DNA of 64,000 nucleotides from an uncultured virus (IMG/VR IMGVR_UViG_3300044545_000147) (Duplodnaviria > Heunggongvirae > Uroviricota > Caudoviricetes): the IMG/VR virus record IMGVR_UViG_3300044545_000147, one strand, 5' to 3'. The translations under genes and the position numbers were made by a program. Shown piece after piece: positions 1 through 64,000 of the stretch; the first letter of the stretch is position 1; every line of letters begins with the position of its first letter. Below the pieces are notes generated by a model. It saw nothing but the letters and a program-made list of their open reading frames with translations. It made no database searches and was not told the origin of the DNA.

Positions 1-1545
<1,545 letters not shown>

Positions 1546-1571
1546 AAAGATCAGATCCTATCGAAAAATAA

Positions 1572-1693
1572 GGGCTGATGTTATAATGAGATGGTAATCA
1601 GCCCGTGGAAGGTGAATTACAATGGCTGCTTTGGTATTGGCGTACCAGGGCAGCGGATCCCTCGTCATGTTCCAGCATGGTGGGGGATTTTTA
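1572..1693 (+). ncRNA. Putative antisense sRNA unit upstream of int1 (promoter, two hairpins, terminator)
   Basis: TGtTATAAT 1579-1587 inside GGGCTGAT/ATCAGCCC inverted repeat; hairpin with TTGGCG loop; G-U-rich hairpin followed by T-run. Confidence 0.5.
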
Positions 1694-1843
1694 AATATGT
1701 TAAGTTTCAATATAATGCTTTTTTGCACTTAACAGGTCATAAGGCCAAGGATTCTCTTTTTTCTGCACTTAAGTTCTGTTAAGCGCAGAAATCAACAAAA
1801 ATGAAACTTAGCAATGTTGTATCATGGGGGATTTCTAGTTGAA

Positions 1844-2020
1844 TCATTTTTTATCTTTTTTCACAATGGACAGATGTGGATCCTTTTGGTGGTTAGGATG
1901 ATGTCTTTTATGGGCCGGATTTGTTTCCCAGAAACTAAAAGTAGGAAGATTTTCATTACCAAATGATTCAAGAGATAGACTGATCCCTACTGACATTGAT
2001 TTTGGATTCTTTTTGTCCAT
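1844..2020 (-). CDS. Small hypothetical protein (58 aa, MDKKNPKSMSV...KKDKK)
   Basis: Hand-translated; GGGAGG RBS; co-oriented with lysogeny genes. Confidence 0.5.
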   Translation of the reverse strand: MDKKNPKSMSVGISLSLESFGNENLPTFSFWETNPAHKRHHPNHQKDPHLSIVKKDKK

Positions 2021-2048
2021 AATAGGACCTCCCTATTGAAATGTCATA

Positions 2049-2516
2049 TTAATGATATATATGATAGAATTTACTATCTTTTATGGTTATTAATAGCCCA
2101 CAATGAGGACATTTTACGGATGGATCCGTTTTTAATGCAGTTACCTTTTCATGACAATCTGGGCAATTTCCCTTTATTTGATTTAGACCTGCAAATCCCA
2201 TAAAGGGACATACTAAAACTCCTATAATAATAAGCGGAATACCTATGATAACTAATCCTATGGCGCATAGTATTAATCCAATTACACAGATAAAAAATAT
2301 GGTACCTATTCCTAGCATGATATGTTTAAAAAAACCATTTACTTTATCGGGCTCAGTTTTTTCAAAAATGTCTTCTCTTTTGAGAATTAAAGTATCAGAA
2401 AATAAGCTTTCATCTTTTATTGCTTTGTTTATTATAGAATTATCTAGTACTTGACCACAGTAAGGACAGAATTTTACTTCGGAATTAATTTCTTTCCCAC
2501 ACTTTGGACAAAACAT
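2049..2516 (-). CDS. Zinc-ribbon membrane protein (possible superinfection exclusion)
   Basis: N-terminal CPKC/CPYC ribbon, hydrophobic hairpin, C-terminal CPDC/CPHC. Confidence 0.75.
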   Translation of the reverse strand: MFCPKCGKEINSEVKFCPYCGQVLDNSIINKAIKDESLFSDTLILKREDIFEKTEPDKVNGFFKHIMLGIGTIFFICVIGLILCAIGLVIIGIPLIIIGVLVCPFMGFAGLNQIKGNCPDCHEKVTALKTDPSVKCPHCGLLITIKDSKFYHIYH

Positions 2517-2686
2517 TTGAGACGCTTCCTTTCGGCCTTTTAAAATATATTTTTAAAAAATCATTTGATTGATACCGTAGTAGCTCGTAGTGGAGGGAAT
2601 TTCTTTTTGCTTTTTTTCAGTTGCCGTGCTGAACAACGTCTCTTTTTACATAAGCAGTCGTATTATTAACTGATTTTTGTGTCATA

Positions 2687-3118
2687 TCATAGACTTTTTA
2701 GTCTGGCTAATGACTTTGGGATTCCAACCATAGAAGCGATGTCATAAATTCCCATATCGGAATATTCTTTCATTAAATCATCAGGAAGAAGAAATTCAAC
2801 TGCAAATAGATTAGCTTGGCGCTCAATTTTCCATGTAGAAAGAAAAGAGTTTTGGTTTAATGCATGAGTTTCAGCATGTGGATGAAGAAAGTAATGACCT
2901 AACTCATGAGCACAAATGAAAGGCTGCAGTTCCGTATCTGCATTTTTATTGATGCAAATGGATTTGATACGACATACAGAAGAAAAGTACCCCATGTTTT
3001 CACCGATATCGGGATAATAGATATTTATATGATTTAACACCGCAATTCGAAAAGGATCGCGGGTATTGTATTTCTGTGAAAGAGTGTTGGCAAATTCTTT
3101 TATATTCTCTGTTTTCAT
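2687..3118 (-). CDS. ImmA/IrrE-family metallopeptidase (antirepressor)
   Basis: HELGH motif, ERQANLFAVEFLLP. Confidence 0.92.
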   Translation of the reverse strand: MKTENIKEFANTLSQKYNTRDPFRIAVLNHINIYYPDIGENMGYFSSVCRIKSICINKNADTELQPFICAHELGHYFLHPHAETHALNQNSFLSTWKIERQANLFAVEFLLPDDLMKEYSDMGIYDIASMVGIPKSLARLKSL

Positions 3119-3133
3119 GATGGGGCACTTTCA

Positions 3134-3586
3134 TCATTTACGATACTTTTTAGGAGTGAATTTTTCTTTAGCTTTGATTTTTGCAATGCGGATTGTGTTC
3201 TCAAGAGAAGCTTTCATAAGTTCCCTAGTCGCATCATCCATTTTTTCGCCACCGTTATACATAGCAACCGTGTCCTGATTGTCTATGTCTTCCAGTATGG
3301 CTGTCAATCTTTTTTGTATATCTTTCTCATCCCTCTCTGTAAGTGTTGGGTGATATTCGGCGTCTGAAGAGACGTCTTTTTTATTGTCTGTTTTCAAATT
3401 TTGATTATTCAGAATGTAATCAATAGAAACATTAAATATTGAAGAAAGTTTTTTCAATGCTTCATCTGGCATTTGAGAAATTCCATTTTCGTATTTGGAA
3501 TACATCTGTCTACTCACATTTAAGATAGCTGCAACATCAGATTGGGTCTTGCTTGCTCTTAAACGTAATGTTTTTAGATTATTCAT
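3134..3586 (-). CDS. XRE/HTH repressor (ImmR/CI-like)
   Basis: Xre HTH (TQSDVAAILNVSRQMYSKYENG); start chosen at MNNLK after GGAGG. Confidence 0.9.
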   Translation of the reverse strand: MNNLKTLRLRASKTQSDVAAILNVSRQMYSKYENGISQMPDEALKKLSSIFNVSIDYILNNQNLKTDNKKDVSSDAEYHPTLTERDEKDIQKRLTAILEDIDNQDTVAMYNGGEKMDDATRELMKASLENTIRIAKIKAKEKFTPKKYRK

Positions 3587-3609
3587 TCCATGATCCCTCC
3601 TTTCCTGTA

Positions 3610-3703
3610 TTGTAACTTGTAGTTGCAATAAACACAATATTATTCTTGACAATGCAACTAATAGGTGCTATTCTTATGACATGAGAGCAACCGATAGTTG
3701 CAA
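3610..3703. promoter_or_regulatory. Genetic switch: three operators (TGCAAC-N5-GTTGCA-like) and rightward promoter
   Basis: TTGTAACTTGTAGTTGCAA, ATGCAACTAATAGGTGCTA, GAGCAACCGATAGTTGCAA; TTGACA(3646)-17bp-TATTCT. Confidence 0.75.
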
Positions 3704-3727
3704 ATTGAAGAAGGAGGAGCAACTAAA

Positions 3728-3916
3728 TTGAACAATATAAGAACATTGAGAGAGAGAAGAGGACTTACACAAGAACAAATTGCAAGCTCTTTATCCATTT
3801 CACGAACCGCTGTTTATAAATGGGAAAACGGAGATTCTCTACCCTCTGCAAAAAAGCTTCCGCAATTAGCAAAATTGCTACATTGTACCATAGATGAATT
3901 GCTGGAAAGGGGGTGA
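3728..3916 (+). CDS. Cro-like HTH regulator
   Basis: Xre HTH divergent from the repressor; TTG start after AAGGAGGAG. Confidence 0.88.
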   Translation: MNNIRTLRERRGLTQEQIASSLSISRTAVYKWENGDSLPSAKKLPQLAKLLHCTIDELLERG

Positions 3917-4119
3917 ATCATATGGAGAATCGTCCAATTCGATATGTTTATATGGCTACACCGGAAGAATCTGAAAAGACACTGCAAAAAGTTGTTGATC
4001 TGTTGGTCTTTTGGGCAAAGGAGGATAAACGAAAGGAGGAAGAGAAAAATGAAAAAAATCTTATGCGTTCTAGTTTGCAGCGGAGTAGCGATGGGTGCTG
4101 CAGCAGCTACATCGGATGA
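3913..4119 (+). CDS. Hypothetical early protein, homologous to 56938-57069
   Basis: Shared AT..SE..+K+...L..WA++D pattern at the same position after cro. Confidence 0.55.
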   Translation: MNHMENRPIRYVYMATPEESEKTLQKVVDLLVFWAKEDKRKEEEKNEKNLMRSSLQRSSDGCCSSYIG

Positions 4120-4306
4120 CAGGATTGAATACCGGTATGAAGTTCAGTCAGGGGACACTGTCTATGATATTGCTTCTAGAATGGCAACAAAAAAAGACGA
4201 TGTGAATTACATCGCCTGGAGCATTTTAAAAGATAACAATTTAAAGGACGCGGTAATCATTCCCGGGCAGGAAATCGTGATCCGCGTCCATCCAGAGAAG
4301 AAATAA
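4049..4306 (+). CDS. Signal/anchor + LysM protein (YneA-like)
   Basis: Hydrophobic N-terminus, YEVQSGDTVYDIA...IIPGQEIVI. Confidence 0.8.
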   Translation: MKKILCVLVCSGVAMGAAAATSDDRIEYRYEVQSGDTVYDIASRMATKKDDVNYIAWSILKDNNLKDAVIIPGQEIVIRVHPEKK

Positions 4307-4354
4307 TCCTTCTCATCCTACCAATATTATAACACAAGACTGGAGAAAAAAAGA

Positions 4355-4609
4355 ATGATCATGAGTGATAGTGAATTTCAAGATTTCCTTTGGCAGAAGG
4401 ACAGAAGTGAAAGGCTTCATATCATGCCTTATCTTCAGGAACTCTGTTGTGTACTTGAAAGAGAATGTAGCAAATTGAAATTGCATATGGAACGTGAAGA
4501 TCCAGAAGAATATGTGGAAGTTACATGGAAGAACGGCTCCGTGCAGAGAATCAATATTCATATGGATTCTCCATTGGCCATGTGCTGTGATGTATTAAAA
4601 CATATATAA
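4355..4609 (+). CDS. Hypothetical phage protein
   Basis: ORF with RBS in early operon. Confidence 0.6.
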   Translation: MIMSDSEFQDFLWQKDRSERLHIMPYLQELCCVLERECSKLKLHMEREDPEEYVEVTWKNGSVQRINIHMDSPLAMCCDVLKHI

Positions 4610-4620
4610 GAGGAATGATT

Positions 4621-4779
4621 ATGAATTCTAATAAATGGGATCAATCGAACTTTCAAGAAGCAGAAGATAATTTTCTGGATCCTGATTATAAATATCCATG
4701 GGAAAAACTTTCGGATAACAGATTTCCACAGGAAGAAGAGGAGGAAAACGACAATGGCGATACTAATTATGAGCGTTAA
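4621..4779 (+). CDS. Small acidic protein (52 aa)
   Basis: Hand-translated MNSNKWDQ...EEEEENDNGDTNYER; GAGG RBS; overlaps the YqaJ start. Confidence 0.45.
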   Translation: MNSNKWDQSNFQEAEDNFLDPDYKYPWEKLSDNRFPQEEEEENDNGDTNYER

Positions 4780-5707
4780 AAATTCCAAGGACCATAAAAA
4801 ATGGCTTGGAATGCGCGGAAAAGGCATTGGAGGATCCGATGCTGGATCTATTATGGGCCTTAATCCTTATAAAAGTCCATTCCAGCTTTGGATGGAAAAA
4901 ACCGGGCAGATAGAACCGGAAGATATTTCAGACAAAGAATGTGTGTACTGGGGGACCGTCCTTGAAGAAGCTGTAGCCCATCGTTTTACAGAGGTTACCG
5001 GTAAAAAAGTACAGCGCCGGGGAACGCTGCAGTCAGAAGAATATCCGTTCATGCTTGCGAATGTGGATCGAATGGTGGTTGGGGAAGATGCTGGATTGGA
5101 ATGTAAGACAACAGGATTTTCCTCCAAAAAAAACTGGGAAGATGACGAAATTCCCGATTCTTATTACTGCCAGTGCCTGCACTATATGGCGGTGACAGGC
5201 TGCCAGAAATGGTATATTGCAGTACTTGTAGGCGGTAATCATTTTATTTGGAAAGAAATCCAGCGCAATGAAGAAGATATCCAGGTATTAATCAAGGCAG
5301 AATCAGAATTTTGGGATAAGGTACAGAAGAAAGAAATGCCACCGGTGGATTGGACGATATCATGTGCAGAAGCACTGAAACACAGATTCAATCAGTCTAA
5401 TGGGGAAGAGATGGATCTTCCTGCGGAAGCGGCTGAAATTCTGCTGAAATTGGATGAATATCAGGATACTGAAAAAACACTGAAACAAAATATTCAACTT
5501 CAGAAAAATAGAATATGTGCCATTTTAGGAGATTTTGAAATTGGGCGCATAGGTGATAGGAAGGTTCTCTGGAAGTCCCAGAATGGTAGGGAATCCATTG
5601 ATCTAAAAAAGTTAAAGCAGGAAGCAGATGGTATGTTTTATCTGCGATTAAAAAATGATGGATTTATCAAAACAACAGCTCCTACACGTGTGCTTAGAAT
5701 CTATTGA
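4754..5707 (+). CDS. YqaJ-family viral recombinase exonuclease
   Basis: GIGGSDAG, WGTVLE, ANVDR..LECKT, YYCQCLHYM. Confidence 0.93.
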   Translation: MAILIMSVKNSKDHKKWLGMRGKGIGGSDAGSIMGLNPYKSPFQLWMEKTGQIEPEDISDKECVYWGTVLEEAVAHRFTEVTGKKVQRRGTLQSEEYPFMLANVDRMVVGEDAGLECKTTGFSSKKNWEDDEIPDSYYCQCLHYMAVTGCQKWYIAVLVGGNHFIWKEIQRNEEDIQVLIKAESEFWDKVQKKEMPPVDWTISCAEALKHRFNQSNGEEMDLPAEAAEILLKLDEYQDTEKTLKQNIQLQKNRICAILGDFEIGRIGDRKVLWKSQNGRESIDLKKLKQEADGMFYLRLKNDGFIKTTAPTRVLRIY

Positions 5708-5713
5708 AATATT

Positions 5714-5926
5714 ATGGATGCTCAGGAATTTCAAATTCTGCAGATTGGAGATCGTATATCAGTTAGAAGAGGAATGAATGTACCTCCTCTAACTGGCATA
5801 TGTGCAGATAAAATCGAAAGCAATATGGCCGAATCCATCCTTGTAAAAATCCATGTCAAAGGAAGTAAGCCAGTTTATCAATGGACAGCGGCCTGTTATG
5901 TAAAAAAGGAGGAAAAATCGTTATGA
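5714..5926 (+). CDS. Hypothetical protein (nearly identical to 58463-58675)
   Basis: Conserved in both prophages. Confidence 0.7.
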   Translation: MDAQEFQILQIGDRISVRRGMNVPPLTGICADKIESNMAESILVKIHVKGSKPVYQWTAACYVKKEEKSL

Positions 5927-6807
5927 AAACATCTGGTGGTTTGGTAAAGAAACAGGAAGAAATTAAGCAGGAACAGGAGAAGCCGGTGGGGCTCCGAGCT
6001 CTTATTGCAAAAATGGAACCGGAGATCAAGAAGGCGCTCCCTTCTGTGATCACTCCGGAACGGTTTACGCGGATGGTGTTTACAGCCCTTTCTACAAATC
6101 CGCAGCTTCTTAATTGTACGCCTGGATCTTTTCTTGGAGCCATGATGAATGCGGCTCAGTTGGGACTAGAGCCGAATACACCTCTGGGACAAGCGTACTT
6201 GATTCCCTATAAGAATCACGGAGTTATGGAATGCCAGTTCCAACTGGGCTATAAGGGATTAATTGATTTAGTATACCGCAGCGAGGAAGTTACAGATATT
6301 CAAGCTCATGAAGTTTATGAAAATGATGAGTTTGAGTATGAACTGGGCCTGGATCCGAAGTTGAAACATATCCCTGCATTGAAAGGCCGGGGAGATGTCA
6401 TCATGTATTACGCTGTATTCCATACAAAGAATGGAGGATACGGCTTTGAGGTTATGAGTAAGGATGATGTAAAAGCCTTTGCATCTAAAACAAGTCAGGC
6501 CTATGCATCAGCGTACAGTCCATGGAAGAAATATTTTGATGAAATGGCAAAAAAAACCGTACTGAAAAAAGCCTTGAAATATGCACCGATTAAAACTGAG
6601 TTTGTGCGTCAGATGCAGACGGATGAAAGCATAAAATCCTCAATTTCGGACAGTATGGCAGATATCCCTGATGAAAAAGTAGTAACAATAGATGCGGGAG
6701 AATCCAAAGACGCAGCCATACAACAAACACAATCAAAAGAAGAGATCCCATGGCCCGGAGATGAAGCACCTTCTGGTGTGGATCCGGAAACCGGAGAGAT
6801 AAAGTAA
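5923..6807 (+). CDS. recT: RecT-family single-strand annealing protein
   Basis: AQLGLEPNTPLGQAYLIPY, QLGYKGLIDL, EMAKKTVLK. Confidence 0.93.
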   Translation: MKTSGGLVKKQEEIKQEQEKPVGLRALIAKMEPEIKKALPSVITPERFTRMVFTALSTNPQLLNCTPGSFLGAMMNAAQLGLEPNTPLGQAYLIPYKNHGVMECQFQLGYKGLIDLVYRSEEVTDIQAHEVYENDEFEYELGLDPKLKHIPALKGRGDVIMYYAVFHTKNGGYGFEVMSKDDVKAFASKTSQAYASAYSPWKKYFDEMAKKTVLKKALKYAPIKTEFVRQMQTDESIKSSISDSMADIPDEKVVTIDAGESKDAAIQQTQSKEEIPWPGDEAPSGVDPETGEIK

Positions 6808-6831
6808 TTTTGGGATGATGGAGGGGCAATA

Positions 6832-7038
6832 ATGAATAGCAATGACTTTTCGCAGAGATATATGACGACACCGCAAGCTATCTATTATACGTCCATGAGT
6901 GAAAGAACGCTCCGTAAGGTTATGAAGGCTGCCAAAACGCAGCCTCATGGACCTAAGACGAAAACGTACTGGGATAAAGAAGTAATTGATGAGATTATGA
7001 AGAATTATCGTCTTAGGAATTGGAAGAAACAATCTTAG
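6832..7038 (+). CDS. Excisionase-like winged HTH protein
   Basis: RYMTTPQAIYYTSMSERTLRK pattern. Confidence 0.6.
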   Translation: MNSNDFSQRYMTTPQAIYYTSMSERTLRKVMKAAKTQPHGPKTKTYWDKEVIDEIMKNYRLRNWKKQS

Positions 7039-7058
7039 AAATACATCGGAAGAGGTAG

Positions 7059-8003
7059 ATGCCCATGGCAAGGCCAGGTAAAGAAGGCATTGATTACTTT
7101 CCATTCGATGTGGATTTCTTTGAGGATGACAAAATCCTATTTGTGACAGCCCGGTTTGGTGTAGCAGGCGAATTGGCCGTTGTGAAACTATTGTGCCGGA
7201 TCTATCGAAATGGGTACTACATTCACTGGGATGAAGATACGGCACTCTTGTTTTCGAAAGTTGCGGGACTGGAATCCCCTGGCTTAGCGAACAATGTAGT
7301 GAGCGAATTGGTCCGGCGCGGATTTTTTGATAAATCCCTTCTTGACTCGTTCTCCATATTAACATCACGGGGCATACAGGAACGATATTTCAAAGCGTGT
7401 GAGAGACGAAAGTCTGTGGAAGTTAATCAACAATATTTGCTTGTTGATTTCCGAAATTTCAAAAATCTCCACATGTCTACTTCAAGTACGCCCAACGGAG
7501 GTAAATGTATACATGATGTCAGCATTTCAAAGCAAAATGCCTACATTTCAGTTAAAAATGCAGACATTTATCCACAAAGGAAAGTAAAGGAAAGGAAAGT
7601 AAAGGAGAGTAAAGGAGAGGTCGTAAATACTGCCCCGCAAATTGGAGGAATTTCCCCCGATGATATGCAGAAATTGCAGGATAAATTTATTCAGCTTGTC
7701 GGAGGAATAGGTCCAGTCCAATATGCAAAAATAGTAGATCTTCAGAAACAGTATCCTTTTGAAAGAATATTGGAGGCAATTCAGATAGCGAAGGAACGCG
7801 ACAAACGAAAACTATCCTATGTAGAAGGAATTTTGAAAAGTTGGGAGAAGGATGGCTATGACGGAAATAGTTCAAAGAAGCAAGAGGGTGAAATATCTAA
7901 TGGACATAAGTACAAACTCAAAACTTGGAATGATTACAGAACGAATCAAGAAAATCATAGAGACACTTCCCCAGAATCGGGAGTTATCACCGGAGAAAAC
8001 TAA
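7059..8003 (+). CDS. Replication initiator (DUF4373/Lin1244-like N-terminus, DnaD-like C-terminus)
   Basis: MARPGKEGIDYFPFDV, LTSRGIQERY, SYVEGILKSW. Confidence 0.85.
   Translation: MPMARPGKEGIDYFPFDVDFFEDDKILFVTARFGVAGELAVVKLLCRIYRNGYYIHWDEDTALLFSKVAGLESPGLANNVVSELVRRGFFDKSLLDSFSILTSRGIQERYFKACERRKSVEVNQQYLLVDFRNFKNLHMSTSSTPNGGKCIHDVSISKQNAYISVKNADIYPQRKVKERKVKESKGEVVNTAPQIGGISPDDMQKLQDKFIQLVGGIGPVQYAKIVDLQKQYPFERILEAIQIAKERDKRKLSYVEGILKSWEKDGYDGNSSKKQEGEISNGHKYKLKTWNDYRTNQENHRDTSPESGVITGEN
7520..7620. repeat. Putative replication origin: 21-bp-period repeats, DnaA box, purine-rich repeats
   Basis: CATTT at 7523/7544/7565; TTATCCACA 7568-7576; AAGGAAAGTA repeats. Confidence 0.6.
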
Positions 8004-8694
8004 ACAAATCATTTCTGCGGATGGAATTGATTGTCCAATCTGTCATAACAGATGTTATGTATTTGTGAAGGAAGAAGGCCATACAGTAGCAAAACCATGT
8101 ATCTGTCAGAAAAAACGCCGGCAAGCATTTATCCTTCGGAGATCCGGAATATCGCAGCATGACTATGAAAGATATACCCTGAAGAGTTTTTATGTAGATA
8201 CGCCTGAAAGAACCAATATGAAGCAGGCGGCTGTATGCTTTATCAAAAAATATTATGAAGGGGCAGGAATTGGATATTTTGGGCATTCTGGGACGGGTAA
8301 AACGCATATATGTATTGCCATTTGCCAAGCCATACAGCGTGAACATTATTATTTCCAGTATCGGCGCGAAATCCAGCTAATTAAGAACTGCATGTATCGA
8401 AATGATGAAAAATATCGCAGCATGATGGATCAGTGGGAAAATTGTCCGATCTTGTACATGGATGACTTATTTAAAGGGGCCTGGATTAATGGGAAAATTC
8501 AGCAACAGGATGTCCAGGTCATTTTTGAAATAGTAAACAGTCGGTATATGAAGAAGCTTTCTACGATTGTTTCTTCAGAGCAGTCTTTATCTGAAATTCT
8601 GTCCGCAGATGAAGCAATTGGCAGTCGATTATATGAAATGCTTTCTCCTTATATCATAGAAATTTCTGGAGCAAATTATCGGATTGAAGAATAA
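7852..8694 (+). CDS. DnaC/IstB-like helicase loader ATPase
   Basis: CPIC..CIC Zn site, GHSGTGKT, YMDDLFK. Confidence 0.88.
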   Translation: MAMTEIVQRSKRVKYLMDISTNSKLGMITERIKKIIETLPQNRELSPEKTKQIISADGIDCPICHNRCYVFVKEEGHTVAKPCICQKKRRQAFILRRSGISQHDYERYTLKSFYVDTPERTNMKQAAVCFIKKYYEGAGIGYFGHSGTGKTHICIAICQAIQREHYYFQYRREIQLIKNCMYRNDEKYRSMMDQWENCPILYMDDLFKGAWINGKIQQQDVQVIFEIVNSRYMKKLSTIVSSEQSLSEILSADEAIGSRLYEMLSPYIIEISGANYRIEE

Positions 8695-8703
8695 GGAGAA
8701 AAC

Positions 8704-8925
8704 ATGGAAAGAGAAGAAAAGGAATATGGAAAAAGTGATGGAAAATGGAAGTCATCCTGGGAACTGTATCATGAATATTTAAACAGAACACAGGCAAATC
8801 AGAAAGGTAGTATATTGATTCGTCGTGATAGAAGGTATTTCAGAATAGGTATTATTTTAGGCCTTTTCACCTTATTCATGGTGGGAGTCGTTGTAATATT
8901 CACCTACTGCATGATTGGAGTGTGA
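8704..8925 (+). CDS. Hypothetical membrane protein
   Basis: C-terminal TM segment, AAGGAG RBS. Confidence 0.6.
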   Translation: MEREEKEYGKSDGKWKSSWELYHEYLNRTQANQKGSILIRRDRRYFRIGIILGLFTLFMVGVVVIFTYCMIGV

Positions 8926-8931
8926 CTTCTT

Positions 8932-9111
8932 ATGAAGTGCATCTTGTGTGGTAAGGAAATCTGCCGAGGACAAGAGTCAATCATTGATTTTCATGGAGAA
9001 ATGAGAGCAGCTCATCGAGATTGCGGGTTTCATATAGATTCTGAAGAAATACATTTAACCAAAGCGTTGAAGCATTATCGGGAAACGCATGTGGAGGGCC
9101 ATGATGAATAA
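8932..9111 (+). CDS. Small Zn-finger protein (MKCILCGKEI...HRDC)
   Basis: Hand-translated 59 aa, CxxC + HxxC. Confidence 0.55.
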   Translation: MKCILCGKEICRGQESIIDFHGEMRAAHRDCGFHIDSEEIHLTKALKHYRETHVEGHDE

Positions 9112-9256
9112 CAAAATCTTTGCGATCGTGATTATGTATTTCATTAGTCTGACAATTTGTACGGTAACAGCTTTTTATTACGGGCATTACATTATTGGAT
9201 TTATAGGAATGATCCTTATTGGCTGCATAAATATTGGCCAGGATCATCACAAATAA
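9101..9256 (+). CDS. Small membrane protein (51 aa)
   Basis: Hand-translated; GGAGGG RBS; two hydrophobic stretches. Confidence 0.5.
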   Translation: MMNNKIFAIVIMYFISLTICTVTAFYYGHYIIGFIGMILIGCINIGQDHHK

Positions 9257-9277
9257 TAAGAGGGAAGGGGAAATAAT

Positions 9278-9535
9278 ATGTTGGCAATATACCTTAAAGA
9301 TAAACATAAAATCATTTTGAATCCCATCTGTTTTGAGCAGGGTAAACGTGAATTTGATGCCTTCGATTTCACAAAAAAAACAATTGTGACAATAGATAAA
9401 AGTCATTTCATTTACATTAAAAGAGCGGACCTTGAAGTAGAAGAAGTTGATTGTGGCACATCAGAAAATGCGGTTCTCACTATCGCTAAAATATTGTTTG
9501 CCATTAATGCCGTGGAGAAGGTGATCCAGTTATGA
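9278..9535 (+). CDS. Hypothetical protein
   Basis: ORF with RBS. Confidence 0.6.
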   Translation: MLAIYLKDKHKIILNPICFEQGKREFDAFDFTKKTIVTIDKSHFIYIKRADLEVEEVDCGTSENAVLTIAKILFAINAVEKVIQL

Positions 9536-9912
9536 ATATGCGGCTGATATATGACGGAAAACTTCCCTCTCTGAATGAAATGATTAATTCAAGCAGAAGA
9601 AATCCTTATGCTGGAAATCGTCAGAAACGAGATACACAAAATCAGGTTATGTGGCAATTCAAAGTACAGATTATGAGGTTGTCTGATCAGTGCTTTCAAG
9701 GAAAGGCAAATGTTAGGATTACATATTTTGAGCCAAATATGAAACGGGATGAAGATGGAGTTCGATCCGCTGGAGACAAAATTATCCTTGATGCTCTGAA
9801 AGAGCTGCATGTGATTGTGGATGATCGGCCTAAATTTTGTCATTCTGTATCAGAAGTTAAATATGACAAAAAAAATCCGAGAATTGAAGTCGAAATAGAG
9901 GGGGCGTCCTAA
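9532..9912 (+). CDS. RusA-like Holliday junction resolvase
   Basis: LPSLNE, RDED..K.ILDAL..IVDD, NPRIEVEI. Confidence 0.8.
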   Translation: MNMRLIYDGKLPSLNEMINSSRRNPYAGNRQKRDTQNQVMWQFKVQIMRLSDQCFQGKANVRITYFEPNMKRDEDGVRSAGDKIILDALKELHVIVDDRPKFCHSVSEVKYDKKNPRIEVEIEGAS

Positions 9913-10109
9913 TGACAGCACTGAATACAATGCAGCGTAGTGTTTATCAAAAACAGGTGGAGCAGGTCCTTTGCGAAAAATACAAACTGGCGCCGGAAGA
10001 GGCACATGCTATGCTCTTGAAATTTATTGAGAATGTACATAAAGGGAAAATGCCGGGACTTTTAAAGGAAATGAAGTATAAACATCTGCGGATTGCAGTT
10101 ATTCAATAG
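9912..10109 (+). CDS. Hypothetical protein
   Basis: Translationally coupled ORF. Confidence 0.55.
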   Translation: MTALNTMQRSVYQKQVEQVLCEKYKLAPEEAHAMLLKFIENVHKGKMPGLLKEMKYKHLRIAVIQ

Positions 10110-10120
10110 ATGAGGAGGAT

Positions 10121-10402
10121 TTGAAAATGGAACGCGATATCTATCATGCTGATAGACCAATAAAAGATGTAATTGAAGGCAACAAAATTAAAGGGAGAGA
10201 AATCATGAAACATATTACAACTATTGAATATGATAGTGCTTGCGATAAACTGATTATTCGCTTGCCTGGATATATGACTTTATTACCGCTGAAAGAAATA
10301 TTCCCGGGAAGTGGGGTGGAAATAGGATGCAATAAAAATAAAAAAATTACAGAAATCTGCATCTTGAATTTGCATCAAAGGTGTCCAGAAGTGAAAAATT
10401 AA
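10121..10402 (+). CDS. Hypothetical protein
   Basis: GAGGAGG RBS; true start may be internal. Confidence 0.5.
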   Translation: MKMERDIYHADRPIKDVIEGNKIKGREIMKHITTIEYDSACDKLIIRLPGYMTLLPLKEIFPGSGVEIGCNKNKKITEICILNLHQRCPEVKN

Positions 10403-10522
10403 TTTCCCCCCGAAAATAAATGGCTGATTTTGGACAATTAATTTCAATATATAACAGTAGGAGAGGATAGGGAAAAGATGCTGTATATCATGATGTTTTT
10501 GTTCATTATGTGAGGAGAGAGA

Positions 10523-10819
10523 ATGATGTCAAAATGGGGAAAGTTTGCAGAGATATTTGGCGTAAGTATTGGACAGGAATTCACTATGCACTGGGAGGAT
10601 GGGTCACCAGCCCCTTCAATTTATTACCGTATCACACAGAGGGGACTTCAAGAATGTGCAGTGGAAGTAAATTTTCATAATAGACAAAGTACAGATCTGG
10701 AAATCAAAAAATGGCAGATAGTCGATGATTGTGAAATTATCACATGTATGCTCATGGGGCTTTTAGTTTTAGACAGGCATGATGAGTTATATGACGCTTA
10801 TTCGACCTGTTTAGAGTAA
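10523..10819 (+). CDS. Hypothetical phage protein
   Basis: ORF with RBS. Confidence 0.6.
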   Translation: MMSKWGKFAEIFGVSIGQEFTMHWEDGSPAPSIYYRITQRGLQECAVEVNFHNRQSTDLEIKKWQIVDDCEIITCMLMGLLVLDRHDELYDAYSTCLE

Positions 10820-10890
10820 CAAAGCTTATATTGCACAGGAGGAATATTTAGAGAAAAAAAATATTTATTATTTAACGGGAGGGATCCCAA

Positions 10891-11226
10891 ATGATGGTTG
10901 TCACAAAGCATGCAGGAAAACGCATAAAAAAAAGAGCCGGTATTGGGAAAGACGGTGTAGAAAGAATAGCAAAGAAAGCATTAAACGAAGGTATTACACA
11001 TTCACAGACCAACGGTACACTGAAAAAATATCTAGACAAGATTTATTTCAAATATCAGAATGCCAATGGTTTACGTATTTATGGGCACTTTGTGTTTGTA
11101 TTTCATGGATCTATTTTGATTACTATGTGGGCGATTCCAACTAAATTTATTGCTCATGTAGATAAGATCAGGAGGAGATTATCAAATGATCATCTTGGAA
11201 AGTGTAATGAAACAAAGGATTATTGA
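10891..11226 (+). CDS. Hypothetical basic protein (TKHA..R..KR motif, possible RelE-like fold)
   Basis: GGGAGG RBS; N-terminal motif. Confidence 0.6.
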   Translation: MMVVTKHAGKRIKKRAGIGKDGVERIAKKALNEGITHSQTNGTLKKYLDKIYFKYQNANGLRIYGHFVFVFHGSILITMWAIPTKFIAHVDKIRRRLSNDHLGKCNETKDY

Positions 11227-11318
11227 AGCTGAGAAGGAGCTTCAGTACTGCAATGGCATGAAAAAAGAATATCTGTTAAAGAGAGTAGAACATTTAAAAA
11301 AATTACTCAGGAAAGCAG

Positions 11319-11993
11319 GTGCGAATCATGGAAGAATGCTTAACTGAGCTTCAAATCAAAAAGGATAAACTAAAATTTATCGAGATGTTGGAAAATACAA
11401 AACATGCACCTGAAGAATTATTTATATATTTGCAGGATGAGACAGATTTTTATTTTGCGCCGGCATCAACGAAATACCATGAGGCCTACAAGGGTGGTTT
11501 ATGTCTCCATAGTTTAAAGGTCGCGCATTATATGAAGCCAGTTATTAAAAATTATGAGATTAAACATCGTGCGCTTACTGATGAACAATTTAATTCTTGT
11601 TTATTCTGTGCACTGCTGCACGACCTATGTAAAGCAAATTTCTATACAGTACAAATGCGAAATGTGAAAAATCAGAATACGGGGCGTTGGGAACAGAAAC
11701 CATTTTATGCTATTGACGATCAATGGCCCATGGGACATGGTGAAAAATCCGTTATGATCCTTTCTAGATTTATTGAATTGTCGGATGAAGAGACTGCAGC
11801 TATTAATTGGCACATGGGATTTTCTGATATTCGTTGTAAAGATTTTGCAGGAATGAATGCATTGTCGTTTGCTATGGAAAAATATCCGATGGTATTGATG
11901 CTTCATGCAGCGGATATGATGGCAACTTATTGGGGAAATATGAAGAGTGAAAAAGAAGAAAAGTGTTCGATAGAAAATGCTGTTCCATTTTGA
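11319..11993 (+). CDS. HD-domain phosphohydrolase
   Basis: GGLCLHS, LLHDLCK, GHGEKS, WHMG, HAAD. Confidence 0.88.
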   Translation: MRIMEECLTELQIKKDKLKFIEMLENTKHAPEELFIYLQDETDFYFAPASTKYHEAYKGGLCLHSLKVAHYMKPVIKNYEIKHRALTDEQFNSCLFCALLHDLCKANFYTVQMRNVKNQNTGRWEQKPFYAIDDQWPMGHGEKSVMILSRFIELSDEETAAINWHMGFSDIRCKDFAGMNALSFAMEKYPMVLMLHAADMMATYWGNMKSEKEEKCSIENAVPF

Positions 11994-12005
11994 AGGAGTG
12001 AAATC

Positions 12006-12197
12006 ATGATAAAAGATAATGCGCAAATTTTATTCAATTGGTGGGATTACAAAAAAGATCAGGATGAAATGAAAGTCGGAATTTACATTGAAGGACTGGG
12101 AAATAAAAGTTTTACTATTACAGACTGGACGGATTTTAAATTTAGTCTGCATAGCATGATAAGGGAAGGTAGGACGAGCCCATGTGAAAAGAAATAA
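12006..12197 (+). CDS. Hypothetical protein
   Basis: AAGGAG RBS. Confidence 0.55.
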   Translation: MIKDNAQILFNWWDYKKDQDEMKVGIYIEGLGNKSFTITDWTDFKFSLHSMIREGRTSPCEKK

Positions 12198-12281
12198 ATT
12201 TTCCGATGCTTGACGACTACCTGATATTAGATCCTTGTTGTGGAGACCGGCCGGAATTATTGAAAGAAGACGAGGTATGAA

Positions 12282-13202
12282 ATGAATAAATTTAATACTA
12301 TAGGCCTTATTAAAGCTCTTTCCAGAGGAGAAAAAGAAGATTCTAAAAAGTGGTTTGAGATAAGCATTGCAGATGAGAAAAGCGAAACCACAAAAATGGA
12401 ATTAAAAGAAATCTATAGCAAATATATGACACCCTCACAGAAAGAGATGACCTTTTTACCGGAATCAATTAAAAGATTTTTCTGCGATTATCCAGCACGG
12501 GAAATAGAAAATATATTTATAGACAAAAAGATAAAAGAAGCAGTGGAATTTCTCATCAAAAGTTTTGAAAATACAGAATTATTTAGAAAGAAAGGAATTG
12601 GTGTTCCTAATAAAATCATTATGGAAGGTCCTCCTGGAAATGGGAAAACATCACTGGCTTCCGCTATTGCTGGAAAACTTAATATGCCACTTTTTTCAGT
12701 TAATACGCCAGCAGTAATTAATTCTTATTTAGGCAAAACATCTGTCAATATTAACTTAATTATGAATCAGATTCCGCATCCGTCAGTTATATTCTGGGAT
12801 GAGTTTGATACTTTAGCAAGTAGTAGGAAAGATGAAGGTGGAGGTGCACAAAGAGAATTAAATAACATTGTAAATTCTATACTGCTTGGAATGGATAGAT
12901 TGTCTTCTGATAATGTGATGATTGTGGCAAGTAATAGGGGAGACATGTTGGATAAAGCTATTCTGCGGAGATTCTTTCTAAAATTATGGATAGGTCCACC
13001 CCAAAATAAAGAGACAGCATTTCAGTTTATCCAGTGGTGGCAATCACATACCCAAAATCCTATTTATGATACAAATAATTTCCCATTTCCTGCATCATAC
13101 AGTATTTTAGAAAATTGGTGTGTTCGTAGAGTTCAGTCACAAATACTAGGAATGGAAATTCCGGATACAGAATGGATTGGAAAGGAAAAGGACATACGAT
13201 GA
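12282..13202 (+). CDS. AAA+ ATPase
   Basis: GPPGNGKT, IFWDEFD, ASNR..LDKAILRRF. Confidence 0.9.
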   Translation: MNKFNTIGLIKALSRGEKEDSKKWFEISIADEKSETTKMELKEIYSKYMTPSQKEMTFLPESIKRFFCDYPAREIENIFIDKKIKEAVEFLIKSFENTELFRKKGIGVPNKIIMEGPPGNGKTSLASAIAGKLNMPLFSVNTPAVINSYLGKTSVNINLIMNQIPHPSVIFWDEFDTLASSRKDEGGGAQRELNNIVNSILLGMDRLSSDNVMIVASNRGDMLDKAILRRFFLKLWIGPPQNKETAFQFIQWWQSHTQNPIYDTNNFPFPASYSILENWCVRRVQSQILGMEIPDTEWIGKEKDIR

Positions 13203-13534
13203 TTTATGAATTACTGAATGTTGATGATTTTTATTCAAACGTAATCTGTAATACAGATTATGCGCTAGTTGAGTTTTCCACAGAGTGGTGCAGCCCCTGC
13301 AAACAGATGCAGCCAGTTATGAATGAAGCAGAAGGGAAATTAGGAGATAGAATTAATTTTTATCGAGTCAGGTCGGATGATCAAGTTTTTAAAAAGGCCA
13401 TCAAGGAATATCAGGTTATGGGAATTCCATTATTTATTCTATTTTTTGATGGGAACGAAATATCTCGAAGGACTGGATATTTTCCGGATAGAAAATTTAT
13501 AGCATGGTTGGAGGGGAATCTGCATGAAGAGTGA
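13199..13534 (+). CDS. Thioredoxin-family protein
   Basis: WCSPC active site, GIP cis-Pro loop. Confidence 0.9.
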   Translation: MIYELLNVDDFYSNVICNTDYALVEFSTEWCSPCKQMQPVMNEAEGKLGDRINFYRVRSDDQVFKKAIKEYQVMGIPLFILFFDGNEISRRTGYFPDRKFIAWLEGNLHEE

Positions 13535-13982
13535 AGAATATGGAAATAATATGCTACGATCTGTACGGTGGCATATTGCCAATTATTGGAGTATTAAGGC
13601 TGCTGTTAGTCAACGTCGTATGGATTGGAAAAGGCATGCAAATAATCCGACGGGAGGAATTAATGACAGCCATATCAGTGATCCTACGGCGCAGGCGGCG
13701 CTTCAAAATTTGTTACCAGTTCCATCTATTGAGATTGATGGACGCACTGTCATGCAGCCGGAAAAGTGGGTATATGTTATTGATGCGGTTATAGAGCAAC
13801 TTCCACATGCAGAGAAAAAGATCATAAAAGATAATTTTTGGAGCAAGAAAGGATGGAAATATGTTACTACGATGGACTTGATCAGCAAGGAAACATTCTA
13901 CAGAAAAAGAGACCATGCAATTTCGTTGGTGGCGATAGCAGCGGCTGAAAATGGATTAGTTCATATATTATCAAATAGATAA
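13524..13982 (+). CDS. RinA/ArpU-like late transcriptional activator
   Basis: HISDPTAQAAL, C-terminal HTH; last early gene before packaging. Confidence 0.7.
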   Translation: MKSEEYGNNMLRSVRWHIANYWSIKAAVSQRRMDWKRHANNPTGGINDSHISDPTAQAALQNLLPVPSIEIDGRTVMQPEKWVYVIDAVIEQLPHAEKKIIKDNFWSKKGWKYVTTMDLISKETFYRKRDHAISLVAIAAAENGLVHILSNR

Positions 13983-14067
13983 AAATGAAATAATTTATGA
14001 TATTGGGGATTAACGTGAAAAATTTTTACAAATCGCAGATATCCTGTATAATTTAATTGAACAGGAT

Positions 14068-14889
14068 GTGAGAAAAATGGATCATTTAAAAAGAAATACA
14101 ATAATAATAATAATTTGTATAATTTATATAATTGGAATATATGCAATAGAATTTCTTTCTAATAACCAAGGATGGAAATGGAGTGCACTTGTTAATTATT
14201 GGATCTCTTGGAGTGCATTCTGCTGGTCTGGTTTTACTTATTTTAATCAACAAAAAAACCAGAAAGACATTGAAAGAATCAAATTCTTAAATCAAAAGGA
14301 TTTGGAGACATTCAAGATGTACACCAAGCAGAAAAATGAAAGAATAGTGGATTTGTTTGGGAAAATGAATGATGCAATTATCTTTGGCATGCAGATGAAT
14401 CCAGGTGCTATATTGTTTGGCCATGAATGGCAAAAATGTACCAAAGAATATGTGGAAGAGTATTTAAATAGAATGCATATTAGTGATTATGATAGAAAGA
14501 GTATTTTAGAATGGTGGGAAAGCAAAGTCGATGCAGAACGTTCTGCACCAATATCTCAAGAGTTTAATCAATCAATTGATAATAAAGTTTATATAGCGAT
14601 ATATAATCGAGACGCAGCTATCAAACAAAATGATTTATTTCAATCGATAAATAAGGCAATCCTTTATCTACCTGATGATGTTAACGAGAAAATTGACAAA
14701 ATATGGAAAGATATTGAGATACTATATGAGCAATCTTCTCCTTCAAGTAGATACATGGATAGAGAATTGGTAGCAGCCGGTCATGAAAGTAATATGGGGA
14801 AGACAATTTCACTATCAAAACAAATACATAAAGAATTTAAAGAAACCATAGTTCCTTTATTAAAGCGAGAGCTTAAAGACTTTCAATAA
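14068..14889 (+). CDS. Moron: membrane-anchored hypothetical protein
   Basis: AT-rich, N-terminal TM segments, upstream TTTACA...TATAAT. Confidence 0.7.
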   Translation: MRKMDHLKRNTIIIIICIIYIIGIYAIEFLSNNQGWKWSALVNYWISWSAFCWSGFTYFNQQKNQKDIERIKFLNQKDLETFKMYTKQKNERIVDLFGKMNDAIIFGMQMNPGAILFGHEWQKCTKEYVEEYLNRMHISDYDRKSILEWWESKVDAERSAPISQEFNQSIDNKVYIAIYNRDAAIKQNDLFQSINKAILYLPDDVNEKIDKIWKDIEILYEQSSPSSRYMDRELVAAGHESNMGKTISLSKQIHKEFKETIVPLLKRELKDFQ

Positions 14890-15175
14890 TTAGCGCAATT
14901 GTTAGAAAGATTAGAAATTTATTCTTATAAAAAATCGGTTGAATTCGTGGTAATATAATAGTGTGAAATGGTAGGTATAGATTACGTCACAGGTCATTCT
15001 GTGGCGTTTTTGTTTGGATTTTTTATATAAATGTTCAGGGAGCTTGAATTATGTTAGCCTTGATTATGGTTATTGCAGGCGTCATATGCTGGCGCACTAA
15101 GTTTATATCGAAAAGCGTATCATCAATTCTTCTGTTCTGGGGATTGATGATTTTATTTTTTAACTGGGTGTCAAC

Positions 15176-15481
15176 ATGGTAACGACGAGACAGAAAATAA
15201 AACGGTTGACGATGGCAATCAATTTAAAATACGGATTGATTTATCTGATCAGTAAAAAGCAAGTATATAGCGAAATGAAGGAAAAAGTCTATAACGTTAC
15301 TACTTTATATGAAATGATGTCTTATGTCCGATATAAGCGATTATTTCCTATAAAAGCGAAAAAGAGAAAAGATAATAGTAAAAGAATTCGCGTCCAGATT
15401 ATGGAAACATTTAATGAAGCAGATATTTTGATTGCCTTGGCCAAGATCTACAAGGGAGGTGAAAAAGATCATGCTGGATGA
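15176..15481 (+). CDS. Hypothetical basic protein preceding terS
   Basis: ORF overlapping the terS start. Confidence 0.6.
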   Translation: MVTTRQKIKRLTMAINLKYGLIYLISKKQVYSEMKEKVYNVTTLYEMMSYVRYKRLFPIKAKKRKDNSKRIRVQIMETFNEADILIALAKIYKGGEKDHAG

Positions 15482-15911
15482 ATATGGGCTGACGCCAAAA
15501 CAGAGAGCATTTTGTGACTATTACTTGGAAAGCGGCAATTTATCCGACGCGGCGCGTAAAGCTGGATATAGCAAAAAAACAGCGCATGCAATAGGAACAG
15601 AGAACCTTCGAAAGCCTGTAATAGCCGCATATATTAAGCATTACGCAGATGCAAAAGATGACAATAGAATAGCGAAAGCAGATGAAGTGCTTGAGTTTCT
15701 GACTAAAGCTATGCGCGGAGAAATCAAAGACCAGTTTGATCTGGACCCGACATTGCAAGATCGTCTTAGAGCTGGTGAAATGTTGGGGAAACGATATGGC
15801 ATGTTCAGTGACCGCTTAAAGCTGGGCGGAGATCCCGATAATCCTACGCCGATCAAAGAAGAAATTGTTCAGGTATACCTTCCGGATAATAAGCGGGATA
15901 AAAAGAAGTAA
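15471..15911 (+). CDS. terS: Terminase small subunit
   Basis: LTPKQRAFCDYYL..N..AARKAGYS...ENLRKP. Confidence 0.92.
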   Translation: MLDEYGLTPKQRAFCDYYLESGNLSDAARKAGYSKKTAHAIGTENLRKPVIAAYIKHYADAKDDNRIAKADEVLEFLTKAMRGEIKDQFDLDPTLQDRLRAGEMLGKRYGMFSDRLKLGGDPDNPTPIKEEIVQVYLPDNKRDKKK

Positions 15912-15942
15912 TGTGTAATAGGATATGGGGGGTGATCAATAG

Positions 15943-17422
15943 ATGGCTGTATTAAAGCCCCAAAAGGGACCGCAGGAAATGTTTTTATCATCGCCTGCCG
16001 ATATAGCCATCTATTAGATACGGTGGTTCTGCAGGAGGCGGTAAAACCTATGCATTGCTGCTGGAATGCCTTCGGCACATAGATAATAAAGACTTTGGTG
16101 CTGTCATATTCAGACGAGAAGCGGCACAGATAACAAACGAAGGCGGATTATGGGACAATGCACTTGATATGTATGTGCCGATCGGTGGGACACCGAAAGG
16201 CACACCTAAACTTTGTTTCACATTTCCTTCTGGAGCAAAGATAAGCTTTGCTCACCTGCATAGAGAAGTGGATGTAAATTCCTATCAAGGTGCTCAGATT
16301 TGTCTGATCGCTTTTGATGAACTTTGTCATTTTGAAGAGAAACAATTTTTCTATATGCTATCACGTAACCGTTCCATATGCGGAGTAAAACCATATGTAA
16401 GAGCAACATGCAATCCGGATTCTGACAGCTGGGTTGCTTCTTTTATTTCATGGTGGATTGATCAGGATACTGGGTATGCCATAAAAGAACGGTCTGGGCA
16501 GCTACGCTACTTTGTACGCTTGGGCGATCAGATCAAATGGGGTGACAGCCGGGAAGAACTGATGACGGATCCCGATGTCAGCTCAGCCATGAATGAATTG
16601 GCTGATAAAACGAAAAATAACGATCCTGGTGCTTTTATTAAGAGCGTCACGTTTATTGCGTCATCAATTTATGATAACAAAGAACTTTTATCTGCCAATC
16701 CCCAATATCTAGGGAACCTGAAAGCACTGTCGACGGTAGATCGGGAAAGGTTATTGAATGGGAACTGGAAAATAAGACCTGCGGCCGGGCTGTATTTTAA
16801 ACGCGAACAGGTCAAAATTGTAAAATCTGTACCAGATAAAATTGTGTCTATTACCAGAGCCTGGGACTTAGCTGCGACTGAAATATCAGAAGCCAATAAG
16901 GATCCTGATCGGACTGCCAGTGCGTTAATTGCTAGAATGGCTAATGGACAATATATAGTACTGGATGTCATTCAGCAGGCTATATCAGCTTCTGCGGTGC
17001 GTCATGTCGTAGTTAATACCGCTAGAACAGATTATGCACAGTATCAATGCAATCATATCCTGATACCGCAGGATCCGGGGCAGGCGGGGAAGGAGCAGGC
17101 TGGAAGTTATACCCGCATGCTGGCAGCTTACAAAATTGAATGCCATCCAGTATCAGGAGATAAAATTGTTCGTGCGGAACCGTTTGCTGCTCAATGGCAA
17201 TCAGGAAATGTTCTGCTGTTGGAAGGGTTATGGAATAATAAGTACCTTGATGAACTAGAAGGATTTCCAGAGGCACTGCATGATGATCAGGTAGATGCTT
17301 CATCGGATGCTTTTAATGATGTGGCTTATGAAAGGCCGCCTATTATAGCAGAAACAAGTACTACAAATTACAATGAATTGCTGAATCCTGATTTCGAAGA
17401 TAGATGGGATGGCGGCTATTAA
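15943..17422 (+). pseudogene. terL: Terminase large subunit interrupted by 7 nt at 16012-16018 (pseudogene or recoded gene)
   Basis: Frame 1 MAVLKPQKGPQEMFLSSPADIAIY*, then frame 2 YGGSAGGGKTYALLLEC...FDEL...RATCNP...RAWDLA...HDDQVDA. Confidence 0.88.
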
Positions 17423-18176
17423 AGGAAGTGATCTTTTGTACGATGTCATTATACCAACCTACAATACAGCAAAAATGACAATGGAGTGTATTCAATCTGT
17501 TTTAAAACATAATCGTAAGGTTCATGTCATTGTAGTAGATAATGGTGATGATCAGACGAAGGAATTGATTCAGTCAAAATTCCTCAATGTAAGATACATT
17601 AAAAATAAAAACAATGTAGGATATGCCAAAGCCTGTAATCAAGGAATTTATGCTGGCCATGCGGAATATATTATATTCCTAAACAGTGATACAAAAATGA
17701 TTCATGATGGTGTACTTGATGTCATGAAAAGCGTTTTTCAGAAGAATCCGCAATGTGCTGTAGTCGGTCCCAAACTCATTAATGACAGCGGCCGGATTGT
17801 GGGATGTGGTGTGGTGGGAAGTAATGCCAGTCCTAAAATCAGAGGCTGGTTGGAAATGGATGGAAAAGATAAATACTGTACTGAGATTCAATGCATTAGT
17901 GTCTGTGGCGCTTGTATGATGATTAAACGGTCAAATATACCAATATTAGGAATGATGGATGAACACTATCCTTTCTACTTCGAAGAAACAGACTATTGCT
18001 ATAATGCCAGAGATAAGGGTTATGATGTGATCTATACGCCATTGGCGAAGGTGATCCATTATGGAGGGGCCAGCTCAAGAGACCGCATTCAGACAAATCA
18101 GTGGTTTAAAGTTGGTCAGCAATATTTTGATAAAAAGTGGTCTCATATGATGGAGGATAATACGATTTATGGTTAA
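17409..18176 (+). CDS. GT2-family glycosyltransferase
   Basis: VIIPTYN, VVDNG, FLNSD, YFEETD. Confidence 0.92.
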   Translation: MAAIKGSDLLYDVIIPTYNTAKMTMECIQSVLKHNRKVHVIVVDNGDDQTKELIQSKFLNVRYIKNKNNVGYAKACNQGIYAGHAEYIIFLNSDTKMIHDGVLDVMKSVFQKNPQCAVVGPKLINDSGRIVGCGVVGSNASPKIRGWLEMDGKDKYCTEIQCISVCGACMMIKRSNIPILGMMDEHYPFYFEETDYCYNARDKGYDVIYTPLAKVIHYGGASSRDRIQTNQWFKVGQQYFDKKWSHMMEDNTIYG

Positions 18177-18864
18177 ACTGACATGCATGATGCTTGTTAA
18201 AAATGAAGCCAAGAGATATTTGAAACAGGTGCTGACCCATATATCAAATTATGCAGACGAGATTGTTATTTTAGATGATAACAGCACTGATAAAACTTAC
18301 GAAGTCTGCAGGTCATTTGAAAAAGTGGTAAGCCTTCAAAAGGTGAAGGGCACATCATTTGGTGAAAATGAAGCAGCGCCCCGGTATCAACTCTTTCTGC
18401 AGACGATGAAAACGAATCCGGAATGGATTATTGCGTTGGATGCTGATGAACAGATGGAAAATGCATTTGAACCGGCAATTCATAATATTTTAGAGAGAGC
18501 TGGAGATAAAAAATGGTTTAGTATTGAATTTTATCATTTCTGGAATAGTATGCAATATTATCGCACTGATAAACTTTGGAAACCTGCGCAGGGACCGCGA
18601 ATATTTAAAGTTGAAGATGATATTCGATATGAATGGCTTGATAGAAAACTTCATTGTGGGAGCATTCCGCGGAATCTAACGAAATATCCGGGCACGTATA
18701 GTGGATACCGTGTTAAACACTTTGGATATGCAGATGGTCCTGAACGCACAAAGAAAAAATATGAATGGTATATCAAAAGGGATCCAAATAGTGAAATGTG
18801 TCCCCGAAGCCATTATGATTCTATGTTAGATGAGCATCCTGTTTTGAAGGAGTGGGTTGAATGA
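18169..18864 (+). CDS. GT2-family glycosyltransferase
   Basis: MLVKNE, DDNSTD, LDADE, HFGYA. Confidence 0.9.
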   Translation: MVKLTCMMLVKNEAKRYLKQVLTHISNYADEIVILDDNSTDKTYEVCRSFEKVVSLQKVKGTSFGENEAAPRYQLFLQTMKTNPEWIIALDADEQMENAFEPAIHNILERAGDKKWFSIEFYHFWNSMQYYRTDKLWKPAQGPRIFKVEDDIRYEWLDRKLHCGSIPRNLTKYPGTYSGYRVKHFGYADGPERTKKKYEWYIKRDPNSEMCPRSHYDSMLDEHPVLKEWVE

Positions 18865-19583
18865 TCGCTATAGGCTGCCCGATTCGGAATCGGGAAGGGA
18901 TTCTCCATGAGTATTTATCGGCATTGGAAAAGATTGACGGAAAGAAACAGTTCCTTTTCTTGGCCAATGACTGTATTGACAGGACTGTTGAAATTCTGCA
19001 ATCTTTTCAGCGGAGATATCCGAATACAGTTCTTAAAGTGATTAAGTCAAATGATGATGATATTCCGACCACAGAACGATCTAGGACAGGGTATGCCAGA
19101 GATAATTATAAGCATCTGGCAGATCTCCGAAATCAGTTTATATCACTATTCCTGAAAGAAACAGAATGTCAGTATCTATTAAGTGTGGATTCGGATATCA
19201 TAGTGCCTCAGAACATTGTTTCAAAGCTTAAACATATTGTGGATTCAGATAAATTCCGAGGAAGGTACCGTATAGCGGCAGCAGCCATATCCAATATTAA
19301 AGGAAAGGATCTTGATGGACATATACCTGGAAATTTTATGGTTCGGATACCTAGGACCAATCGATTCCGTCATCCATCAAGTTATCCTCTGGAAGGGACT
19401 TTTTTATGTGATATGGCTGGAGCAGTCAGTTTAATACCTAGGGAAGTTTTAGAAAAAATGGAAGCGAAAAAACATGTTTATGAAGCGCATTCACAAGGTG
19501 AGGACTGTGGATTTGCCCTCAATGTGCCGGATGAGACATATTTTATTACTCATATGGGATGCCGCTGCCAGCATAGGATGTGA
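18861..19583 (+). CDS. GT-A fold glycosyltransferase
   Basis: GCPIRNR, NDCID.T, LADLRN, VDSDI, GED. Confidence 0.85.
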   Translation: MIAIGCPIRNREGILHEYLSALEKIDGKKQFLFLANDCIDRTVEILQSFQRRYPNTVLKVIKSNDDDIPTTERSRTGYARDNYKHLADLRNQFISLFLKETECQYLLSVDSDIIVPQNIVSKLKHIVDSDKFRGRYRIAAAAISNIKGKDLDGHIPGNFMVRIPRTNRFRHPSSYPLEGTFLCDMAGAVSLIPREVLEKMEAKKHVYEAHSQGEDCGFALNVPDETYFITHMGCRCQHRM

Positions 19584-19589
19584 TTTATT

Positions 19590-19901
19590 ATGATAACGCG
19601 TGAAGACAAGATTAGAGGAGTATTCAGTTATTTCCTATTAGCACTTGGAACCGCTTTCTTTTCTTTCGTGATAGGTGGTTTGCTGTGTGCGGTAGGATTT
19701 TTTATTGTGGGACTTCCGATTATTCTTTTTGGTTTTATAGGCGTTTTCATTTTACCTTTTTTGGGACTGCAGCAGATTATAGGACATTGTCCCTGCTGTA
19801 ATATGACAATTCGAGCACTCAAAAGTGATCATTATGCGCAATGTCCATCATGTCATTTACCACTGAAAATTATTGACGGTAAATTTTATTACTCTGAATG
19901 A
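19590..19901 (+). CDS. Membrane Zn-ribbon protein, paralog of 2049-2516
   Basis: Hydrophobic hairpin + CPCC/CPSC, aligns with the C-terminal part of 2049-2516. Confidence 0.7.
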   Translation: MITREDKIRGVFSYFLLALGTAFFSFVIGGLLCAVGFFIVGLPIILFGFIGVFILPFLGLQQIIGHCPCCNMTIRALKSDHYAQCPSCHLPLKIIDGKFYYSE

Positions 19902-19913
19902 GGAGGCGGGTAA

Positions 19914-21428
19914 ATGCCGCAGATACACATAACAGGAAGAAGTGCCTATCCGGATGATCCGCCTTCTATGTATACGATGGTTCAAGGGAATCAGCATCCC
20001 ACGTGGTTGACGAAAGCCATTAAAAAAATAGGTCAAGTATTTGCGAATCTCCTTCCAGATGAAGGTGGGAAAAAACAGCAGTATTCAGATACTGGACTGT
20101 TAATTAAAACTTCTCCGACAATCTGGGAATATGAAATGTTCCGGATGGAATGGGATCGCCGAAGTATTTTGCGTGAATTGGATCTTATGATGAGAACTGA
20201 CACTCGTCTTAAAAGAGCTAATCGTCTATTTGCAGAAACAGCTGTCAGAAATGGAATGACTGTTACAGTAACATCTGCAGCTGGTAAAAAACTAGGTAAA
20301 AGAGCGCAGGACATAGTCAATCATATTATGCAGGACTGCCAGGTAAATGCCAAACTAGCATCATGGGCTCGTATTCTTCTTAAGGAGGGAGATCTATTTT
20401 TAAATCCTGTTGTTAATGTGAAAACAAGAGAGATCAAAACGATTAAAAGATTGCCTGGAATTTCCATGCAGAGAAATGAAGATATGGAAGGGAACTTTTC
20501 TGATATGGAAGCGGCTTTTCGACAGATTGATCCTATTTCTCTTATTATTATTCAAGAGTTTCCGTTATGGGCGGTGAATCACATCCGATGGGATCATGAA
20601 GAAGGTGATCGTTATGGAAACAGTCAATATTTACAGTGCCGAAATTATTGGAAAAAACTCAATATGACCGAACAGGATCTTGTCATTAGAAGGCGCACAA
20701 GAGCAGTACCAAGACGTCTTCATATTTTAGGGGACAAAGATCATCCTGGGACAGAGTCAGACATTCAGCAGTATAAAGCAGTGAATCACCTAGATGCGAA
20801 TAAAGCGCAGATCACCACAGATTATTACATGAATGGACTTGGGGATATCAAAGATCTCAGTCCAGATACAAAGTTGGATGAAATTAAAGATATAGAGTAT
20901 CTCCAAGAGATTTATATGATTGGTACAGGAGTTCCATTGCATATGTTTGCTTTCGGAAAATCTGTTAATCGTGATGTGGTAGAGCAACAGACAAAGCAAT
21001 TTAAAGAAGATACACAGGAGCTTCGTGATCTTCTGGAATATGGAGATAGTTCTCCTTATTCCGGATTGCGGGCTATTTTTGATTTTGGCTTGTCCTTACA
21101 AGGTATTGATCCACGGTTAATCTCGTATAATATTCGCTGGGCTGAAGAAGATAATGAGACTGCTGATGATCGGATTAAACGTGTGGTAGCTGCCAGGAGT
21201 GCGCAGCCGAAGCCTTTGATGAGCCAAAAGACTGCAGTTTCTATTTTGGCAAAAGATAATGGATTGGAAGATGACCAGGCTGTTGATCGTGAAATAAACG
21301 ACATTGAGGAAGAATTGGAGGAAGATCGGCTTGATCAAAGTACATTGGCGGCAGAAATAAATCCTTCGAAACCAGCACAATATCCAGAAAGTAAGGTGAT
21401 TTCATCAGAGGAGGATTATATGTCATGA
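19914..21428 (+). CDS. Portal protein
   Basis: 504 aa, position, ILLKEGDLFL, RYGNS. Confidence 0.8.
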   Translation: MPQIHITGRSAYPDDPPSMYTMVQGNQHPTWLTKAIKKIGQVFANLLPDEGGKKQQYSDTGLLIKTSPTIWEYEMFRMEWDRRSILRELDLMMRTDTRLKRANRLFAETAVRNGMTVTVTSAAGKKLGKRAQDIVNHIMQDCQVNAKLASWARILLKEGDLFLNPVVNVKTREIKTIKRLPGISMQRNEDMEGNFSDMEAAFRQIDPISLIIIQEFPLWAVNHIRWDHEEGDRYGNSQYLQCRNYWKKLNMTEQDLVIRRRTRAVPRRLHILGDKDHPGTESDIQQYKAVNHLDANKAQITTDYYMNGLGDIKDLSPDTKLDEIKDIEYLQEIYMIGTGVPLHMFAFGKSVNRDVVEQQTKQFKEDTQELRDLLEYGDSSPYSGLRAIFDFGLSLQGIDPRLISYNIRWAEEDNETADDRIKRVVAARSAQPKPLMSQKTAVSILAKDNGLEDDQAVDREINDIEEELEEDRLDQSTLAAEINPSKPAQYPESKVISSEEDYMS

Positions 21429-22216
21429 CGAAACAAACAGTATATTTTCCTCTGCATGGTCCGCAGGCTGAAGTAGAGGAACACAAATTCAGGCGTATCA
21501 TCAAAAAGCACTTTGCGGAAATCAGTAATGTTATGAAAAAATATACATCCAAGCATGCTGAAAAAGTAAATGTAGTGGGAGAGGTATTGAAAGATAGTTC
21601 TCCTATAATTGATGAATACATCAAAGAATATGATGAAGAATTCAATGCTTTAAAAACGAAAATTGTAAAAGACTATTTTGACTTTTATGTAAAGACGGCA
21701 AAGGTTGCTATGAAGCGAATTACATTAGAAAGACAACGCGGGCATCCAATAACAGATGATACAGAAGATGATGAGTATGATTACAATAAATCGTTTGAAG
21801 AGTTTGTATCAGAGAGTTTGCTTCAGTATCTGCAGCAGGAAGCTGCGGAACGTGTAACCCGAATTGATGAAACGACACGTAAATATTTACGGGATCAGCT
21901 GGGAGAAGCATATAAGAATCATGAGACAACTGCACAGTGGCAGAAACGTATTGATAAAGTCATGGGACTTAATTATCCGTCTGGGCGTGCTGATATGATT
22001 GCACGTACGGAGCTAGCCTGGGCTTATAGTCGTGGATTAATCAGTGGTTATCATGACATAGGCGTAGAACATGTGCGGTGGCTAGCCGTGATGGATAGTA
22101 GGACCTGTCCTAAATGTGCGGCCAGACATGAAAAGAGATATCTACTGCGGGATATCGAAGGAGAAATTCCGGCTCATCCACGGTGCAGATGTACACTCGT
22201 TAATGATGATTATTAA
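21425..22216 (+). CDS. Minor head morphogenesis protein (SPP1 gp7/Mu gpF-like)
   Basis: IARTE, D.RTCPKC, PAHPRCRC. Confidence 0.9.
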   Translation: MTKQTVYFPLHGPQAEVEEHKFRRIIKKHFAEISNVMKKYTSKHAEKVNVVGEVLKDSSPIIDEYIKEYDEEFNALKTKIVKDYFDFYVKTAKVAMKRITLERQRGHPITDDTEDDEYDYNKSFEEFVSESLLQYLQQEAAERVTRIDETTRKYLRDQLGEAYKNHETTAQWQKRIDKVMGLNYPSGRADMIARTELAWAYSRGLISGYHDIGVEHVRWLAVMDSRTCPKCAARHEKRYLLRDIEGEIPAHPRCRCTLVNDDY

Positions 22217-22241
22217 GCCGATGAAAGGAGAATAAAATCAT

Positions 22242-22610
22242 ATGGCACGACGGAAAAAAGAAGAACCTATAGAGGAGTCATCAGAAGCCATCTCTTTGAT
22301 TACGCCAGATAATAATACAAAGACAGTGGACGTTCAAAGTTCGAAAAAAGTGAATGAAAAGATTTCTGATATAAAAACCTATGGCGATCCGGACACATTC
22401 AGGCTGTTATGTAAATCTTCCTCCGAAAATGAAGGCTGGATGAAGTCTACAAAATACTGCAATGTAAGAGGAGGATGTGTGCTGCAGACAGAAACACAGC
22501 AGCGGAATCCAGATGGAAGTTATATCCTTTCACAGGCCTTGGTATATGTTCCTAATGCGCAGGTCCATGAAGGTGTGGTTCCGAAATTCGGACCGATTAT
22601 TACAAAATGA
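22242..22610 (+). CDS. Hypothetical phage protein
   Basis: AAAGGAG RBS; WMKSTK..GGC.LQ motif. Confidence 0.65.
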   Translation: MARRKKEEPIEESSEAISLITPDNNTKTVDVQSSKKVNEKISDIKTYGDPDTFRLLCKSSSENEGWMKSTKYCNVRGGCVLQTETQQRNPDGSYILSQALVYVPNAQVHEGVVPKFGPIITK

Positions 22611-22625
22611 AGGGAGAAATAATGA

Positions 22626-25600
22626 ATGGGAGATCTAAATACAAAGCAGCGCAAATCTTTGGATGATAAAGATTTTGCGGTTCCGAGAAAGCGGAAATTG
22701 CCGATTAATGATGCTACGCATATAAAACTTGCGTGGGATATGGTGGACCGCACAAAAGGATTGACGATGGAGGAACGGACTTCAGCGCGTAAAAAAATAT
22801 TGGCTGCGGCTAAAGACAAAGGAATAGATACTTCTAGTTGGAATAAAAAATCCATGGAAGATACCGTTATCAGCGAAATTAAAATACTGAATGACGATGT
22901 CAATATTGCAGAACAACCGCTGAAAGTAAGGTTTAAAGGTAGCACAGCTAATGTGGTGAATGAAAACAAGAGATTATATCCGGCAGAGGTTTTGAAAGAT
23001 GCCGTGGAGCGCTTTAAGGCGAAGCTTCCTGTTATTGGGGAAAGTCCTCATCCGCCTTCCTTGAAAAGCAAAGCAGGTAATATATTTTTTGATACCAAGG
23101 TTGAAAATTCGGTAATGAAGATTACGGACGTCTTTATGGATAATATGGACGTCTTTTTTGATGCTGAAATACTCAATACGGCTAAGGGTAAAGATGTACA
23201 GGCCCTCATTAAACAAAATGTACCTGTAGGAGATTCCATCCGAATGTTGGGAACCAGTGTCAAACGAATTATTGATGGGATTGAGGCGGATGTAGCCACT
23301 TACCTTGATATCCAGGCATGGGATCTTGTCATGAATCCTGCGACTGATGGCTGTAAATCACTAAAAGTTTTAACGGACTCCCAGATATCAGATGCTATTG
23401 AAGATGGGATCGAAATCGGAAATCCGGGATGTCCTCTTTGTGGAGCTGATCTGACAGCGCAGGATCCTGATAATGATGGGGATGTAGATTTCTATGTCTG
23501 TGAATCATGTGGGCAGGCGTTTGTTGAAAATCATTCAGTGTCTTCTCAGGTATCAGCAAATACTAATTTGTGTATGGTGACACTGAATGATTTTGATCGT
23601 TATCCACAGGCTCAGTCATGGTTGGCAAATAACCAAGCCAAGAAACAGCAGATTGTAAAAGACAATATTGTGAGTCCGTTAAGCGACGGGAAAGAAAAAG
23701 GAGATGGAGAAATCTTGAATAAGGAAGAGTTAATGAAAATTTTGAAAGATGATCCCGATGTAAAAGGGATCCTTGAAGGTACGGCTAAAGGAATTGCACA
23801 GCCCGCTCTTGATTCTGTGGAAAAACAGAAAGCAGCTGAAATGAAGGAACAGGCTAAGAGTGATGCCAAAGCATTTCTTGGTGAAAAAATGGCCGCTTTG
23901 GACGGAAAAATCTCCAAAGAGAATATCAAAATGATGACAGACGCCATTGGAGAACCGGAAAATAAAGAAATTGCTCAGACATTGTTTGATTCCATGATGA
24001 AGGTATTTAGTAGTGAAGGAGCTAAAACAGTGCTTAACTCTGTAGGATTTAAAGATGGCAAAAGCCCGGAAGGAAAAACTCATTTCGATGTAACGGAGAA
24101 TGCTAAACCGTGGAGACCGGTAGTAGATGAGATCATCAAAGCAACAGACCATTGGCGCGAACAGTTTGGTGATGTACATGATGAAAAACTTCGTGCCTAT
24201 AACCAAAAGAACTTTGCAAAAGTATATGAAGCCATTGAAAAAAATGTTGGCGAAAAAGCACTGTATGACAGTGTGCGTGAAGGACGTTTGGTTGTGTCCA
24301 ATGACCGTGAAGGACGGATGCTCCCGATAAATGACAGTATGCAGGGAGCAGAGTTCCTTGATGCTGTGTCTGTAACTACATCTCAGGTGTTGAACCAGCC
24401 GACTATTTTGACTGCCGTGATTGTCCAGGCCTTTCAGGATGTAGAATCAGCACAGTTTATGTTTACAGATGTGTTCAAAGGCTCTGAATGGAGATTGCCG
24501 ATTGAAACATTTACGTCAGCCGCTCAGTATAATCCGTTGACTGGTCTCCCGGATTTAGCAGTATCTGAGGGAGTTGGTATTACACCGTCCACTTTGAATT
24601 TGGGATGGCAGTCCTTCTCTCCGACATGGAGACGGAACGCGGTCAGCATTACTGAAGACGTCATCCGGCAGTTGGAAACCGGGCCGCTGAATTATGCAAC
24701 GATCGCCCGAGCTACTTATCATATTGCTTTCGACAAACGCCGTAAAGTAGATGATGCAGCTTATCTTGAAATGTTAATGGCTTCCGATGAATATGCGCCG
24801 TTTGCTGTTTCCTCTGAAACTCCTGCTTCAGCTTCTGCCGTTACAGCAACAGGGGTTCCCTCCGGATCTAATGCTTCTTATCTCTATGCTTTGAAACCAA
24901 CTACAGTAAAATATGAAGCTCCGACAATCTCTTCTTCTACAGGAAATGTAGTAGGTGGAAATCCTGTCGTTCGTCCGCGGATTACCAACCAGATTCAGCC
25001 GTCAGGGCAGGTTAAAGCTGTTACGGTCAATCCGGTATCCATTACCGTGGGTGGAACTGCCTTGGTGCTTGGTGCGTGGGATGGTACGAATATCGTCAGC
25101 TTTAGTGGGACAACAGCTCAGGCGGCTGTTGATTTTGAACATGGAGTCGTTTACTTTAATTCAGCATCTGGAGTGAATCCTTCTGCCTCTACACCGATTC
25201 TTCCGTGTATCTCTTACAGTGCAGTGACCAACTTTGACCGTTGGCATTCTACGCTCGGAAGCGGGTATAACGATATTGCGGCATATTATGACACATTCCT
25301 GCAGCAGTTGACGGCGACTTCTGCCTTAATGGGAAGCTCTCCCCGCTACAAAAAACCGAACCTGGCTATTTTCTCTCTGAACTCTGCTGCCTATGTGGAA
25401 AATGCCAGAATCTTTTACAAATGGGCATCTCCGACAGGTACTTCTCTGATTGATACCGGCAATACTTTTGGCATGAGATCTGGAATGAATCTGTCTAAGA
25501 TCAATGCACCATGGGTAGCGGGAGATGGGCGTGTTCTGCTGACGCAGAAGGGGTCTACACGGTATGGCATTGAGACCCCGTATTCTTTGGAAGGCCCGTA

Positions 25601-25745
25601 TCCTGTTTATGACAATAATCAGCAGATCATTGATGCCAAACTGTGGTATGGCAAGGAAAACTCCGTACTCTGCACTCCGCAGGTAAGAGATACGAGCTTT
25701 AATATCATCAATCCTGTAAGCCGGACTATTATTATTGAGGCATAA
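22626..25745 (+). CDS. Head polyprotein: small N-terminal domain + prohead protease + Zn ribbon + scaffold + major capsid
   Basis: NENKRLYP..GESPHP protease-like motif; CPLC..CESC; helical linker; position between gpF-like and adaptor genes. Confidence 0.78.
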   Translation: MGDLNTKQRKSLDDKDFAVPRKRKLPINDATHIKLAWDMVDRTKGLTMEERTSARKKILAAAKDKGIDTSSWNKKSMEDTVISEIKILNDDVNIAEQPLKVRFKGSTANVVNENKRLYPAEVLKDAVERFKAKLPVIGESPHPPSLKSKAGNIFFDTKVENSVMKITDVFMDNMDVFFDAEILNTAKGKDVQALIKQNVPVGDSIRMLGTSVKRIIDGIEADVATYLDIQAWDLVMNPATDGCKSLKVLTDSQISDAIEDGIEIGNPGCPLCGADLTAQDPDNDGDVDFYVCESCGQAFVENHSVSSQVSANTNLCMVTLNDFDRYPQAQSWLANNQAKKQQIVKDNIVSPLSDGKEKGDGEILNKEELMKILKDDPDVKGILEGTAKGIAQPALDSVEKQKAAEMKEQAKSDAKAFLGEKMAALDGKISKENIKMMTDAIGEPENKEIAQTLFDSMMKVFSSEGAKTVLNSVGFKDGKSPEGKTHFDVTENAKPWRPVVDEIIKATDHWREQFGDVHDEKLRAYNQKNFAKVYEAIEKNVGEKALYDSVREGRLVVSNDREGRMLPINDSMQGAEFLDAVSVTTSQVLNQPTILTAVIVQAFQDVESAQFMFTDVFKGSEWRLPIETFTSAAQYNPLTGLPDLAVSEGVGITPSTLNLGWQSFSPTWRRNAVSITEDVIRQLETGPLNYATIARATYHIAFDKRRKVDDAAYLEMLMASDEYAPFAVSSETPASASAVTATGVPSGSNASYLYALKPTTVKYEAPTISSSTGNVVGGNPVVRPRITNQIQPSGQVKAVTVNPVSITVGGTALVLGAWDGTNIVSFSGTTAQAAVDFEHGVVYFNSASGVNPSASTPILPCISYSAVTNFDRWHSTLGSGYNDIAAYYDTFLQQLTATSALMGSSPRYKKPNLAIFSLNSAAYVENARIFYKWASPTGTSLIDTGNTFGMRSGMNLSKINAPWVAGDGRVLLTQKGSTRYGIETPYSLEGPYPVYDNNQQIIDAKLWYGKENSVLCTPQVRDTSFNIINPVSRTIIIEA

Positions 25746-25771
25746 CCCTCATGCGTTAAAGGAGAATCGGA

Positions 25772-26509
25772 ATGTCTACAATCAGCAGTTATGTGACGAG
25801 TGTGAGAAATCAAATCCGTGATAACGGGAAAATAAATTTCTTTCCACCTTATGATCCAACTACCGGAGATCAAGACGAGGAAATTACACAATATGTCAAT
25901 GCAGCCGTTGAAGAATTTAGCCGATATATCCCGCTTCGTAAGCCTTACACATTAAATCTCATTCAGGGGCAGACTGAATATACTCTGCCCACTGATTGGA
26001 TTTATGTTGATCAAGGAGCACTTCAGCGTGCGCTTCATCCCCGTAGTATTCCCGACCTGCTGCAGTATCAGCTCCCATGGGTGGAAGTATCATCTCCGCT
26101 GGGAAGTCAATATAACAGTATGGACTTTATATGGTATGACGACATACAGCAAATGGTTGTGACCACAGCTCCATTATCAGATTATTCTTTATCAATTGCC
26201 TATTATGCCTTTCATCAGGTGGATACCAACGGAAGCACCATCCCCAAAAGGTGGGAAAATGCTATGTTACTTGTAGCCTGTGAGAGAGCTTTGCGTGCTA
26301 TTGTTACTGATCTGTCTGTATCCAAATTGCAGAAATACAGGATGGGTGGGCGCTTTGGTATTGAAATCGATAACCACAATGTCATAGATAACCTCTTAAA
26401 ACAGGCAGATAGCTATAGGGAAAGATTTAAAAATGAAGTAATCAACCGCCCACATGGAGGTATGGGTCCTAATGATGTGATGGGAGGTGTTCAGGGTGCC
26501 GATTGGTGA
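25772..26509 (+). CDS. Head-tail adaptor
   Basis: Position; GQTEYTLP motif. Confidence 0.65.
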   Translation: MSTISSYVTSVRNQIRDNGKINFFPPYDPTTGDQDEEITQYVNAAVEEFSRYIPLRKPYTLNLIQGQTEYTLPTDWIYVDQGALQRALHPRSIPDLLQYQLPWVEVSSPLGSQYNSMDFIWYDDIQQMVVTTAPLSDYSLSIAYYAFHQVDTNGSTIPKRWENAMLLVACERALRAIVTDLSVSKLQKYRMGGRFGIEIDNHNVIDNLLKQADSYRERFKNEVINRPHGGMGPNDVMGGVQGADW

Positions 26510-26864
26510 TAATCCTTTTTTAGAACCAGGGCATGATCTTGGGGTGCTTTTACAGGATCAGGGAATTAGCATTACCGTTGAGACGCAGGGAACCTCATCG
26601 GGGGATATTTATGATACTCCGACAAAGGGGACTACAAAGTCTGCAACGGTACTTTTTATTGGGCTTGAAGCTGTAGAAGATCCAACAATGGCAGGTGGTA
26701 AAACCAAAGAGATATTCTATTTTATTGGAACCACTGGGACAGCTCAAATGAATGATATTGTACATTACAACGGGTATAAATACGATGTATCACACGTTCT
26801 TCCCGGATATATGGGCAGTATCAGTCAAATGGAACAGTATCAGGCTGAAAGGGAAATCAACTGA
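26496..26864 (+). CDS. Putative head closure protein
   Basis: Position and size. Confidence 0.5.
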   Translation: MPIGDNPFLEPGHDLGVLLQDQGISITVETQGTSSGDIYDTPTKGTTKSATVLFIGLEAVEDPTMAGGKTKEIFYFIGTTGTAQMNDIVHYNGYKYDVSHVLPGYMGSISQMEQYQAEREIN

Positions 26865-26865
26865 T

Positions 26866-27390
26866 ATGGATACGCTCTATAGTATTACTAGAAAATTTCT
26901 GCGGGGTGCCGGAATGGTCCCTCCTGCTGCTGGTTTAGCAGTAAAAAAAATTGCCTATATGGTTAGGGACGATGCTGTGAAAGAATTTGGACATCTTCAG
27001 CCTGCTGTTGGTCCGTTTCCGGCATGGTCTCCTTTAAAGCCAGAAACAATTAGACAAAAAGGGAGCAGTGGTGAGGGCGATCCTCTTATTGGACATTACC
27101 CGATGGACAGAGGGCGAAGACGTCGGAGCGCGTGGAGATCAGGAAAGCGGAGTATATGGCCGGCTCCATTGCGCAATACGATAGAGGTGGAAGTTAAAGG
27201 ACTTTCAGCTCTTATTGGATCCGCGGATCCTCTGGGGCCTATTCATGAATTTGGGGCTGTGGGAACAGGGAAAAGTCATTCTGGAGTTATCCCTCCGCGG
27301 CCGTTTCTGCGTCCTGCTTTATATAAAAATATTGATAAAGGACGCGAAATCCTAGGGGCTGCGATTGGTACTACGCTGAAGAGGATGTGA
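26866..27390 (+). CDS. HK97 gp10-like / virion morphogenesis protein
   Basis: HEFG..IPPRPFLRPA. Confidence 0.75.
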   Translation: MDTLYSITRKFLRGAGMVPPAAGLAVKKIAYMVRDDAVKEFGHLQPAVGPFPAWSPLKPETIRQKGSSGEGDPLIGHYPMDRGRRRRSAWRSGKRSIWPAPLRNTIEVEVKGLSALIGSADPLGPIHEFGAVGTGKSHSGVIPPRPFLRPALYKNIDKGREILGAAIGTTLKRM

Positions 27391-27396
27391 TGTGGA

Positions 27397-27972
27397 ATGA
27401 TTTGCCAAAACGAAGCTATGTATGACATTACCGAAAACATAGGACATCTGCTGCAGACTCAGTTCCCACAGATCAAAAGTTTCCGGCGTGGTTGGCCGAA
27501 TGTCAAAGACTTCGATGTGGAGGGGAATCTTCCGGCCATTACATTTATTGATGTAGGTGAAAAGATTGTCTATGCGAATCCGCAGGATACAATCAGTCAC
27601 ACTACATCCAGTTCTATTGTTTATGAAAAAGGACGGCTGTATACATTGGTGCAGCTGTCCCTTTTTACTAATTCACGAGATATAAGAGACTCATTGGGGT
27701 TTGCTATCAAGCAATATTTGAGAGTCAATTATTGGATTCCTATTCTTGATTACTCTCAGACAACTCCGAATGATACTCATGAGTTCATGATGATTTTTTT
27801 AGAAGGCGATCATAGAAGTGAAAAAGGAATCGCTAATTTCTATCAAAGAGATTTGACACTGAGAATCCGCACCAAACTATTGGATGCCGCAACAGCTTAT
27901 CCGGCAAAAGATATCGATATTTCTCAGACAGTCAATACATCCGTTGATGAGTATATAAAAGGAGATGATTAA
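27397..27972 (+). CDS. Putative tail terminator
   Basis: Position before sheath; LPAI motif. Confidence 0.55.
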   Translation: MICQNEAMYDITENIGHLLQTQFPQIKSFRRGWPNVKDFDVEGNLPAITFIDVGEKIVYANPQDTISHTTSSSIVYEKGRLYTLVQLSLFTNSRDIRDSLGFAIKQYLRVNYWIPILDYSQTTPNDTHEFMMIFLEGDHRSEKGIANFYQRDLTLRIRTKLLDAATAYPAKDIDISQTVNTSVDEYIKGDD

Positions 27973-29463
27973 ATGCCTATCGTATCAAGTATCGCAGGAC
28001 AGATTTTAGATGATGTATATCTGATTGAAACATCCGGCGGTGAATCTATTACAGGAGAAAGTACTGATATTGTGGGGCTTGTAGGGGTTTTTCAACAGGG
28101 AATTCCTACCGCTTATTATGAAATCGGTGATTATACGAATGCTGTTAAGTATCTGGGGAAATCTCTTTCCACAATTGGCGGTCCGATGGCCATTCAGAAT
28201 CTTATCAGGCAATCGGCAGGTGATTTAAGAGTTGTTCCATGCTTTGGTACTAATGCAGCAGTTGCTTCTGTTACACTTAATGATTCCAAAAGTTCATTGT
28301 TTGGAACATTGACAGCAGCACAGACGCATCCACAGAAATCTACTATGTATCCCTTATATGGAAGCGGTCCTAACAGTTGGGTAGCTAAGGTGACAGTCAA
28401 CACAGATAATACGTTTAATTTATCCATTGTATCAGGGTCTGTGACTGAAAATTATAACAAACTTAGTACATCAACATGGGCAGATACAGTGAATGCTTCC
28501 AGTACGATCGTGATTGCATCAACCGCTGCGACGCCCAATACCAATACTCCGGCAGTAGGAAATTTTACTTTTTCAGGAGGCAGTATTGGCACGGTCACAT
28601 CCGGCAATGCATTGGATGCCGCTTTGATTGGTACGACTAACACGGACGGCACGAAGACAGGATTGACACTTCTGGCGGGACTGGATCTTAATTTCATCAT
28701 GGCGGCAGAATATTCATCTACGACGCTCAATACGGAATTAGCAGATTTTGCCAATGAAAATCAGTGTATTGCTGTATTGTCACCTGACCTTTCTACGACG
28801 ACTCCAGATGCTGTTATTACGGAAATTGGCACTGTCAGTCAGGATAATGTGGTGTTTGTGGATAATCAGGGGATTTTCTATGATGCTGATGTGGAAGCAA
28901 ACAGAGATTGCATGATGAATGCTCCAGTCTGCGGTGTGGCCGCAGTTCTGTCTCCCCAGCAATCATGGGGGAATAAGGCAATTTCGGGATGTCAGGGAAT
29001 TGTCTATCCGCGAAGCCGGACAGAATTGATTGACCTGCAGGAAGGTGATGTCATGACCGTATCTGACAGTATTCCGCGGGGAGGTCTTGGTATTCGGAAC
29101 GGAGTAGCCACGGATGGATCACAGATCTATGTACGGCGGATGAGATATTATCTTGAAAAATCTATTGTGGATTCCATGGGATGGGCAGTTGATGAACTGC
29201 AGTCAACATCTGCTAATGATTCACTCCGTTCTAATGTGAAACAGACTATCAGTACATTCCTCGAGGGACTTGTAAATGATTCTGTCATTGACAGTTATTT
29301 AGTGGTCTGTGATAAGACAAACAATCCGGATGATCAGATAGCAGTGGGTAAATTGCATGTAACAGTTAAGGTTAGACTGCTTGCAGCGGCACAGATGATT
29401 ATCATTACGGCGGATATTTCCACCAGCACGATTACGACTAGCAGCACTGCGTCGGCATCGTAA
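27973..29463 (+). CDS. Tail sheath protein
   Basis: DVYLIE, IYVRR, CDKTNN..G.L.V.V. Confidence 0.9.
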   Translation: MPIVSSIAGQILDDVYLIETSGGESITGESTDIVGLVGVFQQGIPTAYYEIGDYTNAVKYLGKSLSTIGGPMAIQNLIRQSAGDLRVVPCFGTNAAVASVTLNDSKSSLFGTLTAAQTHPQKSTMYPLYGSGPNSWVAKVTVNTDNTFNLSIVSGSVTENYNKLSTSTWADTVNASSTIVIASTAATPNTNTPAVGNFTFSGGSIGTVTSGNALDAALIGTTNTDGTKTGLTLLAGLDLNFIMAAEYSSTTLNTELADFANENQCIAVLSPDLSTTTPDAVITEIGTVSQDNVVFVDNQGIFYDADVEANRDCMMNAPVCGVAAVLSPQQSWGNKAISGCQGIVYPRSRTELIDLQEGDVMTVSDSIPRGGLGIRNGVATDGSQIYVRRMRYYLEKSIVDSMGWAVDELQSTSANDSLRSNVKQTISTFLEGLVNDSVIDSYLVVCDKTNNPDDQIAVGKLHVTVKVRLLAAAQMIIITADISTSTITTSSTASAS

Positions 29464-29478
29464 GCATAAGGAGGCATT

Positions 29479-29910
29479 ATGAGTCAGGATAGGATATTAG
29501 GAAGTGCTGTAACGCTTCAGATTTATACGTCTGCAGGAGTGGTTGATTTCGCAGAGTTAGATGGATTTACGGCGACAGATAAGTCGGAAAAAAAGGAGTT
29601 CCGTCCTCTGGGACAAGTGGCACCTCACGGACAAATTATTTATGGCGGTTATGATCTTGACTTCAAAGGAGCCAAGATTAATGCTGACTGGGATACGGTT
29701 CAGGCTGATAACGATACAGCTCTTCTGGCAGGAGAATCGGCACCGAGGTACCGTGTTTTACAGAAAACTGTATGGTTGGACGGAACTATTGAAGCGTGGG
29801 TCTATAACGATGTTATCTTGTATAACTTCAAACAGGATGCTGCTGCAGCAAATGATGAAATTAAAGGGAACTTTACGGGATTTGCGCCTACGCGTACACG
29901 TGAGTCATAA
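29479..29910 (+). CDS. Tail tube protein
   Basis: Follows sheath, 143 aa. Confidence 0.75.
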   Translation: MSQDRILGSAVTLQIYTSAGVVDFAELDGFTATDKSEKKEFRPLGQVAPHGQIIYGGYDLDFKGAKINADWDTVQADNDTALLAGESAPRYRVLQKTVWLDGTIEAWVYNDVILYNFKQDAAAANDEIKGNFTGFAPTRTRES

Positions 29911-29923
29911 GGAGTGAAAGTTA

Positions 29924-30247
29924 ATGGAAAAACAGATCAAAAAAGTAAAATTAAGCGATGGTCGAGAAGTCTCCGTAAGCGAAACGACTGGTATGGATGA
30001 AATGATTGCATCTAAAATAGCGGGAGAAAAAGCCAATTCTGCATTAGGATATTCGGGTAATGCATCTTTCATACTTCTGGCCATTTCATTAGTTGAGATT
30101 GATGGGAGAAAACAAAAACGCCCAACTTCTCTTTTGGATGTACAGACATTTTTTAATCAATTTAAATCGAAAGATCTTCGAAAACTTCAACAGGCATATA
30201 CAGAGTTAAATACTGATCCGGGGGAATTTACAGCGACGGTCTCTTAA
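29924..30247 (+). CDS. Tail assembly chaperone (gpG-like)
   Basis: Between tube and tape measure genes. Confidence 0.75.
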   Translation: MEKQIKKVKLSDGREVSVSETTGMDEMIASKIAGEKANSALGYSGNASFILLAISLVEIDGRKQKRPTSLLDVQTFFNQFKSKDLRKLQQAYTELNTDPGEFTATVS

Positions 30248-30396
30248 AGTCCGTCGCTTTTTCTGAATCAGTACAAATTGCGATAGCCTCTGAAGGGGGA
30301 ATCCCACTTGAGACAGCATTAGCATTATCTATTAAGGAAAGGCGCGCAGTCATTAAAATTATCAATAAAATGAATAAAGCAGAAGAGAAGAGGTGA
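30220..30396 (+). CDS. -1 frameshift extension of the tail chaperone (gpGT-like)
   Basis: Slippery G GGG GAA, downstream stem AGCGACGG/CCGTCGCT, -1 frame open to TGA 30394-30396. Confidence 0.75.
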   Translation, partial: GGIYSDGLLKSVAFSESVQIAIASEGGIPLETALALSIKERRAVIKIINKMNKAEEKR

Positions 30397-30397
30397 A

Positions 30398-32437
30398 ATG
30401 ATATTGGAAGGGACCATGTTTCAAGTTGCTGTTGGATTTACAGCTATTGATATGCTTACTAGGCCCATGATGCGCATGGCTGAAAGCATGGGATTTTTGA
30501 CAAAACGGGCTGAAGAAACACAAAAAAAATTAAATGAATTCCGCAACATGGCATTTATAGGAGGTGGAATTACTCTATTAGGTACTGGAATTGCAGATGG
30601 TCTTAAGCATGCAATAGATCAGGCAGGTGAACTGCAAACATCAATTATGGGAGTAAAGGAGAGCCTGGGGTTAACACAAAGTGAATTTAAAAATGCTATG
30701 AATATGGCACAGGTTATTGGTATACCTACAATATTTTCAGCTAAACAAGTTGGGGATATTATGAAATCCATGGCTACGGCAGGTCTTAGTAAAGAAAATA
30801 TTATGGACCCTCAAATTTTACGAGAATATGTAAATTTCGCAGATGTGCAGACGCAAATTAAACATGAAAATGGTCCTGATTTGATTTCTGCAGCTGTTAA
30901 TATGGCACATCAGTATCAACTCTATACTTCCGATCAAATTCATCCTTTTTTGGAGCTTTTAAATGGAGCATTGCTTCATACGCATTCAACGGCGGATGAA
31001 TTTGCTACACAATATCAATATATTGCCAATCAAGCTCGGATGATGGGGATGTCTGCGGAAGACACATTAGATACTACTGCCTGGCTATCCCGGATGGGAT
31101 TTGGCCAAGGGCGAGGTGGAACGAATTTCGCAGATTTTTTGATGCGGAGTGTCTATCATTCTTCGGGTAATAAAGCTGATGAAGCCATGAGAGAAGCTGG
31201 ATTTGTTGCTAATGGACATTCTGTTTTCGAAAATGATAATGGGCAATTTGTGGGAATTCCACAGGCTATTCAGATTATGCAGGATTTTTCAAAACGTTTT
31301 GGTGGAAATGCGGACGTGATGAGCCCATTACTGCATCAAATATTTGGTACACAAGGTGCACGTATAGCCATGATGATGACTACTCAAGGAGCATCCGAGC
31401 AATATGGAAATGTCAGAGGACAAATTTCTGGTTCGGCACCCATTAATCAAGCAAAAGCTGAACTACAAGGCACCTGGAATGATCAGAAACAACAATTTTT
31501 ATCAACATTAACTGATATAGGACAGGCATTTGGTGTAGCAGCCATGCCATCTATGCTTTCTGGGTTAAAAATTCTGAATAGTATTCTCGAAACGGTATTA
31601 AAGTTTGAGCAGGCTCATCCCATATTGATGCAATGGGTGGCTGGATTCGCTTCTTTAGCAGCGGCGGCAGCATTAGTGATTGGACCCATTTTGGTTGTAG
31701 CGGGTGTATTAGGATGGTTAAAAGCATCACAATCCATTGCTATAGGCTTAAGAATGATGAGTGCAGCATTCATCGGATTGGGAAGAGCCGCAGTATTGAG
31801 CATAAGAGGAATTACAACAGTCTTTACAGGGCTATTTTCTGTAATGAGAGTTTTTGGTGCATTTATGTTATCAAATCCAATTGCATTAGGTATTGTGGCC
31901 ATAGGAGCAATTTTATTTGCCTTTTATGAAGCTTGGATACATGACTGGGGTGGAATAAGAGAAACATTCGCTGGAGTAGCTAATTTTATATCTGATAAGC
32001 TTCATGCGATTGCTCAATTTTTCCAGCCAGTTATAGATAAAATCCATGAAGTGGGAGATGCTTTATGGGGTATCCAAAATGAATCTGTCAGTGTTGGTAA
32101 TACAGCAAATGATGCTCTACGTGCTCCTACTGCACGGGAAAGTTTCTCATGGTTTGGACATTTTGCATCCGGGACGAATTTTGCTCCTGGGGGAATGGCA
32201 ATTGTAGGAGAGAATGGCCCGGAAGCGGTCAATCTTCCGCGAGGAAGTCAAGTTATTCCAAATAATCGGATCGGAACTGGAAGCAGCAATGTGTATATTG
32301 CAGATGGGGCAATCCAAATTAATGCAGCGCCGGGCCAAAATGCGTCTGAAATTGCTGATGTAGTGCTTGCGAAATTGGGGCAAAAAATTCGAAATCAGTC
32401 ACTGTCAAGGGGATCGGTGATTGCACCAGAATGGTAA
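30398..32437 (+). CDS. Tail tape measure protein
   Basis: TP901-type core, hydrophobic region, FASGT...VGENGPE. Confidence 0.9.
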   Translation: MILEGTMFQVAVGFTAIDMLTRPMMRMAESMGFLTKRAEETQKKLNEFRNMAFIGGGITLLGTGIADGLKHAIDQAGELQTSIMGVKESLGLTQSEFKNAMNMAQVIGIPTIFSAKQVGDIMKSMATAGLSKENIMDPQILREYVNFADVQTQIKHENGPDLISAAVNMAHQYQLYTSDQIHPFLELLNGALLHTHSTADEFATQYQYIANQARMMGMSAEDTLDTTAWLSRMGFGQGRGGTNFADFLMRSVYHSSGNKADEAMREAGFVANGHSVFENDNGQFVGIPQAIQIMQDFSKRFGGNADVMSPLLHQIFGTQGARIAMMMTTQGASEQYGNVRGQISGSAPINQAKAELQGTWNDQKQQFLSTLTDIGQAFGVAAMPSMLSGLKILNSILETVLKFEQAHPILMQWVAGFASLAAAAALVIGPILVVAGVLGWLKASQSIAIGLRMMSAAFIGLGRAAVLSIRGITTVFTGLFSVMRVFGAFMLSNPIALGIVAIGAILFAFYEAWIHDWGGIRETFAGVANFISDKLHAIAQFFQPVIDKIHEVGDALWGIQNESVSVGNTANDALRAPTARESFSWFGHFASGTNFAPGGMAIVGENGPEAVNLPRGSQVIPNNRIGTGSSNVYIADGAIQINAAPGQNASEIADVVLAKLGQKIRNQSLSRGSVIAPEW

Positions 32438-32452
32438 AAGTGAGGAGGTATT

Positions 32453-33268
32453 ATGAGCTTTTTCGGTTCATCGCTTTTGATTGCTGCCATTAAAACATAT
32501 TTACCTGGCATCCTCACAAACCAGGATGTGACACAGACGGTATTAAGCATTTCGGATACCACATCATCCGGAGTGGCATTTACTTTAAATGATTTACCTG
32601 AAAAAGTGAGTCAGGGCGTGGAGCAACAAATTGCTATCCATAAATATGTAGGTGGCGGACTTGATGTTCAGCTTCTTGGCGCTTTTGAAAAACCTATTAC
32701 ATGGTCTGCCAATTTTCTGTATAGCGATAACAGCGGAAACAGTGCCATTCAACGGGCTAAAACATTGGAAGCCATGTGCGTGCAGGGAAATACGGAAACA
32801 ATTCGTATTGGGAAATATTCAACGAATGTAGTTATTAAAGAGTTTTCCTATGATTACATAAATGATTATTATGTCCCCTACAGCATTAATTTGCAGCCTA
32901 CGGGGCAGTTGGCTATACAATCAGCTACTTCTGCATTGGCAACTTCTTCCAGTGCTTCGTCTTCTACAACTACGACTTCAAACAGTACTACGACGAACAT
33001 TACTGCAGCGGCCGCTGCAACGACACTTGAAGATATTTTGGTAGCTAAAGGAACCAGTAATTCAGCACTGGCCCAAACAGCCATAGCTGCTGTTGCTTCT
33101 ACGCAGATTACGCACTTGGTTCAGTCAAATGAAACATTGTACTCAATCGCAAAGAACTATTATGGAGATTCTACTTTATGGACGACTATCGCGGATGCCA
33201 ACAGTATTACTAATCCGTTGTCAGTTACTACAGGGCAGAAACTTATTATACCGGGGCAGACATCATAA
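32453..33268 (+). CDS. Tail tube initiator with C-terminal LysM
   Basis: ETLYSIAKNYYGD..W..IADAN; Ser/Thr-rich linker. Confidence 0.8.
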   Translation: MSFFGSSLLIAAIKTYLPGILTNQDVTQTVLSISDTTSSGVAFTLNDLPEKVSQGVEQQIAIHKYVGGGLDVQLLGAFEKPITWSANFLYSDNSGNSAIQRAKTLEAMCVQGNTETIRIGKYSTNVVIKEFSYDYINDYYVPYSINLQPTGQLAIQSATSALATSSSASSSTTTTSNSTTTNITAAAAATTLEDILVAKGTSNSALAQTAIAAVASTQITHLVQSNETLYSIAKNYYGDSTLWTTIADANSITNPLSVTTGQKLIIPGQTS

Positions 33269-34477
33269 ATGTATAAGAATACAAAGACAACGATCAGAAA
33301 AAGAAACAATATACAATCGGTCCGCGCTATAGCTATTGTGAATGGATATCAGGTCGTTTTTAGTAACTTTTCGGTGGAAATGAATGGATTTGCTGCCGCT
33401 AATTCTTTCGACCTAGAAATGCCATTTTTTGTACGTGATACACAGAATGGAGAGTATGTCCTGGCGAATGGACCCAACTTTGATACTTTGCTGCTGGAGC
33501 AGGACAATATTGAAGTTGATTTGTATGTAGGGATACCCAAAAACTTACAGCAGTTTTCTAAAAGTGATTTGACATTGCTCATCTCTGGCTATGTGGATAC
33601 AGTGGATTGGGATTTTGATCTTTCGGGGGAGAAAGTGACTCTTCACGGTCGGAATATTGTCGGTAAAATGATTGACTATAAACTGTCAGATAAGTATCCA
33701 AATATGACATCATCTGCAATAGCTAAGATGTTTGCTTCGGAAATTGGATTGACTCCAGTAGTCACAGATACTTCTACACTGGCGGGGACATGGTATCAGC
33801 AGAATAGCGCTGTTATTGGAACAGATACTACAGTTTGGGATTTGCTTTTATTTCTGGCCAAGCAGGAGAATTTCATATGCCGTGTGACGGTAGATGATAA
33901 ACTGCTGTTTGGACCTTATGAAGATGTTACTGATTACGATAAAGTGGATCCCATTCCTTATACCTATGGATACGATATTAAAACTTTGCATATAGAACGT
34001 AGTCCTCACGCAGTAAAAAATATTGTAGTCAAAGTTATTTCGTATAGCAGGAAATACAATAAGAAAGGGACAAAATTTACCAATCATCATATTGAAGAGA
34101 CTGCGAAATCAACCACGCAGCGCCAAGAACGAATTGCAGGGCAGTATGGGAGGACTTCAACTTATACAGAAATTTATACGATACCGGGACTTACCAGAGA
34201 CCAGGCCCAAGCAAAAGCGCAGGCTATTCTGAAAGAGCTATCTTCTTCTGAGATAATTGGAAATATTTCAACTGCGGGAAATACTGATTTAACAGTCGAT
34301 CAGAAAATTCAATTATATGGGGTAGGTCAGAGGCTGAGCCAGACTTATTATGTGAATAAGGTGACACATCGATTTTCTTTTCAAGATGGATATACATGTG
34401 ATATGTCGATCAGCAATCAATATTTGGTCAATGAAACAGAAAATACCAATACTACCACAACGGAGGTAAGCTCATGA
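33269..34477 (+). CDS. Baseplate hub (GpD/Mu gpP-like)
   Basis: Position; YYVNKVTHRFS..GY.C. Confidence 0.8.
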   Translation: MYKNTKTTIRKRNNIQSVRAIAIVNGYQVVFSNFSVEMNGFAAANSFDLEMPFFVRDTQNGEYVLANGPNFDTLLLEQDNIEVDLYVGIPKNLQQFSKSDLTLLISGYVDTVDWDFDLSGEKVTLHGRNIVGKMIDYKLSDKYPNMTSSAIAKMFASEIGLTPVVTDTSTLAGTWYQQNSAVIGTDTTVWDLLLFLAKQENFICRVTVDDKLLFGPYEDVTDYDKVDPIPYTYGYDIKTLHIERSPHAVKNIVVKVISYSRKYNKKGTKFTNHHIEETAKSTTQRQERIAGQYGRTSTYTEIYTIPGLTRDQAQAKAQAILKELSSSEIIGNISTAGNTDLTVDQKIQLYGVGQRLSQTYYVNKVTHRFSFQDGYTCDMSISNQYLVNETENTNTTTTEVSS

Positions 34478-35004
34478 ACAATGCTAAAAGAGGCACGGGA
34501 TTTCTGTCATTGCTGCAGCAGCATGCCAATGATCAGGCCAGTGGATTTAAATTGGCTTCCACCGGGTATGTGACCAGTTTTAATGGTTCCTCGTGCAAAG
34601 TCATGCTAGAGCCTTCTGGAATCGAAACTGGCTGGCTTCCTATCTGTATGCCTTACGTAGGAAACGGCTTTGGGTTTATATTCGATATTGAAGAGAATAC
34701 AGAATGCACTGTAGTATTTGAAAATGGAAATTCAGATGATGGTAAAATTGTTGCCTTTCATTATGAAGATGATATTCCACCTTCCATTACACCCGGAAGT
34801 GGATCCGCTTTGTTCCAGCATAAAAGCGGATCTTCTATTTTATTCAACAAAGATGGTTCTATTGCAATTAATGCACCGGGTGGCATTTCTATAAAGGGGA
34901 CTGTTACATCAACAGGGGATATGACCGCCGGAAATATATCCCTTGAAAAGCATGTCCACGGAGGTGTAGAGAGCGGATCCTCGAATACTTCTGGCCCACA
35001 GTGA
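34474..35004 (+). CDS. Baseplate spike (gpV-like)
   Basis: ETGWLP, ISLEKHVHGGV. Confidence 0.88.
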   Translation: MNNAKRGTGFLSLLQQHANDQASGFKLASTGYVTSFNGSSCKVMLEPSGIETGWLPICMPYVGNGFGFIFDIEENTECTVVFENGNSDDGKIVAFHYEDDIPPSITPGSGSALFQHKSGSSILFNKDGSIAINAPGGISIKGTVTSTGDMTAGNISLEKHVHGGVESGSSNTSGPQ

Positions 35005-35024
35005 TAAGGAGGTGTGTAGAAGAT

Positions 35025-35423
35025 ATGGCAACTTATGGAGATCCACTCATTGGTGTCGATTTAAAACTGGATTCTGATCTGCAGGCGGATACAAAGGGCG
35101 ATCTCATGCTGGTTGGTCAATCTAATAGTGCGGATAATGTATGGCAGGCGGTTTGGCTTCGCATTATTACTACTCTGGGGACATATTTGTTTGCAGATAA
35201 TTATGGCACGCAGGCCCGGGAAATGGTAGATGAACCGATTACCGCATCTATGCTGTCAACTTTGAAATCACAAATACGGGATACTATTTCTTCGGATCCA
35301 CGGGTAGCATCTCTTACTAAACTGACGGTAGAACAGGATACAGATACTCTTTCACATATTAAGGTGGGATTTGGCATCATTACCATCAACAATCAAAGTA
35401 TTTATAATTCTGGGACGCTCTGA
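35025..35423 (+). CDS. Baseplate wedge gp25/GpW-like
   Basis: QAV.LRI.T..G...YG, DPRV. Confidence 0.8.
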   Translation: MATYGDPLIGVDLKLDSDLQADTKGDLMLVGQSNSADNVWQAVWLRIITTLGTYLFADNYGTQAREMVDEPITASMLSTLKSQIRDTISSDPRVASLTKLTVEQDTDTLSHIKVGFGIITINNQSIYNSGTL

Positions 35424-35434
35424 AAGGAGGACGC

Positions 35435-36556
35435 ATGGCTTCATATACAAGTCAATTCAATACATTAAGAAATTATATTATTGGATATCTTCAAAATACC
35501 AGTAGTTGGTCAGATGGGATTCCCAAACTGACGGACTTTAATGAAGGGTCCGTCATTTATACCATTTGTTCTGCTGTGGCTGTTGCAGCAGATGCCCTTG
35601 GAATGTCTATCTATATGTGCCGGTTGGCGGCTTATCTTTCGACGGCCATTGGAGAAGATTTGGATAATAAATGTGCTGATTATGGAATTACACGAAAAGC
35701 AGCTTCGTCGGCAGAAGGAAGCTTTATCTTCACAAAAAATGCGGCTTCATCAAGTGATATTACGATTCCATCAGCATCTAAAATTTCCACACTGCCGACA
35801 GGGTCCAGCGATATTGTTTCTTATACCGTTGATGAAGATACCGTGCTTCCAGCAGGAAGTACCTCAATATCCGTAGCATGTACATGTACAGAAACGGGAT
35901 CTGCAGGGAACTTGGCAGCCAACACAGCACTTCTTCTTTCATCTGCCATTGCGGGTATAGATGGTGTGGAAATTGATACCGCTATCACAAATGGATCCGA
36001 TGAAGAGACAGATGACTCATTGCGGGAAAGAGGATTAGCGGCTTTTCAATCTTTGGCACATGGAACGGCAGCTTATTATGAGTCAGTGGTTTTGACCATA
36101 TCAGGAATATCTTCTGCTTCTGTAAAGGCACAGAACAGGGGACCGGGTACACTGGATATTTTCATCACAGGCGCCGACAATTCTATACCATCTGATAGTA
36201 TTGTGGAAGAGGCCCAGACGGAGATTGATGCGGTTAAGGTCTTGACGGATGATGTAAAGGTGCTGACACCAACACTTTTGACTGTTAATATATCCATTAC
36301 CATTTACGCTGAATCCGGATATACCTTATCGAATCTGGAAACTTCTGTGCAGACGGCCATTGAAACTTATATTAATGGATTGGGTCTGGGAGGAGGAAGT
36401 GTAGGGTATGTGTATGCATCTCAAATAGTAGCAGCAGCTATTGGAGTAACAGGTGTTGCTAATGCTTCAACTACATTTACAGACATGGAAGTTTCATCTT
36501 CAGAAATTCCTTCTGCAGGTACTATTACAGTAACTGGAGGAGTAACATCATCATGA
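35435..36556 (+). CDS. Baseplate J-like protein
   Basis: TDFNEGS, LD....YGITRK, NGSDEETDDSLRER. Confidence 0.9.
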   Translation: MASYTSQFNTLRNYIIGYLQNTSSWSDGIPKLTDFNEGSVIYTICSAVAVAADALGMSIYMCRLAAYLSTAIGEDLDNKCADYGITRKAASSAEGSFIFTKNAASSSDITIPSASKISTLPTGSSDIVSYTVDEDTVLPAGSTSISVACTCTETGSAGNLAANTALLLSSAIAGIDGVEIDTAITNGSDEETDDSLRERGLAAFQSLAHGTAAYYESVVLTISGISSASVKAQNRGPGTLDIFITGADNSIPSDSIVEEAQTEIDAVKVLTDDVKVLTPTLLTVNISITIYAESGYTLSNLETSVQTAIETYINGLGLGGGSVGYVYASQIVAAAIGVTGVANASTTFTDMEVSSSEIPSAGTITVTGGVTSS

Positions 36557-37437
36557 ATACGACACAAGTTGTTAATTTTAGTCTGATTCGCGGGCAGTCG
36601 AAAGAGATCACTCCAGAAGCTTTTCTACAGGATGAAACAACAGAAGTCAGTCTTGATGGATATACAAAAATCCTTACTATTTCAGAGGATGAATATGGAC
36701 AGAAGATAGCAGCGACATTTACGACAACTTCAGATTTCAATCTCTCCGAAGCAGATACCGGATCGTTGAGCAATAGCTCCTATTATTATGATATTTCCGT
36801 TAGTGATGGGACTATCACGTGGGTCATTGTTCAAGGGATTCTGACAGTCTTGGATGATTATGCAGATTTTTTAAAAAAATTATTCCCTGATTCCCATCCT
36901 GTCACAGAAGAAATATATGGGACTGTTCTAGATGCTTTCGGGTATGTACTGGATTTATTGAACCCTTATCAAATAGGCTTAAATTTGGAATTCTCTGTGA
37001 CTACTGCAACCGGGACAGCGTTGGATTCGCAAGGGGCGGATTGGGGAGTTTACCGTCGGTCTGGTGAAACGGATAATGCCTATCGGGCAAGGATATTGGG
37101 GATATTGCCAATCTATGCTAATGGAGCATCTATATCAGGGATGAAAGCATCCATTGATAATTTTATTGGAGCAGAACCAACAATATATGATTTATGTACT
37201 GACGGATATTCTCCCGGGGACAGTGCCCCTGCTGATAATGCCTTGAGTGATATGGATGGTTTATTCACGGTATTGATTTATATCAATAATCCATATGGAA
37301 CCAGCTATAGCCATTATGATTTGGAATATCTACTGAAACAGAGCAAACCAGCTCGGTCAAAAATTATTTTGCATCATAATGGTACAGATACTTCACCACT
37401 TGATGAATCCTCCGATGCTGTTCTTACACTGGTTTGA
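36553..37437 (+). CDS. Baseplate wedge (gpI-like) with extra N-terminal domain
   Basis: TATGTALD..G..WGVYR..ETDNAYRARI. Confidence 0.7.
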   Translation: MNTTQVVNFSLIRGQSKEITPEAFLQDETTEVSLDGYTKILTISEDEYGQKIAATFTTTSDFNLSEADTGSLSNSSYYYDISVSDGTITWVIVQGILTVLDDYADFLKKLFPDSHPVTEEIYGTVLDAFGYVLDLLNPYQIGLNLEFSVTTATGTALDSQGADWGVYRRSGETDNAYRARILGILPIYANGASISGMKASIDNFIGAEPTIYDLCTDGYSPGDSAPADNALSDMDGLFTVLIYINNPYGTSYSHYDLEYLLKQSKPARSKIILHHNGTDTSPLDESSDAVLTLV

Positions 37438-37456
37438 AGAAAGGAAGTTTGGTTTT

Positions 37457-38596
37457 ATGGGATACATTTCATCCTTATGGTTTGATCATATAAAATATGG
37501 AAAAACAGCATTCAAAGCGCTCGCTTCTGATTTTATTGGAACGGGCGTTTTAAATTTAACGGATTTTGCCTATACACTTCCGGCTACTCCCAATATGACG
37601 ATAAATATTACAGGATCTGGGACTGCTTGGAGTTTGGGGCAACGGACCTATTATGACGGGGCATCCGCTATTACATTGACTTTCGCAGCAGCCAATGCAT
37701 CCAATCCGAGAATTGATTTGGTAGAAGTTGGTCCAATAGATACTAACAGTGTAGTAATTGCGTCTGGATTGAATCAAAACCTAGGTCAAATTGTCATTAA
37801 AGAAGGGACGCCCGCAGCGTCCCCTGTACAACCGACCGCAGATTCAGGATATGTTCCACTTTATGCGGTGAAAGTTCCTGCCAATGCGACGTCAATTACG
37901 GTATCGGATATTACTGATTTAAGAGCTTTATGTTCATGGTATGGGGCTAATCTGGCTGCATTTATGGCACATCTGACGAACTATAGCAATCCACATAAAG
38001 TAACGGCTTTACAGCTTGGAATTGATTTCATTTGGACGTCCAATACATCAGTAAATGTAGGGAAAACGATATATGGGCAAGGACTTTCAGGAAATGTGGC
38101 CGTATGCACAGTAGCAGGAACTACAGGCAGTACCATTCCTACATGGCCTGCCGATGGGAATACTGTTACAGATAATACAGCTCAATGGATTGTTCGCTCC
38201 ATTCCATCAGCAGTCCAGGTATTCACGGGAGCTACTTCATCCTCTGCCGGGGCAAAAGGACTCGTTCCTGCTCCTGCAGCTGCGCAGCAGGGATATGTGT
38301 TATATGGAAACGGAGGATGGGCAGCACTTCCACAGACCACATTATCAGCAGGGACCAATGGATACTGGAAAGATCCTGTCAGCGGTATGATCCAACAATG
38401 GGGGAGTGCGTCAACCAGTTCTCCTTATACATTCCCTATAGCTTTCCCTAATAATTGTTTGAATGTGTTTTTTATTCCACAACTTAATGATACCGATCAG
38501 TTGATCCACCATGATTTTTATATAACTGCTTTATCTAAAACCAGTTTTACAACCGGGACGGGTTTAGCGGGAAATTATTTCGCAATAGGGAACTGA
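37457..38596 (+). CDS. Tail fiber protein
   Basis: NPRIDLV, NPHKVT, GLVPAP, MIQQWG..FPIAFPN. Confidence 0.8.
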   Translation: MGYISSLWFDHIKYGKTAFKALASDFIGTGVLNLTDFAYTLPATPNMTINITGSGTAWSLGQRTYYDGASAITLTFAAANASNPRIDLVEVGPIDTNSVVIASGLNQNLGQIVIKEGTPAASPVQPTADSGYVPLYAVKVPANATSITVSDITDLRALCSWYGANLAAFMAHLTNYSNPHKVTALQLGIDFIWTSNTSVNVGKTIYGQGLSGNVAVCTVAGTTGSTIPTWPADGNTVTDNTAQWIVRSIPSAVQVFTGATSSSAGAKGLVPAPAAAQQGYVLYGNGGWAALPQTTLSAGTNGYWKDPVSGMIQQWGSASTSSPYTFPIAFPNNCLNVFFIPQLNDTDQLIHHDFYITALSKTSFTTGTGLAGNYFAIGN

Positions 38597-38601
38597 TTGT
38601 T

Positions 38602-38931
38602 ATGTATACGATTTCTTCTTCGACAGTCCAGAATATCGGCATGCCGCGTGGATCTACTTTCCCATTTATTCCTATGCTTCTTGATGCCACCGCAGCAACG
38701 CCAATTATAGATACATCTGTCTCTTATATACTTAAAATTTATTCAGACGCTGCAATGTCAGATCAAATATTAACCAAACAGAGTGATGAATATCAGATGA
38801 TCACGCTTGAGGTATCTGATACAGAGAATTGGGATCTTCAAAATTATTATTATACAATCACCGCTACAGATAGTGATGGGAATTCCTTCATTATTCTGAA
38901 GGGAACTTTATCTATTGTATGGAGGTTATAG
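38602..38931 (+). CDS. BppU-like baseplate/fiber accessory protein
   Basis: RG.TF, YYY.I, similar to 40711-41037. Confidence 0.5.
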   Translation: MYTISSSTVQNIGMPRGSTFPFIPMLLDATAATPIIDTSVSYILKIYSDAAMSDQILTKQSDEYQMITLEVSDTENWDLQNYYYTITATDSDGNSFIILKGTLSIVWRL

Positions 38932-40692
38932 ATGTCACAGCAAATAGTAAAAGGATATTTAACAGGCGGGGGAATTTTGACAATTCCCCCGGACCGATTG
39001 AATGTGCAGACAATTACAGACGCCATCGATTTCAATAATTTCTACACTATGGGCCAATATTATATCGCTGATGGGACACTAAACACTCCCGATGGCGGTA
39101 CCGGAGTATATTTTTTGAATGTTAAATCTGATGTCAGCATGACAGCAGTATGGCAGTCCGTTCTGGTAGTCTCCACATGGAGTATGTATTTTCGTGTTGG
39201 TGTTCCAGAGATCGCCGATTCTTCTATTGTAGGCGTGTCATCATGGGGTACCTGGGGAAACATATCCAATGTAGTAAATTCAGCATTAAGCAGCCATGTA
39301 AATAATACAAGTAATCCGCATAATGTGACGGCGGCTCAATTAGGACTATCCGCCGCAATCAAAATCAAAGGATCTGTCAATAGCTATGCAAATCTTCCTA
39401 CCAATGCATCAGAAGGAGATATGTATCAGGTTGAGACAGCGGATACGGCAAAGGGGATTGATGCAGGAGACTGTGTTGTATGGAATGGATCATCCTGGGA
39501 AAACTTCGGTGGATGGGTAGATTGTATATCAGCTATTACGGAATCCGGTGGTACAATCACCATCACTAAAACGGATAATACAACAACGACCATTGGACAA
39601 TTTGCTAAAACTGGATCTTCTAATACATTTTCAGGGACAAATACATTTTCTGGCGCTACTACTTTTTCTAAAACGATCACAGGAAATATATCGGGGAGCG
39701 CAACTACCGTCCAAAATATAGTATCGGTAGCTCGGTCTACCGCGTATAGCTTAAATCAGATTGCCTATATCAGCAGTATTCCATCATGGGGATATTTGGA
39801 ATGTACAACAGCGGGAACTACTGCTTCAACGGCTCCTACCTGGCCGACGACAGCCAATTCTACTGTAACAGATGGGACAGCAGTATGGACATTGCGGGAC
39901 ATCCGACAATCTCAATTTGATATATCAGGGAATAAATTATTGTCTTACGTAAAGGCAATATCTGTATCAGGGAATACATTAACATTGAAAGATGCGGCGG
40001 GAAATACTATAGGTACTTATACGCCATCTTCATCCTCCATAGTATCAGCGGGTTTATTTATGAATCGTGTGATCACTGTGACAGGCAATGCGGCGCTCAC
40101 AATAGCAACTTCAAATAATCCATTTACTGGCAGCGGGAACGTTTCTTTAACGGTATCAGCATCAAATACTGGAGCTAATGGGATTGATACAGGGAGCCTT
40201 TTGGCTTCCACATGGTATTATGTTTATCTCTGTTATGGAAATAGTGGAACATGTGGTCTGATTTCTTCTTCCTCTTCTACACCGACATTGCCTTCAGGTT
40301 ATAGTAATTATGTCAGGATGGGTGCGGTTCTTACCAATTCATCAGGTTATTTATATAGGACCATTCAGCAAGGAAATTATGCTCAATTTGTGCTTGATGG
40401 GACATTGCTTACGGCTTATCCAACCATATCCAGCGGTACCACATCATCTACGATGAGTTTCAGCACTTATGCACCCTCGACAGCAGCACGTGTAAATCTT
40501 TATATAGACAATGAATCCGGTGGCGGCATTTCTATTTATTCATATGGCGTGGGCGGACGTATTAATTATGTGAATCCTGCAAGTTTTGAAATAGGTTATC
40601 CTGTATGGATGCAAACAGGGGTTACTTATACCTATCAAGGAAGTGTTTCCTCTGATCATGTATTGATCATTGGATGGGAAGATAATTTATGA
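38932..40692 (+). CDS. Tail fiber / receptor-binding protein
   Basis: Ser/Thr/Gly-rich, NPHNVT, CTTAGTT..PTWP, TWYYVYL. Confidence 0.78.
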   Translation: MSQQIVKGYLTGGGILTIPPDRLNVQTITDAIDFNNFYTMGQYYIADGTLNTPDGGTGVYFLNVKSDVSMTAVWQSVLVVSTWSMYFRVGVPEIADSSIVGVSSWGTWGNISNVVNSALSSHVNNTSNPHNVTAAQLGLSAAIKIKGSVNSYANLPTNASEGDMYQVETADTAKGIDAGDCVVWNGSSWENFGGWVDCISAITESGGTITITKTDNTTTTIGQFAKTGSSNTFSGTNTFSGATTFSKTITGNISGSATTVQNIVSVARSTAYSLNQIAYISSIPSWGYLECTTAGTTASTAPTWPTTANSTVTDGTAVWTLRDIRQSQFDISGNKLLSYVKAISVSGNTLTLKDAAGNTIGTYTPSSSSIVSAGLFMNRVITVTGNAALTIATSNNPFTGSGNVSLTVSASNTGANGIDTGSLLASTWYYVYLCYGNSGTCGLISSSSSTPTLPSGYSNYVRMGAVLTNSSGYLYRTIQQGNYAQFVLDGTLLTAYPTISSGTTSSTMSFSTYAPSTAARVNLYIDNESGGGISIYSYGVGGRINYVNPASFEIGYPVWMQTGVTYTYQGSVSSDHVLIIGWEDNL

Positions 40693-40710
40693 TTTTTCAG
40701 GAGGGAAACC

Positions 40711-41037
40711 ATGTTCAAAACTATCAATAATAGAATCTATTTGACACGTGGTGATAGTGCCATCCTGAATCTATCCATTACAGATAAAGATGGAAATGCC
40801 TATATATTAAGCAGTGGGGATACAGTGGTTTTGACTGTGAAAACTGATACGGTAACCACAGCTTATGTAATACAGAAAACACTTATTAATGGGCAGTTCT
40901 CCATATTGCCATCTGATACGGAGGCATTATCCTATGGTGATTATATTTATGATGTGCAGCTTGTCATGAATGACGGAACAACGGATACTATTATACCGCC
41001 ATCATTATTTCATCTGGATCCGGAGGTGACTTTTTAA
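40711..41037 (+). CDS. BppU-like accessory protein
   Basis: LTRGDSA, Y.YDVQL, PEVT. Confidence 0.6.
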   Translation: MFKTINNRIYLTRGDSAILNLSITDKDGNAYILSSGDTVVLTVKTDTVTTAYVIQKTLINGQFSILPSDTEALSYGDYIYDVQLVMNDGTTDTIIPPSLFHLDPEVTF

Positions 41038-41040
41038 ATA

Positions 41041-41322
41041 ATGGGAAATTTAATAGGTCAAGTATCTGGAAGCAGTGCTGTATCGGGGACAGTAAGTGGA
41101 GAAAATTCATTATCTGGACAATTATCGGCCGGAATAAAGGACATAACGGAAGTGATCCAATATGATACGATTTATGATTTGCCTAACAGAGGAGCATCCA
41201 CGACATTATATATGATTCAGTCAGAAAATGCTTGTTATCGTTGGGATGAAAGCGGCAGCAAATATTTTTGTATAGGACGGGATTATCAGGAAATTGAAAA
41301 TATTTTAGGAGGAACATTATGA
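41041..41322 (+). CDS. Tail-associated hypothetical protein
   Basis: LP..G...LY...YRWD motif. Confidence 0.55.
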   Translation: MGNLIGQVSGSSAVSGTVSGENSLSGQLSAGIKDITEVIQYDTIYDLPNRGASTTLYMIQSENACYRWDESGSKYFCIGRDYQEIENILGGTL

Positions 41323-42374
41323 GTAAAACACTAAGTGCGACGCTACAAATCAAAAATGGCACAAAAGCTTCATGGAGCAGCATAAATCCCATTCTGGCAA
41401 AAGGGGAGCCGGGACTGGAATCTGATACGGCACATTTTAAATTTGGGGATGGCGTTACAGCATGGAATGATCTGGATTATGCAGGAACCATTGTAAAAGT
41501 AAGTTCTACCAATGGGAACTTAACTATAGATGGAACTGATGTGACAATATATACACTCCCAACAGCAACATCCTCTGCTTTGGGAGGAGTCAAGTCTCAA
41601 TCTGCAGGATCTGGCAAAGTAGTTGTTGGATCTGATGGGACTATGAGTGTGTCTGATGTTCCCACAGCGGATGCATTAACCACTGCTCATAAAATGACTT
41701 TTTCTGGAGATGTTTCTGGCAATAACACATTTAATGGTTCTCAGGATGTTACTTTTGCCCTAGCATTGGTTTCATCGGGGGTTACTGCGGGAACATATTC
41801 TAAAGTTACGGTGACGGCAAAAGGTATTGTTACTGCGGGGACTTCTTTAACAGCTTCTGATATTCCTTCAATTACGTTATCCAAAATATCCGATGCGGGG
41901 AGTGCTGCTGCTTTAACTGCCGGAACTTCATCGGGCAATGTTCCTATATTGGATAGTAATGGAAAGTTGAGCTCTTCTGTTTTACCTGCTGTTGCGGTCA
42001 ATAATATTTATACTGTAGCCAGTCAGGCTGCTATGTTGGCATTAAGTGCTGATGTAGGGGATATTGCGGTACGTACAGATATAAGCACAACCTATATGCT
42101 GCAGAAATCTCCAGCTTCTACTTTGGCAAATTGGATAGAATTGGAATTTCCGACCAGCGATGTTTTGTCTGTTAACGGTAAAACAGGAACTGTGACTTTA
42201 ACCACTTCTGATATTGCCGAAGGGATAAATGAATACTATACAGAAGCCCGCGCGACGGCTAATTTTGATAGTAATTTTAGTGAAAAGTCCGTTTCAGGAT
42301 TATCTGATGGAGCCGATGCCGTTATGTCAGGCGATACATTAGTTCTTGACTGTGGGACCGTGAGTGCATCATGA
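41319..42374 (+). CDS. Tail fiber with Mtd_N/hyaluronidase-N-like domain
   Basis: W...NPIL.KGE.GLESDT..FK.GDGV..W. Confidence 0.75.
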   Translation: MSKTLSATLQIKNGTKASWSSINPILAKGEPGLESDTAHFKFGDGVTAWNDLDYAGTIVKVSSTNGNLTIDGTDVTIYTLPTATSSALGGVKSQSAGSGKVVVGSDGTMSVSDVPTADALTTAHKMTFSGDVSGNNTFNGSQDVTFALALVSSGVTAGTYSKVTVTAKGIVTAGTSLTASDIPSITLSKISDAGSAAALTAGTSSGNVPILDSNGKLSSSVLPAVAVNNIYTVASQAAMLALSADVGDIAVRTDISTTYMLQKSPASTLANWIELEFPTSDVLSVNGKTGTVTLTTSDIAEGINEYYTEARATANFDSNFSEKSVSGLSDGADAVMSGDTLVLDCGTVSAS

Positions 42375-43186
42375 CGAAAAGAACTTTTAGCGGAACAACA
42401 GTACAGAATAAAACAGGAACGGCATCTGCATGGACATCTGTGAATCCTACTTTGTCTAAAGGGGAAATAGGTATTGAATCCGATACTTATAAAATGAAAG
42501 TAGGAGATGGTGTAAATAATTGGACAGACCTCCCATATGCAGCACAGAGTACTCCTAATTTTCATTTCCTTAGCCAATTTGTTATTGATGCATCTGCAGG
42601 AAATAAAACCGCAGCTATTACAGCAGCAAACAATCCATTTACGGGCAGTGGTTCTATTTCACTTACTCTAGATATTTCAACCTCTGGGGCTAACGGGCTT
42701 GATACAGGAAGTCTGACAGCAAGCACCTGGTATTATGTGTATCTCTGTTATGGCACGTCAGGATTATGCTGTTTGGCTTCGGCATCATCAACGGCACCTA
42801 CTATCCCTTCTGGATATAGCGCAACTTATTTTCGAGTAGGAGCACTTTATTATGGCAGTTCTTCTGTATTCTCGGAAACAATTCAGCATGGAAATCGCGC
42901 AGATTATGTCTTTGGACAAAGTTCATTAATGATGAATGCAACATCAGCACAATGGATTACGACGGCAGGAGCTATGCCTCCTACTGCATATTTAATATCT
43001 TTGATCTTAGGGAATGCTACATTATATTGGAATTCTGAAGAAACATGGCTTTTATATAGTGGAAATGGATATATCACACTCCCACGTCGTTCGAATACAC
43101 CGCAGTCATTATCTTTCTATGTAGTTCCAGTAGTTTCAACGGCATATTGTACAGTTAAAGGTGTTGGATGGATAGATAATTTGTAA
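42371..43186 (+). CDS. Tail fiber/RBP with Mtd_N-like domain
   Basis: Same N-terminal domain as 41319; C-terminal domain shared with 38932-40692. Confidence 0.75.
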   Translation: MTKRTFSGTTVQNKTGTASAWTSVNPTLSKGEIGIESDTYKMKVGDGVNNWTDLPYAAQSTPNFHFLSQFVIDASAGNKTAAITAANNPFTGSGSISLTLDISTSGANGLDTGSLTASTWYYVYLCYGTSGLCCLASASSTAPTIPSGYSATYFRVGALYYGSSSVFSETIQHGNRADYVFGQSSLMMNATSAQWITTAGAMPPTAYLISLILGNATLYWNSEETWLLYSGNGYITLPRRSNTPQSLSFYVVPVVSTAYCTVKGVGWIDNL

Positions 43187-43207
43187 TTCAATTTTATGAG
43201 GTGAAAT

Positions 43208-43546
43208 ATGGGATTATTTGATCATCAGACTATGCAAATGCTTTCTAATTGGGCAACAATAGGAAGCTTCATTAGCAATCTGGTTATTTTCTTGGGCATT
43301 ATCTATAAATTAAAAAAGGCTCTTCCGGTATTTCTTGTAAAATATTTGACAGGTCCGCTGCAGGAGACCGTTCAGCAGCAGGCGCAGACACTACAAGAAA
43401 CACAAAAAGAAATGATAGATATGCGGAGGTGGGAGAAAAGCCAAGAGAAGGAAAATGAGGTTGTCGAAGCAACACTTGAGTCCCATGGACAAACGCTGGG
43501 AGAACATGGGAAAAGAATCACATCTCTTGAGGAAAAACTCAAATGA
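43208..43546 (+). CDS. Single-TM coiled-coil protein (holin/XhlA-like position)
   Basis: N-terminal TM, C-terminal HGKRITSLE. Confidence 0.55.
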   Translation: MGLFDHQTMQMLSNWATIGSFISNLVIFLGIIYKLKKALPVFLVKYLTGPLQETVQQQAQTLQETQKEMIDMRRWEKSQEKENEVVEATLESHGQTLGEHGKRITSLEEKLK

Positions 43547-44034
43547 CAGAGTATAGGGGACCGGCAGCTCTTTACTCCCATGAAGGGCATGAACCAGTCA
43601 ATGTAAATGAAGAAATGAAAGAAAGCCTGACTCTCGGACAGAAGGCGGCGGATGTGATCGCCAAAGTTGTGGGGAGCTGGGCTTTTATCATTTTACAGAC
43701 CATTACATTTAGTGTGTGGATGGCGGTCAATGTCTATGCATTCTATCATCCCAAAATCATTTATATGTGGGACGGATATCCGTTCATTCTTCTTAATTTG
43801 ATGCTGTCTTTTGAGAGCGCCTACACAGGGCCCATCATCATGATGTCACAGAACCGGCAGACGAAGAAAGACAGGTTTGTCGCTGAATCTGACTATGCAG
43901 TCAATCAGAAATCAGAAGAGGAATTAAGAGTAATCATGGAACATCTTGTATCACAGGATGACCTTTTAATTCATCTCATGAAGGAGGTGAAACAGGAAAT
44001 TGGAAGAAAAGAAACGAAGGCCGACGACAAATGA
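43543..44034 (+). CDS. DUF1003-like membrane protein
   Basis: AD.IA..VGSW.FI, DGYPFILLNL.LS..AY..PIIMMSQNRQ. Confidence 0.85.
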   Translation: MTEYRGPAALYSHEGHEPVNVNEEMKESLTLGQKAADVIAKVVGSWAFIILQTITFSVWMAVNVYAFYHPKIIYMWDGYPFILLNLMLSFESAYTGPIIMMSQNRQTKKDRFVAESDYAVNQKSEEELRVIMEHLVSQDDLLIHLMKEVKQEIGRKETKADDK

Positions 44035-44497
44035 CAGGAACATTTTGAGAGCTTCTATTCTGGCAGTCAATGATGGGCTTTCCACAAATTTTAACTTTAT
44101 TATGGGTGTGATGGGAGCAGGAATGACAAACCGATCTGTTATTCTTGCAGGAATTGTAAGTATTCTGGCGGGAGCCTTTTCCATGGGTATGGGGGAATGG
44201 CTGTCTTTAAGTACAGTCAATGACAGACGCATAGATTTTGTTAAAGCAGGACTTGTTTCATTTATTACGTTTGTGATTGGCGCGTCTATACCAATAGCCC
44301 CGTTTTTCTTCTTTGACATGGATGATGCATTATTCAATAGCGCAGTTCTTTGTGCATGCGCCATGTTTACTGTAGGCGTATCAGACGGTAAAAAATTCCC
44401 CATACGATCAGGCATAAAGCATGTAATTGTTGGCTTATCTATTGCGTTTGTCACACATTTTATAGCGTCCTATATTCCCTTTATACTGGGAGGATGA
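44000..44497 (+). CDS. VIT1/CCC1-family transporter (short form)
   Basis: LRASILAVNDGL, AGAFSMGMGEWLS, SF..GA.IP..P. Confidence 0.85.
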   Translation: MEEKKRRPTTNDRNILRASILAVNDGLSTNFNFIMGVMGAGMTNRSVILAGIVSILAGAFSMGMGEWLSLSTVNDRRIDFVKAGLVSFITFVIGASIPIAPFFFFDMDDALFNSAVLCACAMFTVGVSDGKKFPIRSGIKHVIVGLSIAFVTHFIASYIPFILGG

Positions 44498-44802
44498 TTT
44501 TCATGAAACAAAAATTTTTGAATGCCATGAACTGGGCTGAAGAACACTGGTTATCTGTAGTGATTCTGATGGTCCTTTTTTTATTTTTTATGTTACTTCT
44601 GATTTTGTTGTCATGGTTGTATGGATACTGGAGTAATGGGCTAAAGGGCACGAAATTTGATATTGCCAGTTGTTGGTCTGGTGTAACTGTAGTTATATCG
44701 GGAGCAACAGGGGTAGCGGCATTGGCAGGTGCCGCGTGGAGTAAATATTCTACCGATTCGAAATTTAATTCCCCAACTGGTAGCTTTCCAATAAAAAGAT
44801 AA
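44494..44802 (+). CDS. Putative holin
   Basis: Two TM segments in the lysis region, C-terminal DSKFNSP. Confidence 0.55.
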   Translation: MIFMKQKFLNAMNWAEEHWLSVVILMVLFLFFMLLLILLSWLYGYWSNGLKGTKFDIASCWSGVTVVISGATGVAALAGAAWSKYSTDSKFNSPTGSFPIKR

Positions 44803-44839
44803 ATGATTCATAGTTTTTGGAGAGAAAGAAGGAAAAGTT

Positions 44840-45157
44840 ATGCCAGAAGATGAAAATGTGAACAGATATGACAGCGCAACACCGGTTGAAATGGATGAGG
44901 CAGCAACTCCGATGATCGAAGATGATCCAGTTGTGCCGATCTCTGATAAATACGGAGATAATACGGAGTCCACTGCAGATGTTGATAATACATCTACTCC
45001 GCTGCCAGCTGATAACGAAGATGGAGATGGGGCATCAACAATTAAATCCATAGATGTTTTGCAGTATACCTTGGGTGATCTTAAGGAATATCTGCATGGA
45101 ATTCAGGATGGAATTGATATTGTTTTGAAGGTTATTGAAGAAAAAGAGGAGGAATAA
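44840..45157 (+). CDS. Acidic hypothetical protein
   Basis: Asp/Glu-rich ORF with RBS. Confidence 0.6.
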   Translation: MPEDENVNRYDSATPVEMDEAATPMIEDDPVVPISDKYGDNTESTADVDNTSTPLPADNEDGDGASTIKSIDVLQYTLGDLKEYLHGIQDGIDIVLKVIEEKEEE

Positions 45158-45162
45158 TTATT

Positions 45163-45549
45163 ATGCGTGAAGAAGAAAATGCAACACCGTTGGAACAGTC
45201 CACTCCTGTGGTTTCTGAAGATGAACTGACTAAAGCGCGGGAATTAAAAGAGAAGACTGATGCGGAATTGATATCGGCTAAAGTTTCTCTTGAATCAGCA
45301 CTGCAGGCTATACCGGAAAATGCTGCCAAGGTTTTTGATGCTGCGAGGGAAGAAATTGAATCCAGTTTGAGTTTGGTTATTGCAGAAATATCCTCTCGGG
45401 CAAAAACAGAGGAAGAAAATACAAAAGAGGACGTAATAGAAGAGGAAAGCAAAGCAAAATCGTGGCTTTCACTTTATGGGTCCAAAATCAATGAAACTGC
45501 TAAGTGGATCGTTTTGCTTGCCATCGTATATCGGCTGTTCATTTTTTAA
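45163..45549 (+). CDS. Acidic coiled-coil protein with C-terminal membrane anchor
   Basis: GGAGG RBS, hydrophobic C-terminus. Confidence 0.6.
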   Translation: MREEENATPLEQSTPVVSEDELTKARELKEKTDAELISAKVSLESALQAIPENAAKVFDAAREEIESSLSLVIAEISSRAKTEEENTKEDVIEEESKAKSWLSLYGSKINETAKWIVLLAIVYRLFIF

Positions 45550-45561
45550 CGGAGGCATATT

Positions 45562-46194
45562 ATGTCGAATGTAATTGATTTATCGGATTTTCAGGGGGAC
45601 AGCAACAACAATCCCCTTATTGATTTCGGAAAATCGCCCATAGATCTGTCTGGCTGCATTGTTAAAGTATCTGAAGGCTGCAGCCTTCAGCAGATGTACC
45701 CGGTTTTCATTCAGATGGCACAGCAGTATAATGTGCCGCTGGGTGCTTATTGCTATACTCATGCGCAGACAACAGACAGGGCAAAGCAGGAGGCACAGGT
45801 ATTAATTGGAGCTCTTCAGTCCCAGGGGATTACTTCTCTTCCCCTGGGGATTTTTATTGATATAGAAGCTGCTGAAGTGTTGGCCATGGATAAAGATGAT
45901 ATTACGGCCTGCGCATCGGCTTTCATTAATCAGTGCGCCAATATGGGATTTACCAATGGAGGAATCTATGCTTCGTCCGGAAGGCTGCTTTCTGGGTATA
46001 GCGGATCCCGTGTTGGATGGATTGATATTTCCCAGTTGGCGGACTATGTACCCTACTGGGTGGCGCAGTACGGAGGCACCTTTACATGGCAGCAGGATAA
46101 CCCCGGCAAAATCTGCGCAGGACATCAATATACGGAATCTTTTGATTTCAATGGAACTCAGGTTGATATGAGCGAATGGTTTAACCGAATTTGA
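45562..46194 (+). CDS. GH25 muramidase endolysin
   Basis: IDLSDFQG, VKVSEG, GAY.Y, DIE, YWVAQY, QYT. Confidence 0.9.
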   Translation: MSNVIDLSDFQGDSNNNPLIDFGKSPIDLSGCIVKVSEGCSLQQMYPVFIQMAQQYNVPLGAYCYTHAQTTDRAKQEAQVLIGALQSQGITSLPLGIFIDIEAAEVLAMDKDDITACASAFINQCANMGFTNGGIYASSGRLLSGYSGSRVGWIDISQLADYVPYWVAQYGGTFTWQQDNPGKICAGHQYTESFDFNGTQVDMSEWFNRI

Positions 46195-46324
46195 CATTGA
46201 TTTCGTATATCCTGTGATAGATTTATTGCGATAACGGAGAAATCGCTTAAAAACAGCCTTTTTCTTCGATTTCGCAATAAATCCCATTCATTATCAATTA
46301 TGAGCACTGAAAGGGCATGATGAC

Positions 46325-46897
46325 ATGCAAAAATATCAAAAATACATTGCCATAGCGAAAAAGGCAGGTTATGTGATAGTTCTACTGTACATCCTGATCT
46401 CTGGATATCTGCTGTATACGAAATATCACGCTGGAGGAAGCGATAATACAGTTAAGCAATTAACAGAGAAGCAGGTGACAGATCCGGCCAGCGTAAAAAA
46501 GACGTTGAATGTATCCGATGCAGAAGCGAAAGAAATTGTGGAGAAAGTGGAAACAGTGAAGAAACCGGAAGTGTCATATACCGTAGAGGCGCCGACGGTA
46601 GAATCTGCAGCGGAAAAAGTGACGGACCAGATAAAGACCGGAGACACTACGATCCCGAAAGCAGCTGCAGCAAAAACTGATCGTACAGCTGTCGTGGCAG
46701 ATACCGATAAGCAGAAAGTCGATGTTTACAAAATCAATTTACGCAATAATCACAAAATCAAAGCCGGCATATCCTATATCGACAGTAAAGCATATGCCGA
46801 CGTGGGATACCAGGCAGGACGTGTAGAGGTGATTGGGCATTATGGTGGAGAAAACAGAAACGGAGTGTCTGTGATGTACACGCTGAAGGAGTGGTAA
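46325..46897 (+). CDS. Membrane-anchored lysis accessory (spanin-like position)
   Basis: N-terminal TM, C-terminal beta-strands ending in W; follows endolysin. Confidence 0.55.
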   Translation: MQKYQKYIAIAKKAGYVIVLLYILISGYLLYTKYHAGGSDNTVKQLTEKQVTDPASVKKTLNVSDAEAKEIVEKVETVKKPEVSYTVEAPTVESAAEKVTDQIKTGDTTIPKAAAAKTDRTAVVADTDKQKVDVYKINLRNNHKIKAGISYIDSKAYADVGYQAGRVEVIGHYGGENRNGVSVMYTLKEW

Positions 46898-46943
46898 TCA
46901 GGAGATGATCTGGTTATCTCGCGGTCACGGCGTTAGTGTGATA

Positions 46944-46972
46944 GGAGGGGCTTAATTGCCCCCTCTTTTTTT
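46944..46972 (+). terminator. Intrinsic terminator ending the late operon
   Basis: GGAGGGGC-TTAATT-GCCCCCTC-T7. Confidence 0.75.
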
Positions 46973-47033
46973 GTTGCCTGAATAAATCATATTTGTTATC
47001 ATAAAATGAAAGATATAAGAAAGAAGCGAATAA

Positions 47034-48101
47034 GTGTTTACTAAAACATTTTTATCTAAAAAAGACTCACAAGTTTTATATGGGCTGGCGGCAGTACTAA
47101 TGGTATATCATCACACTTTGGCAACCCCATACTTATTTCCTGTTTTGGGTATTGGAAATAATTTGTCTTCATATGATTATCTTCCGATATATCTCCCTAT
47201 CGAAGATGTGATAAGAAACACATTTAAGATCTGTGTATCATTATTTGCATTTATCACTGGCTATGGATTATTCACAAAGTGTCTATTAAATCCGGCATCT
47301 GGGCTGCAAAGACTACGGGATAACTATAAGGTGATCCTGAAACACTTATATAAATTCTATAAGCATTATTGGGTTGTGTTTTTTATATTTGTACCTATAG
47401 GGTTGTATGGAGGGATTCTTTCGTTCCGAATTAATGATTTTCTTTTAAATTTAGTTGGATATGAATCTACATATAATGGGACGTGGTGGTATGTATGGGA
47501 GTATGTGACTATGTTGCTACTGTTCCCGTTGATAGAATATGTAATATCCCCCGAAAAGTATTTTAGTAATAATAAAATGGTTTATATGTTGTGCTTCTTT
47601 ACCGTGTTAGTCATATACTTTTCCTTGTATAAATTCAAGGTCATCAATATATATCCTAACAAGTCAGAAGACCCATTGAACTATATATTGGTTTTGATAG
47701 AGGGATTATTGTTTTCTAAATATAATATATTTAGTTTACTGAAAAGCATAAGACTATTGAATAATTGGGGAACTAATATAATTGGATTGGCTTTATGTTT
47801 TCACATAATGGTATATTCCCAATATAGACATGCTATCCTATTGGCAACTCCTATATTGATTTTTTCATTTATTTCTCTGCTCCGTGCATTATCTTTAAAT
47901 AGAATTAGTAATGGATTGTGTTTTATAGGAAGGTATTCCGTTTATATCTGGCTGACACATTTCTTCTATCTTGTTTTATACTTCCAGCGTATCGCTCTGT
48001 TGCCACGAATATCATGGCTCATCGGAATTTGGGTTATCATATTATCTCTTACCACAGGAATTGTATTAAATAGGATATATAATTTGGTATTTCGTGTGTG
48101 A
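47034..48101 (+). CDS. Acyltransferase-3 (OafA/Oac-like) moron
   Basis: Multi-TM, MVYHH, CVSLFAFITGYGL, WWYV, IGRYSVYIWLTH; AT-rich. Confidence 0.85.
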   Translation: MFTKTFLSKKDSQVLYGLAAVLMVYHHTLATPYLFPVLGIGNNLSSYDYLPIYLPIEDVIRNTFKICVSLFAFITGYGLFTKCLLNPASGLQRLRDNYKVILKHLYKFYKHYWVVFFIFVPIGLYGGILSFRINDFLLNLVGYESTYNGTWWYVWEYVTMLLLFPLIEYVISPEKYFSNNKMVYMLCFFTVLVIYFSLYKFKVINIYPNKSEDPLNYILVLIEGLLFSKYNIFSLLKSIRLLNNWGTNIIGLALCFHIMVYSQYRHAILLATPILIFSFISLLRALSLNRISNGLCFIGRYSVYIWLTHFFYLVLYFQRIALLPRISWLIGIWVIILSLTTGIVLNRIYNLVFRV

Positions 48102-48286
48102 TAAATGGGGGCCAATTGCAACATCAAATACACACTGTCCGAATGGTAATAAGTATCAAAACAAGAATATTTTGGAACTTATTCTATTTAAGAAGCAAAA
48201 CCGTAAATTTTTGTTCCTTAATTGACTTTCGTTTTTTCATAAAAAGTGTGATTTTACTTTCAAGTAGATCATTTGAAAGTAGAGGG

Positions 48287-48319
48287 AAGGGTGTGGAATT
48301 TATTCCATGCCCTTTTTTT
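48287..48319 (+). terminator. Hairpin + T-run upstream of mod
   Basis: AAGGGTGTGGAAT-TT-ATTCCATGCCCTT-TTTTT. Confidence 0.6.
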
Positions 48320-48389
48320 ATTGCTCAGACGCGTCAAGTAGTGTAAAGTAATGGAATAACAGACGTAAGAATAATTGGGGGACTTGTCA

Positions 48390-50027
48390 ATGACGAACTT
48401 ATCGCAAGAAAAGCGGAAGCGTATGTTAACCTTCCTGAATATGATAAAAGGGAAAAATAAAGATGATGATAAGGCATTGATGGCCATCAATGAAATTGAA
48501 AATGCTTTGACCGAGAAAAAGTATGGCCTTGTGTGGGAGCAGCACGAAGAAGCCGTCGATGTTAAGATGCAAACGCATATTCCGGTGTTTACGGAAGATA
48601 AAAATCGGGAAATTACGATGGCACCGGGGGAATATTATAATTTTCTGTTGGAAGGCGATAACCTCCATAGTCTATACTTATTAGAAAAAACACATAAGGG
48701 AAAAATCGATGTTATTTATATTGATCCTCCATACAATAGGGGGAAAAATGACTTTAAATATGATGATAATTTTATAGATCGTAATGATTCTTTTAAACAT
48801 AGTAAATGGATTTCTTTTTTGAGGGAACGACTAAATGAAGCACGGAGCTTGTTATCCGAAAAGGGGATAATATGTATTTCAATTGATGATAATGAATTTG
48901 CTCAGCTCAAGATGTTAATGGATGAAATCTTTGGTGAAGATTGTTTTTTAAATATGTTTGTATGGAAAAGGAATTCTAGCGTAAAAACAGACAAGGAAAA
49001 GTTTACAGTTAATACTGAATATGTTTTTCTATATTCTCATACAAAACAGTACTATTTAAATTCTGTTTATAAACCATTATCTGAATCAACAAGAAAAATG
49101 TATAGCAAGGATGATAAGGACGGAAGAGGTCCTTATCGTTTATATCCACTTCAAAAGCCTAAATCTCCGGGTCCAGAAACCACGTATGATTACGTTGATA
49201 ATAATGGGAAAGTATGGAAATGCCCACCTAAAGGGTGGCGCATTAAGTATGATAAACTAAAGGCATTGGAAAATGACGGCAGGTTGTGCCTGGCTAATAA
49301 ATCATTATCAGAAAAAGCTTATTGGAATGAGCGTGAAAACGAAGGGAAAAGGATAGACACCCTTTGGGATGATTTATCTGAAAATAGTACTGGTAGCAAG
49401 GAGCTAAGAAGAATTATAGGAGAACAAAATGTTTTTGATAATCCTAAACCTATAGATTTAATACAACGTTGTATTAAAATTGCTGACAAGGAAAATTCTA
49501 TTGTTCTGGATTTTTTTGCTGGTTCAGGAACAACGGCACAGGCTGTTCTAGCATTAAACAAAGAAGATGGTGGCCAGCGAAGATTTATTCTCTGTACGAA
49601 TAATGAAAATAGTATCTGTGAGGATGTAACCTACCCTCGTGTGAAAACGGTGATTACCGGCATTCGCCCTGACGGAGGTAAATATTCTGATGGCATTCCT
49701 GCTAATCTCAAATATTATCGTACAGGCTTCGTTTCTAAAAATGAAGAGTTTCTATCTGATGTTTTGCTGAACCATATTGCCGAAATGATTCAGCTTGAAC
49801 ATGGCATTAAATTGGATGGCAAGCAATACATCATGGTTATGAGTGATGAAGAGGCAGATAAGCTTGCTGCTCATTGGAATGAATATCCAGAAGTCAAAGT
49901 ACTTTATGTCTCGAAGAATGTGCTTCTCACTACGGAGCAGGAACAACTTTTTAAAAATATAAAAATATGTATAATCCCCGATTATTATTTTGATTTTGAA
50001 CTGCAAGAAGTAGGTGAATCATGGTAA
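48390..50027 (+). CDS. mod: Type III R-M methyltransferase
   Basis: KKYGLVWE, EGDNL, IYIDPPYN, DFFAGSGTT. Confidence 0.9.
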   Translation: MTNLSQEKRKRMLTFLNMIKGKNKDDDKALMAINEIENALTEKKYGLVWEQHEEAVDVKMQTHIPVFTEDKNREITMAPGEYYNFLLEGDNLHSLYLLEKTHKGKIDVIYIDPPYNRGKNDFKYDDNFIDRNDSFKHSKWISFLRERLNEARSLLSEKGIICISIDDNEFAQLKMLMDEIFGEDCFLNMFVWKRNSSVKTDKEKFTVNTEYVFLYSHTKQYYLNSVYKPLSESTRKMYSKDDKDGRGPYRLYPLQKPKSPGPETTYDYVDNNGKVWKCPPKGWRIKYDKLKALENDGRLCLANKSLSEKAYWNERENEGKRIDTLWDDLSENSTGSKELRRIIGEQNVFDNPKPIDLIQRCIKIADKENSIVLDFFAGSGTTAQAVLALNKEDGGQRRFILCTNNENSICEDVTYPRVKTVITGIRPDGGKYSDGIPANLKYYRTGFVSKNEEFLSDVLLNHIAEMIQLEHGIKLDGKQYIMVMSDEEADKLAAHWNEYPEVKVLYVSKNVLLTTEQEQLFKNIKICIIPDYYFDFELQEVGESW

Positions 50028-52237
50028 GTGGCATTGCATTAAATTTGTTTTTATTTCAAGAAAAAGCTGTTTTAAAATTACTGGATATGACAATGGATAG
50101 TAATGAAAAACAGACCATTGTCATGAAAGCACCCACTGGATCCGGCAAGACTATTATACTGATTGATTTTGTTGATGAATATTTGAGTAAGGTCAATGCA
50201 AACACGGCGTTCATCTGGCTTTGCCCTGGCAAGGGCAATTTGGAAGAACAGAGTCGGATAAAGATGCAGAAAGTGGATCCGCAGCGAAATACGCAGAATC
50301 TTTTCGATGCTCTGCGAAATGGATTTTCACCAAAGAGCACGACATTCATCAACTGGGAACTAGTCACGAAGAAAGGCAATACAGCGATTCGCGACAGTGA
50401 ACGGAAAAACCTATTTGACCGGATCTCTGATGCTCACCGTAGCGGACTGGATTTTATTATCATTATCGATGAGGAACATTCCAATAACACGGCTAAGGCT
50501 CAGGCAATTATTGATGCGTTCGCAGCTAAAAATATCATTCGAGTCAGTGCAACAGCTATTCAAAATAAGCGTCATGCTTTTTTTGAGATTGATGAGCTGG
50601 ATGTTATCGATGAAGGACTCATTACAAAAGCCTTGTATGTTAATGAAGGCATTGAAAACAATGCAAAAATTGATGATGATTACGACTATCTGCTGACATT
50701 AGCTGATGAGAAACGAAAAGCCGTTGCTGCCCGTTATCGGGATATCGGGAAAAATATACGACCCCTGGTGTTGATACAATTCCCTAATGGACAGCCGGAA
50801 ACTATTAAGGCTGTTGAGGAAAAACTCAAAAATATGGGTTATTCCTACCAGAATGGGATGGTTAGTAAATGGATGAGCGGTGATAAGAAGGATATCCCAG
50901 ATAATTTGACATCTAATGATGGGATTCCTGTATTTTTACTTATGAAACAAGCCATTAGTACAGGATGGGACTGCCCACGCGCAAAAATTCTTGTAAAATT
51001 GAGGGAGGGTATGAGTGAGCAATTTGAAATTCAGACTATTGGACGTATCCGACGTATGCCGGAGGCACGACATTACGATGATGATCTTCTTGACTTCTGC
51101 TATGTTTATACTTTGGATGAAAAATGGAAAGCTGGTTTGCTATCCAGCATGGATAAAGCTTATGAGACAAAACGGTTATTTTTAAAACCGAAGTGCAAAA
51201 CATTTACTCTGGAAAAGCAAACTCGTGATCTAGAAAAAGATGGCCTGGGTGAAAGAGAAGTGTTTCAGAAAATACATGCATATTTTATGGATGCCTATAA
51301 ATTAGGCCAAGATAAAAGGAAGAACCGTGAGCATCTTGTTGCAGCAGGATATCTTTTCGATGCCAATATTGTGGGTAAGGTACTGCATGGGAAATTCGTT
51401 AGAACATCTTCTGTCATAGACAATACTGCTGAGTATATAACTACTCGGAACCAGGTGGATACACATAAACATGGTATTCAGCTTCTTCATAGTGTTGATA
51501 TGATCAAAACAGCAGTAGGAATACCAACGGTTAAAGTAAAGGCTATATTGGAGCGACTTTTCCGCAAGGGACGCCGCAGTGCGCAGTGTAAGCTGTTGTC
51601 GTTGGATACGCTATATTTCTATGCTTTTATCATCAATAATGCCAGAAAACTGAAGGAAGATTTTCGTGCTGTTACTTCAGAAATGTTACAACAACCAACT
51701 TTAATTGTTACGCCAAAGTCATCAGAGTTTCATATTCCAGAACAGGATTTTTTCAAGTATGATCCTAATGTAAAAAATGAAATAGAATATTTGAGTAATG
51801 CATATTATGAATATACATCAGGCTTTGCTACCAGTAATATTCGTAGTATACCGGAACAATTATTTGAAAAATATTGCGAATCTATGGATGATATTGAATG
51901 GGTGTATAAAAATGGAGATTCGGGGCAGCAATATTTCTCTATCGTTTATTTGGATGGGTTAGAAAAGCAGTGGCTTTTCTATGCTGACTATATTATAAAG
52001 AAGAAAAGTGGAGATGTGTGGATTATTGAAACTAAAGGTGGTGAAAGTCACGGAGTTGATAAAAATATTGACATACAAATTGGGAACAAATTTCTTGCTT
52101 TTCAGTGTTATGCTAAACAGCATCAGCTCCATTGGGGATTTGTTCGTGATAAAGACAGTCAGTTGTATATTAATAATACATACTTTACTGAAGATATGGA
52201 TGACGAACATTGGGTTCCGCTGGAAGATAAATTCTGA
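50021..52237 (+). CDS. res: Type III R-M restriction subunit
   Basis: APTGSGKT, IIDEEH, GWDCPRA, QTIGRIRR, FYAD...IETKG. Confidence 0.9.
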   Translation: MVSGIALNLFLFQEKAVLKLLDMTMDSNEKQTIVMKAPTGSGKTIILIDFVDEYLSKVNANTAFIWLCPGKGNLEEQSRIKMQKVDPQRNTQNLFDALRNGFSPKSTTFINWELVTKKGNTAIRDSERKNLFDRISDAHRSGLDFIIIIDEEHSNNTAKAQAIIDAFAAKNIIRVSATAIQNKRHAFFEIDELDVIDEGLITKALYVNEGIENNAKIDDDYDYLLTLADEKRKAVAARYRDIGKNIRPLVLIQFPNGQPETIKAVEEKLKNMGYSYQNGMVSKWMSGDKKDIPDNLTSNDGIPVFLLMKQAISTGWDCPRAKILVKLREGMSEQFEIQTIGRIRRMPEARHYDDDLLDFCYVYTLDEKWKAGLLSSMDKAYETKRLFLKPKCKTFTLEKQTRDLEKDGLGEREVFQKIHAYFMDAYKLGQDKRKNREHLVAAGYLFDANIVGKVLHGKFVRTSSVIDNTAEYITTRNQVDTHKHGIQLLHSVDMIKTAVGIPTVKVKAILERLFRKGRRSAQCKLLSLDTLYFYAFIINNARKLKEDFRAVTSEMLQQPTLIVTPKSSEFHIPEQDFFKYDPNVKNEIEYLSNAYYEYTSGFATSNIRSIPEQLFEKYCESMDDIEWVYKNGDSGQQYFSIVYLDGLEKQWLFYADYIIKKKSGDVWIIETKGGESHGVDKNIDIQIGNKFLAFQCYAKQHQLHWGFVRDKDSQLYINNTYFTEDMDDEHWVPLEDKF

Positions 52238-52356
52238 TTAAAATCCGATATAATTGTGTTAGTTAAGAAATTGTCAAATGTTATGTAAAGATTGCGATGG
52301 AAAAAAGCTGAGAAATAATATTTAATTTGAGAGGGGTACTTTACCTCTCTTTTTAT

Positions 52357-52386
52357 TTGCAATATATAGAACATATGTTCTATAAT
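52357..52386 (+). promoter_or_regulatory. Promoter with LexA (Cheo) box
   Basis: TTGCAA-18bp-TATAAT enclosing GAACATATGTTC (52369-52380). Confidence 0.78.
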
Positions 52387-53128
52387 GAAAGCTGTAAGGG
52401 TGGTGATTTTGGTGGAAGTCAATAAGATTTATCATGGAGACTGTTTGAGTATATTAAAAGAAATGCCGAATGAATTTGTTGATGCTGTCATTACGGATCC
52501 GCCGTATGGAAGTGGGGGAATGACGGCAGCTGAACGTCAGAAAGATCCTACGGAAAAATATGAGCAGTCAGATAATAAAATTATCCATCGTCCGACATTC
52601 TGGGGAGATACAAAGGATCAGCGCAGCTGGATGCACTGGTGTAATTTGTGGATATCTGAATGCCAAAGGATACTAAAACCTCATGGATACTTTCTGATGT
52701 TTACTGATTGGAGGCAGCTTCCCGCAACGACTGATGTTCTTCAGATTGGGGAATTGATCTGGCGAGGCATCATAGCATGGGATAAAGGTGGAGGAGCGAG
52801 AGCGCCGCATAAAGGATATTTCCGACATCAATGTGAATATATAGTTTGGGGCACAAAGGGAAAGTGTCTCAAGAAGGAAACTGCTGGGCCGTTTCCGGGC
52901 TGTTATAAATTTCCAGTAAAGTTGTCGGATAAATTTCATCTAACAGGAAAACCGACGGCTTTGATGGAAGAGCTTGTGCAGATCGTACCAGTGGGCAAAT
53001 TGATACTGGATCCATTTGCGGGATCAGGGACTACGTGTGTGGCAGCTCAAAACAAAGAGCGAAATTTTATTGGCATTGAACGCGATGAAGGATATGTAGA
53101 GATATCAGAAAAGAGACTGGCGGGATAG
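52385..53128 (+). CDS. Orphan N6/N4 DNA methyltransferase (beta class)
   Basis: GDCL, ITDPPY, H.T.KP, LDPFAGSGTT; true start may be GTG ~52412. Confidence 0.9.
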   Translation: MKAVRVVILVEVNKIYHGDCLSILKEMPNEFVDAVITDPPYGSGGMTAAERQKDPTEKYEQSDNKIIHRPTFWGDTKDQRSWMHWCNLWISECQRILKPHGYFLMFTDWRQLPATTDVLQIGELIWRGIIAWDKGGGARAPHKGYFRHQCEYIVWGTKGKCLKKETAGPFPGCYKFPVKLSDKFHLTGKPTALMEELVQIVPVGKLILDPFAGSGTTCVAAQNKERNFIGIERDEGYVEISEKRLAG

Positions 53129-53142
53129 CCGGTCTCTTTTTT
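53110..53142. terminator. Bidirectional terminator between methyltransferase and integrase
   Basis: AAAGAGACTGGC-GGGATA-GCCGGTCTCTTT-TTT. Confidence 0.75.
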
Positions 53143-53158
53143 GATAAGCATAGTTTTA

Positions 53159-54751
53159 TTATACATTGATTCTATTATTTTCTGTTTTTCGTGGATAATA
53201 GAGGGAATATTTTCTTTTAGATTTCATGCGTACAGTAACTGGTTGTGTATTTATTCTTATATCTGCCTGGGACACCAATAAAGCCACGACTATCTCATTA
53301 TTGTAGACGGTAACACGGTCAATGACGAGGTGAAAAAGGACCTTGATTCGCTCAGGGTTCTTTTTTTGTTGCAGAATCCGCTGCATAAGATCGATGATCT
53401 GATCCACCTTCTCTTCATCCAATGTACCGACCTGGATATGATTTTCTGCATCTTCAATCAGACGGCGCACAGACAGAACTTCCTGCTTTGCTTTTGACAG
53501 CCGGACCTGTTCAAAATCATCGGAATCTCCTGATTCAATCAGATCATAAATGCGATCAAGCTTCTTCATGCCCTCGGTCTCCCGGCGCTTCAGACGCTTC
53601 AGCTCTTCTGTGTAATCTATAGATCCGCGGTTCTTCAGATTTTCTGTAATCAGATCTTTTATATGCTGTCTGGCATTAGGCGCCAGAAACATACTTTTGA
53701 TCTTTTCTAAAATGTGATTCTCCAGCTGATCACGGTCAATCATGTGACTGGGGCACTTTTCTTTTCCAATCAGCCTGGCACAGCGGCAGCGGTAATAATA
53801 ATTTTTATGGCCTTTTTGATTGGTAGTGGAATGCCCAATCATGGGAGCACCGCATATACCGCAGTAAATTAATCCGGATAAAGCATAAATATTTTTTTTC
53901 TGACCGGCGCCCGGACGGGTTTTTCGTTCATTCATCTTATTCTGCACCTCCTGAAACTTATCCTTATCAATAATAGGCGGGATGACATCTTCAAAAATCT
54001 GTGCACTGGGGTTCAGCTTATGATTATTTCGCCGTCCCTTACGGATTAATGCTTTCCCGATAATCAGCGTTCCCTCGTATTTCCGATTCCTAAGAATCTC
54101 ATATAGCGAAGAAACACAAAAAGATTTCCCGCGGCGGTTGCGGTATCCGGCATCATATAACCGCTGGAGAATTTCATGATATCCCATTCCGGATAAATAC
54201 ATGTTAAAGATAGAGCGTATCACAGGCGCTTCTTCTTCATTGATGATGATATGCTTTTCCCGATCAGTAGTATATCCGTAAGGAGGACGACCTCCAGTGG
54301 ATTTTCCCTCATAAGCGTTTTCCCGGAGCCCCTTCTTGATTTCGGCGGCCAGGTTGCGGGAATAATAAGCAGACATTCCGACCATGACAGCCTCCATCAT
54401 CTGGCCTTCAGGAGTTGTACTGTCTATGTCCTGCCGGCTGTACTCATACCCGATGCCTGTGTCCTGAAGGAGTTTTTTCGTGGTATAGTAGTCATATTCA
54501 TTCCGGGCATTACGATCGATCTTATGAAAAATAATTACGTCAAATAAGCCTTTTTTCGCATCCGCCAGCATTTGCAGATATTGATCCCGGCCGGCCGTCG
54601 TTGTTCCCGACTTCGCTTCATCGGCATATTTTCTGACGATGATATAACCTTTTTTCTTGCAATAAGCGGTACTGTCTCTGAACTGAGCAATAATACTTTC
54701 TTCCCGTTGATTATCAGAAGAGAAGCGGGCATATAAAGCGGCGCGTGTCAT
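53159..54751 (-). CDS. int: Large serine recombinase (integrase 2); last 35 aa encoded by prophage 1 DNA
   Basis: Close homolog of int1; reads through the att core. Confidence 0.95.
   Translation of the reverse strand: MTRAALYARFSSDNQREESIIAQFRDSTAYCKKKGYIIVRKYADEAKSGTTTAGRDQYLQMLADAKKGLFDVIIFHKIDRNARNEYDYYTTKKLLQDTGIGYEYSRQDIDSTTPEGQMMEAVMVGMSAYYSRNLAAEIKKGLRENAYEGKSTGGRPPYGYTTDREKHIIINEEEAPVIRSIFNMYLSGMGYHEILQRLYDAGYRNRRGKSFCVSSLYEILRNRKYEGTLIIGKALIRKGRRNNHKLNPSAQIFEDVIPPIIDKDKFQEVQNKMNERKTRPGAGQKKNIYALSGLIYCGICGAPMIGHSTTNQKGHKNYYYRCRCARLIGKEKCPSHMIDRDQLENHILEKIKSMFLAPNARQHIKDLITENLKNRGSIDYTEELKRLKRRETEGMKKLDRIYDLIESGDSDDFEQVRLSKAKQEVLSVRRLIEDAENHIQVGTLDEEKVDQIIDLMQRILQQKKNPERIKVLFHLVIDRVTVYNNEIVVALLVSQADIRINTQPVTVRMKSKRKYSLYYPRKTENNRINV
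53266..53277 (+). repeat. att core at prophage 1/2 junction
   Basis: CCTGGGACACCA identical to 63-74. Confidence 0.93.
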
Positions 54752-54778
54752 GAAAAATCAGCTCCTATCGAAAAATAA

Positions 54779-54873
54779 GGGCTGATTTGATATAATAGAA
54801 CAGTAATCAGCCCAGGGGATTGGGTGCGTTACAACCGGATCGTCCAGTGCGCCAACACTGGGCGGTCTTTTTT
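54779..54873 (+). ncRNA. Putative antisense sRNA unit upstream of int2
   Basis: TGaTATAAT 54788-54796 inside GGGCTGAT/ATCAGCCC; terminator hairpin with CGCCAA loop. Confidence 0.5.
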
Positions 54874-55435
54874 ATACGTAAATATTTCCATCAGAATCTG
54901 GAGTTCTGGTAAGTGCGCCTATACCTTGAATTAAGCCGATAATTGCAGGAATAAAAGTCCAGCTAAAGATAAAGAAGACAATACCCATCCCAATTTTCCC
55001 CGCGTAAAACTTATGAATGCCAACACCGCCTAAGAATATAGCCAACAAAGCATATATCACTTTATTCACGCGCTTTTTTCCAGTCAGAAGAGCTAATTCT
55101 CCAATATCGGTTCCCATATTCGGTACGGTTATATTAATCTGATTGATATTTCCCTTATTATTAGAATTGGTAAGGTCTGTTTTCTGGGACTTAGAAAAAT
55201 TCAATTTTGCAATGCCAAATTGATTAATAAAATCCTGATTCTCTTCTGTGCTGGTTAATTGATACTGCATAGCCACATCTGAGGCTATAATCTGGAGAAT
55301 ATTATCATCCGTAATTTTTACACTTTTTATGTCACTAAAATTTATGACTTGTGAATTTGATCCCTGATCGATCTGAATTCCTTCTTTGGTTACTGAAATA
55401 GTTTGATCGTGGTCTGTGGTAAGCATATTACACAT
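54872..55435 (-). CDS. TM2/NINE-domain membrane protein
   Basis: KVIYALLAIFLGGVGIHKFYAG. Confidence 0.85.
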   Translation of the reverse strand: MCNMLTTDHDQTISVTKEGIQIDQGSNSQVINFSDIKSVKITDDNILQIIASDVAMQYQLTSTEENQDFINQFGIAKLNFSKSQKTDLTNSNNKGNINQINITVPNMGTDIGELALLTGKKRVNKVIYALLAIFLGGVGIHKFYAGKIGMGIVFFIFSWTFIPAIIGLIQGIGALTRTPDSDGNIYV

Positions 55436-55450
55436 CTCCTTTTATAATAA

Positions 55451-55930
55451 TTATCCTAAAAATTTTTCTTTTCGTGTATGAGTTTGCGTTTGATCATTCT
55501 TGTAGCTTTGTAGTTTGTCATCACGATCGCATAATATTTTTACATGGTTAAAGAGAAATTCTCCTAATGTAGAAGGAATTACTCTTTGGGCCCTTCCTCC
55601 TTCTTCTTGATAAAGAAAATCTCCATTTTTTGAATATACGTCTCTTTCCAATGGAATAATGAAATTATTCGTGAAATCAAGTTTTGTATACCAAATCTCA
55701 TATGAAATTTTAGAATCAAAAGGAAATTCGAATTTCGCCCATACTGTAGAGGTATCGGTAGAGGGATCATATTGCATTGTAGCTTTATCAACATAAAGTC
55801 CAGTATCTTTATTTGAATCTACCCAAATCCATCGATCATCTGCTTGTACAGAGGTAAAAATACTGATGAATAAAAATAAAGATAAAAATCCAGGAAATAA
55901 AACAACTTGTCTGGCATACATTTTATACAT
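55451..55930 (-). CDS. Exported protein (surface-adhesin E-like)
   Basis: Signal peptide, RW.WV.S...YVD...VWAK. Confidence 0.6.
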   Translation of the reverse strand: MYKMYARQVVLFPGFLSLFLFISIFTSVQADDRWIWVDSNKDTGLYVDKATMQYDPSTDTSTVWAKFEFPFDSKISYEIWYTKLDFTNNFIIPLERDVYSKNGDFLYQEEGGRAQRVIPSTLGEFLFNHVKILCDRDDKLQSYKNDQTQTHTRKEKFLG

Positions 55931-55949
55931 CCCCTTTTCGCATTTACTG

Positions 55950-56552
55950 TCAAGGTAGCGGGCGTCGGATCTCTACCACTTTGCCTATCACATTGACGGG
56001 AAGTTCCAGTATTTCTTGATTGGTATAAAAATGGGGTGCATAGACAGAAGGATTCATTCCAATAAGGGTGATGCCTTCTTTTGATTTCTGCACCTTTTTT
56101 ACAGTGGCTTCATCACCGTTGACTAAGATGATAGCGATATCACCGCATTCCACATCTTCCTGGCAGCGTACGATTACAATATCATTTGGCAGCATATAAG
56201 GGGACATGCTGTCCCCCCTGATATGGAGAGCAAAGAATGAACCGGTAGCAGCCAACTTGGGAGTAATTTCTTCATATCCATCTATATCTGTAATGGCTTC
56301 AATGGGAATACCTGCAACAACGCGACCTAAAATAGGGATACGGATGCCTTTTTCTTTTTGGCTTCCAGTAAGGATATTCATATTTACGTTAAAAAAGTCA
56401 GCAAATGATTCCAACACTTCAAAACTTGGTTTCCTATTTCCAGTTTCATACATGCTTATGCTGCTTTTGGCCATTCCCATTTTTTCAGCTAAGTCTTCTT
56501 GAGTAAGTCCTTTTTGTATACGGAGTTTTTTTAAAGATTCAGCGAAATTCAT
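55950..56552 (-). CDS. CI-like repressor with S24 autopeptidase
   Basis: HTH + IPILGRVVAG, GDSMSP, ATVKK. Confidence 0.93.
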   Translation of the reverse strand: MNFAESLKKLRIQKGLTQEDLAEKMGMAKSSISMYETGNRKPSFEVLESFADFFNVNMNILTGSQKEKGIRIPILGRVVAGIPIEAITDIDGYEEITPKLAATGSFFALHIRGDSMSPYMLPNDIVIVRCQEDVECGDIAIILVNGDEATVKKVQKSKEGITLIGMNPSVYAPHFYTNQEILELPVNVIGKVVEIRRPLP

Positions 56553-56581
56553 TCAAAACACCACCTTATGGAATAATGTTA

Positions 56582-56662
56582 TCACGTAAAGTGAATAAAA
56601 TCAATAATAAAAATCACTTAAAGTGTTGACAAGAGGAGCAGGCTGATATACACTGTGAGTGA
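56582..56662. promoter_or_regulatory. Prophage 2 switch: operators TCACT-N3-AGTGA-like and rightward promoter
   Basis: TCACGTAAAGTGA, TCACTTAAAGTGT, ACACTGTGAGTGA (a fourth at 56892-56904); TTGACA(56626)-17bp-TACACT. Confidence 0.75.
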
Positions 56663-56682
56663 ACAAAGAAGGGAGGAGCTTT

Positions 56683-56889
56683 ATGATTGCTAAGAGACAG
56701 ACCATAGCAAAAAGATTGGTAAAACTGAGAAAGAATAGAACACAAAAAGAGATTGCAGATTCAGTAAATATCAGTGTATCGGCTTTGGCTATGTATGAGT
56801 CTGGTAAACGTATACCTAGAGATGAAGTAAAAGCCGCTATTGCTGAATATTACAATGTGAGTATTGAGGCACTTTTTTTTACTCCATAA
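56683..56889 (+). CDS. Cro-like HTH regulator
   Basis: TQKEIA...SALAMYESGKRIP. Confidence 0.88.
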   Translation: MIAKRQTIAKRLVKLRKNRTQKEIADSVNISVSALAMYESGKRIPRDEVKAAIAEYYNVSIEALFFTP

Positions 56890-56937
56890 GTACACTAAAA
56901 GTGAGAATTATTATACAAGCGGAGGGAGGAGAAAGAG

Positions 56938-57069
56938 ATGAAAATTAAATTTGTGAAATCAAATAATGCAACAACAAAAAAATCAGAAGATGCCATGAAA
57001 AAATTGGCAGAGACTTTAATTAGATGGGCTCGGCAGGATGGAATCTTACATAAAGGAGAATTTGATTAA
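56938..57069 (+). CDS. Small early protein (43 aa), homolog of 3913-4119
   Basis: Hand-translated MKIKFVKSNNATTKKSEDAMKKLAETLIRWARQDG; strong RBS. Confidence 0.6.
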   Translation: MKIKFVKSNNATTKKSEDAMKKLAETLIRWARQDGILHKGEFD

Positions 57070-57326
57070 TGAATAAGCCGAAAGGACACATGATGAGAGT
57101 CACATTGGAAACAGCAGGATCTCAAGCGGCAGCTATGACATCGGGAAATCAGGCGCGGCTTTGGATGATGGGGGTCCGTGCCCAGGAACAGGATCAGCTT
57201 CGGATAAAAGCAAAAGAAGCACAGGAGGCGGCTGAATTTTGGCGCTGGATGTTTTTCGGGATCGGTCTTCCAGCAATATTTGCAGTGATCTATCTAGTTT
57301 ACATGACTTTCCCGAGAGGGCAGTGA
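57069..57326 (+). CDS. Hypothetical membrane protein
   Basis: C-terminal TM. Confidence 0.6.
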   Translation: MNKPKGHMMRVTLETAGSQAAAMTSGNQARLWMMGVRAQEQDQLRIKAKEAQEAAEFWRWMFFGIGLPAIFAVIYLVYMTFPRGQ

Positions 57327-57505
57327 TGATTCGGTGCTGCCTGTGTGGGAAAAAGATTCCAGTGCATCGGGATTGCCCTAAGACAATGGCACGGTGGAAG
57401 GAAGACAAAAAAGAAAAATGCCGACTGACACGGCAATGTCAATCGGCACAAAAGAAATAATAACATACCAATATTGTATCACAGATTAAAGGAAGGAACA
57501 TAGAA

Positions 57506-58456
57506 ATGGCAAAATTAATTCTTAGCGTCAAAGAAGCAAAAGATCATGATAAGTGGCTGGAAGTCAGAAATATGGGAATCGGTGGTTCTGATGCTGGTGT
57601 CATTATGGGACTGAATTCTTATAAGAGTCCTTTCCAGCTTTGGATGGAAAAAACTAGTCAGATCCAGCCGGAAGATCTCTCGGACAATGAATATGTGTAT
57701 TGGGGAACAGTGCTGGAAGATGCAGTGGCAAGGCGTTTTTCTGAATTGACGGGGAAAAATGTGGCACATCGAGGAACGCTGCAGTCAGAAGAATATCCGT
57801 TCATGCTGGCGAATGTGGATCGAATGGTAGTGGGGGAAGATGCCGGCCTGGAATGCAAAACGGCCAATGCATTTTCTTCTAAAAAATGGGACGGTGATGA
57901 AATACCCGATTCTTATTACTGCCAGTGTCTGCACTATATGGCGGTGACAGGCTGCCAGAAATGGTACATTGCAGTACTTGTAGGCGGTAATCATTTTATT
58001 TGGAAAGAAATCAAGCGCAATGAAGAAGATATCCAGGCATTGATCAAAGCGGAATCAGAATTTTGGGATAAAGTGCAGAAAAAAGAAATGCCACCGGTGG
58101 ATTGGACAGTATCCTGCGCTGATGCGCTTAAAGAAAAATTTCACGATAACGGTGAGGAGATGGAACTTCCTGATGAAGCCGGGGAAATTTTGAAGGAATT
58201 GGATAAATGCCAAGATGCAGAGAAAGTTTTAAAGCAGGAAATACAGCTGCAGAAAAACAAAATATGCGCCATTTTAGGAGATTTCCAAGTGGGAAAGATC
58301 GGTGACAGAAAGGTCCTCTGGAAGTCCCAGAATGGCCGAGAATCCATTGATCTAAAAAAGTTAAAGCGGGCAGCGGATGGCATGTTTTATCTGCGGTTGA
58401 AAAATGATGGATTTATCAAAACAACAGCTCCTACACGTGTGCTTAGAATCTATTGA
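57506..58456 (+). CDS. YqaJ-family exonuclease
   Basis: Highly similar to 4754-5707. Confidence 0.93.
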   Translation: MAKLILSVKEAKDHDKWLEVRNMGIGGSDAGVIMGLNSYKSPFQLWMEKTSQIQPEDLSDNEYVYWGTVLEDAVARRFSELTGKNVAHRGTLQSEEYPFMLANVDRMVVGEDAGLECKTANAFSSKKWDGDEIPDSYYCQCLHYMAVTGCQKWYIAVLVGGNHFIWKEIKRNEEDIQALIKAESEFWDKVQKKEMPPVDWTVSCADALKEKFHDNGEEMELPDEAGEILKELDKCQDAEKVLKQEIQLQKNKICAILGDFQVGKIGDRKVLWKSQNGRESIDLKKLKRAADGMFYLRLKNDGFIKTTAPTRVLRIY

Positions 58457-58462
58457 AATATT

Positions 58463-58675
58463 ATGGATGCTCAGGAATTTCAAATTCTGCAGATTGGAGA
58501 TTATATATCAGTCAGAAGAGGAATGAATGTGCCTCCTCTCACTGGCATATGTGCGGACAAAATCGAAAGCAATATGGCTGAATCTATTCTGGTAAAAATT
58601 CATGTCAAGGGAAGTAAGCCAGTTTATCAATGGGCAGCAGCCTGTTACGTAAAAAAGGAGGAAAAATCGTTATGA
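58463..58675 (+). CDS. Hypothetical protein (nearly identical to 5714-5926)
   Basis: Two amino-acid differences seen by eye. Confidence 0.7.
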   Translation: MDAQEFQILQIGDYISVRRGMNVPPLTGICADKIESNMAESILVKIHVKGSKPVYQWAAACYVKKEEKSL

Positions 58676-59565
58676 AAACATCTGGTGGGTTGGCAAAAAA
58701 GCAGCAGGAAATTAAGCAGGAACAGGAGAAGCCATTGGGACTGCGTGCTCTGATTGCAAAAATGGAACCGGAGATTAGGAAGGCGCTGCCTTCCGTGATT
58801 ACTCCAGAGCGGTTTACGCGGATGGTATTTACAGCCCTTTCTACAAATCCGCAGCTTCTTAATTGTACTCCTGGATCATTCCTGGGGTCTATGATGCAGG
58901 CGGCACAGCTGGGGTTGGAGCCGAATACACCTCTGGGACAAGCGTACTTGATTCCCTATAAAAATCATGGAAATATGGAATGCCAGTTCCAGCTTGGATA
59001 TAAAGGGCTTATCGATCTGGTATACCGTAGTGAGGAGGTTACCGATATTCAGGCTCATGAAGTTTATGAAAATGATGAATTTGAATATGAATTAGGGCTA
59101 AATCCGAAATTGAAGCATGTACCTGCATTGAAAGACCGTGGAGATGTCATCATGTATTACGCCGTATTCCATACAAAGAATGGAGGATATGGCTTTGAGG
59201 TTATGAGCAAAGAGGATGTAAAAATTTTTGCATCCAAAACAAGTCAGGCTTATGCATCGTCTTACAGTCCATGGAAGAAATATTTTGATGAGATGGCAAA
59301 GAAAACCGTACTGAAAAAAGCCTTGAAATATGCACCAATTAAAACCGATTTTGTGAGACAGATGGAGACTGATGGAAGTGTAAAATCATCTATCTCAGAA
59401 AATATGACAGATCTTCCCGACGAAAAAGTTGTTACTATTGATGCTGATACACAGATGGATTTAGATGAATCTTCTCATCAGGGAAAGAGCGAGGGGGAAG
59501 AAATTCCATGGCCCGGAGATGAAGCACCCGCTGGTGTGGATCCGGAAACCGGAGAAGTAAAATGA
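58672..59565 (+). CDS. recT: RecT-family annealase
   Basis: Highly similar to 5923-6807. Confidence 0.93.
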   Translation: MKTSGGLAKKQQEIKQEQEKPLGLRALIAKMEPEIRKALPSVITPERFTRMVFTALSTNPQLLNCTPGSFLGSMMQAAQLGLEPNTPLGQAYLIPYKNHGNMECQFQLGYKGLIDLVYRSEEVTDIQAHEVYENDEFEYELGLNPKLKHVPALKDRGDVIMYYAVFHTKNGGYGFEVMSKEDVKIFASKTSQAYASSYSPWKKYFDEMAKKTVLKKALKYAPIKTDFVRQMETDGSVKSSISENMTDLPDEKVVTIDADTQMDLDESSHQGKSEGEEIPWPGDEAPAGVDPETGEVK

Positions 59566-59593
59566 TTACCATTCTATTCCAGACAAGGAGGTA

Positions 59594-60430
59594 ATGCCTA
59601 TGGCACGCCCGACAAAACAGGGGATTGACTATTTTCCCCTGGATGTTGGGTTTTTGAGAGATATAAAGGTTCGGAAAATAACTAAGGCATGTGGTTTATC
59701 ATCAATTTCCATACTAATCTGCCTGCTATCTAATGTTTATCGTGACGATGGGTATTACCTAAAGTGGGATAATGATCAGGCTTTTCTGGTGGCTGACGAT
59801 GTTGGTACCAGCGAGGACGCAGTACTGGAAGTTGTAAAAAAAGCGATTCAAGTAGGCTTTTTCGATGAACATATGTGGAATGAATATAAAATCCTAACTT
59901 CTAAAGGCATTCAAGAGAGATTTTTTTCTGCAGTGTCAAAAAGAAAAAAGGTTTTTTACCGTAGGGAATTTATGCTCATTTCAGTTTCTTCCGTCAATAA
60001 CCCAGTTTCTTCCTTCAATAACCCGGTAAATGACGTACATAATCCACAAAGTAAAGTAAAGGAAAGTAAAGTAAAGGAAAGTAAAGGAGAGGGAATAGAT
60101 AAACAAATACCTATTCCCCAATCAGCCCCCGGAGATATGAAGAAATTACAGGATGAATTTGTTCAATTGACAGGAGGTATTAGTACTATTCAATATGCAA
60201 AACTGAAGGAACTTTTACAGATGCATCCTATTGATCGTGTTTTAGAAGCGGTTCATATTGCCAAAGACCGTGATAAACGTAAGCTGTCCTATGTGGAAGG
60301 AATTCTAAGGAGTTGGGAAAGAGATGGGTATGACGGAGATCAAAAATCCAAAACAGTCAGTCCTGGCACTGATAAATCAGATGCAAAAACATGCGGAGCA
60401 GACTGGTCAGATATCCCAGAATCTCTCTGA
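59594..60430 (+). CDS. Replication initiator (DUF4373-like + DnaD-like)
   Basis: MARPTKQGIDYFPLDV, LTSKGIQERF, SYVEGILRSW. Confidence 0.85.
   Translation: MPMARPTKQGIDYFPLDVGFLRDIKVRKITKACGLSSISILICLLSNVYRDDGYYLKWDNDQAFLVADDVGTSEDAVLEVVKKAIQVGFFDEHMWNEYKILTSKGIQERFFSAVSKRKKVFYRREFMLISVSSVNNPVSSFNNPVNDVHNPQSKVKESKVKESKGEGIDKQIPIPQSAPGDMKKLQDEFVQLTGGISTIQYAKLKELLQMHPIDRVLEAVHIAKDRDKRKLSYVEGILRSWERDGYDGDQKSKTVSPGTDKSDAKTCGADWSDIPESL
59982..60090. repeat. Putative origin: 21-bp direct repeats, DnaA-box-like site, purine repeats
   Basis: CAGTTTCTTCC(G/T)TCAATAACC x2; TAATCCACA; AAAGTAAAGTAAAGG repeats. Confidence 0.6.
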
Positions 60431-61043
60431 TAAGCGGAAAGATCAAGACTTATATCATAAAATGCTCAGTGCTCATGGTATTCATAGACGGTTCTGGAAC
60501 TGCACATTTGAGTCTATGGAACAAAATGGGATACCGGAACAGTGCCAAAGAAATTTCATTCATGCTAGGGATTATGTAAATCGGTTTGGGGAATATAAAT
60601 CTAAAGGCATCGGAATTCTGATGATGGGACCGGTAGGAGTGATGAAGACATCTCTTTCTATAGCCATTGCCCAAGCAGTCCTAAAACAAAAACACAGTGT
60701 CCAATTTATCCCAATGGCAGAGTTGCTGGATCAGATTCTCACAATGACACGGAAAAAAGATCCGTCAGAGTTTCTACAATTTGAAGAGAGACTTCGGGCG
60801 ACGAGTCTACTTATTATTGATGATCTGGGTGCTGAGTATAAACAAAGTTGGATTACAAATAAGGTAGATGCTATTATTACAGCCCGGTATAATCGGATGC
60901 TGCCGATTATCATAACCACCAATTTAAAGCCAAATGAATTACTGGGGCGTTATCAGGAGCGAGTTTATGACCGTTTAAAAGGTGCATCTCTTGTTATGAA
61001 ATATGAAGGGAGCAGCCTTCGCACATCGCCAATATCTAAATGA
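60324..61043 (+). CDS. DnaC/IstB-like ATPase
   Basis: GPVGVMKT, LLIIDDLGAE, IITTNL, R.YDRL. Confidence 0.85.
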   Translation: MGMTEIKNPKQSVLALINQMQKHAEQTGQISQNLSDKRKDQDLYHKMLSAHGIHRRFWNCTFESMEQNGIPEQCQRNFIHARDYVNRFGEYKSKGIGILMMGPVGVMKTSLSIAIAQAVLKQKHSVQFIPMAELLDQILTMTRKKDPSEFLQFEERLRATSLLIIDDLGAEYKQSWITNKVDAIITARYNRMLPIIITTNLKPNELLGRYQERVYDRLKGASLVMKYEGSSLRTSPISK

Positions 61044-61055
61044 GAGGGTGTTTCT

Positions 61056-61433
61056 ATGGGAAAAATGCAGCGGGAAAAAGGAAAACGTGGAGAACGGATG
61101 TGGGCCCGAAAATGCCGAGAATATGGATATGCAGTCAGACGAACATCCCAATACTGCGGACAGACAGGAGATGCAGCTGATTGCATTGGAATCCCTGGCA
61201 TACATCAAGAAGTGAAATTTGTTGAAAGACTAAATATTCAGGACGCTATGGATCAAGCTGTCAGAGATGCTGAAAACGAAAGGAAGGGAAACATTCCTAT
61301 CGTGGCTCATAAGCGGAGTGACTGTGAATGGCTGGTGACTATGCAAGCTGATGACTGGTTCACAATTTTGAGAGAATGGGAGTCTGGAATGGTTTTAGAT
61401 AATACGGAGGACAGCAAAAATGAAGGTCAGTGA
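61056..61433 (+). CDS. PD-(D/E)xK Holliday junction resolvase-like nuclease
   Basis: KGKRGER, AD..G..H.EVK. Confidence 0.75.
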   Translation: MGKMQREKGKRGERMWARKCREYGYAVRRTSQYCGQTGDAADCIGIPGIHQEVKFVERLNIQDAMDQAVRDAENERKGNIPIVAHKRSDCEWLVTMQADDWFTILREWESGMVLDNTEDSKNEGQ

Positions 61434-61627
61434 ATTGATCAAAAACCTTGAAAAATATGATCCGGATGTAGAGGTTTATGCTGATAAAATGTCAGGTGCA
61501 TGGCTTGTAAAGTCTGCCAGAGAGCAAAAAAATTGGAAAATGCTGGCCCGTGCTATTTAGGAGCCATGGGATGCGTAATACTTGTTACGGCAGAATGGGA
61601 TTATATAAAATTCAGAAGGAGTAGAAA

Positions 61628-62056
61628 ATGATAGCACGATATATCAACGGACAAAAATGGACCCAAAATAAGGTAATAGATCAATTGAAATCTATGGTTG
61701 AAGATCGAAAGTCACTTCTGGACGGCAAGGATGATCATGATGCTATTTATATGGCGGACATCATAGCATTAAAGGCAGCTATATATGCTGTAGCCAGCCT
61801 GCATAATACAGAGTCAGATCATAATGATTCGGTGAATCACCCGCAGCATTATTGCATCGGAGGAATTGAAGTCATAAAGTACATCCGTGCCAAACTGTCT
61901 GAGGATGAATATCATGGATACTTAAAAGGATCTGTTATCAAATATTTATCTAGGGCTGGTCATAAAGGAGACGAAAAAGAGGATCTTGAAAAAGCCAGAT
62001 GGTACCTTGAACGGATGATATGTGAGGTGGAATCATGGACAAGACAAGATATATAG
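61628..62056 (+). CDS. DUF3310-domain protein
   Basis: VNHPQHY..GGIE, IKYL.RAG.KG..EDLEKA.WYL. Confidence 0.85.
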   Translation: MIARYINGQKWTQNKVIDQLKSMVEDRKSLLDGKDDHDAIYMADIIALKAAIYAVASLHNTESDHNDSVNHPQHYCIGGIEVIKYIRAKLSEDEYHGYLKGSVIKYLSRAGHKGDEKEDLEKARWYLERMICEVESWTRQDI

Positions 62057-62268
62057 AAAAGAACATCAATAGATTACGTATCATGCATGACCAATATTTA
62101 AAGAAAATGGGAATGTCAAAAACTGAATGGGATAATCTTTCTGCGCTGGGGTATGCAAAAGAAATATTGGAAGAAATGTTAAAGCTTCAAAAAATATATC
62201 CAGAAAGAGATTTATATACCATATTGTTTCAAGTTAGAATGCAGGAGGCATTATGGGGAAAAAGGTGA
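62035..62268 (+). CDS. Hypothetical protein
   Basis: GAGGTG RBS. Confidence 0.55.
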   Translation: MDKTRYIEKNINRLRIMHDQYLKKMGMSKTEWDNLSALGYAKEILEEMLKLQKIYPERDLYTILFQVRMQEALWGKR

Positions 62269-62465
62269 ATTTTCCAACTGAAGAAATATTAAAAAAGTGT
62301 CCGTTTTGCGGCGGCACAGCAATATGGGAGCAATCATTTGATCTTTTTTCAAAAGGCAGTATTTGTTATTCAATTAGCTGCAATAATTGCGGAATCAGCA
62401 CTCTTCCAATGAATAACAGGGTGAAAGTCATTCAAATATGGAATAAGAGAGACACACACAAATAG
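62253..62465 (+). CDS. Lar-family (restriction alleviation-like) Zn-finger protein
   Basis: LKKCPFCGG..C..CG..WNKR. Confidence 0.8.
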   Translation: MGKKVNFPTEEILKKCPFCGGTAIWEQSFDLFSKGSICYSISCNNCGISTLPMNNRVKVIQIWNKRDTHK

Positions 62466-62489
62466 GGAAAAAAGGAAGGAGGGATTGAT

Positions 62490-62753
62490 ATGGGAAAAGA
62501 GGGAATGCGGCAAATAGTAACTATAGATCCGGATCCTACATACAGAGAGGCAGCAGCGAACATCCGAAAAGAAGCACGGGCAGCGGAGCGAGAACGACTG
62601 GCAGCGGAACAGAAAAAGAGAGCGTTGAAAGCAGTGAGAATAATATTGGCAATCAAGGCCATGGCAAAGAATCATGACTTTGAGATAGTAGGCCATCTCA
62701 TTCTGCGGGACCATAACTCAGGGAAAGAATATAGGGAAGGAGGGATTCGATGA
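62490..62753 (+). CDS. Hypothetical protein
   Basis: Strong RBS; DPDPT motif. Confidence 0.6.
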   Translation: MGKEGMRQIVTIDPDPTYREAAANIRKEARAAERERLAAEQKKRALKAVRIILAIKAMAKNHDFEIVGHLILRDHNSGKEYREGGIR

Positions 62754-63220
62754 AGAGAACCGCAGAAGAACGGAAGAAAATAGATCAGACAAAGAAATAC
62801 CTCTCCCAGGCGTATATGCTTTCGGAAAGGATTGAAACGCTTAAAACAGACCTGGCCAAGGCGGCGCAGCCGTTGTCAGGGATATCTTATGAGTCAGAAC
62901 CTGTCAGCTCTTCAAATATCAGCGATCTGGCGGATCGTATGAATAAAGAAGATAATGTGCAGCTGAAATTGCAGGCTAAAATCACAGAGCTGGAAACGAC
63001 GCTGAACCGGATCAGAGATCAGATCAATGGACTGGAAGACAATGTCCAGGCGACGCTTCTGTACAAGCGCTACGTGCTCATGGAGGACTGGGTGACGATC
63101 AATATTGAGATGAAAAAAGTAGCTTGGAGAAATATGTTTCGTGTTCATGATTCTGGATTAATTCACTTTTTTGAAAAATATTTAGAGAAAGTGTCATCAA
63201 ATGTCACTAAATGTCACTAA
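62750..63220 (+). CDS. ArpU/DUF1492-like late transcriptional activator
   Basis: K.YL.QA, coiled coil, LL..RY...W..I. Confidence 0.75.
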   Translation: MKRTAEERKKIDQTKKYLSQAYMLSERIETLKTDLAKAAQPLSGISYESEPVSSSNISDLADRMNKEDNVQLKLQAKITELETTLNRIRDQINGLEDNVQATLLYKRYVLMEDWVTINIEMKKVAWRNMFRVHDSGLIHFFEKYLEKVSSNVTKCH

Positions 63221-63230
63221 ATGTCACTTG
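63191..63230 (+). repeat. 10-bp tandem repeats (ATGTCACTAA), putative late-activator site
   Basis: GTGTCATCAA ATGTCACTAA ATGTCACTAA ATGTCACTTG, TATGAT downstream. Confidence 0.7.
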
Positions 63231-63340
63231 CATGCATTAAAAATTTTGTTTATGATAAAATCAAGAAAATATGAAGAGAGCCGTCCAGTAGGACGGCTTT
63301 TATGATACTATGATAGCATATAGAGAGGAGAGATATCATA

Positions 63341-63904
63341 ATGGATAATCAAATTATGACGATAAATGTAGCTTTAATTAGTGCATGTATATCTGCAATG
63401 GCTGTGATAATTACTGGAGGCATATCATACATGGCATTAACGAAGACGAAAAATATTGATTATAAGCATTCGTATTATGAGAAGATATTGCAAAAAAGAA
63501 TAGAAGCATATGAATTTATAGAGCAAATGATATTTGTGTTTTCATGGACAACCGTTACGTCAGATCAAAAACCTTACTATCCGTCGATTGCAACTCAGGA
63601 ACAGATTCTTGAACGAGAAAAGACAATGTTGCAAATCGCAGCATATTCTATTTGGATAAGTCCTGAAATGAATCAGCTATTAGAAAAACTCAACATTATG
63701 CTTTATAAATTAGAAAATATAAAAGATGCAGAATTAATTAGAATTATAGTAAAAAAATATAATGATTTTGGAGAAATAAAAACAAGGATGAAGAACCAAT
63801 TGAATAAAGACATGCTAAATTTATATGATATAGAGTCATTCTTGAAAAATAAAAAGACTGAAAAATTGACTCAAAGATTGGTAGACTTAAGTTCATATCA
63901 TTGA
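63341..63904 (+). CDS. Moron: membrane-anchored hypothetical protein
   Basis: AT-rich, N-terminal TM, GAGGAG RBS. Confidence 0.7.
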   Translation: MDNQIMTINVALISACISAMAVIITGGISYMALTKTKNIDYKHSYYEKILQKRIEAYEFIEQMIFVFSWTTVTSDQKPYYPSIATQEQILEREKTMLQIAAYSIWISPEMNQLLEKLNIMLYKLENIKDAELIRIIVKKYNDFGEIKTRMKNQLNKDMLNLYDIESFLKNKKTEKLTQRLVDLSSYH

Positions 63905-63964
63905 GTCTCAGAAAATGATTTTTTAAAAACAAAACAGAACAATAGGGCGGTGGTGAACATGTAA

Positions 63965-64000
63965 ATGACCGATAGAGATCGAGCCTATAATGACTATCTG
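63965..64000 (+). CDS. Probable terminase small subunit, 5' fragment
   Basis: GGTGGTGA RBS, MTDRDRAYNDYL, expected position. Confidence 0.5.
   Translation, partial: MTDRDRAYNDYL

Follow-up and report, generated by a model that had tools for sequence, protein, structure and literature searches.

The window, by which we mean the whole stretch of DNA analysed (about 64 kb; an IMG/VR virus record of 63,452 bases with a GC content of about 40%), contains two prophages in tandem. According to a PHROGs scan, prophage 1 opens with an integrase, followed by RecE/RecT and a replication module, the terminase genes terS and terL and three glycosyltransferases. Portal, MuF, a protease/capsid fusion, sheath, tape measure, baseplate, fibres and endolysin come after these, and a methyltransferase/helicase block closes the prophage. 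The prophage starts and the features of the terS-terL locus are as follows.

1-1545, minus strand: serine integrase, start of prophage 1 (PHROGs scan)
15432..15911, plus strand: terS (small terminase subunit), directly 5' of terL (Pfam Terminase_2 2.9e-33; phrog_51 3.5e-39)
15927..15935, plus strand: Shine-Dalgarno-like GGGGGGTGA, 7 nt ahead of the terL ATG (sequence read)
15943..16014, plus strand: terL segment 1, codons 1-24 (MAVLKPQKGPQEMFLSSPADIAIY), aligning with the N-termini of intact homologues
16005..16028, plus strand: predicted RNA hairpin (MFE fold, stem 16005-16011 / 16022-16028)
16012-16014, plus strand: proposed take-off codon TAT (UAU), the last of segment 1
16015..16021, plus strand: 7-nt coding gap TAG A TAC, missing in 113/123 homologous proteins classed as intact or intact-like
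16015-16017, 16018 and 16019-16021, plus strand: UAG stop (A site), spacer A and proposed landing codon TAC
16022..17425, plus strand: terL segment 2, 466 codons from the resume codon GGT, with the stop at 17423-17425 (translation, Pfam, phrog_979)
16022-16048, plus strand: Walker A GGSAGGGKT, in segment 2 of terL
53159-54751: second integrase, start of prophage 2 (PHROGs scan)

A first-pass annotation had described terL as split by a 7-nt Tyr-stop-Tyr gap just before Walker A, and a direct reading of the sequence confirms this. The Shine-Dalgarno-like element and the ATG at 15943 precede a 24-codon leader, which appears in the ORF list as a 24-aa ORF (MAVLKPQKGPQEMFLSSPADIAIY) spanning 15943..16017 including its stop, and the downstream frame (PSIRYGGSAGGGKT...) extends without interruption from 16007 as far as the stop at 17423-25. 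Once the 7 nt are skipped, 24 + 466 codons add up to the intact 490-aa TerL that had been claimed, with no further lesion across the 490 codons. In Pfam the stretch 16007-17422 matches Terminase_6N (PF03237, 2e-27) and Terminase_6C (PF17289, 3.2e-12), and segment 2 matches phrog_979 (3e-149) in the PHROGs scan. By these matches the window TerL is assigned to the Terminase_6N/6C (T4-like fold) large terminases, with a predicted Walker A ATPase and a predicted RNaseH-like nuclease domain. The view that no other structural gene is broken is consistent with the PHROGs scan, which covered 76 ORFs and was not exhaustive. TAG is a rare stop in the window and terminates 4 of 77 ORFs, compared to 41 for TGA and 31 for TAA.

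Intact homologues read ...ADIAIYGG(A/S)AGGGKT with a single Tyr. Among 123 proteins, comprising the homologues of the window TerL plus its own cluster, 113 are complete at the N-terminus and carry the junction [AS]D[IV]x[IV][YF]-GG(A/S)AGGGK(T/S) with invariant spacing, and the same spacing was found in 69 of 82 loci by regular expression and in 3 more by eye. Since the intact homologues hold one Tyr at invariant spacing, the window carries exactly 7 extra nt, and skipping these restores the invariant IAIY-GG junction. The leader contains PQ.GPQE.FL, the most conserved N-terminal motif of the terminase family.

The gap is not an assembly error, as had been considered at first, since the same site recurs unchanged in Logan contigs of two other studies. 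These contigs, from runs X4 (15708-16392) and X5 (15965-16474), bridge it with 0 differences and 0 gaps; a contig of run X6 stops at 16019, short of bridging, and X7 has no coverage of the site. At 90% identity the protein of the downstream ORF falls into a cluster of 4 members; each of them is the same truncated gene call of 455 aa, and together they occur on 1+4+3+1 contigs from three sources (Logan, JGI, ENA). Three protein haplotypes of the TerL of this lineage were observed, at least 99.3% identical and up to 3 residues apart; the window lineage is nearly clonal. An intact close relative of the window TerL was not found in a collection of 5.8 billion proteins, where the next-nearest TerL proteins after its own cluster are 69-71% identical and intact. 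When the window's own TerL served as query for related loci, one locus was obtained, which is distant and partial. Exact-site patterns gave 0 matches in the viral and metagenome contigs searched, a set to which the near-identical records apparently do not belong, and a fixed Tyr-stop-N-Tyr pattern and its GAC-Asp variant gave 0 matches each.

Beside that of the window, 18 further short gaps (4-9 nt) were found in diverged terL genes. They were detected by pattern scans for the conserved flanks with non-canonical spacing, in which a stop was not required; the loci obtained are ascertained for flanks that still match. The gaps occur after FL, after Tyr or inside YGG(S/A)AGGGK, all within the first ~35 codons, and the 19 gaps sit at about eight codon positions. 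The first-pass annotation had suggested checking related prophages for a conserved gap, and stop-led gaps of 4-9 nt do occur in diverged terL genes at or next to the codon interrupted in the window.

Scanning a viral collection for spacings of 0-30 yielded at least 115 stretches, and among the 80 matches listed all had spacing 0. With 1-30 extra bases after the Tyr codon, one viral contig (L118) and two metagenome contigs (L119, L120) were obtained, and the same scan in MAGs gave one contig of a Peptococcaceae MAG (L121). The inserts of these four share the same codon boundary and are stop-led in 4/4 cases. Leader and downstream ORFs are otherwise open, the latter with 455 and 453 aa where complete and running off short contigs in the two other cases; the downstream frame of L121 is closed up to the resume codon. 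Starting from the L121 protein, 80 terL loci were gathered as an unbiased set, and 8 of the 78 loci that include the N-terminal region carry gaps. The last scan, performed on viral contigs with extra bases allowed anywhere from the Tyr codon to the second Ala codon, returned 16 loci, 2 of them on contigs seen before. In the list below the gap stands between slashes.

TAT / TAGAAC / GGA: L118, viral contig (L133 is the same contig)
TAC / TGAAC / GGG: L119, metagenome contig
TAT / TGAC / GGT: L120, metagenome contig
TAT / TAGCTAA / GGT: L121, Peptococcaceae MAG
TAT / TGAC / GGT and GGT / TAG GGC / AAA: two gaps each in L127 and L128
TAT / TAGAC / GGC: L132
GGC / TA GGA / GCA: L158, L159 and L166
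CTT / TAG CTC / TCC: L129, after the conserved ...EEFL
CTT / TAG CTT / GCC: L055, same place as in L129; from the set of the 0-30 spacing scan
GGC / TA GGC / TCC: last scan, 4 contigs
GGT / TA GGT / GCC: last scan
GGC / TAG CCA CGC / GGG: last scan, 2 contigs
TCC / TGA AT TCT / GCA: last scan, 2 contigs
TCT / TAG TCT / GCG: last scan, L208 (UCU UAG UCU)
GCT / TGA GCG / GGG: last scan
GGT / TGA GC / GCT: last scan, 2 contigs
GCC / TAG T GCT / GCG: L214, of the X-stop-N-X' form as in the window

In the family (38 genomes) and the class (88 genomes) of the Peptococcaceae MAG only one further terL was found, which is intact. Of the best 120 clusters of L121-clade proteins, 67 are intact and 53 start at or after Walker A, and the gap trait is therefore common in this clade. 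Among 21 ORFs flanking terL at 6 loci, Pfam detected no HNH or GIY-YIG domain.

To arrive at 19 distinct gaps, L158 was merged with L166, L209 was read separately and four spurious rows were dropped (3 elsewhere in the window, 1 in L216). The resume codon was set solely by the canonical protein length. All 19 gaps open with a stop in the upstream frame, which is UAG in 13, UGA in 6 and UAA in 0 cases. Their lengths are 4 nt (2 gaps), 5 nt (6), 6 nt (6), 7 nt (3), 8 nt (1) and 9 nt (1). The triplet before the resume codon is the same as or synonymous with the take-off codon in 9/19 gaps and agrees with it at two of three positions in 10/19, compared to chance expectations per gap of ~1/32 for a full match and ~1/4 for a two-position match. 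CUU-UAG-CUU, UCU-UAG-UCU, GGC-UA-GGC and GCC-UAG-U-GCU are examples of matched sites. Among 20 gap-scan matches there was no stop-free insertion at these junctions. Interruptions are confined to ~7% of the gene, since past Walker A all 82 loci are uninterrupted; the ORFs from GK to the stop comprise 421-460 aa in these loci, with the exception of two of ~630 aa and two that run off contigs. Among related genes, gaps of 4, 5, 6 and 7 nt share one Tyr codon: L118, L120, L132 and L127 are 75-83% identical at the amino acid level, and the gap genes need frame changes of +1, +2 or 0. With different frame changes at one Tyr codon, one hop rule suffices, whereas frameshifting does not.

We infer from this comparison that the window terL is probably a functional gene in which a programmed translational bypass over a few bases ("stop-hop") takes the ribosome from UAU to UAC. 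A bypass over UAG-A had been proposed at the outset, and the 19 stop-led gaps give it comparative support. In the window the take-off and landing codons are matched (UAU/UAC), both being read by one tRNA-Tyr (anticodon GUA), and a stop lies directly 3' of the take-off codon. The ribosome would translate 24 codons from the ATG at 15943 until peptidyl-tRNA-Tyr sits on UAU (16012-14) with the poorly used UAG (16015-17) in the A site, where termination would be slow. The anticodon would then release, the mRNA slide by 7 nt and the same tRNA-Tyr re-pair with UAC (16019-21), and decoding would restart at GGU (16022). The expected product is a TerL of 490 aa with the canonical ...ADIAIY-GGSAGGGKT junction, for which the predicted spanning peptide is ...SSPADIAIYGGSAGGGK; ...FLSSPADIAIYGGSAGGGK. 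As a general rule for the 19 gaps, a weak stop in the A site, a slide of 4-9 nt and cognate or near-cognate re-pairing may be put forward. What the sequences show is the anatomy of the site, its recurrence in independent assemblies and the pattern across the family; hopping, how efficient it is and any part in regulation are inferences. A failed hop at codon 24 would waste just a 24-residue peptide, and the site could serve as a cheap attenuator of TerL synthesis. For the window we go no further than "probably", since its near-clonal lineage leaves a fresh lesion conceivable.

The small hairpin that had been pointed out at the site was recovered in part. The MFE fold instead leaves UAU UAG A UAC as a loop, and the predicted 10-nt loop consists of exactly these bases. 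With z -1.78 (14/200 shuffles fold as well) and z -2.3 the structure is not significant alone. Similar stems are predicted in L120, L127 and L121 and are absent from L118, L132 and the L158 trio. As the V/A-I ... G-G codons bring this complementarity with them, we treat the hairpin with caution; its role is unproven.

The best surviving alternative, which we nevertheless regard as unlikely, is that the 7-nt insertion inactivates terL, so that prophage 1 is grounded without functional TerL and any likeness to other hop sites is irrelevant. Only near-identical copies of the window allele exist, and the integrated prophage has a second one next to it, a tandem array of the kind in which decay is common. 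The insert also forms a small palindrome (ATCT-ATT-AGAT), as a template-switch error might, and all 4 amino acid differences among the haplotypes are nonsynonymous by definition. As the near-clonal lineage allows no measure of selection after the insertion, recent grounding is conceivable, and the window copy could be a recently grounded prophage even with the other gaps functional. A grounding mutation of this kind, which the first-pass annotation had also named, does not, however, explain the family pattern, in which 18 further gaps follow the same rules. By our own arithmetic, a random 7-nt insert gives an adjacent stop and a cognate landing codon in about 1 of 680 cases. In addition, the 466 codons and the 24-codon leader are intact, every structural ORF scanned matches its family, and gap-sharing lineages appear to be under purifying selection. 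The latter was assessed from pairs of loci, one of them an intact control.

L158 vs L166: 100.5 synonymous and 13.5 nonsynonymous differences; dS 0.49, dN/dS 0.027
L158 vs L159: 19 synonymous, 1 nonsynonymous
L204 vs L212: 13 synonymous, 1 nonsynonymous
L212 vs L219: 8 synonymous, 0 nonsynonymous
L213 vs L217: 4 synonymous, 1 nonsynonymous
L207 vs L211: 4.5 synonymous, 4.5 nonsynonymous; pN/pS 0.30
L130 vs L131, intact control: dN/dS 0.039

Judged by these differences, which are mostly synonymous, the gap-sharing lineages show purifying selection. Over the 124 nt surrounding the gap, L158 and L166 do not differ at all, and the remainder of the gene contains 164 differences in a patchy distribution. 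This block reflects either constrained synonymous sites near the gap or a recently exchanged segment. Recent gene conversion of the gap segment, instead of long shared descent, would weaken the argument from purifying selection.

A different origin of the insert, an IS630/mariner-like excision footprint of the form TA-TTAGA-TA, had been considered as well. It fits the window only: a TA duplication with residual bases is lacking in the other 18 gaps, and the footprint was rejected. Transcriptional slippage was likewise discarded, as there is no homopolymer at the site.

Programmed +1 frameshifting at UAU-UAG-A is a poorer explanation still and appears improbable. Here the ribosome would pause at the stop and take AGA in the shifted frame, and the product would gain two extra residues (IAIY-RY-GG). 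The +1 frame is indeed open from 16007, a stop in the A site is a classical +1 stimulator, and a gap of either 4 or 7 nt amounts to a net +1. The known case of prfB (RF2) also uses an A-site stop as stall signal; it needs a slippery CUU-U and a Shine-Dalgarno sequence 3 nt upstream, and its product holds every codon. In contrast, the window has no slippery P-site codon, tRNA-Tyr being unable to re-pair from UAU on AUU, and the upstream sequence GCCGATATAGCCATC contains no Shine-Dalgarno-like element. Frameshifting would furthermore lengthen by two residues (RY or IR) a junction that does not vary in 113/123 homologues and in all gap-free loci, and the Arg would presumably come to lie at the buried -2 position in the strand preceding the P-loop. 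The conserved junction length argues against frameshifting here as it does for the terL gaps of the Streptomyces phage phiHau3 type (PMC10732093). The 5-, 6-, 8- and 9-nt gaps of related genes are not resolvable by +1, and in L121 a +1 shift would run into a UAA immediately ahead of the resume codon.

It is very improbable that translation terminates and re-initiates, giving a 24-aa leader and a separate TerL from near the gap, with an enzyme in two pieces or a dispensable N-terminus. The gap is located just 72 nt from the start, and a GUG precedes Walker A in the site-A loci (L129). For 70S ribosomes, sliding followed by re-initiation past a short ORF has been described (PMC11194080). The first canonical start in the downstream frame of the window is, however, TTG 16055, past Walker A, and would give a product without the P-loop. 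The late opening of this frame in L121, at the resume codon, speaks against a separate start as well, and the PQ.GPQE.FL motif argues that the leader belongs to the enzyme. An error of assembly or sequencing, or a different genetic code, has a negligible chance of accounting for the site: the window is a metagenome-derived record, but its sequence is identical in the contigs of other studies, other gap alleles recur in independent metagenomes, TAG read as sense still leaves a +1 frame error and reaches TAA, TGA (41) and TAA (31) end normal window genes, UGA- and UAG-led gaps stand together in one gene (L127), and no suppressor tRNA was found in the window.

The distribution of the gaps was followed on trees. 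In a FastTree of 96 TerL rows (25 gapped), from which two duplicate contigs were excluded, gap presence needs at least 10 changes, and L214 is the row nearest to the window. On a tree of 82 rows, all 10 gap rows fall within one half (28 rows) and 0 among the other 54. A speculative extension of the stop-hop, to which we give little weight, is that stop-led micro-gaps are a selected, possibly transferable terL trait that shields the Walker-A DNA and ties TerL to release-factor activity. The gaps would break the most conserved DNA of the phage and guard it against competitors' homing endonucleases or CRISPR, with hopping restoring the protein. The 124-nt identity and the at least 10 gains or losses would then reflect gap-spreading gene conversion, as in the T4 gene 60-mobA cassette.

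To our knowledge, translational bypassing is among the rarest decoding events, its established or proposed cases being gene 60 of phage T4 with its homologues, the byps of yeast mitochondria and three terL genes of Streptomyces. The bypass in T4 gene 60 spans a 50-nt gap, depends on a nascent-peptide signal, is ~50% efficient and resides in a mobile cassette with the mobA endonuclease. The window resembles it in the matched take-off and landing codons, the adjacent stop and the proposed fusion of two ORFs into one polypeptide; to the take-off hairpin of gene 60 would correspond the predicted, non-significant stem of the window. In contrast, the window gap measures 7 nt, and no homologous cassette and no endonuclease gene were detected beside terL.

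The byp elements are mobile, GC-rich inserts of 27-55 nt that occur under a mitochondrial code. Those of Magnusiomyces capitatus mitochondria are named among the bypass cases in a review (PMC5009743). In both systems many short untranslated inserts would be tolerated by hopping within one genetic system, whereas the terL inserts comprise 4-9 nt, are stop-led and are confined to one gene region.

The efficiency of synthetic stop-hops in E. coli is low, about 1%; the original work reportedly is that of Weiss et al. 1987. Matched codons flank a stop in these constructs and 9 nt yield one amino acid, and according to the 2016 recoding review by Atkins et al. no natural in-frame stop-hop was known (PMC5009743). 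Exactly this architecture is found in L055 (CUU UAG CUU), L129 (CUU UAG CUC), L208 (UCU UAG UCU) and L127 (GGU UAG GGC), and UAU UAG A UAC of the window corresponds to it with one spacer base added. The synthetic cases are engineered and of low efficiency, whereas the terL sites are natural, recurrent and located in an essential phage gene, and many of them change the frame.

For stop-led gaps at the terL Walker A outside Streptomyces we found no report in the literature searched. The closest study describes candidate terL bypasses in the Streptomyces phage phiHau3 (two 10-nt gaps) and in the prophages StrepC.1 and S. catenulae (7-nt gap), and the junction peptide of a Streptomyces phage terL gap was detected by MS in E. 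coli (PMC10732093). Similar to the sites described above, these are short frame-breaking inserts (7-10 nt there) in the large terminase gene at junctions that are invariant in relatives, with a slow-to-decode codon in the A site and local RNA pairing that is predicted to draw the landing site close (PMC10732093). The trigger differs: in the phiHau3 type it is the rare sense codon UUA, with the bldA tRNA and the host life cycle, whereas here it would be a stop, UAG or UGA (PMC10732093). Terminase family and position are also different, the gaps described here lying in Terminase_6N at or around Walker A, and 4 sites in 3 genes there compare to 19 gaps at ~8 codon positions in many lineages here (PMC10732093). 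The hosts are of the anaerobic Firmicutes type and, with the window GC of ~40%, not Streptomyces-like.

The 19 natural stop-led gaps with matched codons in one family form a comparative series for short stop-hopping. With this series one can ask what causes hopping across a stop by only a few bases, what decides where the ribosome lands, and why hopping is tolerated, or even put to use, in an essential motor gene of a phage. Because gene callers cut the gapped terL genes at or after Walker A, as in 53 of the best 120 clusters, estimates of phage completeness and calls of "defective prophage" are biased.

In two related phage loci, L158 and L166, which share a 5-nt stop-led gap in terL, the 124 nt flanking this gap (1436-1559) are aligned without any difference. 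The remainder of terL exhibits 164 differing sites between both loci, with patches reaching 19 differences per 60 nt. This identity tract suggests one of two causes around the common gap: synonymous sites under constraint, or gene conversion.

A further arrangement was observed in the related loci L127 and L128, where one terL carries two gaps 21 nt apart. The arrangement is identical across two metagenomes and comprises the following features within 1470-1500 (+):

Gap one: UGA-led, 4 nt, after Tyr
Gap two: in-frame GGU UAG GGC, within the P-loop

At the protein level, 13 TerL clusters (among P0125-P0128, P0157-P0166 and others) start with MAAGAAGGGK, and other clusters from the same set begin with MVARRKTW or MEQRAEVDGKTW. 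On the basis of these predicted N-termini, the starts imply putative additional gap types around Walker A. The open reading frame from Walker A to the stop codon measures about 630 aa in two of the 82 terL loci compared, versus 421-460 aa; these two may represent fusions with the downstream gene.

In sequencing run X6, a 228-nt contig terminates within the gap at window position 16019, where the landing codon begins. Such an end might reflect a variant allele in the X6 sample or simply low depth.

Three glycosyltransferase-like genes of the GT2 family, the third with a weak Anp1-like match, lie between terL and the portal gene (window 17409-19583), an unusual location for moron genes. Downstream, a single 1039-aa ORF (22626-25745) combines DUF6582 and a prohead serine protease domain (Peptidase_S77) with a long C-terminal portion matching phrog_22848, and may be a protease/scaffold/capsid fusion.

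Each of the tandem prophages carries one of two paralogous integrases:

1-1545, minus strand: serine integrase, prophage 1
53159-54751, minus strand: serine integrase, prophage 2

RecE/RecT, replication-initiator, DnaC-like and RusA modules occur in both (4754-9912 and 57506-61433). The record stops within prophage 2. The final 732 bases of the window (63269-64000) contain no N, although they fall outside the limits given for the record of 63,452 bases.
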